Positions 1 through 57,883 of a DNA stretch of 57,883 nt are shown here, piece after piece. Location of the stretch: positions 1 to 57,883 of the IMG/VR virus record IMGVR_UViG_3300028025_002279; one strand, 5' to 3'. The position numbers were made by a program, and so were the translations under genes. Source of the DNA: a virus. Taxonomy: Duplodnaviria; Caudoviricetes. Below the pieces are notes generated by a model, which did not search any database, was not told where the DNA came from, and saw only the letters and a program-made list of their open reading frames with translations. Positions within the stretch are counted from its first letter, which is position 1. Each line of letters starts with the position of its first letter.

Positions 1-164
1 GTGCGTCGAAAAAATGCTGAATTCAAGTAGCAGCCATGCCCCATATAGACTGCGATGACCTTTGACAACGACGGAATGTTGGGAGTTATAGCTTTCATCT
101 GTTAGGCATCTAACCGATTATTGTTACCTTTTTTCCTTGTAATGAGCACACCAAAATTTCTTTA

Positions 165-216
165 CGGCATGGGATATAGCCCGCTAGGATTGAGGGTCGA
201 CCACCTCCCCATGTCG
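165..216 (+). ncRNA. short tRNA-like (acceptor stem + T-arm-like) hairpin element
   Basis: CGGCATGGG 165-173 pairs with CCCATGTCG 208-216; inner GAGG/CCTC stem with GTCGACCA loop. Confidence 0.35.
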
Positions 217-235
217 CACACTAAAACACACACAC

Positions 236-481
236 ATGTCAACTATTAACACTATCCAACTACACATGCTCTTGTTAGATTCTATCATGCACTACAAGAA
301 TGGTATGCACATCACTAGAAACTATATAACAGCTAAGAGAATGTTCTGCTCTGCTATGGGCATCAGTCCACGTACTACCTCAAAGAAGATGATTGAGGCT
401 ATTGGCTACGTCTACATTGAGAATGGTATGGAGGATAAGTTCATGAGAACTATCGAGAGATTTGACCTACAAGTAAACTAA
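236..481 (+). CDS. hypothetical early protein
   Basis: 81-aa ORF with A/C-rich leader. Confidence 0.7.
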   Translation: MSTINTIQLHMLLLDSIMHYKNGMHITRNYITAKRMFCSAMGISPRTTSKKMIEAIGYVYIENGMEDKFMRTIERFDLQVN

Positions 482-492
482 AATAGAATACA

Positions 493-636
493 ATGAAAAG
501 TTACAAATTTAAAATTGGAAGCAAAGAGTATACAATTGAAACAAATAGTATTGAAACAGCCTACCTACTTGCATCCGCATGGAAGGAACATAATAAACTG
601 AGAGGTAAAATCACTCTAGTAGGAACTGAAAATTAA
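493..636 (+). CDS. small hypothetical protein (47 aa)
   Basis: hand-translated MKSYKFKIG...GTEN; fills the gap between neighbours. Confidence 0.6.
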   Translation: MKSYKFKIGSKEYTIETNSIETAYLLASAWKEHNKLRGKITLVGTEN

Positions 637-656
637 TAACGATAAAAACTAAACAC

Positions 657-878
657 ATGAAAAAGTTACTACGTCTATTCGTTCTATCATTGCTATTCAT
701 CACCCTATTTGCTATTGCCTATGCTGTACTACCTACCATAGTATGGTTGTATGGTGGTGAGTTCAAGACTATCAGCCACAACTTAGCATACGTAACCTTT
801 GGTAGCTTGGCAATTGTAATCATGCTAGGCATACAATTCCATGAGACATTCGATTCTAACTTCTACGAGAAAAAATAA
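657..878 (+). CDS. hypothetical membrane protein
   Basis: 73 aa, two hydrophobic segments. Confidence 0.7.
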   Translation: MKKLLRLFVLSLLFITLFAIAYAVLPTIVWLYGGEFKTISHNLAYVTFGSLAIVIMLGIQFHETFDSNFYEKK

Positions 879-884
879 ATCAAT

Positions 885-1091
885 ATGAGACAACGTAAAC
901 AAATGCCCGTAAGGTCTAAGTTCAGACCTATTGAATCTAAGGTAGAGTCTACCTACGATAGATATGTAAGGATACAACAACAGCTAGGTCTAACCTACCT
1001 TGAAATCAAGAGAGGGTGGGCAGAGATGTGCAGACGTGCAGAGATGTCTGCTGAACTAGGAACACTAATCAAACCAATAAACTTTAACTAA
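885..1091 (+). CDS. hypothetical protein
   Basis: 68-aa ORF in tightly packed operon. Confidence 0.65.
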   Translation: MRQRKQMPVRSKFRPIESKVESTYDRYVRIQQQLGLTYLEIKRGWAEMCRRAEMSAELGTLIKPINFN

Positions 1092-1105
1092 ACAAACCTT
1101 AAGTT

Positions 1106-1447
1106 ATGAAACAGCAAGTAAAAAGCATCATTGAGAACTTTATCGCTAACGTACCAGAGTTTTACCCATCAATCTATTCAAAGGATGACGTAGTTACACT
1201 ACTGAATGACATGCTTGTCAAGGTGGAGGAACTAGAGGAGGAGAATCAAAAAGAGTATGGTACTTACACGAAGGAGCAAATCGCTAATGCTATCGATGAG
1301 ATGAGGACGGATACCATAGTAGACCTAGACTATCGTAGTGCTGAACTTGAATTGGATGGCAATGAGATTTCAGTAACCGACATGGACTACGAAATTGATA
1401 CTGAGGAGATAAGGATACAAATCTTCAAAGTATTGGATAGAAACTAA
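1106..1447 (+). CDS. hypothetical acidic protein
   Basis: 113-aa ORF. Confidence 0.75.
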   Translation: MKQQVKSIIENFIANVPEFYPSIYSKDDVVTLLNDMLVKVEELEEENQKEYGTYTKEQIANAIDEMRTDTIVDLDYRSAELELDGNEISVTDMDYEIDTEEIRIQIFKVLDRN

Positions 1448-1453
1448 TAAACA

Positions 1454-1481
1454 TAGGGGTGCAGTATCCTAACCAACTGCA
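1454..1481 (+). other. compact H-type pseudoknot candidate
   Basis: TAGG 1454-57 pairs with CCTA 1468-71; TGCAGT 1460-65 pairs with ACTGCA 1476-81; stems interleave. Confidence 0.4.
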
Positions 1482-1500
1482 ACTTTTAAAATAATATAAC

Positions 1501-1731
1501 ATGTCAAAGAGTCTATTAGAAAAAGCTAACAATCAAGTATGGGATGCACTATTCAGAGAGGTGACTGACTACCCAAACACCACACTGAGGGTAATGAACA
1601 ATCTTAAATCAGTCAATTGGATATCAGACCTTAGGTTTGAGGATGTCCATTGGATAGTAAAAGAGGTACTACATAAGAGCTACTTTAACTATGGAGATAT
1701 ATACGACCTATTTCATAAAGAACAAAACTAA
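1501..1731 (+). CDS. hypothetical protein
   Basis: 76-aa ORF. Confidence 0.7.
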   Translation: MSKSLLEKANNQVWDALFREVTDYPNTTLRVMNNLKSVNWISDLRFEDVHWIVKEVLHKSYFNYGDIYDLFHKEQN

Positions 1732-1737
1732 TAACAC

Positions 1738-1890
1738 ATGATTAATGTATATTTTGAAACAACAAACGGATATTCAGAACTAGTTGCAACATTTGAATAT
1801 GAACAAACATATGTCAATTGTTTTGATTCGCTAAAACAAGAGTGCGAAAGAATGGGTTTTGACTTTATAACTGAATCATTAGAAAACTAA
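1738..1890 (+). CDS. small hypothetical protein (50 aa)
   Basis: hand-translated MINVYFETT...SLEN; ATAACAC-ATG leader. Confidence 0.65.
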   Translation: MINVYFETTNGYSELVATFEYEQTYVNCFDSLKQECERMGFDFITESLEN

Positions 1891-1901
1891 ATCAATAACA
1901 C

Positions 1902-2165
1902 ATGAACTATAACAAGATTAAAAAGATGCAACGTGAAATGGGATATTCCACGATGCAACAGCTAGTAGACAATGGTCAAGCATGGATGATGGAAGGTAGC
2001 GTAGGCAGGGAAGCTATGTACCTGCTAGAGATTGGTGCAATCATGCTACCCAAGAGACCACATCAAGACTACTATGGTAACACCATACCTTCACGTGATT
2101 GGCTCAAGGAAGGTAAAGGTACATTTCAGAATTCAGTTAACTTTTATTCACACATAAATCAATAA
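1902..2165 (+). CDS. hypothetical protein
   Basis: 87-aa ORF. Confidence 0.75.
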   Translation: MNYNKIKKMQREMGYSTMQQLVDNGQAWMMEGSVGREAMYLLEIGAIMLPKRPHQDYYGNTIPSRDWLKEGKGTFQNSVNFYSHINQ

Positions 2166-2169
2166 CAAC

Positions 2170-3117
2170 ATGAACAACTTTGCAGACAGCATCATTGGTG
2201 GTGCATTCGACGGACTACAGCTATCAGATAACGCTAACGCTGAAGCAGTAGCTACATTGCTAGATAGATTCGGTTTAAGGTGGTCAGTATCTAAGCAGGA
2301 ACTATACCTGCCCGATGGGACTCCTACTACATTCAAGGCTATTGTCAGAGATGACAACAAGCAGGTGTTCGCTACATGTAAGGATGGCTACACACCATAC
2401 CAAAATTCTGAGCTCGCTGAGATGTTGATACGTATATCTGAGAAGACGGGATACGATATCCATAGTGGTGGCATGTTCAATGGTGGTGGAAAGATATACT
2501 TACAGCTATCTACGGGCAACGAGATTAATGGTATCGGTCTCAACAAGACAAAGGTGAAAGGCTACGTGACGGGTATCAATGGTCACGATGGCACTACATC
2601 ACTCAAGTGGGGTGCTGTTAACTTTACCATCTGCTGTTCCAATACCTTTGCTGCCGCTAAGGGTAAGCTACAAAATACAGCTAGACACACAGCATCAATC
2701 CATGACAAGGTAGAGCGTAGCATCAGAGAGATTGAAGGTGTGACAAAGCAGGAGCAAACTATCTTCGAGCAGTTCATCAGACTATCTGAGGTAGCTGTTA
2801 CTTCTAGCAACATTGTTAGGATTGTAAAAGAAGTTACGGGTGTTGACATCAACACGCCACGCAGTAAAGCTGATGACATCTATAGCAGTTACGCTATCAA
2901 TAGGGCAGGAGAATTGACTACATCAATCTCTAAAGAGATGGCTCAGAAGGGTGAAACATTGTGGGGTCTATTCAGTGGCGTAACACACTACACCTCACAC
3001 GTAATGTCTACACCGAATCGTGAGAATGCTAGACTAGAATCTAAGTATGTTGGTAGTGGACTAACTATCGACAACGACGCATTCGCTAGTGTATTGAGCA
3101 TGGCTTCAATCGGTTAA
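2170..3117 (+). CDS. DUF932 / TIGR03299-like phage-plasmid protein
   Basis: W.V.K...VR.D...Y.P.QN, GG.F.GG.K, N.HDG, C.N, RHT and TLWGLF.GVT.Y..H motifs. Confidence 0.8.
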   Translation: MNNFADSIIGGAFDGLQLSDNANAEAVATLLDRFGLRWSVSKQELYLPDGTPTTFKAIVRDDNKQVFATCKDGYTPYQNSELAEMLIRISEKTGYDIHSGGMFNGGGKIYLQLSTGNEINGIGLNKTKVKGYVTGINGHDGTTSLKWGAVNFTICCSNTFAAAKGKLQNTARHTASIHDKVERSIREIEGVTKQEQTIFEQFIRLSEVAVTSSNIVRIVKEVTGVDINTPRSKADDIYSSYAINRAGELTTSISKEMAQKGETLWGLFSGVTHYTSHVMSTPNRENARLESKYVGSGLTIDNDAFASVLSMASIG

Positions 3118-3128
3118 CTATCATCATC

Positions 3129-3156
3129 GGGTGGGCAAATGCTCACCCTTTTTTTT
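3129..3156 (+). terminator. intrinsic terminator
   Basis: GGGTGGGC/GCTCACCC stem followed by T8. Confidence 0.85.
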
Positions 3157-3174
3157 ACCTCCAATTCATTCATC

Positions 3175-3252
3175 ATGAAAAAGCTACTAATTGTCACAAT
3201 CTTCTATACAGCCATTGTATTATTCAACCTGCACGCATGGGGAATCATTTAA
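3175..3252 (+). CDS. hydrophobic peptide (25 aa)
   Basis: MKKLLIVTIFYTAIVLFNLHAWGII. Confidence 0.4.
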   Translation: MKKLLIVTIFYTAIVLFNLHAWGII

Positions 3253-3322
3253 AACAGCATATTCTTTGCAACATTAACAAAGTTTTAACTAGTGTTTAAC
3301 TTTTCTTTAAGAACTCAAGCAG

Positions 3323-3330
3323 TAATTTTG
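3323..3330 (+). promoter_or_regulatory. Bacteroidota -7 promoter element
   Basis: TAATTTTG upstream of the ORF at 3353. Confidence 0.6.
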
Positions 3331-3352
3331 CCAATAATCAAAAACATATATC

Positions 3353-3529
3353 ATGAAAAGTAAAATCATTTCTCACATTGCTGTAGAAGAACTTTATTCA
3401 GACCAAGATGGTTGGTGGATTGTATTGAAAGATGGATACAATTATTTTGGATGCTGCTCATTTAGGGAGGATTCCTTAAGAAGACTATACGACTCACTAT
3501 CTCAAGTTAAAATTGGAAACCCTTATTAA
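3353..3529 (+). CDS. small hypothetical protein (58 aa)
   Basis: hand-translated MKSKIISH...GNPY. Confidence 0.6.
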   Translation: MKSKIISHIAVEELYSDQDGWWIVLKDGYNYFGCCSFREDSLRRLYDSLSQVKIGNPY

Positions 3530-3541
3530 AAAAAACACATT

Positions 3542-3676
3542 ATGAAACCAAACGAATTAAGAATGCTAGTCATTAAGAACTTTATTGAGTACTACACTAG
3601 CGATGAAAAAGAACGTCTTGAAATGTTAGAAGTGGCTATGAACTATTGCGAAGAGGTCGAAGTAGAATTTGAATAA
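3542..3676 (+). CDS. small acidic protein (44 aa)
   Basis: hand-translated MKPNELRM...VEFE. Confidence 0.6.
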   Translation: MKPNELRMLVIKNFIEYYTSDEKERLEMLEVAMNYCEEVEVEFE

Positions 3677-3692
3677 CCATAAAACATAACAC

Positions 3693-3884
3693 ATGAAAAT
3701 AGATATGACAAAAGGCTCAAAGAAATTGCTATTAAAATTTATAAAAGATAGCAAGGATTTAAGGGTTAAGTTTATTGAATCAGAATCTTTTGAAGAATTC
3801 TACCCAATAATTTTTGAAGTATTTGAATTTACCGATGCTCAGTTGGAGGAGGTAAAATTTGATTTCCTAAAAAGAAGAATATAA
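3693..3884 (+). CDS. hypothetical protein
   Basis: 63-aa ORF. Confidence 0.65.
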   Translation: MKIDMTKGSKKLLLKFIKDSKDLRVKFIESESFEEFYPIIFEVFEFTDAQLEEVKFDFLKRRI

Positions 3885-3908
3885 AAATTCTTCACTAAAA
3901 CAAATACT

Positions 3909-4208
3909 ATGAGCGCAGAACTACAAATGAGAACACTATTCAATGTATACTACGAACAATGTCCTCACGAGAGGATAAGGTATACAGCATCTGAATTCAG
4001 AGACAATCACCTTCAGTCTTGGATTGTCATGAATGGTATAGAGCTGTGTTACATGATGTATCAAGGTAAGCATCAATATATCTTCATGTGTAATAGATAT
4101 TGCCCTAAGCTAGGAGATGAAACATACTACTTTAAGACATATGAAGAGTGTAGCAAAGTTCTAAACATGGCAGAAGAAGAACTTATTGAATACGCATATT
4201 CTCTATAA
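3909..4208 (+). CDS. hypothetical protein
   Basis: 99-aa ORF. Confidence 0.7.
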   Translation: MSAELQMRTLFNVYYEQCPHERIRYTASEFRDNHLQSWIVMNGIELCYMMYQGKHQYIFMCNRYCPKLGDETYYFKTYEECSKVLNMAEEELIEYAYSL

Positions 4209-4225
4209 CAATAAAAATCAAACAC

Positions 4226-4624
4226 ATGAAACTTTACAACAGACAGTTAGAATCACTGAAGAAAATTATCTACGAACATTTAAAATCTCAGCCCGATGTA
4301 GAAATCGGTGACCTTAACAATTGCGTAGAAGAGGCTGACTATATTGTCAGAGAGTGGAAGATGAAACATAATATAGAAGTTATGTTTGACGAGACATCTA
4401 ACAAGCACTGCAATGATGTTGACGGAAACATACTTAATGTTGGTGATTATGTTATAGCTCTTGACGTCGATGACCTTCATGATTGTGACCTAGTTAGGGG
4501 AGACGTATTAATAGTTACTAATATAGATGACCCCGTATCAAACTATATAATATTTAGAAAAGATGAGGATGAAAAAGAATATGGATTCTATGGACATAGG
4601 GTACTAAGATTCAAACATCAATAA
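4226..4624 (+). CDS. hypothetical protein, possible C-terminal SH3-like barrel
   Basis: 132 aa; D.DGN.L.VGD.V pattern. Confidence 0.7.
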   Translation: MKLYNRQLESLKKIIYEHLKSQPDVEIGDLNNCVEEADYIVREWKMKHNIEVMFDETSNKHCNDVDGNILNVGDYVIALDVDDLHDCDLVRGDVLIVTNIDDPVSNYIIFRKDEDEKEYGFYGHRVLRFKHQ

Positions 4625-4634
4625 ACAATAAATC

Positions 4635-4850
4635 ATGAAACCATTAACAGCACAAAAGTTATTCGAATTACTTAACGAGTTAAAGATTGACGGCTACGAC
4701 CTAGAGAAGGTAACCATCAACTACCGAACTGACTCAGACTCAGACGTTGAGGTAATCACCTATGTTGGAGATGACCTATATGACGCAGAGACAAACAGCG
4801 TGTTAGAGTCTATTGTACTTATGGCAGACGCATCAGATTATGAACAATAA
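4635..4850 (+). CDS. hypothetical acidic protein
   Basis: 71-aa ORF. Confidence 0.7.
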   Translation: MKPLTAQKLFELLNELKIDGYDLEKVTINYRTDSDSDVEVITYVGDDLYDAETNSVLESIVLMADASDYEQ

Positions 4851-4862
4851 AAAACAAATATC

Positions 4863-5069
4863 ATGAATAATCAACACGAAGTAACAATCAATGCAGTAGA
4901 GCTAGCTTGTATCCTTGCAGAGGAGGAGCTAAATGACAATCATGGAGACTATATGCAAATCTATGTAGAAGATGATGAGGAGTCAACCTATACCGATGAA
5001 GCTCAGAAGATGTTCGATGAGCTGTACGACTACTACATGGAATTAATTAACGGAACTAAAGTAAAATAG
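4863..5069 (+). CDS. hypothetical acidic protein
   Basis: 68-aa ORF, very D/E-rich. Confidence 0.7.
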   Translation: MNNQHEVTINAVELACILAEEELNDNHGDYMQIYVEDDEESTYTDEAQKMFDELYDYYMELINGTKVK

Positions 5070-5070
5070 T

Positions 5071-5298
5071 ATGAACAATCCACATCAGTACAACTACACA
5101 CAACAGCTAGAGCATAGGCTCAGAATGGTTGAAGATGACTTGCATATATTGAAAAAGTTCATATTCGATAACAATCTAGCTAACGTATTTGACAAGTCAA
5201 CGTCTACATGTGACTCTGCTTGGTCTAATATAGTCAACATAGAAGTTGCATGCGACCTTAATGACGATACATCTCTGACTTGGGGAATGTTCCTATAA
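5071..5298 (+). CDS. hypothetical protein
   Basis: 75-aa ORF. Confidence 0.7.
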   Translation: MNNPHQYNYTQQLEHRLRMVEDDLHILKKFIFDNNLANVFDKSTSTCDSAWSNIVNIEVACDLNDDTSLTWGMFL

Positions 5299-5310
5299 AT
5301 AACTAAACAT

Positions 5311-5451
5311 ATGAATACTATTACATTTCTAGAAGAGACAAAGAAAAGCCTAATAGGTAAGAAAATTATAGACGTAGGAGATAACTACATCGAGCTGGAT
5401 GATGGATGTAGGATATACATATCGGAAGATGAAATCAATTTCTTAAACTAA
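5311..5451 (+). CDS. small hypothetical protein (46 aa)
   Basis: hand-translated MNTITFLEE...NFLN. Confidence 0.6.
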   Translation: MNTITFLEETKKSLIGKKIIDVGDNYIELDDGCRIYISEDEINFLN

Positions 5452-5462
5452 AAACAAATATC

Positions 5463-5708
5463 ATGAACTACAATTTCTTTCTATTCTGCAAGCTTTACGA
5501 TGTAATGATTGGTGTAGACTACTACTACGATGTGCTGTTCGAAGACCTTAAGGAACTATACAATAAGTTTGCGGATAGCGACTACAACAACCCGAACATG
5601 GGAACTTATGAGTGTATTGAGACGTACTTAAAAGATAACCATGCAGACATCATTAATAAATTCACAAGACAGCAGGAGAGTCTTGGCATAAAACACATAA
5701 ACGCATAA
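5463..5708 (+). CDS. hypothetical protein
   Basis: 81-aa ORF. Confidence 0.7.
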   Translation: MNYNFFLFCKLYDVMIGVDYYYDVLFEDLKELYNKFADSDYNNPNMGTYECIETYLKDNHADIINKFTRQQESLGIKHINA

Positions 5709-5711
5709 ACT

Positions 5712-5882
5712 ATGGCAAAGAAAACTTCTATCAGAGAACATCTTATTGACGCAATCCTTGAACTATCGGTTGATGAGTTCGAGTCTGAGCAGGACTTGAT
5801 AAAGCTGGCAAAGGAATCAGAGGAGGAACTAGTCTACCGAATTGTAGACATTGCGGAATACTATAAGGAACAAACCATATAG
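5712..5882 (+). CDS. small acidic protein (56 aa)
   Basis: hand-translated MAKKTSIRE...EQTI. Confidence 0.65.
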   Translation: MAKKTSIREHLIDAILELSVDEFESEQDLIKLAKESEEELVYRIVDIAEYYKEQTI

Positions 5883-5883
5883 T

Positions 5884-5970
5884 ATGCAGAAGATAACTAT
5901 GTGGCTGTCCATATTTTGGGCAGCCCTTCTTACAATCATCATAATCCTAAACATAAAAGAAAAAAAATGA
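5884..5970 (+). CDS. single-TM peptide (28 aa)
   Basis: MQKITMWLSIFWAALLTIIIILNIKEKK; ATGA overlap with the next gene. Confidence 0.5.
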   Translation: MQKITMWLSIFWAALLTIIIILNIKEKK

Positions 5971-6173
5971 GCAACTTAAAATTCTACGTTATCAACCTTA
6001 GACTTCTGGATGAAGACGATGCTAGCCTAGACTTTGGCAACATGCCAAACTATGAGTTTATGACCATAGCGGCAAAGTATGGAGAAGTATATTCACCTAC
6101 ATCATTTGAGAACTTAATTAACAACGATGACTTCGATGCTGTCAACTGCTTCATCAGAATCATTGAAGATTAA
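5967..6173 (+). CDS. hypothetical protein
   Basis: start moved to the ATG at 5967 (MSNLKFY). Confidence 0.7.
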   Translation: MSNLKFYVINLRLLDEDDASLDFGNMPNYEFMTIAAKYGEVYSPTSFENLINNDDFDAVNCFIRIIED

Positions 6174-6205
6174 TTTGTTTGATAACAAACATTTAACTAA
6201 CTTTG
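6174..6205 (+). promoter_or_regulatory. Bacteroidota sigma70 promoter (-33 TTTG, -7 TAACTTTG), near-leaderless
   Basis: TTTG 6174-77, 20-nt spacer, TAACTTTG 6198-6205, ATG 4 nt later. Confidence 0.75.
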
Positions 6206-6209
6206 AACA

Positions 6210-6437
6210 ATGATTAACAAACTAATTGAAATTAACGACCAACGCAGTGCTAAACTTATGGTTGCCTGCGGACAGCTAGGTGCATACCAATCAATGATTA
6301 TATATGCTATAAAATGTCTCAATGGTAAGACTATAGCAGATGCTGAATCAGTAGCAAAGTATCTTGAAGAAAAACAAGATGAACTAATTAAAGAACAAGA
6401 TTTATTAATATTTAAAACGCACAACTATGAACTATAG
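6210..6437 (+). CDS. hypothetical protein
   Basis: 75-aa ORF. Confidence 0.7.
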   Translation: MINKLIEINDQRSAKLMVACGQLGAYQSMIIYAIKCLNGKTIADAESVAKYLEEKQDELIKEQDLLIFKTHNYEL

Positions 6438-6672
6438 AGTAATTGGTGAGCGAATAATGAATGCTCACGACGATAACCAAGTTGATAGACATGAGTCTGC
6501 ATTTACTTCATATACAGATGCAGTAGACTACTATATATCTACAGTGTCTCAGGTAGTTGAAGACATGGCTGACTTAGGTGGTGACTTTGTCTGCACACTA
6601 GTATGCGACAAGGATGATGATACTGTAGAAGTAATGAAGAGACATGTAATATCTACAACTGTATTGTTATGA
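6427..6672 (+). CDS. hypothetical protein
   Basis: 81-aa ORF. Confidence 0.7.
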   Translation: MNYRVIGERIMNAHDDNQVDRHESAFTSYTDAVDYYISTVSQVVEDMADLGGDFVCTLVCDKDDDTVEVMKRHVISTTVLL

Positions 6673-6914
6673 CGAATATAGAGAAACTAAAGTTTGCTGT
6701 TGACATATTATCTTCCCTAGTGGAGGCTAACTATGACAAGGCAGATGAATTTAAAAACATACAGCTAATTGCTGAACTAAATTGGAAGTCTATACCACAA
6801 GCGTATAAGTTTCAAAAATCAGTTATAGCATCAGCAACAAGAACTGATATCTATAAACTAAATTCAACAATAGTAATCGACATAAGAGATGTTGGATTAT
6901 TTCAAATAATGTGA
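6669..6914 (+). CDS. hypothetical protein
   Basis: 81-aa ORF, ATGA overlap. Confidence 0.65.
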   Translation: MTNIEKLKFAVDILSSLVEANYDKADEFKNIQLIAELNWKSIPQAYKFQKSVIASATRTDIYKLNSTIVIDIRDVGLFQIM

Positions 6915-7291
6915 GCATGAATGCATATGTAATCCCCGGCCTTAAGCATAGAGATGTAACAAAGCAATACTTCGTACAAAAGAGAGGTATACCAATACAG
7001 GTAGTAATAGAAGAAGCATGTAAGGTTTTCAATGCAGACCCAGATAAAATACCAAAGAAAACTAGAGCTCAAGAGGTAGTAAACGTAAGGCATTTCGTAT
7101 CTTGGTTCTTAGTAAAGCAGATGGGTATGACATTGAAAGCTGTTGGTGTTGATGTATTAGGAGGTAGAGACCACACTACCGTAATTAACAGCATAAGGAA
7201 GTTTTCTAATCTATACGATACGGAAGAGATGTTCAAAGATAATTCAAATTTAATAGTAGAAAACTTAATGTCATGGACAAAGAAACTTTAG
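6911..7291 (+). CDS. stand-alone DnaA C-terminal (domain IV) HTH protein
   Basis: R..EVV..RH, then LKAVG...LGGRDHTTVINSIRK (DnaA signature GGRDHTTV). Confidence 0.85.
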   Translation: MSMNAYVIPGLKHRDVTKQYFVQKRGIPIQVVIEEACKVFNADPDKIPKKTRAQEVVNVRHFVSWFLVKQMGMTLKAVGVDVLGGRDHTTVINSIRKFSNLYDTEEMFKDNSNLIVENLMSWTKKL

Positions 7292-7560
7292 TGTCAGTAA
7301 TAGCAGAAGTATTTGATGTAGAGAAAGACTTTATGAATAGGAAAGTTAGGAAGAGGAGGTATACATATCCAAAGAAGGCACTATGTATGTACCTATACAA
7401 TAATACAGAGCAAACGTATGAGTACATTGCAGAGTATATGGGATTTAAGAATCATACTTGTGCACTATACCATGTAAGGAGTGGACAAAACCTATACGAT
7501 ACATTTGAACCATTTACAAAGAAGCTTGACATTGTATACGAAAAACTAAGAGAACTATGA
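7273..7560 (+). CDS. second DnaA domain-IV-like HTH protein
   Basis: VIAEVFDV...RKRRYTYPK..CMYL...TYEYIAEYMGFKNHTCALYH parallels DnaA domain IV. Confidence 0.65.
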   Translation: MDKETLVSVIAEVFDVEKDFMNRKVRKRRYTYPKKALCMYLYNNTEQTYEYIAEYMGFKNHTCALYHVRSGQNLYDTFEPFTKKLDIVYEKLREL

Positions 7561-7892
7561 CTGATGGACAAAGAGAATCAATCTACATTATATACGTAAA
7601 TGTATGTAATGCTTTAACCTATGCAGAGGTAATGCTTAATGATGATGTATCTAAATCCGTTAAGGACACTATACGTGTATATAGGGATAGACTTAGGTGG
7701 ATTAAGAGAAGTATGGACATGAAGGTGGGTACTGATAATTCTATGGATGTAGACATCCTAAGATTTGATGGACTAGTGAGGCTGTTATCTTCTATGCCGG
7801 AACAATACGCAGATAGATTGGAAAACCATATAATCAAGTTCCTTGAAGACTTAGATGAAGAATTAAAAAGTGGGGACGTTCCCGTCCCCTAA
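7557..7892 (+). CDS. hypothetical protein
   Basis: 111-aa ORF. Confidence 0.7.
   Translation: MTDGQRESIYIIYVNVCNALTYAEVMLNDDVSKSVKDTIRVYRDRLRWIKRSMDMKVGTDNSMDVDILRFDGLVRLLSSMPEQYADRLENHIIKFLEDLDEELKSGDVPVP
7864..7890 (-). terminator. intrinsic terminator of the inverted holin-like gene
   Basis: minus strand GGGGACG-GGAA-CGTCCCC followed by ACTTTTT. Confidence 0.75.
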
Positions 7893-7894
7893 CT

Positions 7895-8053
7895 TTACTT
7901 CTTTACAGATACAGACCAAATGGCTCCGATAAGAGTCATCACTGCACCAATAACTTCAACAATCAAAGATTCGTCTATAAGACCTTTTGATACTGCAAGG
8001 CCACCAACGAATGTCAATGCGTGTCTGATAAGACCTGTTAATTTTTCTTTCAT
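7895..8053 (-). CDS. two-TM holin-like protein (Pam3-gp28-like), 52 aa
   Basis: hand-translated MKEKLTGLIRHALTFVGGLAVSKGLIDESLIVEVIGAVMTLIGAIWSVSVKK; has its own promoter and terminator. Confidence 0.75.
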   Translation of the reverse strand: MKEKLTGLIRHALTFVGGLAVSKGLIDESLIVEVIGAVMTLIGAIWSVSVKK

Positions 8054-8067
8054 AAAAAACATTTTGA

Positions 8068-8075
8068 CAAATTTA
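8068..8075 (-). promoter_or_regulatory. -7 promoter element
   Basis: TAAATTTG on the minus strand, 14 nt before ATG 8053. Confidence 0.7.
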
Positions 8076-8129
8076 ATTACTTTTTTTTAGAGGATATATT
8101 AATTTCATAACCAATTAAAAATCAATGAC

Positions 8130-8372
8130 ATGACTCCAATGCAAAAGTTACAAGCAGAGTTTATGAATCTCAGAAACATTCCAGATAATGAGAGGAACTA
8201 TCTGATAAATCTAATATCAGAACTAATTGATGAAGAGAAGTTAGTTATCATGAAGTCTTATGCTGATGGTATAGAGGCACTGAGAAAGTCTATAACAACT
8301 GACGAATTGTATAACAGCTACTTAGAATACTACAACCAAAAACAATATAATGTTCACAACAAAGTTTATTAG
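8130..8372 (+). CDS. hypothetical protein
   Basis: 80 aa; MTPMQ.L...EK..I..SY pattern common in Bacteroidota phages. Confidence 0.7.
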   Translation: MTPMQKLQAEFMNLRNIPDNERNYLINLISELIDEEKLVIMKSYADGIEALRKSITTDELYNSYLEYYNQKQYNVHNKVY

Positions 8373-8601
8373 ACTACCGATACGAGTGTATAACAAGGAT
8401 ATGATGGATGTTGCAGGCGTATCTGAGGAGATTGATACCTACGAGATGGTAAACCCATTTCATATATCTTCCTATAGGCCTTCACAAGAGCCGGAAGGAT
8501 GTACCTACATATCATTCAAGGACGGCACTGGTATGATGGTATATATGGAGATAGAAGAGTTCGAGAGGTACATGGATTCACATAAAATATTTAAACAATA
8601 A
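8350..8601 (+). CDS. hypothetical protein (FlbD-like pattern)
   Basis: VNP.HI..Y...T.I.F.DG...V...IEE. Confidence 0.6.
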   Translation: MFTTKFIRLPIRVYNKDMMDVAGVSEEIDTYEMVNPFHISSYRPSQEPEGCTYISFKDGTGMMVYMEIEEFERYMDSHKIFKQ

Positions 8602-8604
8602 CAC

Positions 8605-8805
8605 ATGACTAATTCGCATTTCGCAAATCAAAATCACTACGATAGGATGCTGTTCATAGCAAGACTACACCACGCTATATGGCATGACCAAGATACCTAC
8701 AATCGTGTAGAAGACATAGTAAAGTCAGTAGAGAATAAACTACCACAAGCTAAATACTTTAACCATGAAGACAATATACATACTAGCTCCAATAATGATA
8801 GGTGA
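8605..8805 (+). CDS. hypothetical protein
   Basis: 66-aa ORF. Confidence 0.65.
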   Translation: MTNSHFANQNHYDRMLFIARLHHAIWHDQDTYNRVEDIVKSVENKLPQAKYFNHEDNIHTSSNNDR

Positions 8806-9061
8806 GAGTCTAATACACCAATACACAGCTGTTAAGGATAATAACACTACCATATTGTCAACATCTGATGACCCTACATGGAATGAGAAAGGTGTTCTAT
8901 GCACTATAACTGATGATGGTAATGGTGTAGAGATAAAGCTAGGAAAGAATAAACCACTATACCTAGACTATGCTCAGGAGGAAGAGCTTTTGTCAGCACT
9001 ACTATCCAATAGGGATGAACAGCTAAGACTAATACACATAGATAAAACTATAGAGATATGA
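8765..9061 (+). CDS. hypothetical protein
   Basis: 98-aa ORF. Confidence 0.7.
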   Translation: MKTIYILAPIMIGESLIHQYTAVKDNNTTILSTSDDPTWNEKGVLCTITDDGNGVEIKLGKNKPLYLDYAQEEELLSALLSNRDEQLRLIHIDKTIEI

Positions 9062-9600
9062 TTATCGGAATCAATGGATATGCTGGTGTAGGAAAGGACG
9101 AGGTAGGAAAGCTAATCGTCAAACATGCGCCAACATTTAAGGTTAAGAAGTTTGCAGGTAAGCTCAAAGAGATAGCTACGATACTTACAGGTATACCTAG
9201 CCACTACTTTGAGTCTAGTACTTTTAAACAATCTAAGTTGGGAGGATGGGATATGTCAGTACGTGAGCTGTTACAGAGACTTGGTACGGAAGCTATTCGT
9301 GACGGGCTCCACCCTAATGCTTGGATAAATGCTCTGATGTCTGACTACATGAGAGGTGACGATTGGGTGATAACGGACATGAGGTTTCAGAATGAATACG
9401 ATACGATATGCTCCTATGGTGGCTACACTATACAAGTCTATAGAGCAGGAGTAAGGCCTCCTAACAATCACTCTTCTGAAGCAGGCATCACTAAGGGTTG
9501 CTTCGACTACATCATCGATAATTCTGGCACTCTTGAACAGCTAGAGGAAGAGGTTAAGAGAATCGTATCAGACATTATTGAAAAAGAAAAGAGAAGATGA
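9058..9600 (+). CDS. deoxynucleoside monophosphate kinase
   Basis: IIGING..G.GKD P-loop, FA..LKE, RELLQ.LGTE, ITD.RF.NE, H.SE, I.N.GTLE.L. Confidence 0.9.
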   Translation: MIIGINGYAGVGKDEVGKLIVKHAPTFKVKKFAGKLKEIATILTGIPSHYFESSTFKQSKLGGWDMSVRELLQRLGTEAIRDGLHPNAWINALMSDYMRGDDWVITDMRFQNEYDTICSYGGYTIQVYRAGVRPPNNHSSEAGITKGCFDYIIDNSGTLEQLEEEVKRIVSDIIEKEKRR

Positions 9601-9824
9601 GTACAATACACGAACTTAAGTCTACCATTCCTGTTCATACGCCACATGGTGTTGGAGAGGCTCTGATGATTATAGACTATGGACTAAATACAAATAGTGT
9701 TTGGGTTGTAAGGGTTAAAGGTGGAAGGGTACTGCACTACTACTCCGATGACATAAGAGTCTATGACAATCCTATGAATGGTGGTGGTTGGGATGTAGAC
9801 ATTCCAGAAGATTGGATAAAATAA
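9597..9824 (+). CDS. hypothetical protein
   Basis: 75 aa; V.TP.G.G.A...IDYG...N..WVV. Confidence 0.75.
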   Translation: MSTIHELKSTIPVHTPHGVGEALMIIDYGLNTNSVWVVRVKGGRVLHYYSDDIRVYDNPMNGGGWDVDIPEDWIK

Positions 9825-9826
9825 AT

Positions 9827-9857
9827 TTTGTAGTGTCAAACTATGTTCATAATTTTG
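9827..9857 (+). promoter_or_regulatory. Bacteroidota sigma70 promoter driving the non-coding region
   Basis: TTTG 9827-30, 19-nt spacer, TAATTTTG 9850-57. Confidence 0.8.
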
Positions 9858-9861
9858 TCCT

Positions 9862-9958
9862 GTCAATCCGATTGGATAGTTGCGTTGTTCACTCGGGTTT
9901 GATTTAAGAGAACCCTCTTTCATTGAACCCATACAGACGCAACCTGTGTGGGTTTTTT
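9862..9958 (+). ncRNA. ~95-nt leader/sRNA ending in a terminator whose loop pairs with the 5' region
   Basis: 11-bp stem 9926-36/9944-54 plus T-run; loop ACGCAAC is complementary to GTTGCGT 9879-85. Confidence 0.6.
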
Positions 9959-9960
9959 GT

Positions 9961-10310
9961 TTTGACTAGGGTCTTAGAACGGTTTCACCCCTGCTGTTGG
10001 TATCTAGATGCAGCTAATGAAAGATTACGAGTTCTTTAGAGAAAGCTATGTATGATTTGGACTAGGGGCTTGGCCTTTGTTGGCCAGCCCTCTGGAAGTG
10101 TTTTTCTACGTAGCAATATAGGTAAGACGAAAATCCATGCAATGTCCCTGACCTGACAACATGGTGCTGGAAGCTAGCAATAGTTCACATAGTCAAACGC
10201 CTACCGTCGCAGTAAACGGATACTCTAAATAGCACTGAAGTAGAAGAATACCCATAGTTCTACTGAAAATTGCAGGACCTAGTGTTTTCCAGCAGTAAAG
10301 GTCGAAGTGT
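9961..10310 (+). ncRNA. candidate large structured ncRNA (~350 nt)
   Basis: no ORF, multiple hairpins including a GCAA tetraloop, long-range end pairings. Confidence 0.55.
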
Positions 10311-10339
10311 ATCAATTAAGTAACTAAACCATCTATTAT

Positions 10340-10891
10340 ATGAAGCATCTATTCAAAGCATTATCAGACTTTCAGCAAGAAGTTCCTGTCATCCACAAGG
10401 ATACGCAAGGATACGGGTATAGCTACGCTGACCTACCAACTATCTTTACCATTATCAATCCTCTACTCAAGAAGCATGGTCTAGGATTTACACAGCCCAT
10501 CGTTGGTTCTGTTATACAGACCATAGTATTCCATGTAGAGTCCGGTGAGAGCATTACCTCCGAGATACAAATTCAAGAAGGTGTAGCTCTGAAAGGAATG
10601 AATGAATTCCAAGTATTAGGTAGCGGTATTACCTACCTCCGTAGATACGCATTATCTTCGATTCTAGGCATAGTAACCGATAAGGATACTGATGCAGCAG
10701 GAGAACAGATAAAGCCTGCTGTAGCGTCTACAAATGCGTCTGATGACAAGCCATGGCTAAATGAGTCAAATAAGGAGGCATGGGATAAGGTTGTATCGTC
10801 ACTGAAGAGTGGCTATACTATGACTGATGTCAGGAAGAAGTACAAGGTATCTAAACCTGTAGAGACTAAGCTATTGTCACTAATAAACTAA
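10340..10891 (+). CDS. erf: Erf-family ssDNA annealing protein
   Basis: Y.YADL..I...INPLL.KHGL, Q..GS.ITYLRRYAL..ILGI..D.D.DA. Confidence 0.9.
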   Translation: MKHLFKALSDFQQEVPVIHKDTQGYGYSYADLPTIFTIINPLLKKHGLGFTQPIVGSVIQTIVFHVESGESITSEIQIQEGVALKGMNEFQVLGSGITYLRRYALSSILGIVTDKDTDAAGEQIKPAVASTNASDDKPWLNESNKEAWDKVVSSLKSGYTMTDVRKKYKVSKPVETKLLSLIN

Positions 10892-10892
10892 T

Positions 10893-11041
10893 TGCGTTAT
10901 CGGTAACATTAAACCCTTGCACCTCAGCACTAAGGTTGGGTTAGACATAGGTATCCTGCTTATCTGTTTACTGATAACAGCACTCCTTCTGAAATATGCA
11001 GATAAGGATATCAAGTGGGAGGCTACTGCCAGAGTGTAGCA
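10893..11041 (+). ncRNA. candidate pseudoknotted RNA (~150 nt)
   Basis: stem 10896-906/10968-78 interleaved with stem 10950-67/10998-11012. Confidence 0.5.
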
Positions 11042-11046
11042 AAAAT

Positions 11047-11221
11047 AGTCAGGTGGCGGAAGGAGGATGGTGTCCATCCTCGTGGTAGACGCTAAGGGAG
11101 CAAGATAGAAAGTCCATAAACGGATTGCTTAAGGTACAAGTGGTTGGCCAGAAGCATATGTTACACCATTATAGCCTTTCCAGTGAAGACTTTCATACAG
11201 GTTCGAATCCTGTCTTGACTA
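11047..11221 (+). ncRNA. tRNA-like RNA with expanded D-loop and anticodon region; no assignable anticodon
   Basis: acceptor AGTCAGG/CTTGACT, D-arm GTGGCGGAA..TGGTAGACGC, T-arm ACAGG-TTCGAAT-CCTGT. Confidence 0.75.
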
Positions 11222-11246
11222 CTAAAACTTTTAAAAAACAAATAGT

Positions 11247-11426
11247 ATGGAACAGGAAAAAATTGAAACAGTACTACCCTTAGACACACCTTTTAACATC
11301 CAATTTAATTGGAAGGAGGAAGCAATTAAAGTTGAATTAGAGCATGGTGAGGATGTTTTAAAGCTAGCTACAATATTCTCTAATATGCTTACAGCAAACA
11401 ATATTCCTCACAAAGTAATAAAATAA
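11247..11426 (+). CDS. small hypothetical protein (59 aa)
   Basis: hand-translated MEQEKIETV...KVIK. Confidence 0.65.
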   Translation: MEQEKIETVLPLDTPFNIQFNWKEEAIKVELEHGEDVLKLATIFSNMLTANNIPHKVIK

Positions 11427-11431
11427 ACAAT

Positions 11432-11761
11432 ATGGAAAGGCTACAAATCAATTCATCATCAAGCGTAGGTTTAGCATCAACAGAACCAATCACATCTTCT
11501 AATCTATCTGGCTCAGGTATAACAAATTCATCTTACAGCAATCAGATTGTACCAAACCTTATGTTTAGAGAACCAACAAAGCAGGAGCTACTTATGAGGT
11601 ATAACATTAGCATAGAGTTTATTAATGTTGGATGCATAGTGTCTGTTGGATGTAAGAAGATAGCGTTCTCTAGTATAGAAGAAGCTATGAAAAGCATAAA
11701 TAAATATGTGAATAATCCTAAGCAGGAAGCTGAATATTGGGAAGGTATTTTTGGAAATTAA
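11432..11761 (+). CDS. hypothetical protein
   Basis: 109 aa; I.F...GC.V.VGCK.IAF. Confidence 0.75.
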   Translation: MERLQINSSSSVGLASTEPITSSNLSGSGITNSSYSNQIVPNLMFREPTKQELLMRYNISIEFINVGCIVSVGCKKIAFSSIEEAMKSINKYVNNPKQEAEYWEGIFGN

Positions 11762-11772
11762 AACTATAAACT

Positions 11773-11964
11773 ATGGCACAACAAATAGCGACAGTATCAT
11801 TATTCATATTCATTATAGTTCTGCAACATTTATATAATTGGTCTTGTAGAAAGATTTATGATAAACTTACAGACGATAGCGTACCATTACTACTTGCATT
11901 AACTACAGTTGTATTTGTGATAACACTTGCACTTTGTGAATTATTACTAGATATAAATAAATAA
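11773..11964 (+). CDS. hypothetical membrane protein
   Basis: two hydrophobic segments. Confidence 0.6.
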   Translation: MAQQIATVSLFIFIIVLQHLYNWSCRKIYDKLTDDSVPLLLALTTVVFVITLALCELLLDINK

Positions 11965-11967
11965 ACT

Positions 11968-12171
11968 ATGGCACAATACATGGAGGGATTTAGGCTTTCA
12001 AATCACATAGACTACTGCGGACCGGAATCATCTTTTTCTGATAATGAACACAAGGAGGTAGTAAGGGTACATGCAAGATTCTTTAGCGTATCACATAAGG
12101 AGCAAAGAGAAGTACTTATGTTACTTATATGGTGGTCTGTAAGACATTACATTAAAATACTATTCAAATGA
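11968..12171 (+). CDS. hypothetical protein
   Basis: 67-aa ORF. Confidence 0.6.
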   Translation: MAQYMEGFRLSNHIDYCGPESSFSDNEHKEVVRVHARFFSVSHKEQREVLMLLIWWSVRHYIKILFK

Positions 12172-12377
12172 CACCAAAAGAAAAAGCAGAAGATTTATTT
12201 AGTACATATAGGTATGCATTATCAGTGCCTAATGCACCATTAGGTCAGAGTAAGGATGATGTAGCAAAACAATGTGCATTAATAGCAGTAGGTGAACTAC
12301 TAATACTTGCAGGTTTTTACGATAAAAAGGTTTGGGATTATTTAGAAGAAGTAAAACAAGAAATAGAAAAACTATAA
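12168..12377 (+). CDS. hypothetical protein (MTPKEKA...AKQCALIAV type)
   Basis: pattern recurrent in Bacteroidota phages. Confidence 0.75.
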   Translation: MTPKEKAEDLFSTYRYALSVPNAPLGQSKDDVAKQCALIAVGELLILAGFYDKKVWDYLEEVKQEIEKL

Positions 12378-12380
12378 ACT

Positions 12381-12587
12381 ATGCCAGATATCACAATGTG
12401 TGAAGGTACACACTGCCCTATAAAAGAAAACTGTTATAGGTATACAGCTAAACCAAATGAATATAGACAGTCTTATTTTGTAACACCACCATACAAAGAT
12501 GGTAAGTGTGAACACTTTTGGGGTGAAGCACAGGAGTCTATACTTCAACAGCTTACTGATATAGTAAATGGTAATAAAAATGCATGA
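12381..12587 (+). CDS. small Cys-rich (putative Zn-binding) protein
   Basis: DITMC....CP....CYRY...QSYF...C..FW. Confidence 0.75.
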   Translation: MPDITMCEGTHCPIKENCYRYTAKPNEYRQSYFVTPPYKDGKCEHFWGEAQESILQQLTDIVNGNKNA

Positions 12588-12997
12588 AATCTCATTGAAA
12601 ATTCATGCAAAAATCAGTCATATAATTCTGATTATCACAGAATTGTATACTAAAATTTAACATAAAATGTAATAAAAGGTAATATAATTCGGATTTTGTC
12701 CGTTATTTCAAACATTATCAATCATTTTGTATATAATAACAAACATTATGAATAAGCAACAACAAAAGAAACTTCTCACAGAAATTATAAACGAAGATGC
12801 TAAGGATGGGTTATACATAGATAAGCCATTTAAGTATGCCTTTGTAAGAGAAATAACGGATAGTTGGGAGCAAGGAGAAATCTCTTATGGTAGGATGGTA
12901 GAGATGTTAAACGATATAGCAATAAAATGGCACGAGAACCATATCGGTGGCTCCAACAAAATGGTAGAGCATTATATTGTTGACACCAACAAAATGA
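12581..12997. repeat. cluster of short inverted repeats
   Basis: TGCATGAA/TTCATGCA, TATAATTCTG/CAGAATTGTA, ACCAT..ATGGT, TTGTTG/CAACAA. Confidence 0.6.
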
Positions 12998-13245
12998 TGA
13001 CGGCAGTAGACTGGCTTATTAATAGATTCAATTACATAAGGTGCATATATGCAGATGATATGGAAGATGGTCAAGCTATAGAATCTGCTATAAAGATAGC
13101 AAGAGAGATGGAGAAGCTACAAATAATTAATGCTTTTAAAACTGGAGAATATAATTCAGTAGATTATTTTAATGCAGAATATCCTCATCAAGAAACTTCT
13201 GAGAATTACTACAACGAAACTTATAAGAATGAAAAAGATAATTGA
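12748..13245 (+). CDS. hypothetical mosaic protein
   Basis: start moved to ATG 12748; TAVDWL and EMEK.QI..AF..YYNETY modules. Confidence 0.7.
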   Translation: MNKQQQKKLLTEIINEDAKDGLYIDKPFKYAFVREITDSWEQGEISYGRMVEMLNDIAIKWHENHIGGSNKMVEHYIVDTNKMMTAVDWLINRFNYIRCIYADDMEDGQAIESAIKIAREMEKLQIINAFKTGEYNSVDYFNAEYPHQETSENYYNETYKNEKDN

Positions 13246-13312
13246 CTTTTTAAGATGGCTAGAAGATTACAGGATTACACTAATGGAAAAATCAGGAACA
13301 GGTAAATTTTAA
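13229..13312 (+). CDS. peptide (27 aa)
   Basis: MKKIIDFLRWLEDYRITLMEKSGTGKF fills the gap. Confidence 0.4.
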   Translation: MKKIIDFLRWLEDYRITLMEKSGTGKF

Positions 13313-13315
13313 CAT

Positions 13316-13657
13316 ATGATGATGACATATAGAGCTATCGTAGAAAAGATAGTAGATGGAGACACTATTAACATGAATATAGACTTAGGATTTAGGGTAT
13401 GGATAAAGGCTAATTGTAGGCTGTATGGTATAAACACTCCAGAACTTAACAGCAAAGATGAGGACGAAAGAATCAGGGCAAAGCAAGCTGTTTCACACCT
13501 ATCTGAGCTAGTAAATGTTGGAGAGAGATATAACATAATTAGTCACGAACTAGATAAGTATGGTAGGCCTCTTGTGACTATACTTAAAAATGGTGTAGAG
13601 GATAGCATAAATAATATAATGGTACAATCAGGTCACGCAGTAAAATATAACCCATGA
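13316..13657 (+). CDS. thermonuclease (SNase-like) family protein
   Basis: IVDGDT..IDLGF, RLYGINTPE, DKYGR.L, IN..MV..GHA..Y. Confidence 0.9.
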   Translation: MMMTYRAIVEKIVDGDTINMNIDLGFRVWIKANCRLYGINTPELNSKDEDERIRAKQAVSHLSELVNVGERYNIISHELDKYGRPLVTILKNGVEDSINNIMVQSGHAVKYNP

Positions 13658-13785
13658 CAATACTAATAATCTTAATGCTTCTCCTATTTATAGGATGGCT
13701 TAGTTACGAACTATACAATGCTCCATATATGGATGAGGATGGTAACATAATAGATATGAAAAACAATAACCATGATAATAACTAG
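13654..13785 (+). CDS. single-TM peptide (43 aa)
   Basis: MTILIILMLLLFIGWLSYELYNAP...; ATGA overlap. Confidence 0.5.
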   Translation: MTILIILMLLLFIGWLSYELYNAPYMDEDGNIIDMKNNNHDNN

Positions 13786-14533
13786 ACAGACACTAGAAGA
13801 AAGACCTCTGAGTTTTAGCTCTATCAAAGAATTTGCTAAGTCTCCTAGACACTACCTTGACTACATATCAAAAGAAAGGACACCACCTACTGATGCTATG
13901 AAGCTAGGTTCTATGGTGCACTGCATGATTCTAACACCTAACCTATTCAATGAACAGTTTGCTGTTGCTCCTGATATTAACAAGAGGACTAATGCAGGCA
14001 AGGAAGAATGGATTCAGTTCGCTAACCTACATGCAGGTAAAACCATCATAAACAACGAAGATTACGAACATGCTAGAAAGCTGGTAGATGGAGTTCTATG
14101 TAATGACTTGATATACGATACAGTCATGTCTTGCACAAACTTTGAGAAAGAGTGGCGTGCAGAATTAGATGGATTACCTTATAGAGGATTCTTTGATGGT
14201 GAGTCAGATGATTATATACTTGAAATCAAAACAACAACAGATGGTCATCCTAAAGCTGTTATGAGTGACTTTATAAGACGTAAGTATCACATGCAGTCAG
14301 GCATATATAATCAAGTATCCGGCAAGAAAGTACTCTATCTAATTGTAGAGACATCTGCCCCATATCTTTCCTACCTAGCATATGCTGATACAAGATACGT
14401 AGATTTAGGTAAGAAGGATGTATCAGAACTTAACAACAGATTCTACAAGTGTCTTGAGTCCGGTGATTTCACTGGAGGATACGATTACGACAATGTAATT
14501 ACAATAGACCTGCCTTGGTCTGTGGAAAAGTAA
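13772..14533 (+). CDS. PD-(D/E)XK exonuclease (DUF3799/RecE-like)
   Basis: LS.S.IK.F.KSP.HY, G..VH..IL.P, G.FD...I.EIKTT, YH.Q...Y. Confidence 0.85.
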   Translation: MIITRQTLEERPLSFSSIKEFAKSPRHYLDYISKERTPPTDAMKLGSMVHCMILTPNLFNEQFAVAPDINKRTNAGKEEWIQFANLHAGKTIINNEDYEHARKLVDGVLCNDLIYDTVMSCTNFEKEWRAELDGLPYRGFFDGESDDYILEIKTTTDGHPKAVMSDFIRRKYHMQSGIYNQVSGKKVLYLIVETSAPYLSYLAYADTRYVDLGKKDVSELNNRFYKCLESGDFTGGYDYDNVITIDLPWSVEK

Positions 14534-14534
14534 T

Positions 14535-14565
14535 TTTGCTGATATACAAATAGTTTGTAGATTTG
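14535..14565 (+). promoter_or_regulatory. Bacteroidota promoter, near-leaderless
   Basis: TTTG 14535-38, 19-nt spacer, TAGATTTG 14558-65, ATG 5 nt later. Confidence 0.7.
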
Positions 14566-14570
14566 CATAG

Positions 14571-14933
14571 ATGTCGAGATACGATTATATATACATCCAC
14601 CATAAGCACTTTAATATAGGTGGTATGACTGAGGATGATATCCTAGACCTTGTTGGACTTGAGTTTCAAACTAAGGACATGGATAGGGAGTTTCTGACAT
14701 ATATAATTGACGAACAAGGAGACTTATTTTTTGATGACTACCACTATGAATTAGTAGACTCAGATGGTGGACTATTCAGCAAAAAACTACAGGTTGTAGA
14801 AGACGGACGCAAGCCATCAAAATTTACAGGTATTGTAATGTTTTATGGTAAGCCATACGAGAGCATGTATACATTTCAATGTAAGATTGTAAACGGTAAG
14901 CTGAAATACATCAAGCTGATATCAATAATATAA
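14571..14933 (+). CDS. hypothetical protein
   Basis: 120 aa; FQTKD...Y.I...G.L...FTG...FY. Confidence 0.75.
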   Translation: MSRYDYIYIHHKHFNIGGMTEDDILDLVGLEFQTKDMDREFLTYIIDEQGDLFFDDYHYELVDSDGGLFSKKLQVVEDGRKPSKFTGIVMFYGKPYESMYTFQCKIVNGKLKYIKLISII

Positions 14934-14934
14934 C

Positions 14935-15204
14935 ATGAGCAGGGGAATAACCAAATCAAAACTGAAACAGAAGCACCCTAGACTCGCAGAAGTCTTGGAC
15001 TCGATAGAGGCAACCAATAAGAAGAAGCACTATTGGTTCTTTGCCAACTACGATGGTAAGTACACTACGCCAACAGGTGGACCTAGAACTGTTTCTCTAG
15101 GTGCAATCATAGATGTAATTAATGAATATGGCATGGACGTAGAAATTAACGTAGTGCCTGACCCTACTAAGAAGAGGCTCTGGGAGCCACTAGTCAAACC
15201 ATAA
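14935..15204 (+). CDS. hypothetical protein
   Basis: 89-aa ORF. Confidence 0.7.
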   Translation: MSRGITKSKLKQKHPRLAEVLDSIEATNKKKHYWFFANYDGKYTTPTGGPRTVSLGAIIDVINEYGMDVEINVVPDPTKKRLWEPLVKP

Positions 15205-15220
15205 GTTTCATAAGCAATAC

Positions 15221-15252
15221 GCCCGGCTTGTCTAGGCTGGGCTTTATTTTTT
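15221..15252 (+). terminator. intrinsic terminator
   Basis: GCCCGGCT/GGCTGGGC stem followed by TTTATTTTTT. Confidence 0.8.
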
Positions 15253-15273
15253 AATCAATTAAAACCAATAAAT

Positions 15274-15525
15274 ATGAGCGAAGCAAAAAGAAAATCAGAA
15301 TTTGGCATTTGGAAAAAGAATGTCAGAATGAAAGATGGTACATCATCTGAAGTATTAAGTTTTTCAGTTAATGGAGTACGCTACACTGCATGGCCTAACA
15401 AGTACAAGAGTAGTGGCAAGTCTCCTGACTTTAACGTGTACATTGATACATATGTAAAGCCAGAGTCTAACGAACAACCTGCTGTTGCTAACAACACAGC
15501 TAAGGTTGAAGACCTACCATTCTAA
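15274..15525 (+). CDS. putative ssDNA-binding protein (DUF736-like)
   Basis: beta-rich core, K.PDF, C-terminal EDLPF tail, next to the primase-helicase. Confidence 0.65.
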   Translation: MSEAKRKSEFGIWKKNVRMKDGTSSEVLSFSVNGVRYTAWPNKYKSSGKSPDFNVYIDTYVKPESNEQPAVANNTAKVEDLPF

Positions 15526-15545
15526 ACTGAAAACTTACATTGCTT

Positions 15546-17351
15546 ATGGTTACTATGTTTCAGGACATCACGTCCATCACAAATCCCTACGTCGTAAATC
15601 TAGAGACTGTATTAGAAGCTATCAAGTCCGGCAAGTACAAGGATAAGATAGAAGAGATACGCTCAGATATAGATGACGACAGAAGGAGGAAGCTAAAAGG
15701 AAAACTACCATGCGTTTTATTCTGCGGAGAATTTACTAATGGAGTTGAGAAAGAGAAGGATGGTATAAAGTATATATCATTCAGAGACGATAGGTCTCTA
15801 AAGAAACACAGTGGCTTCGTACCCATAGACATAGATAAGCTGGATAACATAGATGTAAGAAGGGAGGAACTAAAAAGCCTCCCATTCATCTATGCTTTAT
15901 GGAAGTCATCTTCCGGTCAAGGTCTACACGGACTAGTAAAGATTGCAGACCCAAATAAACACACACAACATTATCGAGCTCTCTCTAATCACATTCCTGA
16001 TTTAGATAAAACAGCACAAAACCCTTCAAGGGTTCTATACGTATCTTACGACCCAGATATATATATAAACGATAAGTGCGATACGTTCTATGACATAGAA
16101 ACAGAACATAAAGCAGCTGTTGTGTATGGAAAGGGTGATGGCAATACTGACTATAGAAAGGTAGACATTGCTTGTAGAATGATACGTAACGCTCCTGATG
16201 GAGAGAAGCATAACACTCTACTTAGAGCAGCTAACCTTCTAGGTGGATTCGTAGCTACTGAAACTGTTGAGTATGATGTAGCAGAGTATTCTCTGAGACA
16301 CGAGATTAGCAGGAGAAACGTAGACAACATCAACCTAGCATATTCTACTATTAAAGATGGATTGAAGCATGGAATGACCATGCCAATATCCAATATCGAG
16401 TTAGAGTATAAGGCTGCTATTGATGACTTAGGACTAATGGAGGAGGAGCTAAACTTCCTTACCAACAACAAGACTGATGAAGAATATATACACAACTTCA
16501 GACTTGGATTGATACCTCAAGGTCTACCATTTGGTCACTATGCACTAGATGAACACGTGCTCTTAAAAGAGGGTGAGTTCTATGCAATACTTGGTCACTC
16601 TCATATTGGTAAGTCAACACTTACATTGTGGTTCTTGTTCTTGGCGGCACTAAGGTATAACTGGAACTTCATGGTATACTGTGGAGAGAATAGTTCAGCA
16701 TCTGTCAAGATTAAGCTAATGCAGTTCCTTGTAGGCAAGAGGATACAGAAGTTTACAGAGTACGAGCAGAAGCTCTCACTCAAATTTGTAGACGACCACT
16801 TCTTCCTGCTATCAAGTAATGAACTGTACAGCTACAAGGATATCATAAACCATGCCGTAAAGTTGATGGAGTATAAGTCGCTGAAAGGAATATTTATAGA
16901 CCCATATAATTCCCTTAAGATGGAGTTGGTTGGTAACGCTAGTAAGTATACCTACGACTATGAGGCCTACAGTGCCATGCTTACATTTACCAAGAAGTAT
17001 AACACTTCGCTGTTCCTTTCTGTTCACACTACTACAGCTGCACAGAGAGAGAAGGATGGTCAAGGTAATCAAGTAATGCCACACGCAACTGATGCTGAAG
17101 GCGGTAGTGCACTATATAACAGGTGTGACAACTTTATAACCATACACAGGAAGATTAAAGATAACAATGAGTTCATGTATACTCAAGTATCTGTTGATAA
17201 AGTTAGGAATGATGACACGGGTGGTAGGCCTACACATAGAGCAGAGCCTGTAATACTTAGAATGGTAGACAAGGTAGAATTTGTAAACGAAGATGGCACA
17301 CAGCCATTTAATAGAGATAGAGAACTTTTAATTCACGGATATAAAGTATGA
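15546..17351 (+). CDS. primase-helicase fusion (VirE-N/BT4734-like domain + DnaB-like helicase)
   Basis: KLP.V.F.G.F, SG...IDID, S.SG.G, SR..Y.SYDP..Y.N; Walker A GHSHIGKS, Walker B IFIDPYN. Confidence 0.85.
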   Translation: MVTMFQDITSITNPYVVNLETVLEAIKSGKYKDKIEEIRSDIDDDRRRKLKGKLPCVLFCGEFTNGVEKEKDGIKYISFRDDRSLKKHSGFVPIDIDKLDNIDVRREELKSLPFIYALWKSSSGQGLHGLVKIADPNKHTQHYRALSNHIPDLDKTAQNPSRVLYVSYDPDIYINDKCDTFYDIETEHKAAVVYGKGDGNTDYRKVDIACRMIRNAPDGEKHNTLLRAANLLGGFVATETVEYDVAEYSLRHEISRRNVDNINLAYSTIKDGLKHGMTMPISNIELEYKAAIDDLGLMEEELNFLTNNKTDEEYIHNFRLGLIPQGLPFGHYALDEHVLLKEGEFYAILGHSHIGKSTLTLWFLFLAALRYNWNFMVYCGENSSASVKIKLMQFLVGKRIQKFTEYEQKLSLKFVDDHFFLLSSNELYSYKDIINHAVKLMEYKSLKGIFIDPYNSLKMELVGNASKYTYDYEAYSAMLTFTKKYNTSLFLSVHTTTAAQREKDGQGNQVMPHATDAEGGSALYNRCDNFITIHRKIKDNNEFMYTQVSVDKVRNDDTGGRPTHRAEPVILRMVDKVEFVNEDGTQPFNRDRELLIHGYKV

Positions 17352-17587
17352 AGGGATACGATTTCATTATAGAGGACAGGGTTCCTGTGGTTGTATATGA
17401 TACTACAATAGAAAGCATAGAAGAGAGAAAGAAGAAAGCCAAAAACTATGATTCGATAAAGAAAGCTTGTCAGGTTCTTGGTGTAGGACAAAATGCGATA
17501 CGGATTGCCATAAGGAACAGGAGGAGAATATTCTCACCAAACTTAAAAAAAGAAGTAGCAGTTCGCTATGAAACAAGTAGGAAGTAG
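17348..17587 (+). CDS. small HTH protein (NUMOD1-like)
   Basis: YDSIKKACQVLGVGQNAIRIAI. Confidence 0.6.
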   Translation: MKGYDFIIEDRVPVVVYDTTIESIEERKKKAKNYDSIKKACQVLGVGQNAIRIAIRNRRRIFSPNLKKEVAVRYETSRK

Positions 17588-17945
17588 CCAAAAGAATTTC
17601 GATTTAGACCTTGAGTATGGTGAAGCAGGTGAATCAAAGCTGTTGTCTATACTCAATGGTGCTAAGAAGGTAGAAGTTAAGACTGATAGGCTAGCTCATG
17701 TTACAGGCAATGTAGCCGTAGAATTTAGATGTAATGGTAGGAGGAGTGGCATATCTACAACTGAAGCTGACTACTGGGCTTTTGTACTTTTAGATGGTAA
17801 GATTATAATCATGATACAAATCGATGAGCTAAGAGAAGTAGCTAGAAATAACTATCGTCTTGGACGTGTTGTATGCGGAGGAGACGGTAATAATTCAGAG
17901 ATGATTCTTGTAAACATAAAACAACTATATGAAAGAAGTATTTAA
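17568..17945 (+). CDS. PD-(D/E)XK-like endonuclease
   Basis: FD.DL..G..GE, VEVKTD, TGN.AVE, SGI.TT.ADYW. Confidence 0.7.
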   Translation: MKQVGSSQKNFDLDLEYGEAGESKLLSILNGAKKVEVKTDRLAHVTGNVAVEFRCNGRRSGISTTEADYWAFVLLDGKIIIMIQIDELREVARNNYRLGRVVCGGDGNNSEMILVNIKQLYERSI

Positions 17946-18327
17946 GGACGCAGCACTACAGTCTGCATTTGAGAGAGCTGTAACAAGCTACGAAAGTTTT
18001 AGGTCTGTTGTTGCAAAACAGGTAGACTGTGCTAATCCAAGCGAGATTATTGCTCACATGACAGAACTTACAGGAGTAATGACTATCGGTGCTACATGCA
18101 AAGCACAGTTCCAATTCCTTACAGAGAAGCTATCTTTTCAGAAGATGATGAATCTAAACAACGATGACATGTCTGCAACAGAGAAGAAGGTTATCATAGC
18201 CTATGAGATTGGTGACTGTTCGTTCTACAACAACCTCTGTGAGTACCTTATCAAAGAGGCACACTACAAGCATGACTTGTTGAGGAGTGCACTCTCTTAT
18301 TGTAAATCTGAAATAAATATGATATGA
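17929..18327 (+). CDS. hypothetical helical protein
   Basis: 132-aa ORF ending LRS.LSY.K.E. Confidence 0.7.
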   Translation: MKEVFKDAALQSAFERAVTSYESFRSVVAKQVDCANPSEIIAHMTELTGVMTIGATCKAQFQFLTEKLSFQKMMNLNNDDMSATEKKVIIAYEIGDCSFYNNLCEYLIKEAHYKHDLLRSALSYCKSEINMI

Positions 18328-18566
18328 TTACAAGAGAAGACATAGCTATGTACAATCCAGATGCCATCATGTGGGATGGACTAGATGAAGCTATAATAGG
18401 CATGACCACAAACGGTCACGTAGTATACGACATCTCTAAGATTCATGAGTTATTGATGGCTAATAGCGACATGACACTAGATGAAGCTATTGATTACGCA
18501 GAGTATAATATACTTTGTGCTCACGTAGGAGAGTTTACACCAGTTCACATGACAACTTTAAAATAG
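18324..18566 (+). CDS. conserved phage hypothetical protein
   Basis: DG.DEAIIG...VYD..K...EA.DY..YNI..A.VG..TP. Confidence 0.8.
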   Translation: MITREDIAMYNPDAIMWDGLDEAIIGMTTNGHVVYDISKIHELLMANSDMTLDEAIDYAEYNILCAHVGEFTPVHMTTLK

Positions 18567-18571
18567 AAAAC

Positions 18572-18787
18572 ATGGCAAAGTATCAAGGAGAAAACTACGG
18601 AACCATAATTACAATAGAGTTAAGCAACGAGCATACAGCAGATGAAGCTGTTAGGGCTTTTGGCTGTATTATGAAAACACTAGAGTTTCATGAGATGTCT
18701 ATTATCAATGCAATGTATAGATACGCAGACGAAAACACACCTGCTGAACCGGGTAAAATAAGTTTCGACTTTGAAGAGGATAACTAA
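18572..18787 (+). CDS. hypothetical protein
   Basis: start moved to ATG 18572. Confidence 0.65.
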   Translation: MAKYQGENYGTIITIELSNEHTADEAVRAFGCIMKTLEFHEMSIINAMYRYADENTPAEPGKISFDFEEDN

Positions 18788-19136
18788 ACAATATAAGTAC
18801 GGAGAGAAGTTCGACTCAAAGCTTGAGTTATACTTTTATGAACTCCTTAAGAAGGAGAATATAAAGTTTGACTTTCAAGTGACATATACCTTGCACCCAT
18901 CATTCAAGTACAACAAAGCCACGGTTAGGGCAATGACCCTGACTGTGGACTTTGATTTTACAAAGCATGGTAAGAATATTATAGTAGATACAAAAGGATT
19001 CCAGAGAGCAGATAATAAATTAAAGTGGAAATTGATTAAGTATGTTTTGTTTCAGTCAGGGAAGACACCTGATATACACTTCCCTAAGAATCAAAAAGAA
19101 TGTGGAGAAATTTTACAGATAATAAAAAAGTTGTAA
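18771..19136 (+). CDS. DUF1064-like endonuclease
   Basis: G.KFDSKLE..FY, Q..Y.L, DF...IVDTKG, LK.KL. Confidence 0.8.
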   Translation: MKRITKQYKYGEKFDSKLELYFYELLKKENIKFDFQVTYTLHPSFKYNKATVRAMTLTVDFDFTKHGKNIIVDTKGFQRADNKLKWKLIKYVLFQSGKTPDIHFPKNQKECGEILQIIKKL

Positions 19137-19163
19137 TTTAGCAAACAATCCAACATAACCAAT

Positions 19164-20195
19164 ATGCCTAAAAAATTTAGACCTAGAATCACGGAAGATG
19201 AGTATAATATTTTATTAGACATTAGAAGTAGACACAAAGCTCTAAGTCAAGAATGCGAAGCAATAGGAATACCAGTAGGAGATGTAAAACATTATTGGTA
19301 TAAAGGTGAGAATTTCTCTATCAATGTAAAGAACCCAATTGTATCTTATACAGATGTAAAAGATATTATTGTAGAAGAGATGAAAATATACTCACCTAAG
19401 TACCCTGCTGTAAAGAGAGAGAAACATAAATCACCACATCTATTAGTTATAGACCCAGCTGATATCCACATAGGAAAACTTGCCGTAAAGTCAGAAACTG
19501 GTGAAGATTATAATCCCGGTATCGCTGTTGCAAGAGTATCTACAGCCGTTCAGGATATACTTGCAAAATCTCAGGGATTTAACGTAGACAAGATTATGTA
19601 CATCATAGGTAACGATATCCTACATACAGATACGCCTAGACGTACAACTACAAGCGGTACTCCACAGGATACTGAAGGCATGTGGCACGAGAACTTCTTG
19701 ACAGCCAAGTGGTTACATGTATCTGTTATCGAGATGCTTATGCAGGTAGCTGATGTATACGTACAATACGACCCATCTAATCATGACTATACATCTGGTT
19801 TTTTCCTAGCTGATACCATAAGTTCTTGGTTCTCAAACAGCAAACAAGTTACATTTAATGTTTCTGTTGCTCACAGGAAGTATTTTAGATACCATAATAA
19901 CCTTATAGGTACTACACATGGCGATGGTGCTAAAGAGACAGATTTAGCCCTCCTAATGGCTCACGAGACGGGTGCAGATTGGTCTCAGTGCAAGCACAAA
20001 TACTTCTACACACATCACATACATCACAAGAAATCAAAGGATTATATGGGAGTTACTGTAGAATCTATGAGGAGTCCTTCAGGACCTGATGGATGGCACT
20101 CTAGAAATGGATATCAACATAGCCCTAAAGGTGTAGATGCTTTCATACACCACCCCGAACAAGGTCAGATAGCTAGAATATCACATATATTCTGA
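19164..20195 (+). CDS. calcineurin-like metallophosphoesterase
   Basis: D.H.GK, GND..H, SNHD, HGD and H.HH motifs. Confidence 0.85.
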   Translation: MPKKFRPRITEDEYNILLDIRSRHKALSQECEAIGIPVGDVKHYWYKGENFSINVKNPIVSYTDVKDIIVEEMKIYSPKYPAVKREKHKSPHLLVIDPADIHIGKLAVKSETGEDYNPGIAVARVSTAVQDILAKSQGFNVDKIMYIIGNDILHTDTPRRTTTSGTPQDTEGMWHENFLTAKWLHVSVIEMLMQVADVYVQYDPSNHDYTSGFFLADTISSWFSNSKQVTFNVSVAHRKYFRYHNNLIGTTHGDGAKETDLALLMAHETGADWSQCKHKYFYTHHIHHKKSKDYMGVTVESMRSPSGPDGWHSRNGYQHSPKGVDAFIHHPEQGQIARISHIF

Positions 20196-20224
20196 TTGTA
20201 AACAAAAAAGTTTGCAGAACTTAT

Positions 20225-20410
20225 CTAGTTAGCGTTAATTTGCATTAGCAAGAATGGGTCATTGTCATACGCAATGATTCCGTCATCACAAGAAATATAG
20301 TCGATATTGAATTTCTGGATTTCATTCAGAACTGTCTCTGTCTCCTTTATTGAACAAACGTAGAGGAGCATATCTGACTTATTTTCTGTTGGACGAACTA
20401 GATAAATCAT
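20225..20410 (-). CDS. hypothetical protein
   Basis: ATG 20410 lies 3 nt after TATATTTG (20414-21, minus strand). Confidence 0.6.
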   Translation of the reverse strand: MIYLVRPTENKSDMLLYVCSIKETETVLNEIQKFNIDYISCDDGIIAYDNDPFLLMQINAN

Positions 20411-20427
20411 GACCAAATATATACATT

Positions 20428-20544
20428 ATGCAAGAGAATGAAAAAGACCAACTCATTAAGGAGTTGATGGAAAAGAAAAAAAAACTAGAAAAGATTCAAG
20501 ATGAAATTGCAAAGCAACTTAGAAAACTTATATATGCTAGATAA
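20428..20544 (+). CDS. small coiled-coil peptide (38 aa)
   Basis: MQENEKDQLIKELMEKKKKLEKIQDEIAKQLRKLIYAR. Confidence 0.5.
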   Translation: MQENEKDQLIKELMEKKKKLEKIQDEIAKQLRKLIYAR

Positions 20545-20550
20545 CTATCA

Positions 20551-20823
20551 TCAAGCTTTAGAAGAGCCTGACTTTCCGTTTCTTGAACGGTTAATTCTTG
20601 CGAGCTCAAGCTTTAACTTGCCTGATTTCTTATGACTCATATCCATACCATCACCATTGCCATACGTACCAGCATCTCTGTTGGCCTTATTAAGCTCTGC
20701 TCTATACCTCTTACGTTCTTTAGTTTTATGGTACTCCTTATCGTACGCTCTCTTCCTATCTATTGAAGATTTGCTCCACCCTTCATAGCTTGGGTGTTTT
20801 CCTGCATTACTGTTTTTTGCCAT
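20551..20823 (-). CDS. small basic protein, degenerate HNH-like
   Basis: Y.KEY...RA..N.A.R...G.GDG.D.SH...NR.RN. Confidence 0.65.
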   Translation of the reverse strand: MAKNSNAGKHPSYEGWSKSSIDRKRAYDKEYHKTKERKRYRAELNKANRDAGTYGNGDGMDMSHKKSGKLKLELARINRSRNGKSGSSKA

Positions 20824-21001
20824 GTTTAGAGGCTTTAATTCTTTTCTCTATCCAAGCGTACATCTGCATGCTTAACCATATCAATGACATGATACTTACA
20901 AGACCATTCAGGATTGGACTGATAGATACTACGTTAAAAAACGCCAACCACGACAGTATCGTTGAAGGTATTCCCAAAAAATCTAGTTCGTGATTGTCCA
21001 T
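20807..21001 (-). CDS. membrane protein, holin-like
   Basis: two hydrophobic segments and a basic C-terminus; TATATTTG at 21021-28. Confidence 0.6.
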   Translation of the reverse strand: MDNHELDFLGIPSTILSWLAFFNVVSISPILNGLVSIMSLIWLSMQMYAWIEKRIKASKHGKKQ

Positions 21002-21030
21002 TTTTTAAAATCATGTATTGCAAATATAAG

Positions 21031-21189
21031 TCAGTCTACTTTAAATATAGACTTCCATTTGTTGTCTTGCATATGCTCAGCATTTATAACAGCAAAAAGA
21101 ACTGTAAAAGGAACAGCAAAGGCCAAGAAGTCTACTCCAAGTTCAAATCCAATGATGGTTACGATTGATAAAAGGATAGCGAATTTCAT
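21031..21189 (-). CDS. small membrane protein (52 aa)
   Basis: hand-translated MKFAILLSIVTIIGFELGVDFLAFAVPFTVLFAVINAEH... Confidence 0.55.
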   Translation of the reverse strand: MKFAILLSIVTIIGFELGVDFLAFAVPFTVLFAVINAEHMQDNKWKSIFKVD

Positions 21190-21200
21190 AGGTATAAGGA

Positions 21201-21830
21201 TTATTTAAGAGATTTTAACATTTCTATCAATTTAGGATGTGGATACACATCAGACTTATCTTTTCTAACAGAATTGTGTGTATATATTCCGGGCTCATTT
21301 CTTAAAGCACGTAAAGATATGTCCCATATGTCTTCATTATAGTCTAAAGGAATATTATATCTCTTATTCCATAGTAATAAAAGCTCTCTAGTAGACTCTA
21401 TTTGCTCATCGGTATAATTATGCCAGAACTTATAACCCTTAAATGGCTTAGACAACTCTATAACATCTTCAACTTCTTTATTTACATAGTTATAGAACTT
21501 ACCATCCTTTTCTTTTACCCAACCCCAGTTACATATTTCTATGCCAATAGAAAACCTATCCAATGGCTTATATGGTATATTATTTTTAGTAAAGATATCA
21601 GTACTTAATCCTAAATGATATCCCCATTTCTTTGAAGAATATCCTTGAACTATTTCTCCAGATTGGGAAATAGCAACGCAGGTAGACACCCTTTCTTTAT
21701 TATTTTCCCAGTGTTTAAATACATTTTCACCTGAAGGTCCTCCGGCAGTATGATGAAGATATACCTGTGTCTTTTTGAACTCATCCTGAAAGTATTGTGT
21801 TTCTGAAAACTTAACCTGCTTTATATTCAT
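21201..21830 (-). CDS. endolysin, N-acetylmuramoyl-L-alanine amidase (Amidase_2)
   Basis: LHHTAG, SIGIEICNWG, YT..Q, TH...R.DK.D..P; start moved to 21830. Confidence 0.9.
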   Translation of the reverse strand: MNIKQVKFSETQYFQDEFKKTQVYLHHTAGGPSGENVFKHWENNKERVSTCVAISQSGEIVQGYSSKKWGYHLGLSTDIFTKNNIPYKPLDRFSIGIEICNWGWVKEKDGKFYNYVNKEVEDVIELSKPFKGYKFWHNYTDEQIESTRELLLLWNKRYNIPLDYNEDIWDISLRALRNEPGIYTHNSVRKDKSDVYPHPKLIEMLKSLK

Positions 21831-22062
21831 CTTTATTAGTATTTGTAAATTTTTCAGCAACCTTACTAATCGTTCCAAAACCTAAACTTCCTGTACATAT
21901 AAACACAACAGCATCTATAAGGCCTTCATGTGGGGTAATCTCCTTATGTGATGCTGCACTAATAACTAGGCATACGCATAGAGACAAACCTGACAATACT
22001 CCAACAAATCTGTTTGAGGAGTAATTACCTTTCTCATCCCTAAATATTTCTAATATCCTCAT
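21811..22062 (-). CDS. putative holin
   Basis: D..G..SS.RF.G, two TM segments, overlaps the endolysin start. Confidence 0.65.
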   Translation of the reverse strand: MRILEIFRDEKGNYSSNRFVGVLSGLSLCVCLVISAASHKEITPHEGLIDAVVFICTGSLGFGTISKVAEKFTNTNKDEYKAG

Positions 22063-22622
22063 AGTCTTATATTTAATCCTACACTATAAAATGGCTTTCC
22101 CCCACCTAGGCTAAACGAACCACTAAATATCTTATTATTCTTTAAATACATCACTGAAGGACCCAAAAATATGCCTCTTTCTGTTAAATCCATTCTAGAG
22201 CCCAAATAAAGCCCATTACGACGAATTTGACCCACGTATATAGTATCCCTATACGAAGGGAACATTAGGTCAGCAGAGAGCATCCTATTGACTATTGAAT
22301 TACGGCTTATGGTATCCTCAATATATAGGTATCCAAACTTACCTACATCCACCGTATCTACGTATACAGATTTTGCATAATATTCCCTGAGTACAGAATC
22401 CATCATGGCAGAATCTAAATATGGTACGTCTACGTAGATAGTAGTATCCTTGATTAAGGTGTCTTTTGGCAGGGTAACTTTAAATGGTACATACTGTGTA
22501 TCTGTTACAGTCCTGTATATTTCATATGACTCTCCTTCAATAACTACAGGCTCCTTATTCCATTCTACATACAACAGATAAGAAAGCACTAGAATCGTAA
22601 GTATAAATATTATATCTCTCAT
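22059..22622 (-). CDS. N-anchored envelope protein of the lysis cassette (spanin-like?)
   Basis: N-terminal TM, DT(I/V)Y repeats, amphipathic beta-rich C-terminus. Confidence 0.55.
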   Translation of the reverse strand: MRDIIFILTILVLSYLLYVEWNKEPVVIEGESYEIYRTVTDTQYVPFKVTLPKDTLIKDTTIYVDVPYLDSAMMDSVLREYYAKSVYVDTVDVGKFGYLYIEDTISRNSIVNRMLSADLMFPSYRDTIYVGQIRRNGLYLGSRMDLTERGIFLGPSVMYLKNNKIFSGSFSLGGGKPFYSVGLNIRL

Positions 22623-22626
22623 TGTA

Positions 22627-22634
22627 CAAATTTA
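22627..22634 (-). promoter_or_regulatory. -7 promoter element, near-leaderless
   Basis: TAAATTTG-TACA-ATG. Confidence 0.7.
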
Positions 22635-22644
22635 AGCTATTTTA

Positions 22645-22673
22645 CAAAAAGGGGGGTCCTAGAAAAGACCCCC
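22645..22673 (-). terminator. intrinsic terminator
   Basis: GGGGGTC/GACCCCC stem followed by TTTTT on the minus strand. Confidence 0.85.
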
Positions 22674-22703
22674 AATCAACAAACACATGAAAAACTATCT
22701 TAT

Positions 22704-23156
22704 TTATTCAGCCTCCATAGGAATCACTTCTACTTCCTCTACTTCATCAGCCTCTACTTCTTCTTTAGGGAAATTAAGTCCTTCTACCCAACCCTCAAGA
22801 AATCCATATCTTTCAATACCTTCATGAGAAAATGTAAATTGGTAAAACTCAAAAGTATCATCTAATAGATTTCTAATATCCTTATTGAGTTTTTTCAAGC
22901 CTTCCTTGCTAAACTTATACCCACCCTTGTCATCAAGGATAAGTGCACCAGATTCATCTGTGTGTGCGTTGTCTAACCTCAAGTCTTCAAGCTTCTCATT
23001 GTAAGCCTCTAATTCTGCCTTAATTTTAGCTCCAATCTTCTGTAGCTTTTTTACACCCTTAGTGTTTTCTGCAACATGTTCCTTAGAGCCAGATAAAATG
23101 TTGATTGCATTTGCGAGCTGTATTAGCTCCTGATACGTCTTAGTTACTTTTGCCAT
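22704..23156 (-). CDS. hypothetical late protein
   Basis: start moved to ATG 23156; TATTTTTG at 23177-84. Confidence 0.75.
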   Translation of the reverse strand: MAKVTKTYQELIQLANAINILSGSKEHVAENTKGVKKLQKIGAKIKAELEAYNEKLEDLRLDNAHTDESGALILDDKGGYKFSKEGLKKLNKDIRNLLDDTFEFYQFTFSHEGIERYGFLEGWVEGLNFPKEEVEADEVEEVEVIPMEAE

Positions 23157-23220
23157 GGTTTTTGGTATTTGTAAAGCAAAAATAGTGCCAAATTTGTTTT
23201 TTACCAAATAAAATAAACAC

Positions 23221-23244
23221 AAAAACCCAGCATTTCTGCTAGGT
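23221..23244 (-). terminator. intrinsic terminator
   Basis: CCTAGCA-GAAA-TGCTGGG-TTTTT. Confidence 0.8.
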
Positions 23245-23270
23245 AATGTGGGTTATTCTAAGGTAATAAC

Positions 23271-23537
23271 TTATTGTACTGGAGCGTCTGGTACGATTAC
23301 TAGACCTTTAGCAGCAGCTACATAGTCATCTACTACTGAATTGTCTTCTCCCCAATCAGCATACTCATCTTCAGATAGGGTGTAATTCCATCCCGGAACT
23401 ACTTCAACTCCTTCGTCAGAAAGTATTCTGTTGTAGGTCTGTGCAGTTGAATCGCTTGTTTTAAAAGGAAGTATTGTAACTTCTAGTGTTGTACCAATTC
23501 CTACGTGAGGAACATCAATCGGTTGAATCTTTGCCAT
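23271..23537 (-). CDS. tail-fibre-associated small protein
   Basis: follows fibre 2; similar to 26867-27151. Confidence 0.7.
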   Translation of the reverse strand: MAKIQPIDVPHVGIGTTLEVTILPFKTSDSTAQTYNRILSDEGVEVVPGWNYTLSEDEYADWGEDNSVVDDYVAAAKGLVIVPDAPVQ

Positions 23538-23552
23538 TTTTTATTTTATTTA

Positions 23553-26500
23553 TTAAGGGTTATATCTAAATTCTGCGTAAATATTTCCAAATTGTGGCGA
23601 TATAGTATCATCTCCATTTATACCTAAAATTGTAAGCCATACATCATCTTTTGCTCCAGCTGCCATATTAATCCATGATGTTACTAAGATAGTGTTAGTG
23701 ACATTTACTGAAACACTAACCTCACTTGTTCCTATATCCGAATATGAAGAAGCCGTAAATGGTGAGCCAGATATTGCCTGATACCTTAATATAATTTTAC
23801 TTGAACCTGCTCCTGCAGTTGCTTGTTTATTTACTATTAGCCTAACTTGATTATAAGCTGTTAAATCTGCTTGGGTAACAAAACCAGTAGAAGAATCAAA
23901 GAAACTCAAAGCAGAAGGCATAGCTAACCAAGTGTTTGGTGCTTCAGCAGAAAAAGTTATTCTTGTATTTCTACCAACAGATGGATTCGATGTTATAATA
24001 TTACCTACACTATCAAAAGCTAAATAACCTTGAGGTGTACCAGTAAAACTTGATAAACTTGTATATGAATTAAGTTGTAGTTGGCCAGCACCATTTATTT
24101 GAAATTTCTGTGTAGAATAAGTATACATCCTTATTGTTGCAGGATTTAATACAGCATTTCTACCAGTTATAGAAATTCCACTAACCCATCCATTTGTAGA
24201 GCCAGCACTTATCTCATAAGAGTGTGCATCAAAAAATGTATGTATACAGTTTACACTAGATACATCATAAGTATCTAATCTACCATTTGTTAGATTAGCT
24301 GAAATCATTGCTCCAGTTCCTCCACTTGATAATGAACCACCACTAATTTGAACTCTTGCACTTGCTCCTGAACCACCAAGATGAAAATTGCCAGATGTAT
24401 CAAGATTAAAATAAGTTGATGCACCTATTTTCATTTGTATAGAACCGCTATCTTCTGAAAATAATCTTAAACTTCCATTACCTCTATGTGATAAAATAGA
24501 TGAACTATTTGGCCCTATACTTTCACGAATAATCCTAAATCCATAATCTGTATATGTAGTATCTCCTATTAAGTCAATATAAGCAAATCCATTTCCAGTT
24601 CTTCCATTACCAATCTCTAGTCCATACTCAGAGGCACTACCACCAAAACCTATTGTTACAACATTGCTAGTCTCTGATAATATACTATTTCCTATTGTAG
24701 TTCCATTAGGTGTAAACTTAGCTATATAGTTTATTGTTCCACTACCAGTTATACCAGTAATTGTTTCCCAAGTAGGTATAGCACCGAATGCGCCATCTCC
24801 AACCATTGATAAATATTTACGAGTAGTAGTTGTATTTGGTGCTAATCTCTGAGGAGCTCCTGAACTATTAGAATAAATCATATCTCCCAATGATGACATT
24901 GGATTACTCATACCACCTAATCCACTCAATGTATATTGTGGAATGTTTAATGCACCACTAATTGGATTAAATGTAGATTCTCCACTATTTCCAGTAGTCG
25001 TAAGTGTTATCTGTGTTTGTTTTCCGTTAAATGTAGTCCAATCAACTGCTGATAAAAACCCGTTCTGTAGGTTTGAAGCTTGTTGAATTGAGAAAACACC
25101 TGTACCATTATTATATATTAGTGGAGAGGTTGCAGACAAAGAAGTTAATCCTATTGCACCTGTTACATCACTAATAGCTATTGTTGACCAAAATGGAGCA
25201 TCACTATTTACACCATCTCCAGTTTGTGATAAAAACTTTTTAGTTGTTGTTGTGTTACCAGAAAGAGCTAATGGAGCTCCAGCACTATTTGAATAAATAA
25301 TTTGACCAAGAGAAGATGAAAAAGGATTACTCATACCACCCAAACCAACAAGAGTATAAGTTGGTATATTTAGTGTGTTTGCTATAAGACTAGCAGAACC
25401 ATTACTTCCATTTGTAGTTACAGTTAATATTCTATTGTTATAAGCACTATCCCAATTAGCTTGTGATGCTGTAGTAGGCAATGAATAACCTGATGCAAAT
25501 CCTATTGTAATATTACCGCTAGATGTTACAGCAGCACCTACAGTAAATCCTGTTGGGACTGTTGCATTTACACTTGTAACCGTTCCTACTGACCATGACC
25601 TGTCTGAACTTAAGTCTAAAGCAGTTCCGTTTATTGTCAATGTCCTAGAAGAAGTAACTCCTCCTAATCCTGATATTGTATAATTTGGAATATTTAATAC
25701 TCCAGAACTATAAGTTGCTGCTCCACTAGAACCAGTCGTTGTTAAGCTTATTGCAGCTCTAGCTCTAGCATCTGTATAATAAAGGTTGCCACTCTCTGTT
25801 ATGTTTGCAGTAGTAAGAACAACAGCACCAGTCTGTCCATTTACTGAAGTAATTGAGTCTACGTTTGGTATCTTCTCCCAAATACTACCATTAAATATAA
25901 TCCAGTCTCCAACAGCCCAGCTTGATACACCATTTATATTTGTTGTACCAGCTGTTGTGACTACATAGTAATCACCTTGGCTACCAGTGCTTGATACTAT
26001 AGTTGGTGTATTTGTAGATGCATTCCAAGAGCCTTTATAAACAGTACCACCCTGCAATCCATCAATCTGTCCTTGAAGCTTTCCAAAAGCAGATAAGATG
26101 CTATCGGATGATGTTATTGAGCCAGAGCTTATATTTAGTCCAGATAATACTTTTCCTATTACACTTGAATTTACAAGAGTAACCGTAGTTGCTCCTCCAC
26201 CAGAAGAAGTAGCTTCTCCAGTCAATGATGTTATATATGTTGATGTTGGCTGGGTAGAAATATTTCCTGAAGCATCAGTAATTAAAATCCTTGTTCCAAC
26301 ACCAGAAAGATTAGTCAATGTTACAGCACCAGTAATCTTAGCAGCACCTGTAACTTGAAGTCTTTCTCCTGTGCTAAAAGTGCTTCCTAAAAGCAAATTA
26401 CCACCTAGCCAAGTTGAAGTAGTGCTTGCGTTTCCTATCCAACTCCTATTTGATTCTGTAGCACTTATACCTATTGAATCTGCTCCTATAAATATATTAT

Positions 26501-26816
26501 TTGAACCTGTTGTATTTGCTGATGCACCTGTTCCACCTGCTGAATTTCCTATCGCTATATTGAAGTTACCAGTAGTATTAGTAGTTAGTGCATTAGAACC
26601 AATAACAGTATTTCCAGAAATATTACCTCCACCCCTTCCAATAGTTATTCCCTGAACAATTAAATTACCGCTAAATGCAGCAATACCTTCAACATCTAGT
26701 GGATAAGTTGCAACTTTTCCTACGCCAAGTTTTGCTATAAAGGAAGCATTACCTAAAGAATCATAGGTAATTACATTATTTATATTAGAAGTCCTTCTCT
26801 GCTTATTCATTGCCAT
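23553..26816 (-). CDS. tail fibre protein 2
   Basis: G/S/T-rich, YKG.WNA.TN.P, VTSVNG.TG.V.L, three LNIP.YT repeats. Confidence 0.85.
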   Translation of the reverse strand: MAMNKQRRTSNINNVITYDSLGNASFIAKLGVGKVATYPLDVEGIAAFSGNLIVQGITIGRGGGNISGNTVIGSNALTTNTTGNFNIAIGNSAGGTGASANTTGSNNIFIGADSIGISATESNRSWIGNASTTSTWLGGNLLLGSTFSTGERLQVTGAAKITGAVTLTNLSGVGTRILITDASGNISTQPTSTYITSLTGEATSSGGGATTVTLVNSSVIGKVLSGLNISSGSITSSDSILSAFGKLQGQIDGLQGGTVYKGSWNASTNTPTIVSSTGSQGDYYVVTTAGTTNINGVSSWAVGDWIIFNGSIWEKIPNVDSITSVNGQTGAVVLTTANITESGNLYYTDARARAAISLTTTGSSGAATYSSGVLNIPNYTISGLGGVTSSRTLTINGTALDLSSDRSWSVGTVTSVNATVPTGFTVGAAVTSSGNITIGFASGYSLPTTASQANWDSAYNNRILTVTTNGSNGSASLIANTLNIPTYTLVGLGGMSNPFSSSLGQIIYSNSAGAPLALSGNTTTTKKFLSQTGDGVNSDAPFWSTIAISDVTGAIGLTSLSATSPLIYNNGTGVFSIQQASNLQNGFLSAVDWTTFNGKQTQITLTTTGNSGESTFNPISGALNIPQYTLSGLGGMSNPMSSLGDMIYSNSSGAPQRLAPNTTTTRKYLSMVGDGAFGAIPTWETITGITGSGTINYIAKFTPNGTTIGNSILSETSNVVTIGFGGSASEYGLEIGNGRTGNGFAYIDLIGDTTYTDYGFRIIRESIGPNSSSILSHRGNGSLRLFSEDSGSIQMKIGASTYFNLDTSGNFHLGGSGASARVQISGGSLSSGGTGAMISANLTNGRLDTYDVSSVNCIHTFFDAHSYEISAGSTNGWVSGISITGRNAVLNPATIRMYTYSTQKFQINGAGQLQLNSYTSLSSFTGTPQGYLAFDSVGNIITSNPSVGRNTRITFSAEAPNTWLAMPSALSFFDSSTGFVTQADLTAYNQVRLIVNKQATAGAGSSKIILRYQAISGSPFTASSYSDIGTSEVSVSVNVTNTILVTSWINMAAGAKDDVWLTILGINGDDTISPQFGNIYAEFRYNP

Positions 26817-26866
26817 AGGTAATGCATTTATTATACAAATTTAAATAATTATTAAAGAACTCAATT

Positions 26867-27151
26867 TTAGATGATTGTAAGATTTAATTTAGAGGCAATA
26901 TAAACATATGCAGCTTCATTTGAATTATCCCAGTCAATATAGTCTTGACCTTGAATAGAAATAGTTCCTACTGATAGAACATTACCACCTATCTCCACTC
27001 CTTCAGTATCATGTACTACAGCCTCTTTTAGCTCATATTGAAAAGTAGCAGAACTCGCCAAATTATCATAGGTAATTCTTGCATCAAGTTCGGATGCCTG
27101 TTTACTTTGACCGTTGTTCCAGATGCTAACTGGTTGAATGTTAACTCCCAT
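26867..27151 (-). CDS. tail-fibre-associated small protein
   Basis: IQP...A.F.Y.L...G....Y..W..N...Y.A...L.I. Confidence 0.7.
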   Translation of the reverse strand: MGVNIQPVSIWNNGQSKQASELDARITYDNLASSATFQYELKEAVVHDTEGVEIGGNVLSVGTISIQGQDYIDWDNSNEAAYVYIASKLNLTII

Positions 27152-27171
27152 TTTGTATTATATTTTTATTA

Positions 27172-30100
27172 TTAATAAAATGCGTTCCAAGTTGTTCCAT
27201 TATAACCGTAATGTTTATTATCTGTTGTGTCATATACTACTAATCCAGCAGCTGGTGTTGCTATTGCGTTTCTTTCTGTTGTTGTCATTCTTGGAGGAAG
27301 GAAACCTTGAGTAGTAGAATCAACTTGTAATTTAGCTGAAGCATTAATGGTAAAAGTATTAACACCAACATTGCCACTTGAATTTATATAAAATACACTT
27401 GTGCCGATTGTCCCAGCCGTTGCGTTTTGATATATTCCAAATTCATTCGCAGATGCAGCCCATAATGCAACTGCACCAGCACCGCTTGATTGTAATTCTA
27501 TAAATGCATTACCTCCACTATTTCTAAAGTTCGCTACTCTTTGGTTAGCACCCCCTAAGTTACCACCTATTGCAGTGTACCCCGTTATCTTCGCAGTGCC
27601 GTTGACTTGGAGACGTTCGCCGCTGTCGGTGTAAGTACCTCCATTTTGTAATAATAAGTTACCAGTTCCACTAACAAAAGCACCATATTGTGTTGTGCCA
27701 CTAATAAATCTTATTGTACTTGCAGCGGTTATTGATAATCCTCCTAAATTAGTTACTGTAAAACTAGCATCTCCATTATCAGCCGTTCCAGCCCTTGAGA
27801 GTAATAGTGTTACGTTACCCGGTGCTACAAACCTTCCAAGTGTTGCCGTTCCAGTTCCTTGAACATCAAGTTTATACGAAGGATTTGTACCAATACCAAC
27901 ATTACCATTTCTATATAATACAAGTTGATTATCTTGACCACTTGCTTGTAGTTTTAGATTTGTACCAACCCCATCGTCATTCGCATAAATACCCGTTGTT
28001 GTTGCAAGGGTAAAGTTTAAAGCAAGTGAACTTGTAGTACCATTTTTCAATTTTATTGTGTCTGTGAACTTCGCAGTGCCAGTGACTTGTAGACGTTCTC
28101 CGCTATCTACAGCAGCAGCACCTACTCTAAAGTTACCATTAGCATAAAATTTAGCTACCTCTGTTGCGTTTGTTGTTATGATTAAAGGAGTGCTTGTTCT
28201 TGTACCGAAATATGTTTCAGTTGCAGTATTGTTCCAAGATGCTACTCTTGTACCATTAGTCATTAAATCAATATTACCACCATTTGTAGCATTGTTTACT
28301 GCAAGTGTTGTATATCCTGAAATAACTGTTGGCGTGTATGTACCAAATCCAATATTACCAGAGGTATCAATAATCATTCTTATTGCTCCACCTGCAGTTG
28401 TATCACCTATAAAAAATTTATTTGAATCATTACCAGTTGTAGAACCTCCAATACCTAACGTCATTTCCCTACCACTTGCCCCAGTATTCTTAAAAATCAT
28501 ATAAGAATACCCAGCCGTTGAGGTACTTACGATTGTATGAGTCATTAACCCAGCACCAGTCAATGTTGTATTACCTCCAAAAGCAGTCGCCCCCGTCACC
28601 TTCATTGTCCCCGTCACTTGTAGCTTCTCGCCTGAATCGGTTGTGCTGCCGATTAGTAGGTTTGCATTGAAGAAGTTTATTGCAGTACCCCCCATATACA
28701 AGTTCCATCTACCAGTACCACTTGCTATATCACCATAAAATCCATAGTTGGTTGTTGCACCAGTTAAAGAAGAATCAGCATAAAATCCAAACTGATTGGA
28801 CACTGACCCACCAGCAGTTACATTGCTAAATGTTGTAGACGCAAAAGTTGAATAATGCCTTATGTTTGTTAGTGCAAAGTTAGCAGAAGCAGTACTTGCA
28901 TTAGTTTGATATAAAAATGCAGTAGATGTTACATCTGATTGAATAACACCATCACTTGCTATACCATATGATAAAGTTGCACCAGTTATATTTTTTGTTG
29001 CTCTAAATACAAACCCAGTCAAACTTGTACTCCCAATCCCAAATGACCCAGCCATATAGTTGTTGGCAGTGCCCTGTCCATACAATCCCCATCCGCTATT
29101 GTTGCTCCATTCTATACTTCTCCAATCAGCAGCAGCGGTTAGGGTTGGGTTAACGTATAAACCACGAGTAATACCGTTTGCACCTCCCGTTTGGTTAATA
29201 GTACCAAGAACTTGCAACATTGTGTATGTACCCGTTCCGCTTGTTGGTGCGTATCCGTGTGCTAAATTTAAAGTACCACTCGCTCCACTTGTTACTGTTC
29301 TTGTACTTGCATTATATCCACCTATTTGTACACCATATCCAGCAGTATCAAATGAACCAAATAAGATATTTAAATTCAATCCAGCAACATCAACAGTATT
29401 ACCAGCATTGCTTGATACTATATAATTGTTTGTACTTGTCCCAAAAAATAAACCATTTCTTAAAATAGCTGAACCATCATTTCTTAATCTTAATAAGTTT
29501 GTAGATGCACTATCTTGAACAGTTAATCCTATACTCGCACTTGTAGCACCACTTCCCCTCATTAACGTATCACCAATCACTTGTAACTTCTGCCCCGAAT
29601 CAGTCGCACCAGTGCCGATACCGAAGTTGCCAGTAGCGAATATTCTTGCACGTTCAGCTGGAGTGCCAGTAACCGCACCCATAAAAGTTAATGCGTTACT
29701 AAAACCTATTTCAGTTAAACCAGTTCCATTTCTATATCTTCTAAAATATCCATTAACAGTTGCTCCGTCTTCACTTAATGCAAATTGCATTAAAGTTGTT
29801 GCATCTATTGTCCCAAGATTACCTACACGAATTGTTGTAGCCCCAATGAAATCCTTTTGTACTTGTAAATTATCTGCAAAAAATCCAGTACCTTGAACTT
29901 GTAATGCTCTTGTAGGTGCATTTGTCCCTATACCCAATCTAAAATTAGTCGCATCCCAAAACAAGTTATTATTCCCAGCTTGTGTAGTCGCACCAGTGAA
30001 GTATGCAACTTGACCAGCAGCACCACTACCCGTTATCCCAGCATCTGCACTTGGTGCCCATATCGTTCCATTATATTTTAGAACTTGACCAGCAGTAGCA

Positions 30101-31479
30101 CCAGCAGTATCAACATCATGCAGTTCACCAAGTTCCCACCCATTCATTATCTTAACATAAATCTTACCATTATTTTGGTGTGCATATTCTACATAACCAA
30201 TAATAACAATATGATTAGGTCCAGTAGGCTTTATATTTGTAATCGCACCAGCAGTAAAAGGACTTAAATATAGAACATCTCCATCGACCCAAGTCTCTCC
30301 TTGTAAGGAACCTGTTGTATTAATTCCTTCAATCTGACCAACCGTCATTATAAATCCTTCTTGATTAGTAGGTATTGTTTCTATAGCTAATCCAAGTGTA
30401 TCTGCACTATTATTATCATTATTAGCTTGAGCATACGCAATAGCTAATCTTTGCCCTTGCGCACCACTAACTCGAACTGCTTGATAAGCAGCTTTTGTCA
30501 ATGTTGCATTTGGTGTAACTTTATTTACTACTCTTGTCACTAAATCAACACCATTCTTTAATATAACACTACCACCTTTTAAGGTAGTCTCACTACTACC
30601 TATCGAATCATTCCATCTTGTAGTACCAACAGTAGCTACTCCAGTTGGTGATGTATCTAATGTAAATTGACCAGCCTTAATCTCAAATTCACCCAAATCC
30701 ACATTAGCAACAGCACCTGTATATGGTACAAACACTAATCCATTTTGCCATAAACCAGTAGAACTATTATAATAAAGAGCTTGTTTATTTACAAGAGGGC
30801 CTAAACTTACATCACCTAATTCTGCTAAAGTATTAACAGGATTAATCATGCTTGTACTAGGGTCATATATAGTAATATCAATGATGTCGTCTAAAAAAGC
30901 TCCATCATTTAATATAAAAGTATATTCACCTAATGTAGTATATGAATTAGTATTGAGTTTTACACCATTCAGAAATATATCATACAAACCTGAATCAAAA
31001 GGATAAGCTGTAGTAAATGTAGTCTGACCAGCTGTAGCTACAAAGCTTTGTGAATTCCTAACAGCTGCTCCGGGACCCACATTAATCCATTGACCTATAG
31101 CTGCATTATACCTTAAAAGCTGATTGTCAACAAGATTAGTTATAGTTACATCACTCAAATCATTAAGTACAGCAGAAAGTTGTACAAGATTATAAGAAAA
31201 GCCTGCAGCGTCAGAATATATTGGATTTAAAGCACCATAATCATATGCTGCTATTTTAGCAGCTAGCCTCTCAACTACTTTATCTAGCTTTTCTGTTCCT
31301 AAAAACAAATCATCAGCATATTCTACTGATTTCTTATATATAAAGATTATATCTCTCTCATAGTCAAGTGCCTCATTATCCTCAGCAAACATATTATCAT
31401 ATGCAATCTGACCAATTTTATACATGGTCCTGTCTGCCTTAAGAAGGATAGTTCCTATTTGTGGTGCTGTATATGCCAT
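27172..31479 (-). CDS. tail fibre protein 1
   Basis: L.DL.DV repeats, GNVGIGT.P repeats, DSGE.LQV.G junctions, GFLPPRMTT..R.AI C-terminus. Confidence 0.85.
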   Translation of the reverse strand: MAYTAPQIGTILLKADRTMYKIGQIAYDNMFAEDNEALDYERDIIFIYKKSVEYADDLFLGTEKLDKVVERLAAKIAAYDYGALNPIYSDAAGFSYNLVQLSAVLNDLSDVTITNLVDNQLLRYNAAIGQWINVGPGAAVRNSQSFVATAGQTTFTTAYPFDSGLYDIFLNGVKLNTNSYTTLGEYTFILNDGAFLDDIIDITIYDPSTSMINPVNTLAELGDVSLGPLVNKQALYYNSSTGLWQNGLVFVPYTGAVANVDLGEFEIKAGQFTLDTSPTGVATVGTTRWNDSIGSSETTLKGGSVILKNGVDLVTRVVNKVTPNATLTKAAYQAVRVSGAQGQRLAIAYAQANNDNNSADTLGLAIETIPTNQEGFIMTVGQIEGINTTGSLQGETWVDGDVLYLSPFTAGAITNIKPTGPNHIVIIGYVEYAHQNNGKIYVKIMNGWELGELHDVDTAGATAGQVLKYNGTIWAPSADAGITGSGAAGQVAYFTGATTQAGNNNLFWDATNFRLGIGTNAPTRALQVQGTGFFADNLQVQKDFIGATTIRVGNLGTIDATTLMQFALSEDGATVNGYFRRYRNGTGLTEIGFSNALTFMGAVTGTPAERARIFATGNFGIGTGATDSGQKLQVIGDTLMRGSGATSASIGLTVQDSASTNLLRLRNDGSAILRNGLFFGTSTNNYIVSSNAGNTVDVAGLNLNILFGSFDTAGYGVQIGGYNASTRTVTSGASGTLNLAHGYAPTSGTGTYTMLQVLGTINQTGGANGITRGLYVNPTLTAAADWRSIEWSNNSGWGLYGQGTANNYMAGSFGIGSTSLTGFVFRATKNITGATLSYGIASDGVIQSDVTSTAFLYQTNASTASANFALTNIRHYSTFASTTFSNVTAGGSVSNQFGFYADSSLTGATTNYGFYGDIASGTGRWNLYMGGTAINFFNANLLIGSTTDSGEKLQVTGTMKVTGATAFGGNTTLTGAGLMTHTIVSTSTAGYSYMIFKNTGASGREMTLGIGGSTTGNDSNKFFIGDTTAGGAIRMIIDTSGNIGFGTYTPTVISGYTTLAVNNATNGGNIDLMTNGTRVASWNNTATETYFGTRTSTPLIITTNATEVAKFYANGNFRVGAAAVDSGERLQVTGTAKFTDTIKLKNGTTSSLALNFTLATTTGIYANDDGVGTNLKLQASGQDNQLVLYRNGNVGIGTNPSYKLDVQGTGTATLGRFVAPGNVTLLLSRAGTADNGDASFTVTNLGGLSITAASTIRFISGTTQYGAFVSGTGNLLLQNGGTYTDSGERLQVNGTAKITGYTAIGGNLGGANQRVANFRNSGGNAFIELQSSGAGAVALWAASANEFGIYQNATAGTIGTSVFYINSSGNVGVNTFTINASAKLQVDSTTQGFLPPRMTTTERNAIATPAAGLVVYDTTDNKHYGYNGTTWNAFY

Positions 31480-31480
31480 A

Positions 31481-32011
31481 TTAATAGCCTAATGTAAGGT
31501 TATCTACAATATATTTTGCTCTATCAAGACATGCTTGAGATGCCTGAAAATCGTCATCTATAGCAGATTTCTGGGCTGATTCTTTTTCAATCCACAACCT
31601 CATTACATCTTTTACATATTTATAGTTTTTTTCTAATGAAGGATTTATAGACATATTGTAAGCAAATGTATAAAACCCACTCATTGTGTAACATACTAGT
31701 ACAGCTGCATCGGTTTTTGTATATGTTGAACCGGGCTGAGGTGCACTAGATGTGTGAGCTAGAGTTATTTCAAAAGAGTAATCTTTGTCTATATTGGTAA
31801 ACTCTATAGAGTTACCACTAGCAAATGGCCATACATATTGATTGTATACTGTAGTTCCTACAGTTAAATATGTACCATCCGACTTCTGTATTGTTAATCT
31901 TCTAGCTGTAAATGTACCCGTACCCTCTGTAGTATAAACAGAAGTGTCATTTACTGTAAACTTAGTACAGTCTCCTGTTTGGGTTACGGTAAAAGCTGTT
32001 ATAAATGGCAT
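31481..32011 (-). CDS. putative tail/virion structural protein
   Basis: 176 aa between the ejection protein and the fibres; TATATTTG at 32027-34. Confidence 0.7.
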   Translation of the reverse strand: MPFITAFTVTQTGDCTKFTVNDTSVYTTEGTGTFTARRLTIQKSDGTYLTVGTTVYNQYVWPFASGNSIEFTNIDKDYSFEITLAHTSSAPQPGSTYTKTDAAVLVCYTMSGFYTFAYNMSINPSLEKNYKYVKDVMRLWIEKESAQKSAIDDDFQASQACLDRAKYIVDNLTLGY

Positions 32012-32045
32012 AACTTAGTATTTATGCAAATATAACAAATATGGC

Positions 32046-35000
32046 TTACTTCTTGATATAACTATTGTCTGGCAGGTTAAATTTACCTTTGGTTACACCT
32101 AGTTTTACAGCTTGACTAAAGCCCGACTTATTCATAATATCATTGAGTTTCTTAGCTGGAACACCTCCTCTGATAGCAGAATCGTAGTAGTCTTTGATAA
32201 TCTTAATCTGTTCTTTGTACTTATCTACAGCCTCTCTATAAGCATCATTAAGCTCGATACCCTTAACTCCAGCATCTTTAGCTCTTGTATATATGTTCTC
32301 TGTATTCCTCAATCCATCCTTAAATCCAATCTCACTATTCTTGTTAGTATTGTCTACATATATAAATGTCCTAAACTGCTTCTCAAGGTCAACATCGTAT
32401 CTTCTAACAATCTGAGAGTAAGCTTCATTGATTGCCTTCTCGTAGTCACCTTTAGTATAGCTGTCAGCTATCTTTATAGAAGCTCCTACGAATCCCGGAC
32501 CCATTTGTTTTGCAACAAACATTGACTTATCCTGCCACTGCTTCCAAGGCTCATCTTTAGGATTGTATATAGAATTATTTGGATTTGTCATCAACTTATT
32601 AAAGTTATCCAAAACAAAGTCTCTCTGTAACCATGGGTCTAATGCTTCTGACATAGACTCTGATATAGCTTTATTGAATCCTTCCTTATTGTTTATGTTA
32701 GACCAGAATGCATTCCATACTCTCTTCTGGTAGTTGTAAGAATCAAGAGAACCTATATCATAGTAACTAAGTTTACCATTAGCGAAGCTAGTAGGATACT
32801 TGTCTGTATTCTTATTCCAAGGTGCTACAAATCTCTGTATAGCTTTGCTATTCTCTCTTTCTTCATCATCGTCTCCATTCATTACTCCTAACATTCCAGT
32901 AAGTCCAGCTCCTGCAAGAGAGAAGCCATAGTAAACCATAGAAGACAATAATGAATTGTATGCTACAGCTCCAGCTATTCTAGATAGACCTACAGTCTTA
33001 AGTCTAGGGTTACCGCTTAATATTTCCTTTCTAGCCAATGCTAGAGCGTTATACTGAACCCTAACAGATTCTACTGGGAACGATAAGAAGTTTCCTAAGA
33101 ATAGTACCTTACTAAGCACTTTTACCCCTTTAGGAACACGAGTAAATGTTGGATATGTATCCTTAACAATCTCAGATGCTATACCGTCTATATCCTTCTT
33201 TTCTGTCTCACTTAACTTATCATATGCTTTTTGATACTTAGCCTTAGCATATCTGTTTGATTCATTCACGAATCCTAATATCTTGAATAGGTCATCCTCA
33301 ATCTGGTATGCCTTTTCTATAAACTTAGGTATCTGTCTTGTGACAACATCTTTTGCTGTTCCTGATACCTTACCAATCATAGCTTTATTCTTGCCACCAG
33401 CCTTATAAATCTCAGTCAAGAAATCATCTACATTCTCGTTTCTCTTAAAGTATTGCTTTAGTTCTCCTATACCTAATGTATTGTTCAATACACCATATCT
33501 GTTTAGCGTATCCATCATTCTCATTACATCCTTGTCATCACCACCAACAATAGAAGCTCTCATATACTTATAAGCTTCAGGTATATAGTTCCAGTGACCA
33601 TTAGATATTGCAAAACCAGTGTTACCGATTACGTTTTTAATGTGAGTAGCAGGGTTATAAACAGTCTTGAATTTACGTACCCTACCAGCAATTTCTGTAA
33701 TCAATAGCGGTTTGTCATTCTCAGCCTTTTTAAGAGCCTCATATATCTCAGGGAAGGTATACAGTCCATTTAGAGGCTCAAGGCCTTTAGAGCCTTCTCC
33801 TGCTATCTGTACGGTAGCATCTTCTGTCTTGTAATCAAATATAAATTTACCCATACCATACTCCTTCATAGAGTTAAGGTACTGTCTAGAAGATGTAAGA
33901 CTTGCTATCTTAAATATAGATGCGTAGTAATTATATATAGGGTCAGTGTACTCACCCATTAAAGCTCTAAGCTCTGGAGACAATTCTTCATCAGATAGTC
34001 TCTTACCTAGAGATGCAACATTAGTGCTACCTGTAAGACCTCGCTGCATAACATATTCCTCAGCATTTGAAAGTAGCCCATTTGCTTCTATCCTTGCCTG
34101 CTTCATAGCATCCGCTTCAGACAATGAAGGGTTTTGTGCCATTGCTCTATCTACAAGAAACTTAAGTGCAGCATCTACAACAGTTTTATCTACGTTATTT
34201 AGTTTCTTGGCTACATTATCTATGTTAAGCCCCTTACCGTATAACGCTTGTGATATTCCAAACTTATCATTGTAGTCTATAGCCTCATAAGAACGAAGCA
34301 AATACTTACCTTTATTCTCTCTATAGTAGTCTATACTCTCTTGGCTATCTATAACACCTAGCTGTATTAGTCTTTCTGTTAGGTTGTCTACGTGTTGTCT
34401 TGCATTAGACAATGCAACAGCAAGGTCAGTAGGTAGATTACCCTCAACATCTTTACCAGTCATGAAATCCTCTACATCTTTCTTAGATACGCTATTCTTA
34501 TATTTCTTAGTAAGTAATATAGCATCCTTAGCATACTTCTCAGCTGTTGCTAACTCTGCTGATAATTCACCTGCTTTCTTTTCTTTAAGTATAACTCCTT
34601 CCTTACCAAGTACTCCATATCTACCATATTCTTTAGCTGCTAACTTAGTTATACCTACTAAACCTTGTTTAGCTAAGGCTTTTGTTGGGGCTTTCTGGAA
34701 CTGTGGCATACCTGCCTTAACAGATTGTTTGAGCTCAGGAGTTATATCTATTGCTGGTTGAATACCTGATGGTATTTTACTTTCAACAATAGTTCCTTCT
34801 TTTCCTGTAAGTTCTTTGACAACAGCTTTAGCTACTTTACCAACAATACCTACATTCTGTGCATCTCCATAGAATGCATTCATTCCTTTACCGCCAACCT
34901 TTAAACCATCACCTTGCAACCTTAAATCCCCAGCCTTATCTGCTTTTACTTTTTCTGCTATGTCCTTACCGAACATATCTTCTATCTCTTGCAATGATGT

Positions 35001-38000
35001 AGTGCCATTATCATCATAGGCAATTCTCTTTCCGTCTAAACCTAATGCTTCGTATTTATATCTATTATCTCCGATTCTGATAAAGTCAACTCTCTTGATA
35101 GATTTACTTAAATCATACCTTGCGTTCTGCTGTTCACCTGTAGTCCAAGCAATTCTATCCACACCTTCTTTAACAGCTTCCTTAAGTGCAACCTTCAATC
35201 CAAGCTTTACCCAAGCGTTAGTATCTGTTACAAATGGTGCTTTAGGAATTTCTTTAAATCCTTCTCTCTTACCTTTTTGTCCCCAATCTGACTGCACCTC
35301 TTCTAAAAACAAAACCTTCTTACCATCTGCATCTGTACGAGTATTCATCCTAAGATGTACAAGTATATTGCTATCATTTAGGAAATGATTTCCTTTAAAA
35401 ATATCTTTACCCGGAAGTATTACGAGTCTTTCTTTATAGTCCTTACCACCAGACAATTGATAGTCTTCATATATACTGCTTATAAATCCACCTATAGGTT
35501 CTTCTATTCCATACCTATCTCCATCCTCTCTAGCAGATGCTACAAAATCTTGAGCCTCATCTAGTGTTTCAAATGAATCTACTTCTCTATCTGTTCTCAT
35601 GTCGAAGACTTTATAGTCACCACCTCTTGTTTTCTCACTAATCTGAAGTCTGTTATCCTTCATAAACTTCAAAACATCTTGTTTAGAAACCTGTTCGTTA
35701 GGCTTCTTAGAATTTAACCAGTCTGCTAAACCTGAGTATACAGCTTCATCTGTCTTAAATCCAACTATCTCTTTCCACTTAGTTGCAGATGCATTAGGTT
35801 GTTTGAACTCATTAACCTTCTTAACTATAGGTGAATAGAATCCATTAACTACATCAGCATACTGCTTCTGATATTGCGGAACCTGTGCTAATGCTTTTGC
35901 TCTTTCTATAATTGCTTGAGGTTCTTTTTTAGTTCTTGCATACATAGAACCAGCAGTAGAAGTAGTTACAGGAACTGGATTACCATTTTTATCTACAAAT
36001 CTAGCTTCAGGGAATACCTCGTTTACATAATATTTACCATTCAATACAAATGGCTCTGTTCCATGAAACTTACCATTGAATTGCTTATGTTGGAATTTAC
36101 CAGACTTAGACCTATTCACAAAATCCTGTTCACTTATTGTTGGGTCTACAAAAAATCCAGTCATTGCAAATCCACCATCATTCAACTTCATCCCTTCAGT
36201 TTTGCCCTCAAGAGATTTTATCACATTCTCATCTCCGAATTTTTTATAAAAGTCTTTATGATTAAAGCCATCTTTATCTAATAAATCTCTAAGTCTACCA
36301 CCCGGCTTATTCTTTGCATTACCTACTTTATTGTAGAATTGACCAAACAAAACTCTTCTCGCATCAAATCCAAACTTAGGCGACTTATCTTCATTATTCA
36401 CCCTGTTTGATATTAATAGGTCGTAAATTTCTTTTTTAGTCTTTGGTGACCTCAAGTTTCCATTCTCTATTAAATTCAATAATTTATCTATAGAGTTTGA
36501 ATACTTTCGTCCAGTATCATTCGTTTCTTTTATAGAATTGAAATAAGCTTCAATATCAGCCTTTGCATCTTCAGCAGTTATCTGGTTATTAGACAAAGCG
36601 TATGATAAAGACTTAATGAAATAGTCAGCACCATATGCATTACCAAACATAACTTCTGGAGCTTGAACCATAACAAATATAGCAACCGGACTACCCTTCA
36701 TTTCAGGAAACTTCTCATCTCTAATTCTAGCTGCTTCTTGAACAGCTTTATAGAATGCTGTTTGTTTAGAATCCATTGAAGCAGCAAAGCCAATATTATC
36801 TTCTACATTTTGCTTTATAAATGTATATCCAATTCCTCCTTGACGAAGTATACCATTTTTAATACCTATACCAGTAGCATCTGAATTAATCACTACTACA
36901 GCACCTCCTGACTTTGAAACAATCTCAAACAATGTAGAGTTTTTCTCAGGTGCACGAAAGTCAATTCCTTTTGGAGCCCACTTTATATCAACCTTTCTAA
37001 ATGCCTTGTCTCCACTTTTTACAAATTCAAATTGAGCTGGATTAACTACAGCAATATTACTAACCACAACTGGGTCTGCTGTAACATCACCAACTATTTC
37101 AGCTATATTGTCAAATGTTATTTCTTCACCAGTAACAAATTTCTCAGTAACAAAATTTGCAAGTCTTAATAGGTCTGATTCATTTTTTATAGTCATCAAT
37201 TGTTTACTTCCAGAACCAATACCAATCCTACTTAACATATCAAGTAAGAATGCTTTAATTCTTTCGAAGTTTGATGGGTTTAACTGTATTCTACCATCTG
37301 CAATACCAGCAACAAAATCAGTTATTGCTTCTTTCTTCTGTGTTACATCTCCACTATATGTTGCCCTAGCCTGTTCTATTATTCTAGAAGCATCTGGTAT
37401 TGATTCAAGCTGTGCAAAAAAGTCATTTATTAATTGAGGATTATTCGCCTCGATATAGTCAAGCACAGGATGAAACCCTTCGTGAAGAACAGTATCTGTT
37501 TCTAGATTGTCCATGTTAAGATGGATACTACCATCTGTAGCCATATAAAAACCTCTAGCTGTAGCGTCTTGTTGAGTTCCGCCTGCCGCAATTACTGCCT
37601 TCTCAAATGAACCATCATCATGTAGACTTATCTGTACATCTTGACCTGTAGTTCCAACGACAATACTAGATAGTGATTTGGCTACATTTCTAGCATCTGA
37701 CAATACTTTTGATTGTAGCTTGTTAGGATTCTTAATCCTTACATCTGCTCCACGGTCTGTGACCCTACCATAGGTTGGCTCGATTTGCCTTGGAGAAACT
37801 GTTTCATTAACTCCAACTGCCTGTTCTTGGATAGGCTCTTGAACTTGCTGAGGTTCTTGCTGGGCTGCGAGTTGGGCTGCTGCATCGAGCTCTGCTTGGT
37901 GTTCTCTTGTAAGGAACTCTTCAAATTGTTCTTCATCTTTTAAGATTTCTTTTATTTGTATTTGGTATGCTAAGTCCTGAGCTACTTGACCCCTGAACTT

Positions 38001-40202
38001 CCTTCTCTTGCCAGCAGGAGTTGTAAGAACAACATTCATCACATTACCATTCTGGTCTAGACTAATTGCGTCTAGTGGATTCTCATTAGTATTCTTTAGT
38101 GGCTGACCTTCAATCCTATATCCCTGTGGAGTCTCTGTTACAAGCACTTCATCTAGTTCAATGTCATATGCATCAGGTAACTCATTCATTAACTTGTTTA
38201 CGTTACCTATTTCTATGATACGATTTGTACCTATAATCCTAGCTTCAACAGTTTGACCTTGCTGATATAGAATAGCAGGCTGTCCCTTAACTCTAACCTT
38301 CTTGTTTAGAAGTGCTGTTATCGGGATGTCGTCCCCTTCTTCGCCGACGATATAGCGATAGCCAATATCTGCTTTAGAGGTCTCTTGGTCTTGGACTTCT
38401 TGAGTTCCCTGACGTTGGCCGATATCGCCTTCTGGACGTCCTTCTTGGACTTGCTGCTCGCTTGTTTTAGTGGCATAATTTTCTTTTTTAATTTGTTCTA
38501 AATCATATCTATTTTTTGATATCTCTTCTTTAGGGCCGCCTTCTAATGATTTAAAATACTTGCCATTTTCTTCTGTGTAAGTAAATACATCATTTGATAC
38601 TATCTCTCTAATCTCATCGTTTATAGAAGCTCTCTTATCTTGAAGGAAAGAAAGCTCCTGTTCTTCAGAAGCTCTTAAGGCTTCGTCAATATTATTTATA
38701 TATTCTGTCCTCTTATTAATTTCTTCATCTAGCTTTATCCTCTGCTCAATCTTTGGTATGGCTACAGCTTGTGATAATGCAGGAGTTCCTTCTGGAATAG
38801 TCTGCTTTATCTGTGCATACCTATTGGCATTATTCATGATAAGTTCTCTCTCTTCCTCAGAGAAATTATTCTCATCAAATGTTTTAGTTAGCTCTTGTTT
38901 AATAGCGTCTAAATCTTCAGGAGTCTTTGCTTCTGCAATATCTTTTAATAACTGAGTATTTACATTCTTACCAAATGCTACGTCAGCACCTGCTCCTAAT
39001 ACAGGTCCAAATATACCTCCAGCTACTGCTGAATTGACCACATTAGATATAAATCCTTTAGCTATTTCTTCTTCATTAAATACTTCATTCCCTTGTACAG
39101 CATTTGATGCATACTTTGCACCATCTTCTAGTGCTGCCTGTGCACCTTCAGTTCCACCTTCCACAAGTGCTCTATATCCTCCTCTTTTCAAATTACTTGT
39201 AAGTGCTTTTACTTCTGCAACAGCCGCTTCTTCAATTACATCAACAGCTCTCTTACCTGTTACGTTTGCTGTATTCTTTAATACATTAGCTATTACTTTT
39301 CTTTGTATGTTCCTAAATACAGGCACATCACCCACAATCTTATCTACTGCAAACTTTTCTAGAACACCATTAATTATACCACCAGCAAGTCCATATAAGT
39401 TTCTGGCTTTAGGGTCCATTGCGTATCCTGATTTCTCAATAGCAGAGTCATAATCATCCCAAGCATTCTGCATACCTTGAGCAACAAATGTAGCACCACC
39501 AGTAGCAGCACCTAGTGCCATATCTGTAGCAATACCACCAGACATTCCGATTAATCCTTGCAAGTCTTTAAGACCAATACCATCCATTACATCAAACTGA
39601 CCTTTCAATGCAGCTTCTTCTTGTCTGGTTGTATATCCAGAACGAATAACATCAAAAGCCTGTTCTATATTTTTCATTGACTCCTTTGCAGGCTTTAGTC
39701 TTTCTTGTATAGGAAGCTGTTGGAAAGCCCTAGCAGACTCAGCTGTTTTACCAATATCTACAGGAGAAAATTGATAAGGAGTAATAGGTACTGAAGCTGG
39801 TAGTTGTGTAGCAAATTTTGCTAATGTTTCAAAAGAACCAACAATTCCGTTATATAGTGTAGAAAGGGTTTTGCCAATCTCACTCTTATCTTCATCTACT
39901 GCTTTTTGATATTTTGCTTGCTTAGGCTCTTCTTTGGCGACTAAAGGAGTCATATATTCTACCTGCTGTTGAAAAGTAGGTAATCCACCTTTTGGCATTG
40001 CCTTAGCAGCAGGAGCTGGACCTGAAGGAGCTATCTTTCTCTCAAAATCTTCAAATGTGCCTAGGTCATACGCTTTACCAACAGTATTGTAAAGAGTCCT
40101 CCTTTTTGTCTGGTCAGACATCTTAGACTTAAAATCCTCGAATGACCCTAAATCGTATTCGCCTGATAACGCATCATAAAGAACTTTTACTTTGTCTGGC
40201 AT
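32046..40202 (-). CDS. giant internal virion (ejected) polyvalent-type protein
   Basis: 2718 aa; N-terminal YDLG.FEDF repeats, HEGFH zincin-like motif, EEVQSDW domain; lies after the tail genes. Confidence 0.75.
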   Translation of the reverse strand: MPDKVKVLYDALSGEYDLGSFEDFKSKMSDQTKRRTLYNTVGKAYDLGTFEDFERKIAPSGPAPAAKAMPKGGLPTFQQQVEYMTPLVAKEEPKQAKYQKAVDEDKSEIGKTLSTLYNGIVGSFETLAKFATQLPASVPITPYQFSPVDIGKTAESARAFQQLPIQERLKPAKESMKNIEQAFDVIRSGYTTRQEEAALKGQFDVMDGIGLKDLQGLIGMSGGIATDMALGAATGGATFVAQGMQNAWDDYDSAIEKSGYAMDPKARNLYGLAGGIINGVLEKFAVDKIVGDVPVFRNIQRKVIANVLKNTANVTGKRAVDVIEEAAVAEVKALTSNLKRGGYRALVEGGTEGAQAALEDGAKYASNAVQGNEVFNEEEIAKGFISNVVNSAVAGGIFGPVLGAGADVAFGKNVNTQLLKDIAEAKTPEDLDAIKQELTKTFDENNFSEEERELIMNNANRYAQIKQTIPEGTPALSQAVAIPKIEQRIKLDEEINKRTEYINNIDEALRASEEQELSFLQDKRASINDEIREIVSNDVFTYTEENGKYFKSLEGGPKEEISKNRYDLEQIKKENYATKTSEQQVQEGRPEGDIGQRQGTQEVQDQETSKADIGYRYIVGEEGDDIPITALLNKKVRVKGQPAILYQQGQTVEARIIGTNRIIEIGNVNKLMNELPDAYDIELDEVLVTETPQGYRIEGQPLKNTNENPLDAISLDQNGNVMNVVLTTPAGKRRKFRGQVAQDLAYQIQIKEILKDEEQFEEFLTREHQAELDAAAQLAAQQEPQQVQEPIQEQAVGVNETVSPRQIEPTYGRVTDRGADVRIKNPNKLQSKVLSDARNVAKSLSSIVVGTTGQDVQISLHDDGSFEKAVIAAGGTQQDATARGFYMATDGSIHLNMDNLETDTVLHEGFHPVLDYIEANNPQLINDFFAQLESIPDASRIIEQARATYSGDVTQKKEAITDFVAGIADGRIQLNPSNFERIKAFLLDMLSRIGIGSGSKQLMTIKNESDLLRLANFVTEKFVTGEEITFDNIAEIVGDVTADPVVVSNIAVVNPAQFEFVKSGDKAFRKVDIKWAPKGIDFRAPEKNSTLFEIVSKSGGAVVVINSDATGIGIKNGILRQGGIGYTFIKQNVEDNIGFAASMDSKQTAFYKAVQEAARIRDEKFPEMKGSPVAIFVMVQAPEVMFGNAYGADYFIKSLSYALSNNQITAEDAKADIEAYFNSIKETNDTGRKYSNSIDKLLNLIENGNLRSPKTKKEIYDLLISNRVNNEDKSPKFGFDARRVLFGQFYNKVGNAKNKPGGRLRDLLDKDGFNHKDFYKKFGDENVIKSLEGKTEGMKLNDGGFAMTGFFVDPTISEQDFVNRSKSGKFQHKQFNGKFHGTEPFVLNGKYYVNEVFPEARFVDKNGNPVPVTTSTAGSMYARTKKEPQAIIERAKALAQVPQYQKQYADVVNGFYSPIVKKVNEFKQPNASATKWKEIVGFKTDEAVYSGLADWLNSKKPNEQVSKQDVLKFMKDNRLQISEKTRGGDYKVFDMRTDREVDSFETLDEAQDFVASAREDGDRYGIEEPIGGFISSIYEDYQLSGGKDYKERLVILPGKDIFKGNHFLNDSNILVHLRMNTRTDADGKKVLFLEEVQSDWGQKGKREGFKEIPKAPFVTDTNAWVKLGLKVALKEAVKEGVDRIAWTTGEQQNARYDLSKSIKRVDFIRIGDNRYKYEALGLDGKRIAYDDNGTTSLQEIEDMFGKDIAEKVKADKAGDLRLQGDGLKVGGKGMNAFYGDAQNVGIVGKVAKAVVKELTGKEGTIVESKIPSGIQPAIDITPELKQSVKAGMPQFQKAPTKALAKQGLVGITKLAAKEYGRYGVLGKEGVILKEKKAGELSAELATAEKYAKDAILLTKKYKNSVSKKDVEDFMTGKDVEGNLPTDLAVALSNARQHVDNLTERLIQLGVIDSQESIDYYRENKGKYLLRSYEAIDYNDKFGISQALYGKGLNIDNVAKKLNNVDKTVVDAALKFLVDRAMAQNPSLSEADAMKQARIEANGLLSNAEEYVMQRGLTGSTNVASLGKRLSDEELSPELRALMGEYTDPIYNYYASIFKIASLTSSRQYLNSMKEYGMGKFIFDYKTEDATVQIAGEGSKGLEPLNGLYTFPEIYEALKKAENDKPLLITEIAGRVRKFKTVYNPATHIKNVIGNTGFAISNGHWNYIPEAYKYMRASIVGGDDKDVMRMMDTLNRYGVLNNTLGIGELKQYFKRNENVDDFLTEIYKAGGKNKAMIGKVSGTAKDVVTRQIPKFIEKAYQIEDDLFKILGFVNESNRYAKAKYQKAYDKLSETEKKDIDGIASEIVKDTYPTFTRVPKGVKVLSKVLFLGNFLSFPVESVRVQYNALALARKEILSGNPRLKTVGLSRIAGAVAYNSLLSSMVYYGFSLAGAGLTGMLGVMNGDDDEERENSKAIQRFVAPWNKNTDKYPTSFANGKLSYYDIGSLDSYNYQKRVWNAFWSNINNKEGFNKAISESMSEALDPWLQRDFVLDNFNKLMTNPNNSIYNPKDEPWKQWQDKSMFVAKQMGPGFVGASIKIADSYTKGDYEKAINEAYSQIVRRYDVDLEKQFRTFIYVDNTNKNSEIGFKDGLRNTENIYTRAKDAGVKGIELNDAYREAVDKYKEQIKIIKDYYDSAIRGGVPAKKLNDIMNKSGFSQAVKLGVTKGKFNLPDNSYIKK
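37739..37936 (-). CDS. possible overprinted small protein (+1 frame)
   Basis: 65-aa ORF over a low-complexity linker of the giant protein. Confidence 0.35.
   Translation of the reverse strand: MKNNLKSSLQENTKQSSMQQPNSQPSKNLSKFKSLSKNRQLELMKQFLQGKSSQPMVGSQTVEQM
38318..38476 (-). CDS. overprinted small basic protein (MPLK...IS.N..E...RP.KQ..AIA.S.A type)
   Basis: hand-translated MPLKQASSKSKKDVQKAISANVRELKKSKTKRPLKQILAIAISSAKKGTTSR with an A-rich leader. Confidence 0.7.
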   Translation of the reverse strand: MPLKQASSKSKKDVQKAISANVRELKKSKTKRPLKQILAIAISSAKKGTTSR

Positions 40203-40221
40203 CTCCCTAATTATTTATTTA

Positions 40222-41613
40222 TTAGAATCCCGATATTTTCTTCTTTTCAGCTTTTTTAGCAGCTGGTTTAGCTGTTGTCTTACTAGACTTTGGTATAGAT
40301 ACTTGACCAGACTTAAATGTTATATCTGGATTTGCCGTAACTATCCTAGTATTAAATGCTCTTGGCTGTAACTTAAAGTTTGATTCATCTTGAAGTGTTA
40401 CATCAAAGTATGGTTCAACTTTAGTTTTACCACCACCAGATATATATTTTACAGTTTTGATTGCAGATGACTTTCCTTCAGAACCCTTCATGTCAAATCC
40501 AGCAAATTGGTTAGTAACATCTGTACCTGTGAAATTTACCATACCGCCTTCTTCAGCTGCAACAGACGGTGTCTCATCCATTACAGATTTAATGATAACA
40601 GATGGATGGAACTCAGTTATTTCTGTGGCCTTGCCACCAGCAGCTCTTCTTTCTTTCTGAGCTTGAATAGTAGCCCTATCTTTTACTCTATTATATTCAT
40701 TTTCTGCGGCAGATTTATCAATAGTCTCTGCCTGTTGTTTTTTTCTATAGAATGTTAATCCAAATACCATTTCAGGAGTAACATCTGATATTCCTGTTAT
40801 ATTCGGGAAGTACTCTTTAATCTCATTAAGTCTTCTAATAGATTCTGGTGAACCATTATTTACACCTTCTTTAAGAAGCTCGTAGTCTGCTTTTATAGCA
40901 TTCGCTAATTTGGCATTAGAGCTAGCTATCTTAGGCAATACTTCTATAGTTGTTTTAGGGTCTCTACCAGAAAATTTAGTTACTCTTTCGCCATACAATG
41001 TGTTACCATTTATATCTTTCATAACAGCAACTGGCTCTCTTTTTGTATCTATATCTTTAATTCTAGCATCTGACAAATCAAGTGTCTTATTGATTGCGTC
41101 AAAGTCTATTTCTGAAGCAACTAATGGGTAATTATAAGCTGAAGATATTTTAGATGTATCTATTTGAGAAATTGGGCTAGTGTTAAGTAATGCAACTGTA
41201 CCGCTTATTTCTTCAGGAACATCATATCCTTTGAGTCTTGCTGTTTTCATGTATTCAGCATATTCTTTTTGAAAACCTGCTGCTTGCACAGACTTAGCGT
41301 ATATATCATTTAATCCAGATAAAGCATTATCTAATTGAGCTTTAGCAGCAGCTAGCTGTTCAGTTGGGGCACCACCAATATTTAGTTTAGTAAAAGCGGT
41401 AGCTGATTGTTTAAATTGGTTATATGCTTTTGTAAAGTCAGGAATGTCCATCTGCCTTAATTTACCCGGCTGATATGACTTCAAAAACTCATTAGTACTT
41501 TGTTCGGCAAAAAGGTCTAGTTGACGCTTTCTTTGAGCTGCCATTTCAAGTCCTCTGTTAATGCCTTTTGAGAATCCTGATACATCTACAAAAGATGGTC
41601 TATAAGTTGCCAT
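40222..41613 (-). CDS. internal virion/ejection protein
   Basis: 463 aa, helical, between the pilot-like and giant proteins. Confidence 0.65.
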   Translation of the reverse strand: MATYRPSFVDVSGFSKGINRGLEMAAQRKRQLDLFAEQSTNEFLKSYQPGKLRQMDIPDFTKAYNQFKQSATAFTKLNIGGAPTEQLAAAKAQLDNALSGLNDIYAKSVQAAGFQKEYAEYMKTARLKGYDVPEEISGTVALLNTSPISQIDTSKISSAYNYPLVASEIDFDAINKTLDLSDARIKDIDTKREPVAVMKDINGNTLYGERVTKFSGRDPKTTIEVLPKIASSNAKLANAIKADYELLKEGVNNGSPESIRRLNEIKEYFPNITGISDVTPEMVFGLTFYRKKQQAETIDKSAAENEYNRVKDRATIQAQKERRAAGGKATEITEFHPSVIIKSVMDETPSVAAEEGGMVNFTGTDVTNQFAGFDMKGSEGKSSAIKTVKYISGGGKTKVEPYFDVTLQDESNFKLQPRAFNTRIVTANPDITFKSGQVSIPKSSKTTAKPAAKKAEKKKISGF

Positions 41614-41619
41614 TTAATC

Positions 41620-42216
41620 TTATTTAGTAGTTTTCTTTTTCCCTATATTATCAAATGCACCAGTAAACATTGCTGTTCCAATAGAACTACCAAGACCAGA
41701 TAATGCATTACTAACAGCAGCATTTGCTTCTGCTCTTCTCATCCCCCAATAGTCAGCAGCCTCTTGTTGCTTTCTAAGTTCATCTTGATACTTCAATCCT
41801 CCAACCTGCATAAGAGCCTGATTAGCTCTTTCCTGATTAGCCATCATAGCTTGACCCTCCATACCAGCAAGTCTAAGACCAGCATCTTGCCCTGATTGTG
41901 CAATATCACCAATTCCTGCAAGAGCAGACCTTCTACTTCTTAATGCACCAAGTTGTGACGCTTGATTTCTAGCAGCCTGTTGTTGATACAAGCCAATAGC
42001 AGCAGATGGCAATCCCATATTAGCTTGAGCTAATCTGTTTTGTAAGGATTGAGTAATCTCTCCCGGAAGTCCCATTTGTTGAGACCTCTGAAAATTTCTC
42101 TCTAGCTCTTTGCTAGCTCTTCTTGCTTTACCGCTGAAGATATTGTTTTCGCCAAAAAAAAGTGGAGCAGCTGATGCTGCCATACTAAGTCCGGCCATGA
42201 TTGCTGGTAGTGCCAT
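41620..42216 (-). CDS. internal virion (pilot-like) protein
   Basis: A/G/Q-rich with hydrophobic termini. Confidence 0.65.
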   Translation of the reverse strand: MALPAIMAGLSMAASAAPLFFGENNIFSGKARRASKELERNFQRSQQMGLPGEITQSLQNRLAQANMGLPSAAIGLYQQQAARNQASQLGALRSRRSALAGIGDIAQSGQDAGLRLAGMEGQAMMANQERANQALMQVGGLKYQDELRKQQEAADYWGMRRAEANAAVSNALSGLGSSIGTAMFTGAFDNIGKKKTTK

Positions 42217-42218
42217 AA

Positions 42219-45200
42219 CTATCTATTATAAAAAGGTTCTAAAATTGATGATTCTATATAATACAAATTTACGAATTCATTGCCATTAACTGGTGATAAT
42301 TTAATTCTTAGCCAGTTTCCCTTCAATACGTTACCATTATACAGCCCACCCGTGCTCGCAGCATCCCTCTTAAACGCTACGTGTATCTTATCATCCTTAA
42401 ATATAAAGTCAGATGGTTGTAAGCTAGAAGTCTGAGACAGGTTGGTTGTTATATCTCCAGCTGTTGCAGGAGCCCATACTTTATTAGCCAACATCGTCAA
42501 GGTATTATACCTCTTCTTTATCTGAGGGAACTGATTCAATAAAAGAGTTAGAGATGGCTTATACTGAACACCGTAGAAATTACAATAGTTTGTAGTATTA
42601 TCATGAGTATACAATATTCCATTCTTCCATGATATAACCACATTTTCTGCTGTTGTCATCCATTCTGGACTAAAACTATAAAATGAAGTATAAGCGTTTC
42701 TGAACTCATTAAAGCCAAAAGTATATGGCTGGCTCTTATCATCTCCAGCAGCACTCTCCTGCATACAGGTAACAAACTCCTCGTTAAATTGGTCGTATAC
42801 GCCAAGTATCTTAGCCTTACCCTGACCAGTAATATTATTTCTTGTCTTATTATACTTAACTATAAGTGGTGTTAGGAAGAAGTGAGCCTTATACAGCTCT
42901 GTTATTGGAGTAAGTCCGTCAGCACTTAGTCTTACTTGACAACCTCTAACTGGGTCTGTGAAGTAGTCTGCTTGAGCAGATGAAGCTAAAGAACAGAACT
43001 GACCCCCTATGCCATAGTCTCCTAAATAATACTGAATCTTATTGATAATCTCAGCACTCTGTGATAAAACCCCATTACCATCAACAGTCTGTACTACGTT
43101 CTGTAATACAGGTACAACTCCACATGCCCTATTTTGAAATACCCTAAGCTGCCTACCCCTAATCTTCAATCTTTGTATATCTCCTTTCTCTCTATCGTAT
43201 TCATCAAAGTTTGCTGCATAGAACCTATTTGTTAGGTTTATATTTGTACCAGATTGATAATCAAGAGAATATCTAACTAAAGTAGGATAGTATTCTTCCT
43301 TGGCATATTCATCAACAACTAGAGGTCTTCCATTTCCATCAAACTTAGAATTATACTTGTCAGACATTGATTTATCTAAAATCCATTGTCCTTCTCTTAA
43401 TCTGCTATATATATCTCCCCTAAAGAATTTAAAAATAGCTGGTAACGTACTTGTTTGAGATTGAACTGAACTGGAATGATATCTGTTTACTCCATCATTA
43501 ATAACAGAATATGTTTCACCAAACTCATAAAATACCTGTGTTTCTTCGTTGGAGTTTATAGTAGGAGAGTAGACTTCTATATAATATATCTTATACCCGA
43601 CTGTTCCAAAGTTTGTCATAGTTAGAGAGTCGTATGGTATTTTAAGCCAAGTCCTATCTCTGGGTGGAGGTGCAGATGTTGTGATATCATTACTGTTAAC
43701 TATACTATAAACAGGATAATCTGATACAGTTGCCGTGCCATTTTTTAATCCAATTATACGAACCCTATCACCTTTTGTAAACCCATATGGAGAATATCCT
43801 GATTTATTATTTTGATAGTCTGTTATATCTAAATAAGCATAAACAGATGCTGCATCTTTGTAAGTATCTGAAGTTACTATAGTTTTAAATTCAGACACAG
43901 TTAAATTAGTAGTTCTTACAAATGAGAAGTATTTAGCCCATGATGGAGCCTGATGACTTACACTAAATTCAATAAGCGGTATAGTTAACTGTGTACCAGA
44001 CAAGTCAGAAGATGATATCTCCGGAGTAATTACACTCATAGAGTCAGACGTAGTTACACCATTTGTTACTCCATTCTCGTCAAAATAACATATACCAAAA
44101 GAGTATCTTGACTTATGCTTATAACAAGCTGTATTTACACCTGTTGGGTCAGCAGGCAATGTTCCTCCACCAGCATATGTATATACAAAGTTGTATGAAT
44201 CAAGTATCCAAGCTTTATTCACACTATTAAATCCAATCTTAACACCTCTTTTTCCATTAAATTCACCGGGTTCTACAAGTTGCAAAGCAAATACTGAGCT
44301 AGCTAAACCATAGTTCTGTAGTGTTACATTAGAAGTAAGTTGTGAAACAAGTATAGTCTCTAAAGATGCTAAATTATTTTGTCCAGCAGTTAATGTTGGT
44401 ATGCTTATTGTAACGGTAACAGATTCAATACCTGCTCCTATATCTCTTCTAAATGATAGAGAAAATGTATACGAATCTCCTACGTTTGGAGTTCCATTAA
44501 ATATTATATAGTGATTTCCGTTAGTTGCATTATATACAGGATAATACGAGAACGTATACCTATTATAAGATGCCATTGTAAGATTATTTGTCGTGTTTGT
44601 ATTTGCGACAAGACTTAATGACTGTGTTACTGAAGGCGTAATAGATGATGTTCTTCCCTCTGTAATACCACCATATATCAATGTATTACCATTTAAAAGC
44701 TCCTGTGTATTAGCCTTAATTGGAACATAGTCAAATAGTTGACTGGATTCTGCTACATCAATACTTGGATACGCCTCAGTATTATAGAACTTATACTCAT
44801 ATTCTGAATTATCTGGTATACCATTCTTTATAATTGTTTTTACAAGAAAAGAATCAGAGAATACATTATCAATACTTTCCCTAGCCACAATTTCTATTGA
44901 TTTTACATCAGCATCACCTGTCTGATATTTTATTGATATTCTATTGTTTTTAGTATTACTTATTTCATTTGCAATAGCATCAACATCAGCAGGTGCAAAT
45001 AATCTACTCCAAGGACTAAATGTAGACTTTGTATTGTCTTTATACACCCATCTATATCTAAACTGATATAGCTTACTTCTTAAATTATTAATATTTGTAG
45101 AAATGTCATCTTCATATTTACATATAGGAGATAAAAGAGGCATTGGCCTAGCAACAGTCAAATACTTCTTTTTCCAGTTTCCATTATATGTCTTATTTAC

Positions 45201-45677
45201 AGCTTCAGCTTCTTTTATATTCAACTTCATTGGAGGATTATTCCTGTCTGTCCAGTGAAGTATATCCCCATCTGTTTCTGTTCTATATAAAACATTTATA
45301 GATGCTATTGGATAATCTGGGCTGAAACTAAATAGAGGTTCAGTAGACAAAGAATCTATTTTAGACATCAGCAAAGTGCTTATAGTTTTAGTTATTGTAC
45401 TATAAACAAATATTGCATCAAATCCATTAGAATTATATACGAAGTAAAACAAACGTTGCTTCAACTCATCATAGTAAGAACCAATACATACATTATTTCC
45501 AGCCTGAAGTCCTACATTTGTAATAGCTTGATTTCCCGGAATACTCTCAGCAGACATCTCTCCCGGATTACCCTTAAATAAAACATTAAAGGCTTCCCTA
45601 TGGTGAGTTGACGGCATGCCCTCATTTGGGTCATCCAAATTCATAACTCCTGAAAACAATTTTCTTTCAATCTTCAT
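42219..45677 (-). CDS. tail nozzle/stabilisation protein (P22 gp10 / crAss muzzle-like)
   Basis: G.MN.D, W.D..N.P.K.N, YQF.YRW.Y.D...S.FSP, YFTD..RG..RLS.DG.T.I, SFY.F.PE. Confidence 0.75.
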   Translation of the reverse strand: MKIERKLFSGVMNLDDPNEGMPSTHHREAFNVLFKGNPGEMSAESIPGNQAITNVGLQAGNNVCIGSYYDELKQRLFYFVYNSNGFDAIFVYSTITKTISTLLMSKIDSLSTEPLFSFSPDYPIASINVLYRTETDGDILHWTDRNNPPMKLNIKEAEAVNKTYNGNWKKKYLTVARPMPLLSPICKYEDDISTNINNLRSKLYQFRYRWVYKDNTKSTFSPWSRLFAPADVDAIANEISNTKNNRISIKYQTGDADVKSIEIVARESIDNVFSDSFLVKTIIKNGIPDNSEYEYKFYNTEAYPSIDVAESSQLFDYVPIKANTQELLNGNTLIYGGITEGRTSSITPSVTQSLSLVANTNTTNNLTMASYNRYTFSYYPVYNATNGNHYIIFNGTPNVGDSYTFSLSFRRDIGAGIESVTVTISIPTLTAGQNNLASLETILVSQLTSNVTLQNYGLASSVFALQLVEPGEFNGKRGVKIGFNSVNKAWILDSYNFVYTYAGGGTLPADPTGVNTACYKHKSRYSFGICYFDENGVTNGVTTSDSMSVITPEISSSDLSGTQLTIPLIEFSVSHQAPSWAKYFSFVRTTNLTVSEFKTIVTSDTYKDAASVYAYLDITDYQNNKSGYSPYGFTKGDRVRIIGLKNGTATVSDYPVYSIVNSNDITTSAPPPRDRTWLKIPYDSLTMTNFGTVGYKIYYIEVYSPTINSNEETQVFYEFGETYSVINDGVNRYHSSSVQSQTSTLPAIFKFFRGDIYSRLREGQWILDKSMSDKYNSKFDGNGRPLVVDEYAKEEYYPTLVRYSLDYQSGTNINLTNRFYAANFDEYDREKGDIQRLKIRGRQLRVFQNRACGVVPVLQNVVQTVDGNGVLSQSAEIINKIQYYLGDYGIGGQFCSLASSAQADYFTDPVRGCQVRLSADGLTPITELYKAHFFLTPLIVKYNKTRNNITGQGKAKILGVYDQFNEEFVTCMQESAAGDDKSQPYTFGFNEFRNAYTSFYSFSPEWMTTAENVVISWKNGILYTHDNTTNYCNFYGVQYKPSLTLLLNQFPQIKKRYNTLTMLANKVWAPATAGDITTNLSQTSSLQPSDFIFKDDKIHVAFKRDAASTGGLYNGNVLKGNWLRIKLSPVNGNEFVNLYYIESSILEPFYNR

Positions 45678-45678
45678 C

Positions 45679-46449
45679 TTATGCTTTTGCTACGAGTTTT
45701 TGACCCATCCTGATAACTTCATTGGCATCCCAAGGAGTTACAGGGTTTACTCTAAGTCTTGCCAACCTTTTCTGGTTGTAAAATTCTTTTCTTCTAAGCT
45801 GTTTCTCGCCCATATTCACTCTACGTCCAGATGGCAACATTTCAATGTCCTTCCAAGCAATATATGATAAAACAGCTTCTCTAACTTGAATAGGAATCTT
45901 ATAGTCTACATCATCTGCCGGAGATGATAAGTATTCCATAACAACATAAGTGTATGGAAAATTATTATCTAGATAAAGAATTCCTTCATCTTCAGATATA
46001 TCAAACTCTCCAGCAGCATTTAATATTGCTCCAGCACCAAATATGTTTACATATCTAGCACCATCAAAGTAATTAACAAACGCCAAATCTTGTAACCTAT
46101 AAGAATTAGTTTCTGTATTATCCGTGTTATTAGATAGCCTATCATTTTGGTCAATCTTATATGCAGTAAGATTAGGATTACGTCTAAGAGTAGAAACCTC
46201 ACCATCCGAATTAAATACACCAACTTTTGAAAACCCAACATAATCAGATGGAAGATTTACAGTTTTATTTGCGTTTACTAATAGTTTTACTGTTTTAGGA
46301 GTTGCGTGGACATCCATTCCAACTTCCTCTACACCTCTAACACCAATAGTCCAGAGTCTTCTAAATTCTGCTGTAGTAAGCTTGGCTTGGTCAATATATT
46401 GATATATAACCTCAGCAAGACCTAGCCATTGTGCGGTATCCATTGCCAT
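45679..46449 (-). CDS. tail ring/adaptor protein
   Basis: LP.DYV...KV, EY.S, EA...YI pattern; synteny. Confidence 0.65.
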   Translation of the reverse strand: MAMDTAQWLGLAEVIYQYIDQAKLTTAEFRRLWTIGVRGVEEVGMDVHATPKTVKLLVNANKTVNLPSDYVGFSKVGVFNSDGEVSTLRRNPNLTAYKIDQNDRLSNNTDNTETNSYRLQDLAFVNYFDGARYVNIFGAGAILNAAGEFDISEDEGILYLDNNFPYTYVVMEYLSSPADDVDYKIPIQVREAVLSYIAWKDIEMLPSGRRVNMGEKQLRRKEFYNQKRLARLRVNPVTPWDANEVIRMGQKLVAKA

Positions 46450-46454
46450 ATTAT

Positions 46455-47078
46455 TTATTTAGTATCGAGGCCATCAGAAGTAGTATCTTCAGGCATCTGT
46501 TTTCTAATTCTTAATTGATTCATTATCCAGTTAATCATATCAGATATAAACTCAGGTGGAACATTAAGTTCTGCAGTTTTATCTGAATTTTCAGCTGTTA
46601 CCATTCTCACAATAGCAAATTTTCCAACTAGGTTTACATAGCTTTTAAACCAAAGCTTATTACCTTCTGCCCAATAAAATATTTTACTAGGAGGAGTTTT
46701 AACCTGTTGAATGTAATCTAACTCACGAGGGGAGATAGGAATTGGGGCTTTTGCAAGACCTGTGTTTACGGGAAATGTAACCGTAGATATCCCATATCCT
46801 CTCGAAAGACCCAATGGTGGGTGGGGTAACGTAGTAGAGTAATATCCAGTATCGTTATCTTTAACAATAGCCAAATTCTTAAATGTAGAATAGAATGCAT
46901 CACCAATGCTTTCTATATCGTCTATTTTTATAGAGTCTGTATAGTTTACCTTAGCAAAGTATGCTATAGCTTGATTAATGTATTGATTTACCTCATTCTC
47001 AGTAAGATTTGCATCGTCACTAGGAATTCCACCATAGTACATTCTTCTTATCTGCTCTATGAGTACCTTCCTTGTCAT
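46455..47078 (-). CDS. tail ring/adaptor protein
   Basis: 207 aa; synteny. Confidence 0.6.
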   Translation of the reverse strand: MTRKVLIEQIRRMYYGGIPSDDANLTENEVNQYINQAIAYFAKVNYTDSIKIDDIESIGDAFYSTFKNLAIVKDNDTGYYSTTLPHPPLGLSRGYGISTVTFPVNTGLAKAPIPISPRELDYIQQVKTPPSKIFYWAEGNKLWFKSYVNLVGKFAIVRMVTAENSDKTAELNVPPEFISDMINWIMNQLRIRKQMPEDTTSDGLDTK

Positions 47079-47743
47079 AATCCATCATTTTTTATGAATT
47101 GTGAAGCTCTTACGAGGTCACCATCTTTCAAGTTAATTCCAATGATTCCAATTGCCCTATATATAATCTCGTATAAGTCAGATTCTGCCCACTCAATGTC
47201 TGCGTTAGCAGCAGGAAGGCTATTAGCAGCATCATATACTAACGCTCCAGTATAAGCCCACTTAAGCTCAGAAGGGTTCCTAATGTAGCTTAATTTTGCT
47301 GTAGTTAGTGTACTTGGATAAAACTTATAGTTAGCACCAATTTCATAGTATATTGGCTCTGTACTTGATGGAGCATCAATAGCATTTCCAACAAAAGAAG
47401 ATATTTTATCTTCTGAAACATATCTAACAGCATAGTCATCGTCAACAGTTCTTATAGCAACTGTCTTATACAGATTAGCTGGCTTAGAAGCTGTTTGTGA
47501 TGTTATAGTGAGAGTAGACTCTATTAAAAAACCTGATAATGTATCAGCTATAATTGCTGATGTTGACATACCTACTGGATTCTTTGGGTTTCTATTAGGA
47601 CCACCTGTATCATCAGTCAAAAAAGACAGATATTGGTTTTGAGCCATATTGATAACCATGTTGAAGTCGTCGGGAGACAGATACGTCCCCTGATACTTGT
47701 CTACTAGGTAAGAGACAATTTTATATACCTTATCTATAGTCAT
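47075..47743 (-). CDS. head-tail connector/ring protein
   Basis: K.Q.GY.SP.DFN....AQ-like, Y.R.P...W.Y; start moved to ATG 47743 after TATATTTG. Confidence 0.7.
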   Translation of the reverse strand: MTIDKVYKIVSYLVDKYQGTYLSPDDFNMVINMAQNQYLSFLTDDTGGPNRNPKNPVGMSTSAIIADTLSGFLIESTLTITSQTASKPANLYKTVAIRTVDDDYAVRYVSEDKISSFVGNAIDAPSSTEPIYYEIGANYKFYPSTLTTAKLSYIRNPSELKWAYTGALVYDAANSLPAANADIEWAESDLYEIIYRAIGIIGINLKDGDLVRASQFIKNDGL

Positions 47744-47757
47744 AGTGCAAATATAAA

Positions 47758-47790
47758 CAAAAATCCCTCTGCCAAGAATGGCAAAGGGAA
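47758..47790 (-). terminator. intrinsic terminator
   Basis: TCCCTTTGCCA/TGGCAGAGGGA stem followed by TTTTT. Confidence 0.8.
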
Positions 47791-47824
47791 TAACCAATCA
47801 AACCATATGAAACACGAAGCTATG

Positions 47825-48730
47825 TTAGTCAGCCATACTTTTTAGCTGCATATAAAATTCTTTACCTTTCTCTGTTAAACACAACTCAGCCAAATGTTTG
47901 ACCGCATCTTCATTGTCTGGTATTTGGGAAATAAACTTCTTTGTATCTCCCCAGATTGCCTGACCTTTGCTTGTGCTTAAATCAATTAAGTTTAAGGCAA
48001 TTGCTTTCTTAATTACATATTGGACTTTAACAAGTGGGTTATTATAAGTATTTATAAAAGTATCAGGGTAGCTTTCAGCATAACTCAAATAGTCTACCCT
48101 AATTGCCTTTTCACCCCTGTTCTCACCAAACTGATTTTTCTGTCTAACTCCTAAAAACTCAGCATGTGGATACATTATCTCAACAGGAGCATCCATTGCT
48201 AGTTTCATTGCAGACATTCTAACTTCCGCCTTATTGATAGCCTGCTCTTCCTGTTCTTCAAAATTTACTATCGTATATACTGGCAAAACATGCTCCATTC
48301 TGTTCTTCTTCTTATTATACATATTACTGCTAGTAAGAAATTTAACTAATGATGTTTTGTTAGCAGGTACTCTAAGGATACCATTTACAAACCTAATCTG
48401 AGGCATAGAGTTCTTTTTATTATCAGAAAGATGCTCTTGCTCATCAACAAAAATAGTATTTACACCCTCTAGGTATCTTATATTTCTTTCTGTCTTGGTT
48501 TCTTCATCAAAGATGATGTCCGTATTTCTTAAAAAGTAATTTTCTGGATATGGACTTTTTCCGGGACTTGCGTAGTATACTTTATTCACTAGTTGAAATA
48601 TGTATTCTGTTGGCTCTCTCTTCTTAGGTGATTCTATTACTACGTTAGGGAATTCTGAAACTTCTACATTAGATACAACATCTACTATGTTGCCATTTTC
48701 GTCTAAAGTCTTCTTGTTTTGCTTTGCCAT
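47825..48730 (-). CDS. capsid-adjacent structural/assembly protein
   Basis: R.IRY....TIFVDEQ, I.F.NG.L.V; follows the major capsid gene. Confidence 0.65.
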   Translation of the reverse strand: MAKQNKKTLDENGNIVDVVSNVEVSEFPNVVIESPKKREPTEYIFQLVNKVYYASPGKSPYPENYFLRNTDIIFDEETKTERNIRYLEGVNTIFVDEQEHLSDNKKNSMPQIRFVNGILRVPANKTSLVKFLTSSNMYNKKKNRMEHVLPVYTIVNFEEQEEQAINKAEVRMSAMKLAMDAPVEIMYPHAEFLGVRQKNQFGENRGEKAIRVDYLSYAESYPDTFINTYNNPLVKVQYVIKKAIALNLIDLSTSKGQAIWGDTKKFISQIPDNEDAVKHLAELCLTEKGKEFYMQLKSMAD

Positions 48731-48761
48731 GGTTTTATTTTTTGGTTAACGCAAAGATAGT

Positions 48762-48791
48762 AAAAAGCCCCGAACAAAATGTTCAGGGCTA
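48762..48791 (-). terminator. intrinsic terminator after the major capsid gene
   Basis: AGCCCTGAACA/TGTTCGGGGCT stem followed by TTTT; abuts TATCTTTG 48752-59. Confidence 0.85.
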
Positions 48792-48822
48792 ATTACTGTT
48801 ATTAGATAATTTAATCCAATAA

Positions 48823-50142
48823 TTATCTTACAGTGATGTACTGGTTTGCACCAAATACTTGGATACCACAGTAAGACATATGATGGACATTCAATTCCAT
48901 TTTATCGCTGGTTGGAACCTTAGCAAGAGCACCAGTTTCCCAAACCTTGATTTCTTTACCCGGCTCAACTTCATTGTAAACAATACGAAGTGAAGGGATT
49001 TTATCGCCACTCTGTGCATCACGACCATCTTTCATAGGAATCAAAAGACCACTATTCTTATAGTACTCAGATGCAGGAGCAACTCCATAAACAGCTTCTG
49101 CGTTGAATGGAAGGTACTTCTTAAGATGGAAAGTAATACCATCAATCTTGATAGAATCAAAACCATACTTAATAGCTACTTCAGATGAACCACCAACAGA
49201 TGCCCACTGAATAGCACCAGCTGTATAAGCTGCAAACAATCCATCATCAACATAAGAACGCATGTAAGAATCCATCAAGAAATGGTATTCTTGAGCACCA
49301 CCGTTGAAATCAGCAAGACGAGCAAGAGCGTGGAAATGGGTAATACCAAAGTTTGACGCTTGGTCCCATGCGCTATACACTTGACCACTAGCTTCAACTT
49401 GAGGGATAAGACCTGTAGAACCTGTAGCTCCTTGTGGCTTACCGAACATCAACTTGAATTCTTTGTTGTTCATGAAACGACGAACAGACTCATCCAAACC
49501 TTTATAGGTGTAGTAAGGTGAACCGTTTACTTCGAACCACAATTCTTCAATTTTAGCTCTATCACTGATAGTAAAATCTTCACGAATCTCAGTTGTGTAG
49601 AACAACTTCTCTTCAGTAAGTTCTGCGATAGTGTCAAACTTAGTAGATGCTTCACCAGCTTCTGCAATACCTCTAAATACTAAGAAGTCATTTGCAAGCA
49701 ATGTAGCATTGATAAGCTCTGTGCTATCAAATGGAGTCATTACGAAAATGTTCGGATAGGTAGAGATGCTAGTAACCTTGTACTGCTTACCATTCTTTGC
49801 ATTCTCAAGAACCTCACCTACACGGATTGGACTTCTAGAGCTAGAAATAGAAGAAGCATCAATTGTTACAGTAGCTGTAGCTCCAGCTGAAGCACCACCT
49901 GTGAAAGAAGCAACCTTCACGTTATCATGAAGCTTACCACGAGATTCGAAGTGACCGAATTTTCTTGAAGGAACTGTAGCCTTCATACCCAATGCTTCAA
50001 GCAATTGAGCGTAGTTTTGTGCACCGTACTTATCAACGAATTGGTTGTAGTACTGAGGCTTAAGGATAGATAAGTCAGAAACAAACTGGCGTTGTACGCC
50101 TGCGTTGTTTGTTGAAACACCACCCGGTTGTAATACTGGCAT
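48823..50142 (-). CDS. major capsid protein
   Basis: 439 aa after portal and scaffold; E..LMFG, GL..Q, YGF.S...G.TF.K; strong terminator. Confidence 0.85.
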   Translation of the reverse strand: MPVLQPGGVSTNNAGVQRQFVSDLSILKPQYYNQFVDKYGAQNYAQLLEALGMKATVPSRKFGHFESRGKLHDNVKVASFTGGASAGATATVTIDASSISSSRSPIRVGEVLENAKNGKQYKVTSISTYPNIFVMTPFDSTELINATLLANDFLVFRGIAEAGEASTKFDTIAELTEEKLFYTTEIREDFTISDRAKIEELWFEVNGSPYYTYKGLDESVRRFMNNKEFKLMFGKPQGATGSTGLIPQVEASGQVYSAWDQASNFGITHFHALARLADFNGGAQEYHFLMDSYMRSYVDDGLFAAYTAGAIQWASVGGSSEVAIKYGFDSIKIDGITFHLKKYLPFNAEAVYGVAPASEYYKNSGLLIPMKDGRDAQSGDKIPSLRIVYNEVEPGKEIKVWETGALAKVPTSDKMELNVHHMSYCGIQVFGANQYITVR

Positions 50143-50168
50143 AGTAATTTATTTTATTTTGTTAAAAT

Positions 50169-51242
50169 TTAAAGTCTAAACATTGTACTTACCATTTCAT
50201 CATAGTCATTTGTGTTTGCAGCACTTGAAGACCTTGGCTGATTACTATAGTCTATATTCTTCATACTCTTAAGGATATCAGCTTTCGCTTTAGACACAGC
50301 CTGTGTCACCATTGACGAAAGAATCTTATCCCTATTCTGTAAAAAGTATACATCCTCAGCCAACTGTTTAGTATCGTATCTTCCATCCTTGAAGTAACGA
50401 TTACCATAGAACGTCTCAAGGTCGAAACTTTTCAGCACGCCTTGAAGGCCAGCCTTGTCTTCTTGTGTGATGTTATATTTACCGTCAAATTGGACATCCT
50501 CGTCCTTATAATTGACTGCAAATCCATCAAAGTTTCTAAGTCCATCATCAATGCTCGATTCGAACACCTTTCTGGACTCTTCATAGGCTAACCTTTGTTC
50601 TTCTTGTTGTCTTGTCAGATACTTGTTTATAGCATCTTGCGATGGTTCTGCACTTTGCATCTGACTAAGAATATCTGGAAAATCAATGTCCTGTCTTAGT
50701 TCTTGGAGATTTTCTTTAGCTTGACTAACCATCTTCTTCATTTCTCTCTGAATAGCCTTAGTCTGCTTCTCCAATTGTTTTCTTTTGCTGACGATTTCTT
50801 CTTCTGTTAAGAGGTCTTCATCAAAGTCTTTCTCTACAGTAAACTTTAATTGAAACTCTTCCTCAATTTCTTCAGGAGTTAACTCTGGATATTCATAAGC
50901 CATTTGTAGCTTAATAACATCCTCGTCACTCATATCGTCAAGACTTGAAAGAACTTTTTGTTCATAAAGCATATCAGCTAAATCTGATATATCTTTATTT
51001 ACAAGCTTGTCATAGATAGTTTTTGAGAAGTCATCCTTCCATTCGTAGGATACTGGCTCATTAACTGCTACTTCTTCTGTTTTTGGTGTAGCTTCTACAG
51101 CAGGTTCTACATTTGTAGGCTCTGACTGTGCTACTGTGCTTTCTTCTACTACTGCCTCTGTTTGTACTGGCTCAGACTGAATAGGTTCTGAGTTTTCTTT
51201 TACATAGGAGTTCGAATCAAATGGATTGAATGTTTCTGACAT
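50169..51242 (-). CDS. capsid scaffolding-like protein
   Basis: very acidic, helical, between portal and major capsid; TATCTTTG at 51258-65. Confidence 0.7.
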   Translation of the reverse strand: MSETFNPFDSNSYVKENSEPIQSEPVQTEAVVEESTVAQSEPTNVEPAVEATPKTEEVAVNEPVSYEWKDDFSKTIYDKLVNKDISDLADMLYEQKVLSSLDDMSDEDVIKLQMAYEYPELTPEEIEEEFQLKFTVEKDFDEDLLTEEEIVSKRKQLEKQTKAIQREMKKMVSQAKENLQELRQDIDFPDILSQMQSAEPSQDAINKYLTRQQEEQRLAYEESRKVFESSIDDGLRNFDGFAVNYKDEDVQFDGKYNITQEDKAGLQGVLKSFDLETFYGNRYFKDGRYDTKQLAEDVYFLQNRDKILSSMVTQAVSKAKADILKSMKNIDYSNQPRSSSAANTNDYDEMVSTMFRL

Positions 51243-51269
51243 GGTTGATTATTTTTACAAAGATATAAA

Positions 51270-53576
51270 TTATTGTTGCATTTCTTCAATATCACCTTCT
51301 TCTGCCATCTGCTCATCTTCCATTTGCTGCATAGCCTGTTGTTGCATTATCTGCATTTGTTCAGCTTGCTTCTTCTGGAAATAGGCATCAACAACAGCTT
51401 GTAGTTCTGGACTGAGTGGTTTACCTAACTCATAAGATTTCATTAATATATCTTGTACAAATTGTTGTTCAGATAAATCCTGTTTCATCTTCATCTCTGT
51501 CTGAGTAACAGCTAATTTACCTTGTGCCTGCATTTGTTCAAGCTGCATATCTGATTGCGCCTTAACCTGAATAGATTGTTGCTGCACTTGTGCATTCATT
51601 TGAGAGTTAGCTTGTGCTTTCTCCATATCCTCTTTAGCCTTCCTTTTCTTTGCCTTAGCTAAATACATCTCAGCGAGTTTAGTGTTTTTTATGCTTCTAA
51701 CCCTAAACGCATCCTCAAAATCTATAACACCAGCAGAAAGTGCTGTCTGAATCATAGCTTCAATAAATTGTCTCTCCTTATCATCTGGAAGTATATTTAT
51801 TTTAACATCAAATACCTTACCATCTATATCTTGAGGATTTAAATATTCTCTATATTGCTGTCCTCCATATAATACTGAGTCATAAAGTAACATAGAAATC
51901 TTAAGTGCTGTCTGCTGATAGATAGATAAGAATGAATCATATATAAAATCAGTAGCATTGTTAGATGCTGCTATCTGCTGCTGTTGAACGCCAAGTCCAA
52001 GCTTTGGATTTACAGAAGCACCTTCTCTATATTCATTTACACCAATCTCATCACGTAATCTGTCTAAGTAGTGGTTATAAACCAAGATAAGCTCTTGAAT
52101 CTGTCCAACACTAGAACTATTAGGAGCTTCAGAAATTGGTAGTCCATTTTGCTGGTCTCCATCCTCTGTTCTCCTTCTATAATATATATTACCAGTTTGG
52201 TCGTATATCTTTTGAATTTCTAGTGGGCTTATATTTTTACCTTGACCAAGACTAATATCAGACAATGAGTCGATATCTATAATCAGACCAGAAGGTCTAA
52301 GTTTAGCTATAAGCTGTTGAATCTTAAGGTGAGCCAAAGTCATCTGCCTTATAGAAGTCTCCATCCTTTCAGGTAGAGCCATGTTTATAAGGTCAAGATT
52401 CTCATACATATATAGAGAATAACTGAAGTGTACCTCAGACATTTCTTTAGCCGTATTAGGCTTAATCATGTTCTTAAGTATACCCCACTCCAACATTAAA
52501 TCAGTACCCATAACATATACGCCTCTATAAATTACGTACATGTCTTTCTTGATTACTTCTTTATTATCGCCAAGTCTTTGAGGTTCTTTCTCCTTTCTTT
52601 CTACTATAAGGTTTCCAAACTTATTAATCTTTGCTTGGTAAATCATTGTATCTATACTCTTAATCTCAAAGTCTATAACATCAACAGTCCAATCATCATA
52701 TGGCCTGTCTAAAGAGAATCTATATCTTTCGTCCCACTTAACAGTCTGATTGAACTGTTTAGACTTCTTGGCAATCTCGAACATTTTAGCTTCATCGAGA
52801 TTTGGGTAGTTATTTCTGATGTCGATAATCTTCATAGATACAACCTCACCAAGAAAAGAAACATCCCTAAAATCATCATATTCCGAGAAAGAATAAATGA
52901 GGTTTTCTGGTACTACTCTTCTGATATTTATCTTCCCATTCTGTGCTACGCTTACCTTAGTTGCTGCAACACCAGTCTCAATTAAGTCTTCTATAATTTT
53001 TCTTTTAATTACCTCCCAACCATTCATATGGCTAACGTAATCTATACCTTTTTCAAAAAGTATCTCCTCTGGTAATTGATATTCCATACCAAAATACAGT
53101 TCTAGCTCTTCATAATCTTCTGGAGTAAATTTACCTTCTGCCATTAATTTAACACCAGTCTGTTCTTCTATTTGTCTAACTTGGTCACCAAAATTCATCC
53201 TAAACTCAGCCTCATCTTTATCATATCTCTTCCTCTTTGTTGATATAGGGTCTACAGCAGTTGCTTTTGCAACCTCGCTTCTCTTCATAAATCCACCTAT
53301 AATTACCTGCATAAACTTAGGTGCAATAGCTGGAGCTTTCATATCTAGGTTTACAAAAGCCTCTTTTCCGTCTACATTTAATAGGTCTAAGAATTCTGAC
53401 ATAGGCTGTCTACCTCTGGCAAACATCCTGTTCTTTTCGAACTTCTTATTCCTTCTGTTAAAGTATCCGCTATTGAATGCTCTCTCAATAAATCTAGATA
53501 TCTTTAGTCCCTCCTTATCTTCCTTCTTCAACCTTGAGTTGGAGAGGTGGAAGTTTAGTATATTTTTATTTTCCAT
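51270..53576 (-). CDS. portal protein
   Basis: 768 aa after terminase; R.FARG.Q, I.PKF, TG..YYR, IRD..G.NE.R-like, Q-rich C-terminus. Confidence 0.85.
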   Translation of the reverse strand: MENKNILNFHLSNSRLKKEDKEGLKISRFIERAFNSGYFNRRNKKFEKNRMFARGRQPMSEFLDLLNVDGKEAFVNLDMKAPAIAPKFMQVIIGGFMKRSEVAKATAVDPISTKRKRYDKDEAEFRMNFGDQVRQIEEQTGVKLMAEGKFTPEDYEELELYFGMEYQLPEEILFEKGIDYVSHMNGWEVIKRKIIEDLIETGVAATKVSVAQNGKINIRRVVPENLIYSFSEYDDFRDVSFLGEVVSMKIIDIRNNYPNLDEAKMFEIAKKSKQFNQTVKWDERYRFSLDRPYDDWTVDVIDFEIKSIDTMIYQAKINKFGNLIVERKEKEPQRLGDNKEVIKKDMYVIYRGVYVMGTDLMLEWGILKNMIKPNTAKEMSEVHFSYSLYMYENLDLINMALPERMETSIRQMTLAHLKIQQLIAKLRPSGLIIDIDSLSDISLGQGKNISPLEIQKIYDQTGNIYYRRRTEDGDQQNGLPISEAPNSSSVGQIQELILVYNHYLDRLRDEIGVNEYREGASVNPKLGLGVQQQQIAASNNATDFIYDSFLSIYQQTALKISMLLYDSVLYGGQQYREYLNPQDIDGKVFDVKINILPDDKERQFIEAMIQTALSAGVIDFEDAFRVRSIKNTKLAEMYLAKAKKRKAKEDMEKAQANSQMNAQVQQQSIQVKAQSDMQLEQMQAQGKLAVTQTEMKMKQDLSEQQFVQDILMKSYELGKPLSPELQAVVDAYFQKKQAEQMQIMQQQAMQQMEDEQMAEEGDIEEMQQ

Positions 53577-53584
53577 AATTATAG

Positions 53585-53592
53585 CAAAAGTA
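53585..53592 (-). promoter_or_regulatory. -7 promoter element
   Basis: TACTTTTG 8 nt before the portal ATG. Confidence 0.6.
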
Positions 53593-53607
53593 CAAAAACT
53601 TAATATG

Positions 53608-55623
53608 CTACAGCCTGATGCTGAAAGTCTTAATCGGTATCACAGAATATTCCTTTTCCTTCTTGGCCACCTCAACAGCCACCCCAGATAACAAGCTAAT
53701 CATAAATGCCACACTTCTATCGTATGGGGTTCTGTTTTCATGGTCATACTGCAATAGTTCCTCAAGCAGGTCAATGTATACAACCTTATCGCAATGATTC
53801 TCAATATATGATATACATGTATCTAGCTGCCTAGCCATAGCAAATGCATCTCCAGATGTAACCCCGTATTTGTGAACGGTCCTACGTCTATGCTTATCTA
53901 TAGCAGATTCTGGAGTTCTCATAAGGTAAGACCTAAATCCTTTATTTGAAAAGTAGTCTACGAAATCGTCACCAACGTCATTCTCGTAACATGCACGATA
54001 TCCCCAAAATACAGCACCCTTCAACATCTCATCGTGGAACATAGATTTCATTCTTGGTCTATCTACATATTCAGCAATAGGCATACACGTATTATTTGGG
54101 TCAGAAGGGTCTAGCCTTTCAAATACGTAGCATACTCCCATAGAGCCCTTTCCTGATATTACAGACGACTTAAATGGGTCAATCCCTGACACGTACTTAT
54201 GTGCGTTACCCGGAACCCTAGAACCGTCTACCTCTATAAATTTATTAGCTTCTGTCTTATCTGGTATCTTATAGGCTATCCAAGAGCCCTCTGGGTCGTC
54301 AGCCCAATCTACCGTCCTCTCGTTTTTCCAGTATAGCCTAATTCTTCTAAGGGCAACTCTTTCCTCCTTTAAGAAGTCTATCTGGTTGTATATCTTCTCA
54401 GAGTTGAAGTAACACTTCTTTTGGTCAATCATAAATGCTTCCTCCTCAGTAAAAGGGTTCATCCTTATCTCTTCACTAAGTGCCTTCTTATCTTTAATGA
54501 TTGCCCTCTGTGAAAGAAGGTAATCCTTAGCACCCATAGTTATATTCATTCCGTATCTTTCCTTGATGTACTCCTTCTGCTTTTCAGTAGGGGTATCTAT
54601 TATAGACATACCGAACTCGTCTATAAATCCTTCATATCCATCGTAGGCAGGACAGAAATATCTATAAAGACCAGTAGCTGTATATGCATCATCGAATTGA
54701 GAGCTTCCTTCAAACAACATCTTGTATGGTTCACCACCACTCTTGGCATCGTTTGCTGTAGATGGGATGATACAGAATCCTACCTTAATTGCACCCTTCA
54801 TCATCGTCTTCTTTACAATAGGCCAGTACTGATTTACGGGTACTTCTTTTGGCCACTTACCAGCCTCATCCATGAGTAGGGCAGTTACCCTACCAGAGTC
54901 GTAAGAGTTAAGTGCTGTATTCTTAAAACTAATTTTAGACTCAAGACCAATATCATCGTCAAACACCTGACCTTTCTCTCTTCCCTTAGTCTTTCTTTTA
55001 TCTTTCTTCTTTCTAAATACCAACTCAGTCTTCGTCTCTTCATCTTCTGCTCTAGGCTTAAAGAATACTGGCAAGTTTCTGTATCCGTTCATTACCATAT
55101 ATACGAATGCATCAGATGCGTCCTTACCAGTCTTAGATACGATACCACAGAATGACTTTCTCTGTGTTATAGCTTTCCATACAATGTAACAGGTAGCTTG
55201 TGATGTAGCACCCTCACGACGCTTCTTAATTCTTATAACTCCAAAGCATTGTGGTATCTTCTCACAGTATTCTTGAAAGTAAAAGTATCTTCTGTCTACG
55301 TCACGGTAGTCAGGAAAGTTACCATCTTCTAGCGTCCAATAGTTAAGATAGAAATAGTGTAGTCCATTTATATATGTAGGATTACCATCATTATAAAACC
55401 AATAACCATCATTAATCCTAGCCCACTCTCTCTTGATAAAATTTACGTGTTCATCAGCATATACAGCAGAACCATCTTCATCAAACTCTAGGTCATGAAA
55501 AGACTCTGGTATCTGAATCCTAGTAAACTTTTGCTTAGAAGATTTGTATAGGTCTATGCTAGACTTAGCAGGAACTTCAGGAGTCTTATATGTAATTCCG
55601 TATATATTATGTTCTTGTATCAC
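53608..55623 (-). CDS. terL: terminase large subunit
   Basis: K.RR.G.T Walker A, LLMDEAGKW Walker B, P.T.EEAF, GIDP nuclease Asp. Confidence 0.9.
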   Translation of the reverse strand: MIQEHNIYGITYKTPEVPAKSSIDLYKSSKQKFTRIQIPESFHDLEFDEDGSAVYADEHVNFIKREWARINDGYWFYNDGNPTYINGLHYFYLNYWTLEDGNFPDYRDVDRRYFYFQEYCEKIPQCFGVIRIKKRREGATSQATCYIVWKAITQRKSFCGIVSKTGKDASDAFVYMVMNGYRNLPVFFKPRAEDEETKTELVFRKKKDKRKTKGREKGQVFDDDIGLESKISFKNTALNSYDSGRVTALLMDEAGKWPKEVPVNQYWPIVKKTMMKGAIKVGFCIIPSTANDAKSGGEPYKMLFEGSSQFDDAYTATGLYRYFCPAYDGYEGFIDEFGMSIIDTPTEKQKEYIKERYGMNITMGAKDYLLSQRAIIKDKKALSEEIRMNPFTEEEAFMIDQKKCYFNSEKIYNQIDFLKEERVALRRIRLYWKNERTVDWADDPEGSWIAYKIPDKTEANKFIEVDGSRVPGNAHKYVSGIDPFKSSVISGKGSMGVCYVFERLDPSDPNNTCMPIAEYVDRPRMKSMFHDEMLKGAVFWGYRACYENDVGDDFVDYFSNKGFRSYLMRTPESAIDKHRRRTVHKYGVTSGDAFAMARQLDTCISYIENHCDKVVYIDLLEELLQYDHENRTPYDRSVAFMISLLSGVAVEVAKKEKEYSVIPIKTFSIRL

Positions 55624-56237
55624 TCTCTCAAGAATTTATTTGTAAATCTAGATAGTTTATTGAACATATCTACACCAGTTCCAGTTAGTGAGAATATTCT
55701 CCTAGCATCACCGGGTTTCTTTGCAATCAATACTACCAGACCTCTCTTAATAAGTTTATTTACTGTTGCGTAGAACGCTACATTAACATTCTTCAGTGTT
55801 GTCTCAAAGTCCTTCTTATCAAAAAACTCATACCTACCTGCCCACAATAAAAATGAATATTCCTTCACGTCTAGGTTATAGATACTCATAACCGTGTGGG
55901 TCTGAAACAGAAAATTAGCTAGATGCTTAACCTTGTAGTTGTTAACAGCTATCTTGTTCATAGCATCTCTGTATCCTTCCCTTCTGAACCTTTTTACCTT
56001 ATATGCGTTCTTATATCTTAGCTTTTCTATCTGCTGCTCCTTTCCAAATATGAGCTGGTCTTTTCTGAATAATACCCATCTTAGTCTATCGTATCTTTCC
56101 TTCCACTCGTTTCTTACTTTTTTTACTTTACCCTGTCTCCTTTCTTGCCTTAGCTTTAGTTGGGCTACATGGTTTCTCAGTCTTTTAATCTCATTAAGTA
56201 AGTCTTCAGTTGGACTATTCTTAGTAAAATACTTCAT
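55620..56237 (-). CDS. coiled-coil + winged-HTH protein
   Basis: C-terminal VNKLIKRGLV...R.FSLT.TG (MarR-like). Confidence 0.55.
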   Translation of the reverse strand: MKYFTKNSPTEDLLNEIKRLRNHVAQLKLRQERRQGKVKKVRNEWKERYDRLRWVLFRKDQLIFGKEQQIEKLRYKNAYKVKRFRREGYRDAMNKIAVNNYKVKHLANFLFQTHTVMSIYNLDVKEYSFLLWAGRYEFFDKKDFETTLKNVNVAFYATVNKLIKRGLVVLIAKKPGDARRIFSLTGTGVDMFNKLSRFTNKFLRE

Positions 56238-56527
56238 CGTACTAATTCTTCTATGAGTGGCTTTCTTCTAGCCTTATCCTTCTCTTCGTCTCCAGATAGC
56301 TGGTTGTCCATCCTAAGCTTTTTCATAACCTCATTAATTTCACCTACACTACCAAATAGCTTAAGCACCCTCTCCCAAGAACCATCGTTTCTATCTGACA
56401 GGTCTAGTTTTGTTAGGTCGCTATTATTTAATAGTCCTGTAATCTCGTTGAGTTTACGGTTTAGGGCATAGTATGAACCTACTATACCATCTGATTCGTA
56501 CATCTTTATTTTATCTTCTAATTTCAT
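56234..56527 (-). CDS. hypothetical protein (possible terminase small subunit)
   Basis: 97 aa, helical, upstream of TerL. Confidence 0.5.
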   Translation of the reverse strand: MKLEDKIKMYESDGIVGSYYALNRKLNEITGLLNNSDLTKLDLSDRNDGSWERVLKLFGSVGEINEVMKKLRMDNQLSGDEEKDKARRKPLIEELVR

Positions 56528-57120
56528 CCTTTTCCTATACAGTCTGAGTATTTTAATCTAATTATACTGCTTCTCTTACCACCTATATTGTGGGTAATCT
56601 CATAGTCAGAATATTTGTACACTACAGCTATATCTCCAACTTCAAAGTCTGTTATAGAGTCTGGTTTGTTAACCACCCTCATCATCGTATCTAGCTTTTT
56701 CTTCTCTGTTAAGATAATCCCACCCGGACTTAGTGTATCTTCTTCATACATCCTCTCTACAATCATGAATCCATCTAAGCATATTATCTCTTCGCCACAG
56801 AAACCGAAATAGACGAATTCTTCTTCGATTGAGTGTAGTCTGGTAGTTGTGTCAGGATAGATATCCAATTGATTGTCTGCGTTGATTGCGTTGTGGTGTA
56901 CGAGTACATCTGTTCCTGCTTTTAAGTTTTTATAATCTGTTAATAGTGTAGCTTGTGTAGGATTAGATACTTTACCATCCCAAGAGAATGAAGTATCTAC
57001 AAATAGTTCTATTTCTTTACCATCAGGTCCTGTAACCAAGTGGCTATCCTTAGAACCTTTCTTAACTGAAACGATTACACGTTTACCTACAGGCCTTATT
57101 GTATTGTATAAGTGCTCCAT
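56524..57120 (-). CDS. GroES/Cpn10-like protein with two tandem domains
   Basis: IRPVGKRVIV; then L.G.MIVE...SPGGIIL...VGD..V...Y...DC.G. Confidence 0.7.
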   Translation of the reverse strand: MEHLYNTIRPVGKRVIVSVKKGSKDSHLVTGPDGKEIELFVDTSFSWDGKVSNPTQATLLTDYKNLKAGTDVLVHHNAINADNQLDIYPDTTTRLHSIEEEFVYFGFCGEEIICLDGFMIVERMYEEDTLSPGGIILTEKKKLDTMMRVVNKPDSITDFEVGDIAVVYKYSDYEITHNIGGKRSSIIRLKYSDCIGKG

Positions 57121-57162
57121 GTTTATATGATTGGTTTTTGACGGCTATAACCGCCGTAATAA

Positions 57163-57170
57163 CAAAGTTA
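57163..57170 (-). promoter_or_regulatory. -7 promoter element
   Basis: TAACTTTG upstream of the GroES-like gene. Confidence 0.6.
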
Positions 57171-57473
57171 CTTAAATCTTTCTCCTTTGCCTGAACTTTT
57201 TCCTGAACGATATACTTGAGAGCCTCTGCTCCATAGATAGTGGTATGCCCACCATCCAGCAGATAGCTTAGATGAGTTAGCTTCCTTTGCGTGTCTTTTC
57301 CTATACTGTGCTCTAGCTTCTGGTGAATAGTTAGATGAGTAGCCTTTTGCTCCAAATCTTACAAGCCTAACCTTATCGCCTTCTTTAGCAAGTACAACCT
57401 TCTTATGTACGCCATCATTAGCATCTTTAGGTTTGTTATATCCTGAGAATTTTTCACCTCTATATTCTATCAT
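57168..57473 (-). CDS. small basic phage protein (DUF6321/DUF5754-like)
   Basis: KK.VLAKEG..V.LVRFG..G....RKRH...KLSAG.W....LW. Confidence 0.7.
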   Translation of the reverse strand: MIEYRGEKFSGYNKPKDANDGVHKKVVLAKEGDKVRLVRFGAKGYSSNYSPEARAQYRKRHAKEANSSKLSAGWWAYHYLWSRGSQVYRSGKSSGKGERFK

Positions 57474-57694
57474 TTCATTTTGCTTTTAAGCATCATTAAT
57501 ATCATAGCTTTTTTCTTATCATGAATTCCATTCATTTTACCATGCATTTTTTCATGCATTTTACCTTTTCCATACTCCTGTTCTTTATCATCATCTTCTT
57601 CATCTTCCATCTCGTCTTCCATTTCATCTTCCTTCATTTCCTGAAGTTTTTTATTAGCCAATATTTTGACTATTTCTTTCATATTTAATTTCAT
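57470..57694 (-). CDS. low-complexity charged protein
   Basis: 74 aa; ATGA overlaps on both sides. Confidence 0.6.
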   Translation of the reverse strand: MKLNMKEIVKILANKKLQEMKEDEMEDEMEDEEDDDKEQEYGKGKMHEKMHGKMNGIHDKKKAMILMMLKSKMK

Positions 57695-57882
57695 GACCTA
57701 AACTTTTTTACTTTTTGTGCTACTTTTTTTGGCTGTGCTACGAACTGTTTTCCCTGTTGGTTTCCCTTTGCTTTTGCTTGGTTTGTCTGCTGCTTTTCGC
57801 TTTCGCTTAGGCTTTTCCAAGCTCTCTCCGGTAAATACCGACGCTTCCCCTCCGAAGGCTTCCCAGAGGATGTCATCCATTT
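57691..57882 (-). CDS. DUF5872-like basic protein (5'-truncated by the window)
   Basis: KW.T.SGK.S....RYLP..A...LS..E...TN.AK..G...GKQFV.QP; frame open to the window edge. Confidence 0.7.
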   Translation of the reverse strand, partial: KWMTSSGKPSEGKRRYLPERAWKSLSESEKQQTNQAKAKGNQQGKQFVAQPKKVAQKVKKFRS

Positions 57883-57883
57883 C

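What the first reader, a model, noticed from the sequence alone, without database searches (positions are those of the whole stretch)
9961..10310. Candidate large structured ncRNA (~350 nt) of unrecognised class
Seen: no ORF and visibly GC-richer than the flanks. Hairpins include GGGC-TGGCC/GGCCA-GCCC, AGCTA-GCAA-TAGTT, CCGT/ACGG and AGTAGAA/TTCTACT. Long-range pairings ACTAGG-GTC 9965-73 with GACCTAGT 10276-83 and CTGCTG 9991-96 with CAGCAG 10290-95 cross each other (pseudoknot or alternative folds). There is an imperfect internal repeat at 9961-75 / 10056-71. I could not match RNase P, tmRNA or intron signatures. Inference: a novel phage large RNA or replication-origin RNA.
Basis: partly seen in the sequence, partly recalled or inferred. 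Interest (0 to 1): 0.8.

Follow-up and report, generated by a model that had tools for sequence, protein, structure and literature searches.

The report
New modular structured phage leader RNA
The flagged stretch is a real, evolutionarily conserved folded RNA of no known family, and it is the back part of a roughly 450-base RNA that a freshwater phage makes in front of its DNA-recombination genes.

Summary
Window 9961-10310 has no conserved ORF and matches none of 4227 Rfam families. In five diverged relatives its fold is kept by compensatory changes: 18 of 90 pairs changed on both sides, against 5.0±1.9 in shuffles and 0-3 in slid controls. G·U pairs put the RNA on the + strand.

The real long-range helix is 10149-10172 with 10287-10304.

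The RNA starts about 100 nt earlier. A Bacteroidota-type promoter (9827-9857) drives a conserved 5' domain (9859-9970), found in 26 contigs. This domain has a closing helix, three hairpins and a terminator-like H3 with a U tract. Two 7-nt loops stay complementary while their sequence changes freely: 7 of 7 pairs covary.

After the 5' domain, different phages carry at least four unalignable large structured domains. The window has the 'W' type. No terminator or promoter separates it from erf.

Most likely this is a cis-acting leader that controls read-through into the recombination/replication genes. That mechanism is inferred, not shown. A stand-alone or self-assembling ncRNA remains possible. 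GC skew gives no support for an origin.

The parts
9827..9857 (+). Bacteroidota-type promoter: TTTG (9827-9830), a 19-nt spacer, then TAATTTTG (9850-9857). The predicted start is about 9862.
   Evidence: Pattern match. TAnnTTTG ends exactly 4 nt before GTCAATCC in 23 of 25 loci. TTTG lies 18-20 nt upstream of it in 19 of 25, and the spacer sequence varies. The consensus itself is recalled from the literature, not fetched. The start site is inferred.
9859..9866 (+). P0, 5' strand (CCUGUCAA). It pairs with 9962-9970.
   Evidence: Duplex energy against shuffles: mean z -3.0, and 20 of 25 loci have 5% or fewer shuffles as good. The T deletion in L002 and L181 makes the helix perfect. G·U pairs (GAUUGGC) occur in other loci.
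9870..9894 (+). Hairpin H1: stem 9870-9878 with 9886-9894, and the 7-nt loop 'a' at 9879-9885 (GUUGCGU).
   Evidence: helix 1: 89.3% of cells paired, 2 pairs changed on both sides. For the loop see the a:a' entry.
9895..9915 (+). Hairpin H2: GGGUU/AACCC with a conserved 11-nt loop UGAUUUAAGAG.
   Evidence: 100% paired and nearly invariant in 24 distinct sequences. Part of this conservation is imposed by the search patterns used. The independent pattern recovered the same hairpin with variants.
9926..9963 (+). Hairpin H3: stem 9926-9936 with 9944-9954, 7-nt loop a' at 9937-9943 (ACGCAAC), then U tract 9955-9963. It looks like an intrinsic terminator.
   Evidence: Terminator scan. 98.5% paired. 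The U tract is kept in all 25 aligned sequences. Loop a' is the exact reverse complement of loop a in 19 of 20 loci. All 7 loop-loop pairs change on both sides and 96.3% of cells are paired.
9962..9970 (+). P0, 3' strand (UUGAC-U-AGG).
   Evidence: An equivalent GAUUGRC follows the U tract in all four downstream types.
9976..10305 (+). W-type large structured domain, the flagged RNA. Helices: Pa 9993-97/10010-14; Pb 10020-24/10033-37; Pc 10045-55/10105-14; Pd 10059-75/10082-10101; Pe1 10149-54/10299-304; Pe2 10162-72/10287-97; Pf 10173-76/10190-93 (GNRA loop); Pg 10204-07/10216-19; Ph 10220-24/10281-85; Pi 10239-45/10258-64.
   Evidence: RNAalifold on 5 sequences, pair counts with controls, coordinates. 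Two-sided changes: Pc 4, Pe1 3, Pe2 4, Pf 3, Pi 3, Pa 1. Pb, Pd and Ph never vary, so they are untested. Pg is weak.
10306..10339 (+). A/U-rich linker to the erf start codon. It holds no terminator and no TAnnTTTG promoter.
   Evidence: there is no TAnnTTTG on the + strand between 9857 and 11746.
10340..10891 (+). erf (ERF-family single-strand annealing protein), the first gene downstream of the RNA.
   Evidence: PF04404 at E 1.3e-25; phrog_2324 and phrog_155.

Best explanation
The flagged interval is the 3' domain of one + strand RNA of about 450 nt. The RNA is transcribed from the promoter at 9827-9857 (start near 9862) and continues into erf.

Its 5' domain (9859-9970) is shared by at least 26 phage contigs. 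The very 5' end pairs with the sequence just after a U tract (helix P0). P0 encloses three hairpins. The 7-nt loops of H1 and H3 pair with each other. H3 plus the U tract has the form of an intrinsic terminator.

The 3' domain (9976-10305) is a multi-helix fold specific to a small clade. Other phages carry unrelated large folds at the same place.

Proposed working, inferred and not shown. The RNA acts in cis as a leader. Transcripts either stop at H3, giving a roughly 100-nt RNA, or read through. Only read-through transcripts can close P0, fold the large domain and express erf and the recombination/replication genes behind it. The loop-loop contact and the large domain would set or lock that decision, as RNA-based attenuators and antiterminators do.

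Shown: the fold, the strand, the promoter motif, the modular architecture, and the absence of any other promoter or terminator before erf.

Inferred: the start site, termination at H3, and any regulatory effect.
For: Structure.
- 18 of 90 predicted pairs changed on both sides in 5 sequences, against 5.0±1.9 in 500 shuffles (0 of 500 reach it) and 0-3 when partners are slid. 97.8% of cells are paired.
- Helices predicted from three sequences were then confirmed by new compensatory changes in L173, found later.
- Strand: many G·U cells (for example 109-152, 218-356, 279-344) would be A·C on the other strand.

5' domain.
- 25 sequences, 95.7% of cells paired against 86.6% in shuffles and 34-44% when slid.
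- MFE z is -3.90, with 0 of 200 shuffles as stable.
- P0 is supported in 20 of 25 loci.

Promoter: the motif sits at a fixed distance in 23 of 25 loci.

Leader.
- There is no TAnnTTTG and no terminator between H3 and erf.
- In the other types the next start codon follows closely.
- A further strong + strand terminator lies inside the gene array at 15221-15242.

Weak hint of expression. Contigs from RNA libraries of at least 3 studies cover 9862-10286. Two of them (X16, X17) bridge H3 and the U tract into the large domain. DNA carry-over cannot be excluded.

Analogy. conAn2 regions of conjugative plasmids are 260-600 bp RNA elements with only 30-40% identity that confer antitermination in cis (PMC8191782, passages read).
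Against: - No experiment or read ends show a transcript start, termination at H3, or regulation.
- RNA-library contigs cannot give strand, ends or level, and may be DNA.
- A simple attenuator does not need a 330-nt ornate domain. It also does not explain why four unrelated large domains replace one another at this site.
- It does not explain why the loop-loop pair is so variable either.
- Folding energy of the flagged part is not unusual: z is -0.66 and -1.05.
- The covariation for the W domain rests on 5 sequences from about 3 lineages, and the tested structure was derived from the same alignment.
- The large domain lies after H3, not before it, unlike put-type elements.
Confidence: 0.5

Rival explanations
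1. A stable, stand-alone 'ornate' ncRNA cut out of, or ending within, the leader. Its function would lie in the RNA itself, for example a decoy or anti-defence RNA, or a scaffold. The two complementary loops would pair between molecules ('hand in hand') to build homo-oligomers, with loop sequence fixing which molecules can join.
For: - The fold is large, has many helices and GNRA loops, and is better conserved in structure than a spacer would need.
- Two fully complementary 7-nt hairpin loops are what kissing complexes use.
- Loop sequences differ between near-identical phages: window, L002 and L181.
- Large-domain types are swapped like cargo between the same flanks, as in L184 versus L188.
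- Large bacterial and phage-associated RNAs (GOLLD, ROOL, OLE) form homo-oligomers (PMC12286853; search listing and start of abstract only).
Against: - There is no terminator or recognisable processing site at the 3' end of the domain.
- There is no match to GOLLD, ROOL or pRNA models.
- Intramolecular loop pairing explains the covariation equally well.
- There are no data on abundance or size of the RNA.
Confidence: 0.22
2. An immunity-like or feedback circuit in trans. The short RNA terminated at H3 accumulates. Through its loop a' it pairs with loop a of nascent or read-through transcripts from the same promoter, in the same or a co-infecting related phage, and changes their fate. The loop sequences would define specificity groups. 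This works like P4 CI RNA with seqA/seqC, P1 c4, or Gifsy-1 IsrK.
For: - Complementary segments lie on the same strand within one leader.
- The promoter-proximal terminator would give short and read-through isoforms.
- At least 12 different loop pairs occur in 20 loci, and they differ even between phages with 95-96% identical flanks.
- L083 is a natural mismatched recombinant.
- IsrK works as a short RNA acting on the read-through isoform. P4 CI pairs with seqA and seqC to cause premature termination (PMC4825925, passages read).
Against: - There is no match to the C4/CI family model (that it is in Rfam is recalled).
- No consistent third target site lies downstream.
- No integrase or repressor was found among the 29 ORFs scanned, so there is no sign of lysogeny, where such immunity is known.
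- In the free short RNA the two loops would pair with each other and mask the site.
Confidence: 0.15
3. A replication-origin transcript. The long RNA would form a primer or R-loop (as ColE1 RNA II or T4/T7 origin transcripts do), with the kissing loops acting as copy-control or incompatibility determinants.
For: The element lies among replication and recombination genes: erf, an exonuclease, and a primase/helicase at 15540-17351. It is a promoter-driven structured RNA of similar size. Variable loop pairs recall incompatibility determinants.
Against: - GC skew has no inflection near 10 kb.
- There is no antisense promoter motif on the - strand within the region.
- There are no conserved iterons or AT-rich unwinding block. 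The ACTAGG copies are mutated in L002 and L003.
- The large domain is exchangeable for unrelated folds while the replication genes differ independently.
Confidence: 0.08
4. Not an RNA feature: a decayed gene, a neutral spacer, or a structure or protein-binding array at the DNA level.
For: MFE z-scores of the flagged part are unremarkable. Part of it (10100-10199) is the least conserved 100 nt between the window and L003, at 0.59 identity.
Against: The divergent blocks are exactly the ones that change in a coordinated, pair-preserving way. G·U pairs mark one strand. There is no protein-level similarity. A promoter sits at a fixed distance.
Confidence: 0.05

Closest known systems
RNA-based antitermination leaders: HK022 put RNA and conAn2 of pLS20-type conjugative plasmids
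   Same: They are cis-acting structured RNAs made just downstream of a promoter of a mobile element, and they let polymerase pass terminators. put is a pair of adjacent stem-loops (PMC9378689, abstract). conAn2 regions are large (260-600 bp) and poorly conserved in sequence, at 30-40% identity (PMC8191782, passages). That fits the several unalignable large domains seen here.
   Different: No sequence or model similarity could be tested, since no model was to hand. Here the large domain lies after the first terminator-like hairpin. The loop-loop pair and the closing helix P0 have no counterpart in put or conAn2. Activity is untested. The host phylum differs.
P4 CI / P1 c4 immunity RNAs and Gifsy-1 IsrK
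   Same: A promoter-proximal small RNA lies within the leader of the operon it controls, with same-strand complementary segments. IsrK exists as a terminated short form and a read-through form (PMC4825925, passages).
   Different: There is no match to the Rfam C4 model. There is only one complementary partner, and it lies inside the same small domain. No lysogeny genes were seen. Both complementary segments are hairpin loops.
phi29 pRNA and other kissing-loop assemblies (ColE1 RNA I/II; GOLLD/ROOL oligomers)
   Same: Two loops of one RNA are complementary to each other and co-vary between related phages. 7-nt loops that pair in full are typical of kissing complexes. These properties are recalled; PMC12286853 was seen as a listing only.
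   Different: There is no model match. The element lies in the early region, far from the packaging genes; the terminase gene is at 53608-55623. The RNA is contiguous with an mRNA. Oligomerisation is untested.
Rfam RF04312 (trpB ncRNA motif)
   Same: This is the only family with a sub-threshold hit. It shares the general shape of a hairpin, a linker and a terminator hairpin with a U tail.
   Different: Scores are 24.2 bits (window) and 33.9 bits (L182) against a gathering score of 59. The hit lies on the 5' domain, not on the flagged interval.

Membership tests
Any Rfam 15 family (including RNase P, tmRNA, group I/II introns, 6S, C4, pRNA, GOLLD, ROOL; that these are in Rfam is recalled) | Covariance-model score at or above the family's gathering score | tested here: not met
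   There are 0 matches in the whole window at gathering. At E up to 10 in 9700-10500 there are 5 weak hits, none on the + strand inside 9964-10307. Relatives of types W, B, C and D give only a tRNA elsewhere and sub-threshold trpB hits. ARAGORN finds no tRNA or tmRNA.
Rfam RF04312 trpB motif | Score of 59 bits or more | tested here: not met
   24.2 bits (window 9869-9963), 33.9 bits (L182), 25.8 bits (L185).
Intrinsic terminator / attenuator | G+C-rich hairpin followed directly by a U tract, downstream of a promoter and upstream of the regulated gene | tested here: met
   12-pair stem plus T tract at 9925-9963. Stem and U tract are kept in 25 of 25 sequences. The promoter is 70-100 nt upstream. 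Termination itself is not testable here.
P4 CI / P1 c4-type immunity RNA | Complementary same-strand segments in the leader: one in the small RNA, with targets upstream and downstream | tested here: inconclusive
   One complementary pair (a/a') is present in 19 of 20 loci. No consistent further copy lies downstream.
P4 CI / P1 c4-type immunity RNA | Homology to the C4 RNA model; temperate element with an immunity region | tested here: not met
   No C4 hit. No integrase or repressor among the 29 ORFs scanned of the 99 ORFs of 70 aa or more. The scan was incomplete and the contig is estimated 80% complete.
RNA-based processive antiterminator (put, EAR, conAn2) | Structured RNA in the leader, with terminators downstream in the same operon that must be passed | tested here: inconclusive
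   The leader position is met. H3 and a further + strand terminator at 15221-15242 exist. A promoter-like site at 14535-14565 lies in between.
RNA-based processive antiterminator (put, EAR, conAn2) | Measured read-through of terminators that depends on the RNA in cis | not testable with these tools
   This needs reporter assays or in vitro transcription.
Origin primer RNA (ColE1 RNA II type) | Origin signature at the site and an antisense regulator RNA from the opposite strand | tested here: not met
   The cumulative GC skew turns only near 20 kb. No - strand promoter motif of either type lies within 9858-10339.
phi29-type pRNA | Two mutually complementary loops that co-vary | tested here: met
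   7 of 7 loop-loop pairs change on both sides, with 96.3% of cells paired. Whether pairing is within or between molecules cannot be told.
phi29-type pRNA | pRNA model match; gene at the genome end next to the packaging module | tested here: not met
   No Rfam hit. The element lies in the early gene array, about 44 kb from the terminase gene.

The most novel reading that the evidence does not exclude
This is a new class of modular phage RNA. A conserved cloverleaf-like 5' module carries two 'programmable', mutually complementary 7-nt loops. The module is coupled to interchangeable ornate RNA 'cargo' domains (types W, B, C, D) that phages swap by recombination.
Probability: 0.22. Interest if true: 0.9.

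Novelty: categorically new. Interest (0 to 1): 0.8.

Why it matters
Structured RNAs of several hundred nucleotides with solid covariation support and no family assignment are rare. Most that were followed up proved to be ribozymes, riboswitches or self-assembling particles.

This one has three unusual features.
- Its conserved 5' module has a loop-loop pair that is free in sequence but strict in complementarity. That is the hallmark of RNA specificity determinants in plasmid incompatibility and phage immunity.
- Unrelated large RNA folds are exchanged at one site.
- It sits in front of recombination and replication genes in phages of Bacteroidota, a phylum whose gene control is poorly known: there is no Shine-Dalgarno use and the promoters are of their own type (recalled).

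If it is a leader, it offers a testable model for temporal gene control in these phages. If the loops act between molecules, it would be a natural, programmable RNA-RNA recognition module.

If the leader reading is right, the kind of element (a cis-regulatory leader) is known and only the fold family is new.

Tried and rejected
Known families. Rfam at gathering and at permissive E-values on the window and on 8 related loci gave nothing. ARAGORN gave nothing.

Isolated phages. blastn of the gap and of the 5' domain against 50,697 phage records found no match.

Coding. ORF lists and tblastx showed no conserved frame.

Folding energy of the flagged part. It is not significant, so it was not used as evidence.

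Rejected.

Origin by GC skew. Rejected.

A 9-nt perfect complement between the J2/3 linker (9916-24) and 10016-24. It is not better than shuffles, with a fraction of 0.06-0.24 in W loci, and it is absent in the other types. Dropped.

A third copy of the 7-mers downstream, like P4 seqC. No consistent site.

Homology of the W domain with types B, C and D. A covariance model of 10148-10306 (R1) finds only W-type loci: 193 and 136 bits, then 9.6 bits or less at E 1.2 or more. The front half of the W domain was not modelled.

Wider distribution.
- A covariance model of the 5' domain (R2) was run over 100 sources totalling 577 kb. These included 85 Erf loci without the pattern. It found only the window (135.5 bits) and weak hits (23 bits or less) in MAG contigs that had been fetched by the H2 pattern itself.
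- The scan of 185,579 species genomes gave 14 stretches, none with the extended element. No prophage copy and no host were found this way.

RNA runs. Contigs of 4 RNA libraries cover parts of 9862-10286. They show no strand, ends or level. The uncovered parts (before 9862, 10134-10216, after 10286) reflect divergence of the relatives or assembly breaks, and are not evidence of anything.

Literature. Three answered full-text searches listed no description of this RNA among the results returned. This does not prove it is unpublished. Supplementary files were not opened.

One search was my own error. I gave + strand coordinates for a locus stored in reverse, and its alignment (A5) is meaningless and unused.
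Full report
WHERE IT LIES

The window is a 57,883-bp viral contig, linear and estimated 80% complete. Genes run on the + strand up to about 21 kb. These include a dNMP kinase at 9058-9600, erf at 10340-10891, a PDDEXK exonuclease, a primase/helicase with a BT4734-like N-terminal domain, and a Holliday-junction resolvase. From there, lysis and structural genes run on the - strand: amidase, portal and large terminase.

All 95 phage records with a relative of the large terminase have under 60% identity. They are phages of Flavobacterium (68), Cellulophaga (15), Tenacibaculum (2) and Maribacter (1), plus 9 uncultured or unnamed records. The best listed are at 29-30%. The host is therefore probably a member of Bacteroidota. 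This is an inference.

The finding lies in a 515-nt gap (9825-10339) between a 75-aa ORF and erf.

CHECK OF THE OBSERVATION

- The gap has no ORF above 40 aa. The small ORFs are not kept in relatives. tblastx gives nothing below E 1.3.
- GC is 0.434 against 0.41 in the flanks and 0.366 for the contig.
- The four hairpins, the two long-range complementarities and the 16-nt imperfect repeat are all in the sequence.
- Folding energy is not unusual: z is -0.66 on the + strand and -1.09 on the - strand.
- No Rfam family matches, and no isolated phage has similar DNA.

RELATIVES AND COVARIATION

Erf was used as an anchor. This gave 540 confirmed of 592 candidate stretches in viral contigs and 476 of 598 in metagenomes, with the best 80 kept each time. 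Only three viral contigs shared the whole gap: L002 at 96%, and L003 and L004 at 88%. In 67 of the 71 other Erf loci that have an upstream ORF of 50 aa or more, the gap before erf is 113 nt or less. The long gap is therefore special to this group.

Pattern scans added L181 (95%) and L173 (81%). Against L003, the stretch 9800-9999 is 100% identical, while 10100-10199 is the most divergent 100 nt of the whole 3.7-kb comparison, at 0.59 identity. Those divergent blocks nevertheless change in a coordinated way.

- RNAalifold on three sequences predicted 99 pairs, 12 with two-sided changes.
- With five sequences it predicted 90 pairs, 18 with two-sided changes.
- Counted with controls, 97.8% of cells are paired. 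The 18 two-sided pairs compare with 5.0±1.9 in shuffles (0 of 500 reach it) and 0-3 when partners are slid by 1-3 columns.

Examples that can be read directly from the alignment:

| Helix | Window | L003 | L173 |
|---|---|---|---|
| Pe2 | UGCUGGAA/UUCCAGCA | UGCCGACC/GGUCGGCA | not read out |
| Pe1 | UGACC/GGUCG | CCCCC/GGGGG | AAUCCC/GGGAUU |
| Pi | AGUAGAA/UUCUACU | not read out | GCGAAA/UUUCGC |
| Pf | AGCUA-GCAA-UAGUU | not read out | AACC-GAAA-GGUU |

L173 was found after the first structure had been predicted, so it acts as a partial independent test.

Caveats. There are five sequences from about three lineages. The structure was derived from the same alignment. Helices Pb, Pd and Ph never vary and are therefore untested.

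G·U pairs at many positions mark the + strand.

In the first, 4 of 8 pairs are lost in relatives and none is compensated. The second has no two-sided change, and its 3' arm is the 3' strand of Pe2.

THE RNA BEGINS EARLIER

More distant relatives (L083 and L084, with Erf at 73%) share only gap positions 2-137, that is 9826-9961. Scans with three patterns from this part brought the total to 25 other contigs plus the window. Of the 22 stretches, 18 carry the extended element.

The element starts with a promoter of the type known from Bacteroides, TTTG and TAnnTTTG (consensus recalled). TAnnTTTG ends exactly 4 nt before GTCAATCC in 23 of 25 loci. TTTG lies 18-20 nt further upstream in 19 of 25, with otherwise variable spacers. 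The same composite motif occurs four times in the window. Two of the other three sites lie directly upstream of an ORF start on the same strand. The third (23177-23208, - strand) lies just inside the 5' end of the listed 22704-23222 ORF. The count itself is not above chance: 4 against 1.9±1.3.

Downstream of the promoter come the following parts.
- H1: 9870-78/9886-94, with 7-nt loop a.
- H2: GGGUU/AACCC with a conserved 11-nt loop, directly abutting H1.
- An 11-nt linker.
- H3: 9926-36/9944-54, with 7-nt loop a', followed by a U tract.

Loop a' is the exact reverse complement of loop a in 19 of 20 loci, with at least 12 different sequences. In the 25-sequence alignment all 7 loop-loop pairs change on both sides and 96.3% of cells are paired. 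By contrast the H3 stem has one such pair and H2 has none. Part of H2's invariance is imposed by my search patterns.

Near-identical phages differ in both loops. The window has GUUGCGU, L002 has GUAGGAG and L181 has GUCGCAA. L083, which is 99% identical to L084, has a mismatched pair.

The first 7-8 nt of the predicted transcript (GUCAAUCC; CCUGUCAA in the window) pair with the sequence right after the U tract (GGAUUGAC, GAUUGGC or UUGAC-AGG). This holds in all four downstream types: mean z against shuffles is -3.0, and 20 of 25 loci have 5% or fewer shuffles as good. This helix, P0, includes G·U pairs. It closes only in transcripts that pass H3.

The 5' domain alone folds far better than shuffles, with z of -3.90. 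The window holds a single copy.

WHAT FOLLOWS THE 5' DOMAIN ELSEWHERE

In every locus an ORF-poor stretch of about 180-550 nt follows. By sequence these stretches fall into at least four groups.

| Type | Contigs |
|---|---|
| W (this window's type) | 6 |
| B | 16 |
| C | 2 |
| D | 2 |

Types B and D also show pair-preserving changes. In B, 9 of 51 pairs change on both sides in 11 sequences. In D, 7 of 66 pairs do so in 2 sequences.

A covariance model of the W-type Pe domain finds nothing in B, C or D. L184 (type B) and L188 (type D) have the same downstream gene. The large domain therefore behaves as an exchangeable cassette.

Downstream genes differ between loci: Erf, another annealing-type protein, an HNH-like protein and unknowns. 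Loop sequence does not go with domain type.

LEADER OR GENE

Between H3 and erf there is no terminator-like site and no TAnnTTTG. Pe1 ends 35 nt before the erf ATG, and those 35 nt are A/U-rich. So erf can only be reached by polymerases that pass H3, whether they come from the 9827 promoter or from upstream.

Another strong + strand terminator lies at 15221-15242.

Contigs from RNA libraries of at least three studies cover 9862-10286, at 85% likeness or more. Two of them bridge H3 into the large domain. This is only a hint, because DNA carry-over cannot be excluded and contigs show no ends.

MECHANISM

I commit to a cis-acting leader with about 0.5 confidence. H3 stops most transcripts. Read-through transcripts close P0, fold the large domain and carry erf and the following genes. 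The loop-loop contact and the large domain would influence or lock that choice.

The closest working parallels are RNA-based antiterminators, in particular put and the large, poorly conserved conAn2 regions (PMC9378689, abstract; PMC8191782, passages).

What this reading does not explain is the size and exchangeability of the large domain and the freedom of the loop sequences. Hence the rivals:
- a stable, possibly self-assembling ncRNA (0.22);
- a trans-acting specificity circuit like P4 CI or IsrK (0.15; PMC4825925, passages);
- an origin transcript (0.08);
- no RNA function (0.05).

COMPARISON WITH KNOWN FAMILIES AND NOVELTY

No Rfam family is matched. The only sub-threshold hit (trpB motif, 24-34 bits against a gathering score of 59) reflects the generic shape of a hairpin followed by a terminator.

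Defining features of C4/CI RNAs, pRNA and origin primers were tested and not met, apart from the shared property of complementary loops or segments.

I therefore rate the RNA fold family and its architecture as new. If the leader reading is right, the kind of function is a known one. The three answered literature searches listed no description of it.

VERDICT

The finding is real and interesting. It has wrong pairings in detail and an incomplete 5' boundary.
- Confidence that this is a conserved + strand structured RNA: about 0.9.
- Confidence in the proposed mechanism: about 0.4-0.5.
- Interest: 0.8.

Noticed in passing
window 9859-9970; 25 other contigs (alignment A7): A conserved 5' domain with two 7-nt hairpin loops that are always complementary but differ even between near-identical phages. 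At least 12 loop pairs occur in 20 loci.
   Followed up: yes
L083:871-1003 compared with L084:423-555: Two contigs 99% identical here differ in the H3 loop. L084 has a matched pair and L083 a mismatched one (GTAGGAG with CCGCAAC). L083 is a natural recombinant or an assembly chimera.
   Followed up: partly
L165, L175, L176, L184, L186, L187 and others (type B); L163, L166 (type C); L185, L188 (type D): Three further large structured non-coding domains of 250-400 nt sit at the same place after the 5' domain. None matches Rfam. L184 (B) and L188 (D) share the same downstream gene. Types C and D share their first 30 nt or so.
   Followed up: partly
window 9597-9824: The 75-aa ORF before the promoter is absent in L002, where the dNMP kinase gene ends directly at the promoter. 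This is a small-gene indel between close relatives.
   Followed up: no
window 6174-6205 (+), 14535-14565 (+), 23177-23208 (-): Three more exact TTTG-N17-21-TAnnTTTG sites. Two lie directly upstream of an ORF start on the same strand. The third lies just inside the listed start of the 22704-23222 ORF. They are probable promoters of the host's type.
   Followed up: partly
window 3129-3148 and 15221-15242 (+): Strong terminator-like hairpins with T tracts inside the + strand gene array, which splits it into transcription units.
   Followed up: no
L190:478-609, L196:3619-3750 (-), L191:6536-6668: MAG contigs binned to unrelated phyla and identical to each other here. They give weak full-length hits (23 bits or less) to the 5'-domain model, with an H2-like hairpin but no H3. 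Either a diverged relative or chance.
   Followed up: partly
L163:287-359 (-): A tRNA gene (41.4 bits) lies just downstream of the annealing-protein gene that follows the type C RNA.
   Followed up: no
window 10327-10337 and 10343-10353: A direct repeat AACCATCTATT / AAGCATCTATT straddles the erf start codon. It misled MAFFT when aligning L173.
   Followed up: no
window 9916-9924 and 10016-10024: A perfect 9-nt complement between the H2-H3 linker and the 5' strand of helix Pb. It is not better than shuffles and is absent in the other types.
   Followed up: yes

Follow-up and report, generated by a model that had tools for sequence, protein, structure and literature searches.

Phage RNAs that resemble tRNA and have an unresolved role have been isolated cases since species 1 RNA of T4 (rnaC, 139 nt), which is expressed and which a passage of PMC9697503 still calls "of yet unknown function". 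A tRNA-like part joined to another body is also found in tmRNA, which is processed by RNase P according to a section of PMC3985003, in the YrlA type of Y RNA and in the engineered tRNA scaffolds. In one engineered case, described in a part of PMC5397188, an aptamer placed in the D-loop of E. coli tRNA-Tyr (positions 16-18) gave no stable expression, which suggests that a hairpin at 16/17 may disturb the fold or its recognition. Among 8,495 structures from IMG/VR a portion of PMC10690425 mentions "tRNA or tRNA-like" candidates, and its supplementary tables might list some of the elements treated here; a description of the family was not found in the literature.

The element which is the subject of this analysis lies in a stretch of 57,883 nucleotides of phage DNA, called the window in the following. 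The preliminary description had seen in it an intact acceptor stem, a class-II-type D-arm with an 8-bp perfect hairpin in its loop, an insert of about 75 nt with two stems in place of the anticodon loop, a hairpin in the variable arm, a perfect T-arm and no encoded CCA. All of these were located where they had been placed (Table 1). What had to be given up was the view of the element as a single curiosity, since it belongs to a large and modular family, the tRNA-Leu-framed phage RNAs. This family in freshwater phages is apparently undescribed. The explanation we prefer, and hold with moderate confidence, is that the locus encodes a non-decoding, tRNA-Leu-derived RNA which displays exchangeable structured modules and is processed like a tRNA.

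Table 1. Positions of the parts of the element and of its upstream flank in the window
Feature	Position	Strand	Remark
Whole element	11047-11221	+	175-nt tRNA-shaped RNA gene
Upstream intergenic stretch common to relatives	10892-11046	+	variable cassette starts at its 3' edge
Acceptor stem, 5' strand AGTCAGG	11047-11053	+	AT at -2/-1
U8, G9, D-stem 5' strand GCG (11056-58), G13 A14 A15 (GAA)	11054-11061	+	
D-loop insert, positions 16/17	11062-11083	+	22 nt, holds the 8-bp hairpin
D-loop hairpin GAGGATGG-TGT-CCATCCTC	11063-11070 / 11074-11081	+	perfect complementarity, loop UGU
G18 G19 U A G A, D-stem 3' strand CGC (11090-92), N26 (T)	11084-11093	+	
Anticodon-stem analogue AAGGG/CCTTT	11094-11098 / 11175-11179	+	5 pairs, one G-U
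Insert replacing the anticodon loop	11099-11174	+	76 nt, two predicted hairpins
Predicted centre stem AGCAA/TTGCT	11099-11103 / 11125-11129	+	
Predicted centre stem AGTGGT/ACCATT	11139-11144 / 11165-11170	+	
Variable region	11180-11196	+	17 nt, possible small hairpin GTGAA (11183-87) / TTCAT (11192-96)
T11196, U48 equivalent	11196	+	base preceding the T-stem
T-arm ACAGG-TTCGAAT-CCTGT	11197-11213	+	perfect
Acceptor stem, 3' strand CTTGACT	11214-11220	+	7 pairs with 11047-11053, one G-U
Discriminator A73; C74	11221; 11222	+	CTA after A73, CCA not encoded

The window copy retains what builds the top half and the elbow in class II tRNAs, namely the acceptor stem, U8, A14, A15 with U48, G18 G19 in the D-arm, and a T-arm whose UUCGAAU loop agrees with UUCRANY. 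Both ends of the D-loop (GAA and GGTAGA) are of the tRNA-Leu type. The anticodon arm and the variable arm have been replaced by a structured centre which differs between members. A 5-bp anticodon stem with a 7-nt loop and U33 is not present; the analogue of that stem, a feature absent from the preliminary description, encloses 76 nt, and an RNA without a 7-nt anticodon loop cannot decode.

The centre of the window copy recurs in two other metagenome contigs, L269 and L270. Over 104 nt there are 6 substitutions, 4 of which are in predicted loops and none in either centre stem. Since only these 6 of 104 positions differ, no compensatory change is seen between the orthologues, and the two centre stems are predictions without support from covariation. 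The anticodon-stem analogue is identical in both orthologues; covariation neither supports nor contradicts its pairing. One substitution in L269 breaks a pair of the small hairpin in the variable region and another converts a G-U pair to A-U. It should be noted that the minimum free energy structure chooses for the centre an alternative long-range pairing of GAAAGTC (11108-14) with GACTTTC (11188-94), and that the folding energy of the whole element is weakly unusual (z = -1.88; 10 of 200 shuffles were as good).

Standard tools either miss these genes or call them tRNAs with arbitrary anticodons, which matters for annotation. ARAGORN with default settings found no gene in the window and Rfam gave no match there at its gathering score; the Rfam tRNA model RF00005 aligned with the T-arm only (14 bits, where the gathering score is 29; E 6.5). 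Other family members score 30-50 bits on RF00005, with long inserts, and a search of 17 loci with Rfam returned only tRNA, tmRNA (1) and freshwater-1 (2). The default ARAGORN calls cover 35 of 201 pattern hits and their identities are scattered, including 2- and 4-base anticodons.

When introns are allowed, ARAGORN reads the window element as a tRNA-Val(tac) whose intron, 87 nt long, is at position 28. This would suit a tRNA interrupted by introns, from which the D-loop hairpin and the 76-nt centre are removed to give a decoding tRNA, and the 5-bp stem analogue that flanks the insert would fit as well. The same program, however, gave 7 amino-acid identities and intron sites from 28 to 37 for 13 family members, and at default stringency its intron-allowing search found nothing in 5 of the 13. 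Removal of the 76 nt would leave a stem without a loop. The insert is far below the size of a group I intron, and when E values up to 10 were admitted the window element still had no match among group I introns or other families of ribozymes, so that a group I intron host was rejected; bulge-helix-bulge splicing is not known to occur in bacteria. We consider the intron reading very improbable, and the splicing by which the preliminary description would have been refuted is rejected.

A covariance model built from 25 related elements, with the window sequence excluded (R2), gave a single match in the 57,883 bases of the window, exactly the element and over the full length of the model (104.2 bits, E 1.5e-26); the alignment behind R2 was fitted by an earlier model, R1, of whose 23 training rows the window element was one. 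The family is large. The exact 25-mer at the 3' end of the element occurs in 12 IMG/VR stretches and a degenerate 22-mer in at least 119, and among the matches listed 166 of 180 are preceded, at a distance of 65-182 nt, by a 5' acceptor strand that pairs completely, corresponding to 161 distinct elements. Of these 161 listed elements, 142 have a 3-bp D-stem and a loop containing GG. Canonical phage tRNA-Leu genes in related loci have an identical D-arm. A T before the T-stem is found in all 23 hairpin-type elements and in 122 of these 142 others, which fits an A15-U48 Levitt pair. Up to 10 elements occur in one record, in arrays, and 74 of 150 loci have true tRNAs nearby.

The frame also recurs in four freshwater or drinking-water metagenome runs, where its summed depth reaches thousands-fold: 32-377 in the 5' frame bin, 3,151-11,582 in the 3' frame bin and 0-40 in the centre bin. 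In the DNA contigs of three of the four runs the centre bin (11104-11170) had no cover, because the depth comes from other members with different centres, and this says nothing about the window copy. The 355-nt intergenic region and 20 kb of the window had no match in 50,697 GenBank phage records, none of which matched a typical family member with at least 80% coverage; the partial matches were D-arm and T-arm pieces of ordinary tRNAs and T4-like rnaC regions.

The pairing of the frame was examined in an alignment of 23 elements (A2), which had been found via the D-arm and also picked for a pairing acceptor. In this alignment 97.7% of cells pair, while shuffles reach 76.1% and slid partners 34-46%, and 18 of 23 pairs show double changes. 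All 7 acceptor pairs and 4 of the 5 T-stem pairs have changed on both sides, the 100% pairing of the acceptor being partly by construction since the elements were picked for it. Columns 11054-11061 do not vary in any of the 23, nor do columns 11084-11093, where GGTAGACGC was fixed by the search pattern. The frame is the most conserved part and keeps all the universal tertiary nucleotides; its high sequence identity could partly reflect recombination between copies beside selection on the RNA.

The D-loop hairpin played no part in the selection of sequences. Members of this subtype have an insert of 21-22 nt between A15 and G18 and the window copy is one of them. In A2 7 of the 8 pairs have changed on both sides and 93.5% of cells pair, where slid partners gave 34-46%, and the loop is TGT in 17 of 23 elements.

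A decaying tRNA pseudogene, or the remnant of an attachment site whose sequence derives from a host tRNA 3' end, would explain why standard detectors reject the element, and phage attachment sites are often copies of tRNA 3' ends. The 24-mer at the 3' end of the element was found in 19 stretches from 185,579 species genomes, all of them metagenome-assembled contigs and none called as tRNA by ARAGORN, so the 3' end is not that of a host tRNA. No integrase was seen among the 20 largest ORFs of the window that were scanned. The frame is preserved in its two halves, which still pair, covariation is seen in helices, inserts are maintained as whole units, and a record may hold as many as 10 copies. 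All of this speaks against such an origin, to which we give hardly any credence. The homolog alignment proposed in the preliminary description as a check gives a conserved and covarying frame with conserved and covarying inserts in many phages, which is neither decay nor splicing, and the case it had made against simple decay is borne out.

The centres are where the members differ. When 211 distinct elements (at least 90 nt) were clustered by centre, 176 clusters were obtained; the centres are almost wholly different and range from 17 to 130 nt across the family. No motif common to all 176 centre types was found, and the only sequences enriched in them were remnants of the D-arm and, in 13 of the 176, an additional GGTTCG. 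Centres fold modestly better than shuffled sequences (mean z -0.79; 20% of 127 centres below -1.64). Individual centre types nevertheless recur, in different frames and with compensatory changes; in alignment A4 these were seen in 14 of 44 pairs together with a conserved segment of about 30 nt. The complementarity of the window centre to its own genome is at chance level (best 11 nt, equalled in 95 of 100 shuffles).

L269 combines the centre of the window copy with another D-loop hairpin and another acceptor (AATCAGG/CCTGATT), and in L270 a window-type centre occurs without any D-loop hairpin; orthologues of the window centre were found neither in related loci nor, with a 23-mer, in IMG/VR. 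Frame, optional hairpin at 16/17 and centre behave as three separate exchangeable modules. The preliminary description had suggested a tRNA scaffold, a decoy for tRNA-targeting defences or an RNase P/Z processing signal. The scaffold fits best, with centres kept as units while frames and hairpins are exchanged; the functions in all three suggestions are putative.

The decoy reading postulates that only the tRNA top half matters and that it titrates a host factor which recognises acceptor, T-arm or elbow, for example LeuRS, a defence nuclease that cleaves tRNA, or an enzyme of tRNA modification or processing. The missing anticodon loop would make the RNA uncleavable by anticodon nucleases. It agrees with the frame being the most conserved part, with all its tertiary nucleotides kept, with the presence or absence of the element in near-identical phages, as in an arms-race gene, and with the location of elements among phage tRNA arrays, for which the role proposed in a part of PMC10264068 includes countering tRNA-targeting defences. 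Titration by the top half does not explain why particular centres are about 94% identical across different frames, why centre helices covary and internal motifs are conserved, or why one phage record holds 10 different versions. The D-loop hairpin, which covaries and whose UGU loop is conserved, also indicates that a specific function has been added. We regard the decoy as unlikely.

The element lies between ORFs of the same strand, 155 nt past the erf stop and 25 nt before an ATG at 11247. No terminator-like site was found between it and the neighbouring ORFs; a scan upstream for promoters of the sigma-70 type, which does not cover promoters of the Bacteroidota type, gave nothing useful. The alignment with three related loci (L152-L154) is conserved until ...GTAGCAAA and diverges beyond. 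L152, with 99% Erf identity, has an empty site, while L153 and L154 (98%) have there an element of 115 nt whose D-arm and hairpin are the same and whose acceptor, T-stem and centre are different. A contig of metagenome run X2 joins 11044 to 11967 and skips the element (11045-11966 absent). Among 3,276 ORFs at 168 loci no conserved protein partner of the elements was found, the commonest neighbouring cluster occurring at 33 of the 168 loci and having no Pfam match.

This position could mean that the tRNA shape is cis-acting punctuation, a site for RNase P and 3'-end cleavage in a polycistronic early transcript, which separates erf from the small ORFs downstream and leaves a short A/U-rich leader for the next gene. 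In addition to the tight packing and the missing terminator, hairpin-type elements have an ORF of at least 40 aa starting with ATG 15-40 nt downstream in 11 of 26 cases and an ORF of at least 60 aa ending 4-25 nt upstream in 8 of 26. A cleavage signal, however, needs the shape only and gives no reason for conserved, covarying centres and a D-loop hairpin, nor for arrays of many different elements beside real tRNAs, which are such signals themselves. As the main function punctuation seems quite unlikely to us; it is compatible with the scaffold explanation as a side effect.

That the element is processed like a tRNA is indirectly suggested by the tight packing between same-strand ORFs and by flanks that match those of tRNAs. 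The base at -1 is T in 138 of 161 listed family members against 185 of 271 canonical tRNAs of the same loci, and C74 is present in 158 of 161 against 269 of 271. An encoded CCA is found in 4 of the 161 listed members, as compared to 32 of the 271 tRNAs.

The leucine identity elements of the E. coli set are A73, A15-U48, G18G19, A20a and the D/T tertiary pairs, and tRNA-Leu variants without anticodon and variable arms are still charged (both from a portion of PMC9976931). The window copy carries A73, A15-U48, G18 G19, A20a and the D/T tertiary pairs, with the hairpin placed between A15 and G18. As the frame keeps most of the identity set of an E. coli-type LeuRS, the window RNA may be bound or even charged by LeuRS; this is a sub-hypothesis which the scaffold model does not require. 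The discriminators count against general leucylation. Among 23 unbiased elements 17 have A and 4 have G, 6 of the 23 thus being without A73, and A73 is also what the tRNAs of these loci, taken together, most often have as discriminator (180 of 271).

The scaffold model can be put together as follows. The element would be transcribed with the early operon of the + strand and excised by the tRNA pathway of the host, RNase P cutting at 11047 and the 3' end being trimmed to C74 before CCA is completed. The L-shaped top half would give defined ends and stability, and the centre and the D-loop hairpin would be displayed as the working parts, most likely to bind a host or phage factor. The role would probably be an accessory one with fast turnover, e.g., in counter-defence or host takeover.

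A more far-reaching version, which we put forward only tentatively, is that freshwater phages possess a natural "tRNA scaffold" system. In it a host-matured tRNA-Leu chassis, possibly leucylated and held by EF-Tu, would carry a recombining library of structured modules (centre and D-loop hairpin), each an aptamer or mimic directed against a different factor of the host or of a rival phage. If true, this would be an RNA-based counterpart of the gene cassettes for protein anti-defence. With one chassis in more than 100 uncultured phage contigs and nearly as many centres as copies, comparative analysis is feasible, and the family makes definite predictions: ends at +1 and C74, addition of CCA and possibly leucylation. 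Should the modules be working RNAs, phages would have a new class of accessory genes, one consisting of RNA.

Among known systems the element is close to a canonical class II tRNA-Leu (RF00005), including the tRNA-Leu genes encoded by phages in the related loci. Both have an acceptor of 7 bp, U8 and A15/U48, a D-stem of 3 bp whose loop is of the GAAUUGGUAGA type, UUCGAAU in the T-arm, A73, and flanks with U at -1 and C74. The element differs in having no 7-nt anticodon loop, and some members, including that of the window, have the D-loop hairpin. In a class II tRNA the anticodon arm plus the variable arm take up roughly 33-40 nt, to be compared with the 17-130 nt of the family centres. A tRNA of the selenocysteine type or of the 8/4 type was considered and rejected.

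T4 species 1 RNA is likewise a phage RNA encoded beside tRNA genes, stable in its own case. Its T-arm is perfect (CCGGG-UUCGAAU-CCCGG), its 5' and 3' ends pair, and the centre between them is large and structured. Unlike the element it has no Leu-type D-arm and its acceptor stem is imperfect. Model R1 finds the tRNA-Leu of T4 (28.5 bits) but neither rnaC (L151:409-547) nor rnaD at E up to 1, and T4 has one such gene where the family is a diverse modular set. The tRNA-like domain of tmRNA resembles the element in joining acceptor and T-arm to a large body which is not tRNA. The element has U3-A70 in place of the G3-U70 alanine mark, a full D-arm and neither ORF nor pseudoknots, and is 175 nt long against about 350 nt; ARAGORN found no tmRNA in 13 family members and Rfam none in the window, and identity with tmRNA was rejected.

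The YrlA RNAs of bacteria and phages are modular non-coding RNAs too, whose tRNA-like domain keeps D-arm, T-arm and Levitt pair. YrlA ends in a Ro60-binding stem and its "acceptor" is a closed stem-loop, whereas the ends of the element form an acceptor stem; with this difference in topology, and no match of the window element to Rfam Y RNA families, Y RNA identity seems improbable. No Ro60 was present among the 40 window ORFs scanned. The engineered tRNA scaffolds and aptamer-tRNA fusions share with the element a structured RNA placed in a tRNA body for stability and processing, and working modules in the phage RNAs would be a natural precedent for this method. The engineered scaffolds are man-made and keep the anticodon arm, whereas the natural family has a conserved hairpin at the very site in the D-loop where an engineered insert was not stably expressed.

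The element belongs, with near certainty, to a large family of phage RNAs that are modular and built on a tRNA-Leu frame. The preliminary description saw a tRNA mimic with a hairpin in the D-loop and no anticodon loop; every feature it named is present where it was placed, and the observation now extends from one locus to a large family. The acceptor stem has 7 bp with one G-U, the D-arm is Leu-type with a 22-nt loop insert forming a perfect 8-bp hairpin, the T-arm carries UUCGAAU, and CCA is not encoded. At the anticodon-stem place AAGGG can pair with CCTTT (5 bp) to enclose a 76-nt insert, where a tRNA has a 7-nt loop. Neither ARAGORN nor Rfam calls the element. If introns are permitted, ARAGORN makes it a tRNA-Val interrupted at position 28 by an "intron" of 87 nt; applied to 13 family members, it returns seven amino-acid identities and places the intron at positions between 28 and 37. 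Such scatter is typical of forced fits, and the intron-bearing tRNA was rejected.

The exact 3' 25-mer of the element occurs in 12 IMG/VR stretches and a degenerate 22-mer of the family in at least 119. For 166 of the 180 matches listed for the pattern, a 5' acceptor strand that pairs perfectly lies 65-182 nt upstream, which gives 161 distinct elements; the other 14 lack it, some because the locus ends. The consensus among these matches is AGTCAGG-U-G-GCG-GAAUGGUAGA-CGC, then the centre (17-130 nt, median 54.5), then U-ACAGG-UUCGAAU-CCUGU-CCUGACU-A. The D-arm is that of canonical phage tRNA-Leu in the same loci and is unlike that of Ser or Tyr. Nearly every centre is distinct: when the 211 different elements that are 90 nt or longer were clustered by centre, 176 clusters resulted, 151 of them singletons. 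An extra GGTTCG is found in 13 of the 176 centre types. Counting matches of the family covariance model at E up to 1e-6, there are 10 copies in one 62-kb record, 4 in a 270-kb record (99% complete) and 1 in a 63-kb record (91% complete), as in the window. Ordinary tRNA genes lie nearby in half of the loci (74/150).

The 3' 24-mer was found in only 19 stretches among 185,579 species genomes, all of them metagenome-assembled contigs and about half binned as Bacteroidota. This restriction indicates that the family is phage-borne, and a host tRNA identity of the element was rejected on the same search. No complete member was found in 50,697 GenBank phage records, and no description of the family in Rfam 15 or the literature searched, the supplements of PMC10690425 aside; it is apparently undescribed. 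Four DNA runs, from freshwater or drinking water, gave a summed depth of 32-377 on the 5' frame bin, 3,151-11,582 on the 3' frame bin and 0-40 on the centre bin, and many contigs join the frame halves across differing intervening letters.

The hairpin in the D-loop is a genuine, recurring feature. A search in which only the two D-arm halves were fixed, with any 22 bases between, found 37 stretches. By our criteria the frame is complete in 26 of these; two more (L238 and L254) were recovered by the model, and the other 9 matched by chance, in unrelated sequence. Across 23 distinct complete elements, window included, both partners have changed in 7 of the 8 hairpin pairs, pairing holds in 93.5% of cells and the loop is UGU in 17 elements. 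The hairpin played no part in delimiting the elements. For the frame as a whole, pairing holds in 97.7% of cells, compared with 76.1% for shuffled sequences and 34-46% after the partner strands were slid; the acceptor and T-helix pairing is partly by construction, because these helices delimited the elements. In this unbiased set, 12 of the 23 have the acceptor AGTCAGG and the remainder have variants with compensating changes; as discriminator, 17 have A, 4 have G, one has U and one C, and U precedes the T-stem in all 23.

Frame, hairpin and centre are exchanged. The window's centre recurs in two metagenome contigs with 6 substitutions in 104 nt: L269 joins it to another hairpin, of 21 nt, and to the acceptor AATCAGG/CCTGATT; in L270 the D-loop is of ordinary Leu type and lacks a hairpin. 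The near relatives L153 and L154 (Erf identity 98%) carry at the same site a 115-nt element with the window's D-arm and hairpin; its acceptor (GGTTGGG/CCCAACC, G73), T-stem and centre are all different. A centre of this type is also found in L050, an unrelated locus, and the stems of the two differ by compensating changes. In L152 (Erf 99%) the site is empty, and a contig of metagenome run X2 skips 11045-11966; the element is accessory. Compensatory changes affect 14 of 44 predicted pairs in a four-member centre type, which has an invariant segment of about 30 nt, and 4 of 29 in a three-member type. These recombinations and compensations show that the three parts are shuffled independently and that selection maintains the centres. 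Near the arrays T5orf172/MUG113-domain proteins recur, and so does a cluster that is GIY-YIG-like by eye and has no Pfam match. They are reminiscent of the homing endonuclease SegB in the T4 tRNA cluster, and could drive the cassette shuffling.

The window is an entire IMG/VR virus record (57,883 bases, linear, estimated completeness 80%) of a tailed phage, with terminase, portal and structural genes on the - strand and Erf, PDDEXK nuclease, dNMP kinase, BT4734-like primase N-domain and DUF932 in an early region on the + strand. The element lies in a 355-nt gap, on the strand of all its neighbours, and no terminator-like site was found between erf and the 59-aa ORF. ARAGORN found no normal-sized tRNA in this phage.

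Features of the window and of related loci (L numbers, IMG/VR or metagenome contigs)
Feature	Position (strand)	Remarks
Element	11047-11221(+)	175 nt
erf	10340-10891	
Intergenic region, ~150 nt	10892-11045	conserved in relatives with or without element; nested inverted repeats GTTATCGGTAA/TTACTGATAAC and CTTATCTG/CAGATAAG; could be regulatory or origin-like
59-aa ORF	11247-11426	no PHROG match; 62-aa look-alikes 3' of elements in L234 and L258; common pattern ...F.WK....KV.L..GED..K
11-nt segment TAGCCTTTCCA	11172-11182	part of the centre; perfectly complementary to 11433-11443
ORF	11432-11761	start-codon region holds 11433-11443
ORF, 2,718 aa	32046-40202(-)	virion structural protein family match only at residues 1952-2541
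93-nt family type	L003:2774-2866(-), L080:13264-13356(+), L268:8833-8925(-)	second T-arm-like hairpin (GGTCGGTTCGAGTCCGATG) instead of D-arm
155-168-nt family type	L025:587-742(-), L051:5302-5469(-), L110:836-992(+), L238:5819-5974(+)	acceptor TGTNNNG, G73; anticodon-arm-like hairpin, loop UCGUCUC; very long covarying arm with invariant ATATGGGTTGACCACAAAGCCGGC
freshwater-1 (RF02979)	L009:2073-2134(-), L006:1991-2053(-)	inside same phage tRNA arrays
tmRNA, phage-encoded	L084:553-939(-)	68.8 bits; adjoins three family elements
Extra normal-sized tRNA	L153:3468-3539(+)	44.5 bits on RF00005; ~150 nt after L153 element; L154 likewise
Protein cluster near arrays	L119:3697-4263(+)	10 loci
Protein cluster near arrays	L015:398-1195(+)	12 loci

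The flanks are those of the true tRNAs of the same loci. Among the matches listed, C74 is present in 158/161 family members (canonical tRNAs 269/271), an encoded CCA in 4/161 (32/271) and T at -1 in 138/161 (185/271). Hairpin-type elements are often operon-packed: 11 of 26 are followed after 15-40 nt (25 nt in the window) by the start of an ATG-initiated ORF of 40 aa or more, and 8 of 26 are preceded, at 4-25 nt, by the end of an ORF of 60 aa or more. Flanks and packing suggest, indirectly, that the tRNA pathway matures the elements out of transcripts shared with mRNAs. A punctuation role, the element serving as a processing signal, is a partly compatible alternative to the scaffold reading below.

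The upper half and elbow of the tRNA are conserved, the anticodon loop is absent, the added helices covary and the make-up is modular. The best-supported reading, to which we give about an even chance, is a scaffold. RNase P and the 3'-end pathway would mature the RNA and CCA would be completed; the L-shaped chassis would provide stability and defined ends, and the centre and the D-loop hairpin would be the specific working parts. No partner protein for the centres emerged from 3,276 ORFs in 168 loci, no common motif among the 176 centre types, no known RNA family (Rfam, 17 loci), and within the window no antisense target of its centre beyond chance. The 11-nt complementarity in the table is at chance level, equalled in 95 of 100 shuffles, and is not conserved in L153. 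A decoy role, the tRNA shape being presented to tRNA-targeting defences, is another partly compatible alternative.

The frame retains the LeuRS identity elements of E. coli type (A73, A15-U48, G18 G19, A20a and the D/T tertiary pairs). LeuRS is described as independent of anticodon and variable arm, a minimal tRNA-Leu without both still being charged (PMC9976931), so binding or charging of the frame by LeuRS is plausible. Against this count the absence of A73 in 6 of 23 relatives, its commonness across all tRNAs of these loci and the position of the hairpin between A15 and G18; in E. coli tRNA-Tyr an engineered insert at that site is reported as not tolerated (PMC5397188).

The frame is tRNA-Leu-derived, yet the defining decoding feature of a tRNA is missing. 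Among natural RNAs, T4 species 1 RNA (rnaC) comes nearest: it is stable, 139 nt long and encoded next to the tRNA genes of T4, its T-arm is perfect and its ends pair. Its function is given as still unknown in PMC9697503, and in the model test it is not homologous to the family. tmRNA and YrlA resemble the element in idea, a tRNA-like domain joined to another module, but differ in topology and hallmarks. The closest functional parallel is the engineered tRNA scaffold, as presented in PMC5397188.

Follow-up and report, generated by a model that had tools for sequence, protein, structure and literature searches.

A conserved G/U-rich 3'UTR segment upstream of an intrinsic terminator in a Flavobacteriia-type phage, a candidate base-pairing RNA directed at gene starts without Shine-Dalgarno sequences

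A 30-nt segment of the minus strand (E1, positions 22674 to 22703), located between the stop codon of a 150-aa phage gene and the terminator of that gene, was found to be conserved above the neutral level, to be complementary to the start regions of several plus-strand genes and, by predicted pairing energies, to favor plus-strand over minus-strand starts, and no structure was predicted for it. Our preferred explanation, held tentatively, is that E1 may be the G/U-rich single-stranded part of a base-pairing RNA derived from the 3' end of the transcript and aimed at C/A-rich leaders that lack a Shine-Dalgarno (SD) sequence. The narrower model, in which E1 would specifically silence early genes, is rather unlikely. 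A 3'UTR element that acts in cis or is bound by a protein is nearly as likely as a base-pairing RNA.

The stretch of DNA analyzed, referred to as the window (G000), is a phage record of 57.9 kb (57,883 nucleotides) with a GC content of 36.6%. The plus-strand genes occupy 0.2-20.2 kb and include many small ORFs together with a primase/helicase and exonucleases, and the minus-strand genes (20.2-57.9 kb) encode the terminase, the portal, structural and tail proteins and an amidase endolysin. No tRNA genes were found in the window. Genes were called by a simple longest-ORF procedure that accepted ATG only and a length of at least 40 aa. The portal protein matched 87 phage records, all of them at less than 31% identity. 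The first word of the organism name was Flavobacterium in 68 of these records, Cellulophaga in 15, Tenacibaculum in two and Maribacter in one, and the names or recorded hosts of the matches point to one of these genera in every case save one, a record of an uncultured Caudoviricetes. An SD-like 4-mer at -18 to -4 was present in just 2 of the 88 called genes, and the leaders were composed of 53% A and 8% G. The motif TAnnTTTG, which we take to be the -7 promoter motif of Bacteroidota, was located no more than 60 nt before 12 minus-strand and six plus-strand starts. Because of the hosts of the portal relatives, the SD-poor and A-rich leaders and the TAnnTTTG motifs, a Bacteroidota (Flavobacteriia) host is a reasonable premise for this phage, and the A-rich, SD-independent mode of initiation that the initial annotation had assumed is in agreement with these data. 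No near-identical phage records of the window were found, nor were prophage or host relatives of the portal gene detected among genome contigs. The two sequencing runs listed were both of DNA.

Several additional features of the gene organization were observed. Four intergenic terminators of the minus strand (22627-22673, 23177-23244, 47750-47789 and 48752-48790) each have a TAnnTTTG motif within about 25 nt, just before the next ATG, and the structural and lysis block therefore looks split into several units made of a terminator and a host-type promoter. Many minus-strand genes open with ATGGCA and plus-strand genes favor ATGAA, so the start styles differ between the two strands. Linker families are repeated among the start regions, and AACACATG represents one such family. 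Near-identical leader cassettes are carried by early-gene starts, ATAAACTATGGCA in four copies and AAAAACAAATATCATGAA in two, and were located at 5705-5717, 11760-11781, 11961-11976 and 12368-12383, and also at 4850-4867 and 5450-5467. These cassettes could be recombination boundaries or shared translation signals. Moreover, a conserved non-coding stretch (9880-9966, plus strand) was noticed in the gap between the ORF end at 9824 and the ORF start at 10340. Two hairpins are present in this stretch, a small one (GGGUUU...GAACCC) and one of 12 bp with a U-run behind it, and the stretch as a whole folds at -25.8 kcal/mol (z = -2.9). It is nearly identical in the related genomes G002, G005 and G008, and is possibly a structured terminator or the gene of a small RNA.

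E1 reads AUAAGAUAGUUUUUCAUGUGUUUGUUGAUU and constitutes the 3'UTR (22703-22674) of a minus-strand gene at 22704..23156, whose 150-aa product belongs to phrog_1401. The ORF listed for this parent gene (22704..23222, with the stop codon TAA at 22706-22704) begins at a TTG. The true start is most likely the ATG at 23156, as judged from the sequence of the relatives L001-L003, in which an in-frame stop precedes the ATG in the stretch that matches the TTG extension. No family beyond phrog_1401 and no Pfam assignment was obtained for the parent protein, and its PDB matches were at chance level only. Immediately after E1, an intrinsic terminator (22652..22673, minus strand) is formed by a 9-bp hairpin with six G-C pairs, read from 22673 to 22652 and followed by a T-rich tail, CUUUUUGU, with CTTTTTGT at 22651-22644 directly after the hairpin. 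The location of E1 between the parent stop and the terminator was therefore as the initial annotation had described it. A Bacteroidota-type promoter-like motif, TAAATTTG (22627..22634, minus strand), lies 4 nt before the ATG (22622) of the next gene, which encodes a 187-aa protein of no family (22059..22622, minus strand) and is followed by an 83-aa ORF and then by the amidase endolysin.

On the other side, an upstream terminator (23225..23244, minus strand) precedes the parent gene, and the promoter-like TATTTTTG at 23184-23177, a TAnnTTTG motif, is found 20 nt before the parent ATG. With a promoter-like motif of its own and a terminator on each side, the parent gene appears to be a self-contained unit, so that it may follow its own expression schedule. 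Its neighbors are tail genes and lysis genes, and its "late" expression is an assumption made from the strand and these neighbors only. No exact TAnnTTTG was present directly before E1; near-matches, judged by eye only, are TAGTTTTT for E1 and TAGCTTCG for the second 3'UTR, E2, described below. Rfam searches of the whole window and of the E1 region gave nothing at or above the gathering score, the best sub-threshold result being L20_leader (23.7 versus 58.7 bits).

Relatives of the parent protein were found at 21 IMG/VR loci and 80 metagenome loci. In total, 104 related loci had both the parent protein and a readable 3'UTR, and contained 51 distinct UTR sequences. These relatives are metagenomic contigs, 30-87% complete, and the further variant types in IMG/VR consisted of one 9.7-kb fragment. 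Most of the listed variants showed the same arrangement of parent gene, short UTR and hairpin with T-run. A hairpin and T-run was present in every relative at the position of the E1 terminator, with differing stem sequences, and both the terminator stems and the downstream genes varied among the UTR types. Among 20 distinct UTRs from the closer relatives (at least 61% protein identity), TTTCATG was found just after the stop in 12, CTCATAG in three and neither in five, and TCAT was kept in 15 of the 20. Three clearly homologous types of E1 were recognized: TTTTTCATGTGTTTGTTGATTGG in the window, TTTCATGTGTGTTGATTCG in L037 and G007, and TTTTCATGCGTGTTGATTCG in L035, G005 and G008.

When the window was compared with G007, G005 and G008, the 4-fold sites of the parent gene were 42-46% identical, and about 18 of the 21 aligned bases of the UTR were identical (about 86%, P ~2e-4). 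Likewise, the whole intergenic stretch showed no substitutions and two 2-nt indels between the window and L001-L003 (80-87% protein identity), while the flanking codons differed freely. The identity of the UTR is far above that of the 4-fold sites, and E1 is therefore under purifying selection. The UTR together with the last ~20 coding bases folded no better than shuffled sequences in 10 out of 10 variants (z from -0.57 to +1.23); E1 is thus predicted to be single-stranded and accessible, and its conservation is not explained by a helix. A MAFFT/RNAalifold analysis of 16 variants of the UTR plus terminator misaligned the groups and recovered four terminator pairs, two of them with changes on both sides. 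A segment that is conserved but neither structured nor coding suggests that the RNA or, with less likelihood, the DNA is recognized in a sequence-specific manner.

The complementarity of E1 to gene starts was as the initial annotation had reported it, to within 1-2 bases: perfect over 14, 13 and 12 nt at ORFs 657, 4226 and 3693, and partial at ORFs 1902, 1738 and 8605. Exact complements of E1 were located, all on the plus strand, in the start regions of ORF 657 (73 aa; 14 nt, 651..664), ORF 4226 (132 aa; 13 nt, 4219..4231), ORF 3693 (63 aa; 12 nt, 3688..3699) and ORF 1902 (87 aa; 10 nt, 1897..1906), the last of which gave the best predicted duplex with E1 (-19.9 kcal/mol). ORFs 1738 and 8605 have AACACATGA in common with the E1 complement. 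The 14-nt exact match, AAACACATGAAAAA, was found at 651-664 and 22681-22694 only. The count of AACACATG in the window was seven on the plus strand and zero on the minus strand; six of the seven copies correspond to ORF starts (657-8605) and the seventh is the E1 site. These six starts belong to one sequence family, so they are not six independent matches.

The near confinement of AACACATG to plus-strand ORF starts would also be expected if E1 were the start of a plus-strand micro-ORF, an alternative that had been named from the outset, or a functional plus-strand start region. The E1 complement in the plus-strand reading, AATCAACAAACACATGAAAAAC, does resemble a plus-strand start region, and an ORF of 46 aa that starts inside E1 (22687..22827, plus strand) is open from 22687. 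Against this, neither the frame nor the peptide is conserved. In L001-L003, a 2-nt indel that directly follows ATGAAAAACTATCT alters the frame beyond codon 5, which gives 58 instead of 46 aa, and only four codons (ATG AAA GTA TTA TAA) are left in L037 and G007. The ORF is, in addition, antisense to a conserved gene, and no plus-strand promoter-like motif was seen nearby. It was judged not to be a gene, and a plus-strand function of this kind is highly improbable. The frame of the minus-strand mini-ORFs at E1 also changed between types. As a separate observation, in the L033-type relatives (L033:1915-2000) the ATG within the UTR and the one that opens the downstream gene share a reading frame with no stop between them, a feature absent from the window and from the other types.

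Taken by themselves, the long perfect matches do not stand out from chance. When 14-mers common to 87 start regions (-15 to +12) and the masked non-start DNA were counted, three were observed versus 2.2 ± 2.1 expected from 60 block-wise dinucleotide shuffles in which the local composition was kept, and at least one common 14-mer appeared in 80% of the shuffles. The 14-nt match alone therefore falls within genome-wide chance. This is what would be obtained if E1 were an ordinary spacer between stop and terminator, and its matches were those that scanning 58 kb turns up. The membership of the six targets in one family, which reduces them to one coincidence, is in line with this explanation, and so are the position of the E1 site as tenth among the non-start ATGs ranked by a weight matrix built from plus-strand starts, and its result by 8-mers in common with the starts, in which E1 only tied for first with three others among all 24-nt windows. 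Furthermore, an unrelated 15-nt exact copy of the start of gene 26816, ATAAATGCATTACCT, was found as an inverted copy within the upstream gene, at a distance of about 700 nt (26802-26816 on the minus strand versus 27500-27514 on the plus strand). This match is probably due to chance and shows that such lengths occur.

The predicted pairing energies were analyzed with a threshold of ≤ -15 kcal/mol, using RNAduplex values, in which accessibility is not included. E1 paired with 10 of the 55 plus-strand start regions at this threshold, versus 0.58 ± 0.93 for 400 shuffles of E1, none of which was as extreme. E1 also ranked first, both in pairing count and in mean energy, among 2241 natural non-start ATG-anchored sites, 4.5 SD from the mean. 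With the full UTR, the threshold was passed by 13 of the 55 plus-strand starts versus 0 of the 32 minus-strand starts, and by no start when two other minus-strand 3'UTRs were used as controls. The pairing of E1 with the minus-strand starts, its own included, was weak (best value over the 32, -12.8 kcal/mol). The specificity is nevertheless low, because any U/G-rich RNA with a CAU pairs with A/C-rich leaders. AATCAA, considered as a special leader motif, was enriched, yet no more than other A-rich hexamers. The candidate targets are located at 0.6-8.6 kb and E1 at 22.7 kb, and the longest match is 14 nt.

The second-best of the 2241 natural sites was E2, which paired with 9 of the 55 plus-strand starts, so the top two anti-start sites are both in minus-strand 3'UTRs directly before terminators. 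This coincidence of location is not expected of an ordinary spacer, nor is a UTR identity that far exceeds that of the 4-fold sites, nor the retention of E1 beside differing terminators and downstream genes. Chance as the whole explanation is for these reasons unlikely.

The pairing with multiple starts was also analyzed in the relatives, where it was weaker. Genome G002 is 84-93% identical to the window over most of its length and its E1 is identical, but it keeps only two of the six AACACATG starts (657 and 1902); the leaders differ in the orthologs of 4226 and 8605, and 1738 and 3693 have no homolog. Thus, the candidate targets turn over while E1 stays fixed. Three E1 sequence variants in five genomes each paired with their own plus-strand starts better than their own shuffles did. 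The rank relative to natural sites was lower, however, with values of 5-21 among 1919 sites for G007 and 16-35 among 1997 for G005, and by 8-mers in common with the starts E1 was outside the top 8 in G002, G007, G005 and G008. The longest exact start matches in G005 and G008 were 9 and 8 nt, respectively. The E1 variant of these two genomes contains ACGCAUG, yet CGC-ATG starts numbered 0 of 42 and 1 of 36. The earlier interpretation is supported in part only: in the relatives the predicted pairing with multiple starts loses force, and in one of them four of the six AACACATG targets were lost or changed.

A preference for the starts of the own genome was observed in a shuffle-normalized cross-genome matrix (top-3 score), in which four of the five variants were best on the starts of their own genome, with own-genome z values of -2.7 for the window, -4.8 for G007, -4.2 for G005 and -3.6 for G004. 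The probability of this result is ~0.007 if the five genome groups are equivalent. The remaining variant, L124, comes from a fragment of 9.7 kb with 10 starts, and its best score was not on its own genome. The preference, seen with both top-3 and top-5 means, was carried by one to three start regions per genome, and by overall mean energy only two of the four variants from longer records were best on their own group. Some of the top-ranked starts were orthologous across genomes, namely those of a 67-aa gene (G005 and G007) and of the 452/470-aa, 87-89-aa and 132-aa genes, and such conservation of rank is expected anyway because orthologs keep ATGAAA-type starts. A compensatory change at -2 (A-to-G) was considered on the basis of two anecdotes, in the 67-aa and 87-aa orthogroups, and was rejected, as it was contradicted by G005_36801 and by the CGC-ATG counts.

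E2 (47790..47824, minus strand) is the 3'UTR of the gene at 47825..48730. Its layout and composition are similar to those of E1: it is G/U-rich, UUUCAUAUGGUUUGAUUGG, reads ...GUGUUUCAUAUGGUUUGAUUGGUUAU and precedes a strong terminator (47789-47764), which is followed by the promoter-like motif TATATTTG and the next ATG. Of the 33 bases of E2, 30 were identical in relatives with 60-64% protein identity, versus 37-51% at 4-fold sites (P ~1e-6). The variable part was the CAU at its center, which is lost in G005, G007 and G008. E2 paired with plus-strand starts better than its own shuffles in five out of five genomes, and no conserved target was found within the five phage genomes, the matches being 11 nt at most. 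A possible upstream hairpin of E2 was weak (-3.1 to -6.6 kcal/mol) and inconsistent between variants, and the 79-nt fold of E2 including the terminator had a z of -4.6. The E1-like motif was present on two of the five minus-strand intergenic terminators in the window, and at the same two positions in G005, G007 and G008. E2 as a true sibling of E1 was rejected: the similarity between them is marginal, with an alignment score of 19 that was reached by 4% of 5000 shuffles. E2 illustrates the recurrence of conserved G/U-rich 3'UTRs among these phages; the anti-AUG idea is not confirmed by it. The two genes whose 3'UTRs are E1 and E2 have a 14-nt start region in common, AAAACCATGGCAAA (23149-23162 and 48723-48736, minus strand).

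The end of E1, like that of E2, reads TTGATTGG, with the next TAnnTTTG motif at a distance of about 44-45 nt in each case, and the whole intergenic region is conserved. Both facts would suit a DNA-level site, at which a transcription regulator bound to E1 would act on the TAnnTTTG motif ~45 nt downstream. However, E1 has no dyad symmetry, and the motif is missing from the two other minus-strand terminator-promoter junctions. The L035-type relatives keep E1 even though the downstream gene and flank differ, and the similarity of E1 to E2 is, as mentioned, marginal. Regulation through the DNA is thus distinctly improbable.

More weight is given to a cis-acting element of the 3'UTR, which is a real possibility although we do not favor it. 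Such an element could be a site for an RNA-binding protein or a ribonuclease, or a determinant of 3'-end stability or termination, and its likeness to start regions would be a by-product of U/G-richness plus one CAU. The conservation of E1 and its lack of structure would suit this kind of sequence-specific recognition equally well. E2 is conserved even more than E1, yet precisely its CAU varies and it has no long conserved target in the five genomes; the start-region targets of E1 turn over while E1 is unchanged, and both segments belong to units that are self-contained, each with a promoter, a gene and a strong terminator. By contrast, the motif is not general to terminators, since only two of the five in the window carry it, and the retention of TCAT in 15 of 20 E1 variants and the preference of four out of five variants for the start regions of their own genome are better accommodated by base pairing. 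No known factor or motif was identified for a cis-acting role.

In the base-pairing explanation that we prefer, E1 would be a selectively kept single-stranded segment in the 3'-terminal part of a phage mRNA, immediately before the intrinsic terminator, and would serve as the pairing (seed) region of a putative 3'-end-derived RNA. This RNA might arise by processing, as a fragment of ~55-60 nt that the terminator hairpin would protect, or it might be the 3' end of the mRNA itself. It would pair with the C/A-rich SD-less leaders and AUG-AAA starts of mRNAs from the plus-strand replication/early module, and possibly with host mRNAs, and the pairing would block the access of ribosomes. Inferred parts of this model are a stable small RNA, pairing in vivo, late expression of the parent gene and the flagged genes as true targets. 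On a wider scale, Flavobacteriia-type phages might carry G/U-rich "anti-leader" RNAs in the 3'UTRs of strongly terminated genes (E1, and perhaps E2) that, upon transcription of these genes, would blanket the C/A-rich SD-less starts of replication and early genes, and perhaps host mRNAs too, a generalization that we consider speculative and on the unlikely side. G/U-rich seeds that act against C/A-rich elements in many mRNAs are known from DapZ and GcvB. To our knowledge, no Hfq-type chaperone is to be expected in Bacteroidota.

Conservation downstream of a stop codon and beyond the terminator itself can mark the seeds of 3'UTR-derived sRNAs, as described for CpxQ (PMC9438474). E1 is located between a stop codon and its own intrinsic terminator, as are the enterobacterial 3'UTR-derived sRNAs CpxQ, DapZ and SdhX in that account (PMC9438474), and it is conserved above the neutral level and predicted to be accessible. 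For these three sRNAs, the same source describes a 3'UTR that is more conserved than the coding region and a repression of the targets through pairing close to the ribosome binding site. Unlike them, E1 is phage-encoded, its candidate targets are SD-less, and neither a processing site nor a promoter was identified for it. A closer parallel in terms of host is offered by FopS and GibS of Bacteroides thetaiotaomicron, which are presented as sRNAs made of a single-stranded stretch plus a terminator that repress by pairing with translation initiation regions (PMC11697453); the same design, in a Bacteroidota host, is proposed for E1. According to that source, FopS and GibS are transcribed from independent genes, each with a promoter of its own, and have their seed at the primary 5' end, in which they differ from E1, and there is no sequence relation between them and E1, nor an Rfam family at the gathering score.

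Phage-encoded sRNAs, among them c4, sar and StxS, have been reviewed (PMC12197685). In P1/P7 c4 and P22 sar, as presented in that review, the expression of a phage mRNA is timed by a phage RNA that masks its ribosome binding site, which is the likeness proposed for E1, and each has one defined target, at the same locus or opposite, with designed complementarity (PMC12197685). In contrast, the action of E1 would be in trans, directed at many starts at a distance of 14-22 kb through matches of no more than 14 nt. Neither is E1 a cis-encoded antisense RNA of the sar/OOP type, as it does not lie opposite its candidate targets. The same proposed outcome is known from T4 RegA, a translational repressor that shuts off many early mRNAs by occupying their start regions; RegA is a protein, whereas the agent proposed here is an RNA. 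In Staphylococcus aureus icaR, as in E1, a segment of the 3'UTR is complementary to a translation start region; the icaR segment is described as pairing in cis on its own mRNA (PMC3868564), whereas E1 pairs poorly with its own start. No 3'UTR RNA of a phage with many early starts as its targets came up in the literature search, including the material consulted from the review of phage sRNAs (PMC12197685), and this is no claim of its absence from the literature.

If the preferred explanation were true, E1 would constitute the first case, in a phage of Bacteroidota, of a phage-encoded translational silencer that is embedded in a 3'UTR and has multiple targets. It would represent a temporal control built on SD-independent initiation, in which one short G/U-rich RNA distinguishes plus-strand from minus-strand leaders by their composition, and an RNA counterpart of T4 RegA that exploits the leader-composition-based initiation of Bacteroidota. 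Even with the wrong targets, E1 and E2 are candidate regulatory RNA or protein-binding elements, whose conservation among uncultured freshwater phages is well above that of synonymous sites.

Follow-up and report, generated by a model that had tools for sequence, protein, structure and literature searches.

A small basic phage protein predicted to be encoded out of frame within a giant virion gene

We describe a 159-nt open reading frame that is very probably a functional gene for a small protein, lying within a giant virion gene and read in its +1 frame, a conclusion drawn from sequence comparison. The window analyzed is a whole stretch of 57,883 nucleotides from a virus of the Caudoviricetes. 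The ORF listing places the small frame (38318..38476, minus strand), which runs from an ATG at 38476..38474 to a TAA stop at 38320..38318, wholly within a 2718-aa ORF of the same strand (32046..40202). Its ATG begins at the second base of the host codon TAT (Tyr576), so that the small ORF occupies the +1 frame. The initial annotation had reported a complete small basic ORF inside the giant gene, and its translation is identical to ours letter for letter. The 52-aa product has a pI of 11.3, with 15 K+R among 52 residues, and its AF2 model (pLDDT 85.6) has two helices, at residues 11-27 and 34-47. The length of the ORF is by itself within chance expectation, since the same giant gene contains a longer +1 ATG-ORF (65 aa, 37739..37936) for which no conservation was found among relatives. 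What goes beyond chance is the conservation of the nested ORF and its pattern of selection.

Phrog matches, matches to structural proteins, coding pattern and operon context identify the product of the enclosing gene (32046..40202, minus strand) as a mosaic virion structural protein. It matches phrog_22602 (virion structural protein) over residues 1952-2541 and phrog_24532 over residues 2-60, as well as structural proteins of Cellulophaga phages, and the gene sits in a late structural operon, downstream of terminase and portal genes and followed by tail genes. Across the nested gene, the host frame (residues 576-629; 38316..38477, minus strand) reads YATKTSEQQVQEGRPEGDIGQRQG..., an acidic, Q-rich segment (pI 4.2, 12 D+E, 8 Q). 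AF2 assigns a pLDDT below 50 to residues 575-624, against mostly 74-91 in the flanking 10-residue blocks: as the initial annotation had proposed, the main frame here is a linker, predicted to be disordered, between two folded regions. In two close relatives (L005 and L016), the small gene is free-standing between two large genes, further downstream; their counterpart of the N-terminal part of the giant protein is shorter by 41 residues, and the gap coincides precisely with the nested segment. For five other hosts (L033, L036, L061, L065 and L074), BLASTP aligns nothing but the nested segment to the giant protein of the window.

The nested product belongs to phrog_2423, a family of small, basic phage proteins with two helices that occurs widely. 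It matches the phrog_2423 HMM over its whole length (E 7.3e-4; residues 1-48 on profile positions 1-40 of 52), and a close relative (P0003) matches at E 2.5e-5. The E-value of the window protein alone is modest. In a six-frame search of its own record with phrog_2423, the nested copy (E 2.9e-4) is the sole copy, as it is in the complete relative G003. A profile built around the nested protein (A2) and searched against 1.84 billion representatives retrieves 543 protein clusters at E<=1e-3, 16 of them at E<=1e-10. These are mostly stand-alone proteins of 40-80 aa, and the matches mostly begin at residue 1 of the matched protein; eight of ten sampled matches fall in phrog_2423 (E 1.6e-5 to 9e-19). 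In an alignment of 77 family sequences (A3), M1-P2-L3 is invariant and N21, L25, R32, Q36 and A39-I40-A41 are at least 90% conserved; the window protein has every one of these residues. It also shows the motif and size of the family as taken from this alignment, not from a published description: a Met-Pro-Leu start, N..EL, RP.KQ..AIA, about 40-60 aa and two helices. A relative is found in 193 GenBank phage records, including gene 48 of SP6 and K1-5 and P-HS2_00042, and, with the 543 clusters and the phrog_2423 match, this bears out the earlier assertion that stand-alone homologues are widespread.

That these homologues lie near head genes, as also asserted, holds for some phages only. The head module of P-HS2 has the order terminase, portal, head morphogenesis, small gene, scaffold, major head, and gp43 of Acinetobacter phage AbP2, encoded beside the major head gene, consists of the small domain followed by DUF2213. 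In SP6-like phages, however, the small gene adjoins the tailspike gene, not head genes; in K1-5 the two genes overlap terminally by 23 nt. Other phages have the family as separate genes or as an in-frame part of a head-assembly protein. The Pfam family DUF6496 gives no match to the window protein at E<=10, the protein thus falling short of its gathering cut-off, and none to 14 clade members at E<=1, whereas 18 of the 77 members of the wider family match at E<=0.01 (best 1.7e-5); its relation to the family is therefore distant at most. DUF6496 is present on 16% of members of one neighbouring Atlas cluster, and no mention of it was found in the literature searched. Fold searches with the small protein returned no match.

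We fetched 92 loci, 83 of them non-identical, and added the window. Among these 84 loci, a giant ORF encloses the gene in 59, always with the same frame offset, and the gene stands free in the other 25; the sequences share kinship, so that locus counts and Mann-Whitney P do not represent independent observations. All 59 nested copies are intact and start with ATG (58 with MPL, one with MLL), down to 48% identity, in a collection made by small-protein similarity that would miss badly decayed copies; the sole scan not seeded by the small protein gave 6 contigs. The initial annotation had named a lack of homologues, or a frame broken in relatives, as telling against the gene; homologues are numerous and the frame is unbroken in 59 of 59. 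Giant host ORFs contained within contigs measure 1582-3438 aa from stop to stop, and nested copies are found in unrelated host genes, also in a phage of 62% GC. In syntenic relatives (L007, L010), the neighbouring genes are 38-77% identical to those of the window. BLASTP of the giant proteins of L007-L011 against that of the window gave no match at E<=1e-5, and weaker matches (E ~1e-4), running through the nested segment, were obtained only for L007-L009; the small protein is nevertheless about 60% identical to that of the window. Indels in the small protein are all multiples of three and fall in the loop between the two helices.

Substitutions follow the small frame. Pairwise differences at its codon positions 1/2/3 are 0.31/0.19/0.50 in nested copies and 0.29/0.19/0.55 in free ones. 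The median Nei-Gojobori dN/dS, obtained by a method (NG86) not designed for overlapping genes, is 0.22 for the small frame, compared with 1.97 for the host frame, and the small-frame value is the lower one in 50 of 50 usable pairs (55 pairs in all). Small-frame dS between nested copies ranges from 0.15 to above 2. In five alignable giant genes, host-frame third-position divergence is 0.55 upstream and 0.58 downstream, against 0.14 over residues 577-628. Along the whole giant gene, strong reversal appears in only 5 of 178 windows, which cover residues 560-637, and the coding pattern is normal throughout outside this region (about residues 560-637). These patterns show purifying selection on the nested gene in its own frame while it is nested. 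As for the host frame, stops are absent from all 59 nested copies, whereas the equivalent frame of the 25 free copies contains one to nine in every case. Selection is thus seen on both frames, in agreement with the earlier claim that both are kept: the small frame is conserved as protein, and the host frame is kept open only and is otherwise unconstrained.

The small gene had been described as rich in GC and CpG relative to its surroundings, and so it is: GC is 0.503, compared with 0.369 for the giant gene and 0.377 and 0.310 for the 300-nt flanks, and CpG observed/expected is 1.09 versus 0.37. This composition ranks at the 99.4th percentile among the 159-nt windows of the giant gene. Dual coding, rather than a foreign source, explains the local excess: nested copies exceed their flanks in GC by a median of +0.130, free copies by only +0.006.

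The region preceding the nested start (38477..38501, minus strand) is a putative translation-initiation region, A-rich and unstructured, with A at -3 and no Shine-Dalgarno motif. The A-rich leader mentioned in the initial annotation is present, as AAAAAAGAAAATT-ATG, and is coded in the host frame by Lys/Glu/Asn codons. An A-rich start context is in part a by-product of the Lys/Glu-rich host sequence. Among 38 candidate gene starts in the window, one has an SD-like motif, and A frequency reaches 0.58-0.71 at about -16 to -10; the nested start resembles the phage's own SD-less gene starts. The A at -3 is shared by 51 of the 59 nested loci. The mean fold energy round the nested start is -0.31 versus -4.66 kcal/mol, and all 52 loci evaluated have less structure there than the background. 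The nested ATG has the best PWM score (7.95) among the 205 ATGs of the giant gene; the second-best (6.34) belongs to the non-conserved 65-aa ORF, so that start context alone does not discriminate. A Shine-Dalgarno-independent start context is described for Bacteroidota hosts in PMC6847099.

Could the +1 ORF be an accident of a Lys/Glu-rich, stop-poor stretch, its likeness to small phage proteins being compositional? The longer, meaningless 65-aa frame in the same gene and the E-value of only 7e-4 for the window protein alone against phrog_2423 would fit such an accident, which nevertheless has practically no likelihood left. A chance open frame is refuted by third-position divergence, dN/dS and intactness over loci: the ATG and ORF persist in all 59 nested relatives, codon-position pattern and dN/dS indicate coding in the small frame, the motif is conserved position by position over 77 family members, orthologues stand free with stops in the other frame, and the loci are not near-identical copies, small-frame dS rising above 1. 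Programmed frameshifting into the +1 frame, for example at an A-run, would yield a giant protein truncated at about 575 aa and carrying a basic tail, and no separate 52-aa protein. In the window, an AAAAAAG run does precede the ATG by 7-13 nt; however, we consider this route very unlikely, as no conserved in-register slippery sequence exists upstream. The run is not conserved (upstream sequences of L003, L006 and L007-L012), its host register is AAA AAA G and not the X XXY YYZ of -1 slippage, and a -1 shift would miss the +1 frame. Furthermore, a stop closes the +1 frame 1-27 codons before the ATG, in several loci only 1-2 codons before it, and the ATG and Met-Pro-Leu are kept as in free-standing genes.

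Alternatively, the island may be kept as DNA or RNA, either as a homology patch for module shuffling or as an RNA structure, with the open +1 frame as a relic. Host genes are mosaic, the nested segment is the sole BLASTP-aligned part in five hosts, and the island is GC-rich. Yet variation is concentrated at third positions of the small frame and lowest at second positions, a protein-coding rather than nucleotide-level signature, and all indels are multiples of three in the inter-helix loop; an element conserved only as nucleic acid is thus very improbable, and a side role of the island as a recombination patch may be added to that of a gene. A relic of another kind would be a gene recently swallowed by gene fusion, its expression lost and its frame intact for want of time. 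Close relatives do have free-standing copies between two large genes, two of the free copies have only one stop in the host-equivalent frame, which puts fusion a few mutations away. Against this scenario, which we hold to be extremely improbable, nested copies separated by a small-frame dS of 0.15 to more than 2 still show dN/dS near 0.2 and an intact ATG, they reside in unrelated host genes and in the phage of 62% GC, and one complete genome has no other copy than the nested one. The embedded functional gene remains the preferred explanation.

Judged by its phylogenetic distribution, in a family of 543 clusters, the nested frame is ancestral and the linker frame derived. The initial annotation had suggested that a once-independent gene was engulfed. 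Independence finds support in the free-standing relatives, among them the two without the 41 host residues, and in the ancestral nested frame; the route to nesting may have been engulfment by fusion, insertion, or later un-nesting. The small-protein tree requires at least five changes between the free and nested states, and homologous modules flank the gene in loci of both types. A bolder and rather doubtful reading is that of a reverse, reversible overprinting, in which giant mosaic virion genes repeatedly swallowed and released an old free gene, each time reading it in the -1 frame as no more than an expendable linker, and in which the nested position is selected. Were this true, nesting could couple synthesis of the small and giant proteins, from the same mRNA and in the same place; the giant protein would be a possible partner or chaperone client of the small one, and the conserved DNA could double as a homology patch for swapping the giant's N- and C-terminal modules.

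Embedded phage genes are a known kind; what is new here is that the nested frame is the older one. Embedded genes of the Rz1 type are small, are contained entirely in a larger phage gene whose +1 frame they occupy, and are translated from their own start. The present gene has the same arrangement, its expression being predicted. Spanin genes of the lambda Rz/Rz1 type are described with embedded, overlapped and separated architectures (PMC6139136), a range paralleled here by 59 nested copies, 25 free ones and the terminal overlap of K1-5. Unlike Rz1, the nested gene has no sequence relation to that system, no lipoprotein signal and no lysis context; its host is a giant virion protein of 2-3.4 kaa, and its family is far wider than the host segment and includes an in-frame fused form. 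Internal overlaps by overprinting, such as phiX174 E inside D, likewise combine an ancestral and a derived frame on the same strand (PMC8227390), with a disordered derived frame as in our case. In the classical cases, it is the nested gene that arose de novo, whereas by that source's phylogenetic-distribution criterion the nested gene is here ancestral, and the derived frame is the host's linker of about 50 residues, +2 relative to the ancestral one. With gene 48 of SP6 and K1-5 and P-HS2_00042, the window copy shares family membership by HMM, the M-P-L ... N..EL ... RP.KQ..AIA pattern, a length of 40-60 aa and basic character, but these are free-standing and it lies out of frame inside another gene, with GC raised by about 13 points through dual coding. 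AbP2 gp43 (annotated 'head maturation protease', DUF2213) and the metagenomic fusions P0079, P0089, P0095, P0108 and P0139 carry the same domain of about 40 residues at their N terminus, there as an in-frame part of a larger protein and here in an alternative frame.

On the late structural mRNA, most ribosomes would read the giant frame, and some would initiate internally at AUG 38476, in the A-rich unstructured stretch with A at -3, yielding the 52-aa protein together with the giant protein. Judged by gene neighbourhood only, the probable role of the small protein is in the assembly of heads or virions, or else that of a protein inside the virion with a link to the giant one: the family occurs in head modules, is fused to the DUF2213 'head maturation protease' in Acinetobacter phages, and in this clade invariably lies within or immediately next to a giant virion gene.

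The protein is absent from annotation in the whole phage group, which probably infects Bacteroidota, because gene callers forbid genes nested inside genes; this gap matters, the nested copy being the only family copy in at least one complete genome. The initial annotation had suspected that such nesting may be general in giant proteins. The same gene does recur in 58 other giant ORFs, but a scan of the whole giant gene found no further dual-coding island. The usual genealogy of internal overlaps is inverted: the gene inside is old, and what is new is the frame in which the enclosing gene codes its linker. This suggests one way for giant multidomain virion proteins to grow across neighbouring genes without losing them. 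The gene also offers a concrete case for putative Shine-Dalgarno-independent internal initiation. Finally, the occurrence of one gene in both the free (25 loci) and the nested state (59) makes it an uncommonly clean natural experiment on overlapping genes and gives a direct measure of what dual coding costs: GC is higher by about 13 points, second-frame stops vanish, and protein-level constraint is nearly unchanged.

The nested gene (38318..38476, minus strand) is an ATG-initiated ORF of 52 aa lying wholly within the giant ORF of 2718 aa at 32046..40202 on the same strand. Its ATG starts on the second base of host codon Tyr576, which places it in the +1 frame, and its translation is identical to the small protein read in the initial annotation. 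The 52-aa protein is strongly basic (pI 11.3; K+R 15/52), and the host residues over it, 576-629, are acidic and Q-rich (pI 4.2). The segment had been described as rich in GC and CpG, and it is: GC is 0.503 versus 0.369 in the giant gene, and the CpG observed/expected ratio is 1.09 versus 0.37. The record, of 57,883 bases, has an estimated completeness of 80%. The giant gene is set in a late structural operon, with the terminase large subunit (53608..55623), the portal (51270..53576) and virion structural protein genes upstream and tail-like genes downstream. Residues 1952-2541 of the giant protein match phrog_22602, 'virion structural protein', and the protein is also matched by Cellulophaga phage structural proteins; Pfam gave nothing above cut-off for either the small or the giant protein.

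By itself, the length of the nested ORF is unremarkable. Elsewhere in the giant gene, a +1 ORF with an ATG (37739..37936, minus strand) reaches 65 aa and is thus longer than the nested gene. We considered this ORF as a second nested gene and rejected it: it is broken or deleted in the related loci L004 and L006, contains stops in L003, and its codon pattern is that of ordinary host-frame coding. Being a chance ORF, it is useful as a negative control.

The small protein matches phrog_2423, a family of unknown function, over its full length (E 7.3e-4), and is the sole phrog_2423 match in the window's genome, with the family HMM and also with an HMM built for this analysis. A word-indexed protein search returned a single match, P0003 (49 aa, 73% identity), and tblastn against GenBank phages gave weak matches (48% identity, E 0.9) in five Prochlorococcus phage records. 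In one of these, P-HS2, the match is an annotated 43-aa CDS, and the gene order is terminase, portal, head-morphogenesis protein, a 63-aa gene, the small gene, more small genes, scaffold and major head protein. When 1.84 billion representatives were scored with a profile built from 14 clade members (A2), 543 clusters passed E<=1e-3 and 16 of them E<=1e-10, mainly proteins of 40-80 aa aligned from residue 1; of ten sampled hits, eight matched phrog_2423 (E 1.6e-5 to 9e-19). In a wider alignment of 77 sequences, Met-Pro-Leu is invariant and N21, L25, R32, Q36, A39, I40 and A41 are at least 90% conserved; the window's small protein has all of these residues. Pfam DUF6496 is matched at E<=0.01 by 18 of the 77 family members, and a Pfam search with the window's protein gave no DUF6496 match.

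With the family alignment, AF2 predicts two helices in the small protein, at residues 11-27 and 34-47 (pLDDT 85.6). Foldseek searches with this model gave best E-values of 4.2 in PDB and 0.81 in BFVD, to generic two-helix hairpins with no functional lead; the ESM Atlas likewise returned only unnamed viral clusters of like size, with no functional lead and with DUF6496 on 16% of the members of one cluster. The PDB matches to the family profile were TAL-effector repeats only (6jtq_A, 3ugm_A) and were set aside, as the short motif QVVAIAS is matched many times over and the summed E of 5e-5 adds up numerous stretches, none of them significant by itself. Each TAL-effector repeat starts with QVVAIAS, which the family motif KQ(I/V)VAIA(L/S) resembles; the likeness is most likely coincidental and confined to a short motif within a helix-loop-helix unit.

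We then compared the positions of family members among related loci. Scanning viral contigs for the small protein yielded 11 loci: in ten the gene is nested in the same relative frame, in host ORFs of up to 2747 aa (the shortest, 1730 aa, is truncated by the end of the locus), and in one (L005) it is free-standing. A scan seeded with the giant N-terminal domain only, and not with the small ORF, gave six contigs, four nested and two free (L005 and a new one, L016). A single metagenome scan with the narrower alignment A2 added 80 loci. The resulting 92 loci reduce to 83 non-identical ones, or 84 with the window, of which 59 are nested and 25 free. All 59 nested copies are intact and begin with ATG (58 with MPL, one with MLL); the free copies start with ATG in 24 cases and with TTG in one. 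From stop to stop, host ORFs contained entirely within their contig measure 1582-3438 aa, and the nested gene begins anywhere from host residue 503 to 1161. Six-frame searches found exactly one family copy in each of the contigs of L002, L005 and L012, and none in two Cellulophaga phages, phi19:3 and phi13:2, which have giant proteins only distantly related to the window's.

Locus L012 comes from a phage of 62% GC with no detectable relation to the window's phage. Its contig is complete, with terminal repeats, and its sole family member (10001..10177), preceded by an SD-like GGGGA, is nested with the same frame offset in a 2430-aa ORF (7801..15093). A search for relatives of this GC-rich nested case returned none but L012 itself.

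Substitution patterns indicate which of the two frames is selected. Pairwise differences between nested copies at small-frame codon positions 1, 2 and 3 are 0.31, 0.19 and 0.50, almost identical to those between free copies (0.29, 0.19 and 0.55). Among the 55 pairs from the first 11 nested copies, 50 were usable for NG86 estimates; median dN/dS is 0.22 in the small frame versus 1.97 in the host frame, and the small frame is lower in 50/50 pairs. NG86 is not designed for overlapping genes, so weight is placed on the contrast between frames and not on absolute values; that the host-frame estimate exceeds 1 is an artefact caused by the overlap. In the five alignable giant genes, divergence at host third positions is 0.55 over residues 1-575, 0.14 over 577-628 and 0.58 over 630-2718, and within residues 577-628 the most variable host position is the first, that is, the small-frame third. 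A scan of the whole giant gene in 178 windows showed a strong reversal only in the five windows over residues 560-637; four others reached a marginal tie only, with saturated divergence. We consider it very likely that the nested ORF is a selected coding gene.

The same segment persists where the surrounding gene has diverged. In L007 and L010, neighbouring genes are 38-77% identical to the window's and in the same order, and in both the giant gene (8443..14916 in L007) occupies the syntenic slot of 32046..40202. The giant proteins of L007-L011 gave no BLASTP match to the window's at E<=1e-5; weaker matches (E about 1e-4) occur in L007-L009 only and run through the nested segment. In five hosts this segment is the only BLASTP match to the window's giant protein. 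As judged from such comparisons, the giant gene is a hypervariable mosaic virion gene.

The host frame is without stops in 59/59 nested copies, and the equivalent frame contains one to nine in 25/25 free copies; the host frame is therefore kept open, because the 2100 residues downstream must be made. The linker that it encodes is predicted to be disordered: for giant residues 440-760, AF2 predicts confidently folded flanks and a pLDDT below 50 for residues 575-624. A homologue in L005 and L016 (gene A), with 37% identity across giant residues 22-764, is missing 41 residues, and this gap coincides exactly with the nested segment. We also asked whether the GC/CpG island could be a mark of foreign DNA. 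The median GC excess over the flanks is +0.130 in nested copies and +0.006, near zero, in free ones, and the foreign-DNA reading was rejected on this ground. The island is instead the price of a second frame without AT-rich stops; in L012, the phage of 62% GC, the nested segment shows no GC excess over its flanks.

Gene starts in the window resemble those of Bacteroidota, in which, according to PMC6847099, translation starts rely on a lack of mRNA structure and on particular bases, for example A at -3. An SD-like motif is found at one of 38 candidate gene starts (which include 40202, 41613, 45677 and 53576), and the frequency of A upstream peaks at 0.58-0.71 around -16 to -10. Together with the likeness to Cellulophaga phage structural proteins, these SD-poor, A-rich starts suggest a Bacteroidota host. 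A weight matrix was derived from 30 ATG starts of the phage itself; of the 205 ATGs in the giant gene, the nested one has the highest score under it, 7.95, and the giant gene's own start scores 5.67. The meaningless control ORF comes second in the giant gene (6.34), so the start-context score is permissive and not decisive. A is present at -3 in 51/59 nested loci. The stretch from -25 to +15 around the nested start has a mean folding energy of -0.31 kcal/mol versus -4.66 for host-gene background windows, and in all 52 loci examined, which are mutually related, it has less structure than the background median. The nested gene is thus probably expressed by internal initiation. Frameshifting was also considered as its mode of expression and discarded, because the A-run lacks conservation and lies in the wrong register, and because a stop closes the +1 frame 1-27 codons ahead of the ATG.

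How the nesting arose can be addressed in part from distribution. By the phylogenetic-distribution criterion for the ancestral frame, as it is outlined in PMC8227390, the ancestral frame is that of the small gene, and the frame of the linker is derived. A weakly resolved tree of the small protein (56 columns) requires at least five changes between nested and free states, of which well-supported branches force only one; shuffled labels require 21.7 on average, and 0/500 shuffles were as low as the real tree. In the free L005-type clade, the order is large gene, small gene, large gene, and the region that directly follows the nested gene in hosts L033, L054, L059 and L068 shares 22-25% identity with the downstream gene of this clade (gene B) across some 900 residues. 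Similarly, the genes upstream and downstream of the free copy in L028 both align to the single host ORF of L054, each on the matching side of the nested gene. These alignments agree with a fusion of large genes over the small one, or with a fission in the opposite direction. In two free copies a single stop interrupts the host-equivalent frame, and fusion is therefore mutationally close. The flanks of the free copies in L037 and L077 gave no BLASTP match to nested hosts, hence no clean fusion/fission pair at those loci. A single ancient nesting at a homologous site cannot be claimed, since a profile-profile comparison between N-terminal flanks in the window's clade (A1) and those in the L007-L011 clade (A4) gave a probability of 3.9%.

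Embedded spanin genes (Rz1 in Rz), whose arrangement likewise varies between embedded, overlapped and separate, and internal overlaps of the phiX174 type come closest to this case. Unlike in those cases, the inner gene here is older than the frame in which the enclosing gene reads the segment, a giant mosaic virion gene serves as host, and one and the same gene is seen free, nested, terminally overlapping and fused in frame. A search of non-subscription literature turned up no account of either this nested gene or DUF6496.

The last two arrangements came from wider searches. With the family member P0079 as query, 193 GenBank phage records were matched. In Escherichia phage K1-5, the family member is gene 48 (L020 3501..3650), the first 23 nt of which are shared with the end of tailspike gene 47; SP6-like phages carry such a terminally overlapping member at the right genome end, outside the head module. 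In Acinetobacter phage AbP2, the small domain forms the N-terminal ~41 residues of the 442-aa gp43 (L021 3501..4829), annotated as 'head maturation protease', which carries DUF2213 and adjoins minor and major head genes. Given the P-HS2 head module, this Acinetobacter head-protein fusion and the place in or beside giant virion genes, we tentatively propose from gene positions that the small protein may have a role in head or virion assembly, or may be an internal virion protein tied to the giant protein; the site by the tailspike gene in SP6-like phages departs from this pattern.

Other fusions were noted among metagenomic proteins. In P0079, P0089, P0095, P0108 and P0139 (316-580 aa), the small domain is fused in frame before a Gly-rich middle region; a common C-terminal stretch is apparent by eye among the sequences compared, and two of these, when scanned, gave no further Pfam or PHROG family. 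In the predicted proteins P0022, P0023, P0024, P0026 and P0030 (135-205 aa), the small domain is C-terminal, directly after '...KGGK', and its internal Met-Pro-Leu is kept; these may be real fusions or gene calls starting too far upstream. Finally, the uncultured Caudoviricetes record MW202675.1 (search matches H16 and H19) has a P0079-like fused family member at 8103..8681 and, at 43284..44078, a segment matching residues 1628-1847 of the window's giant protein.
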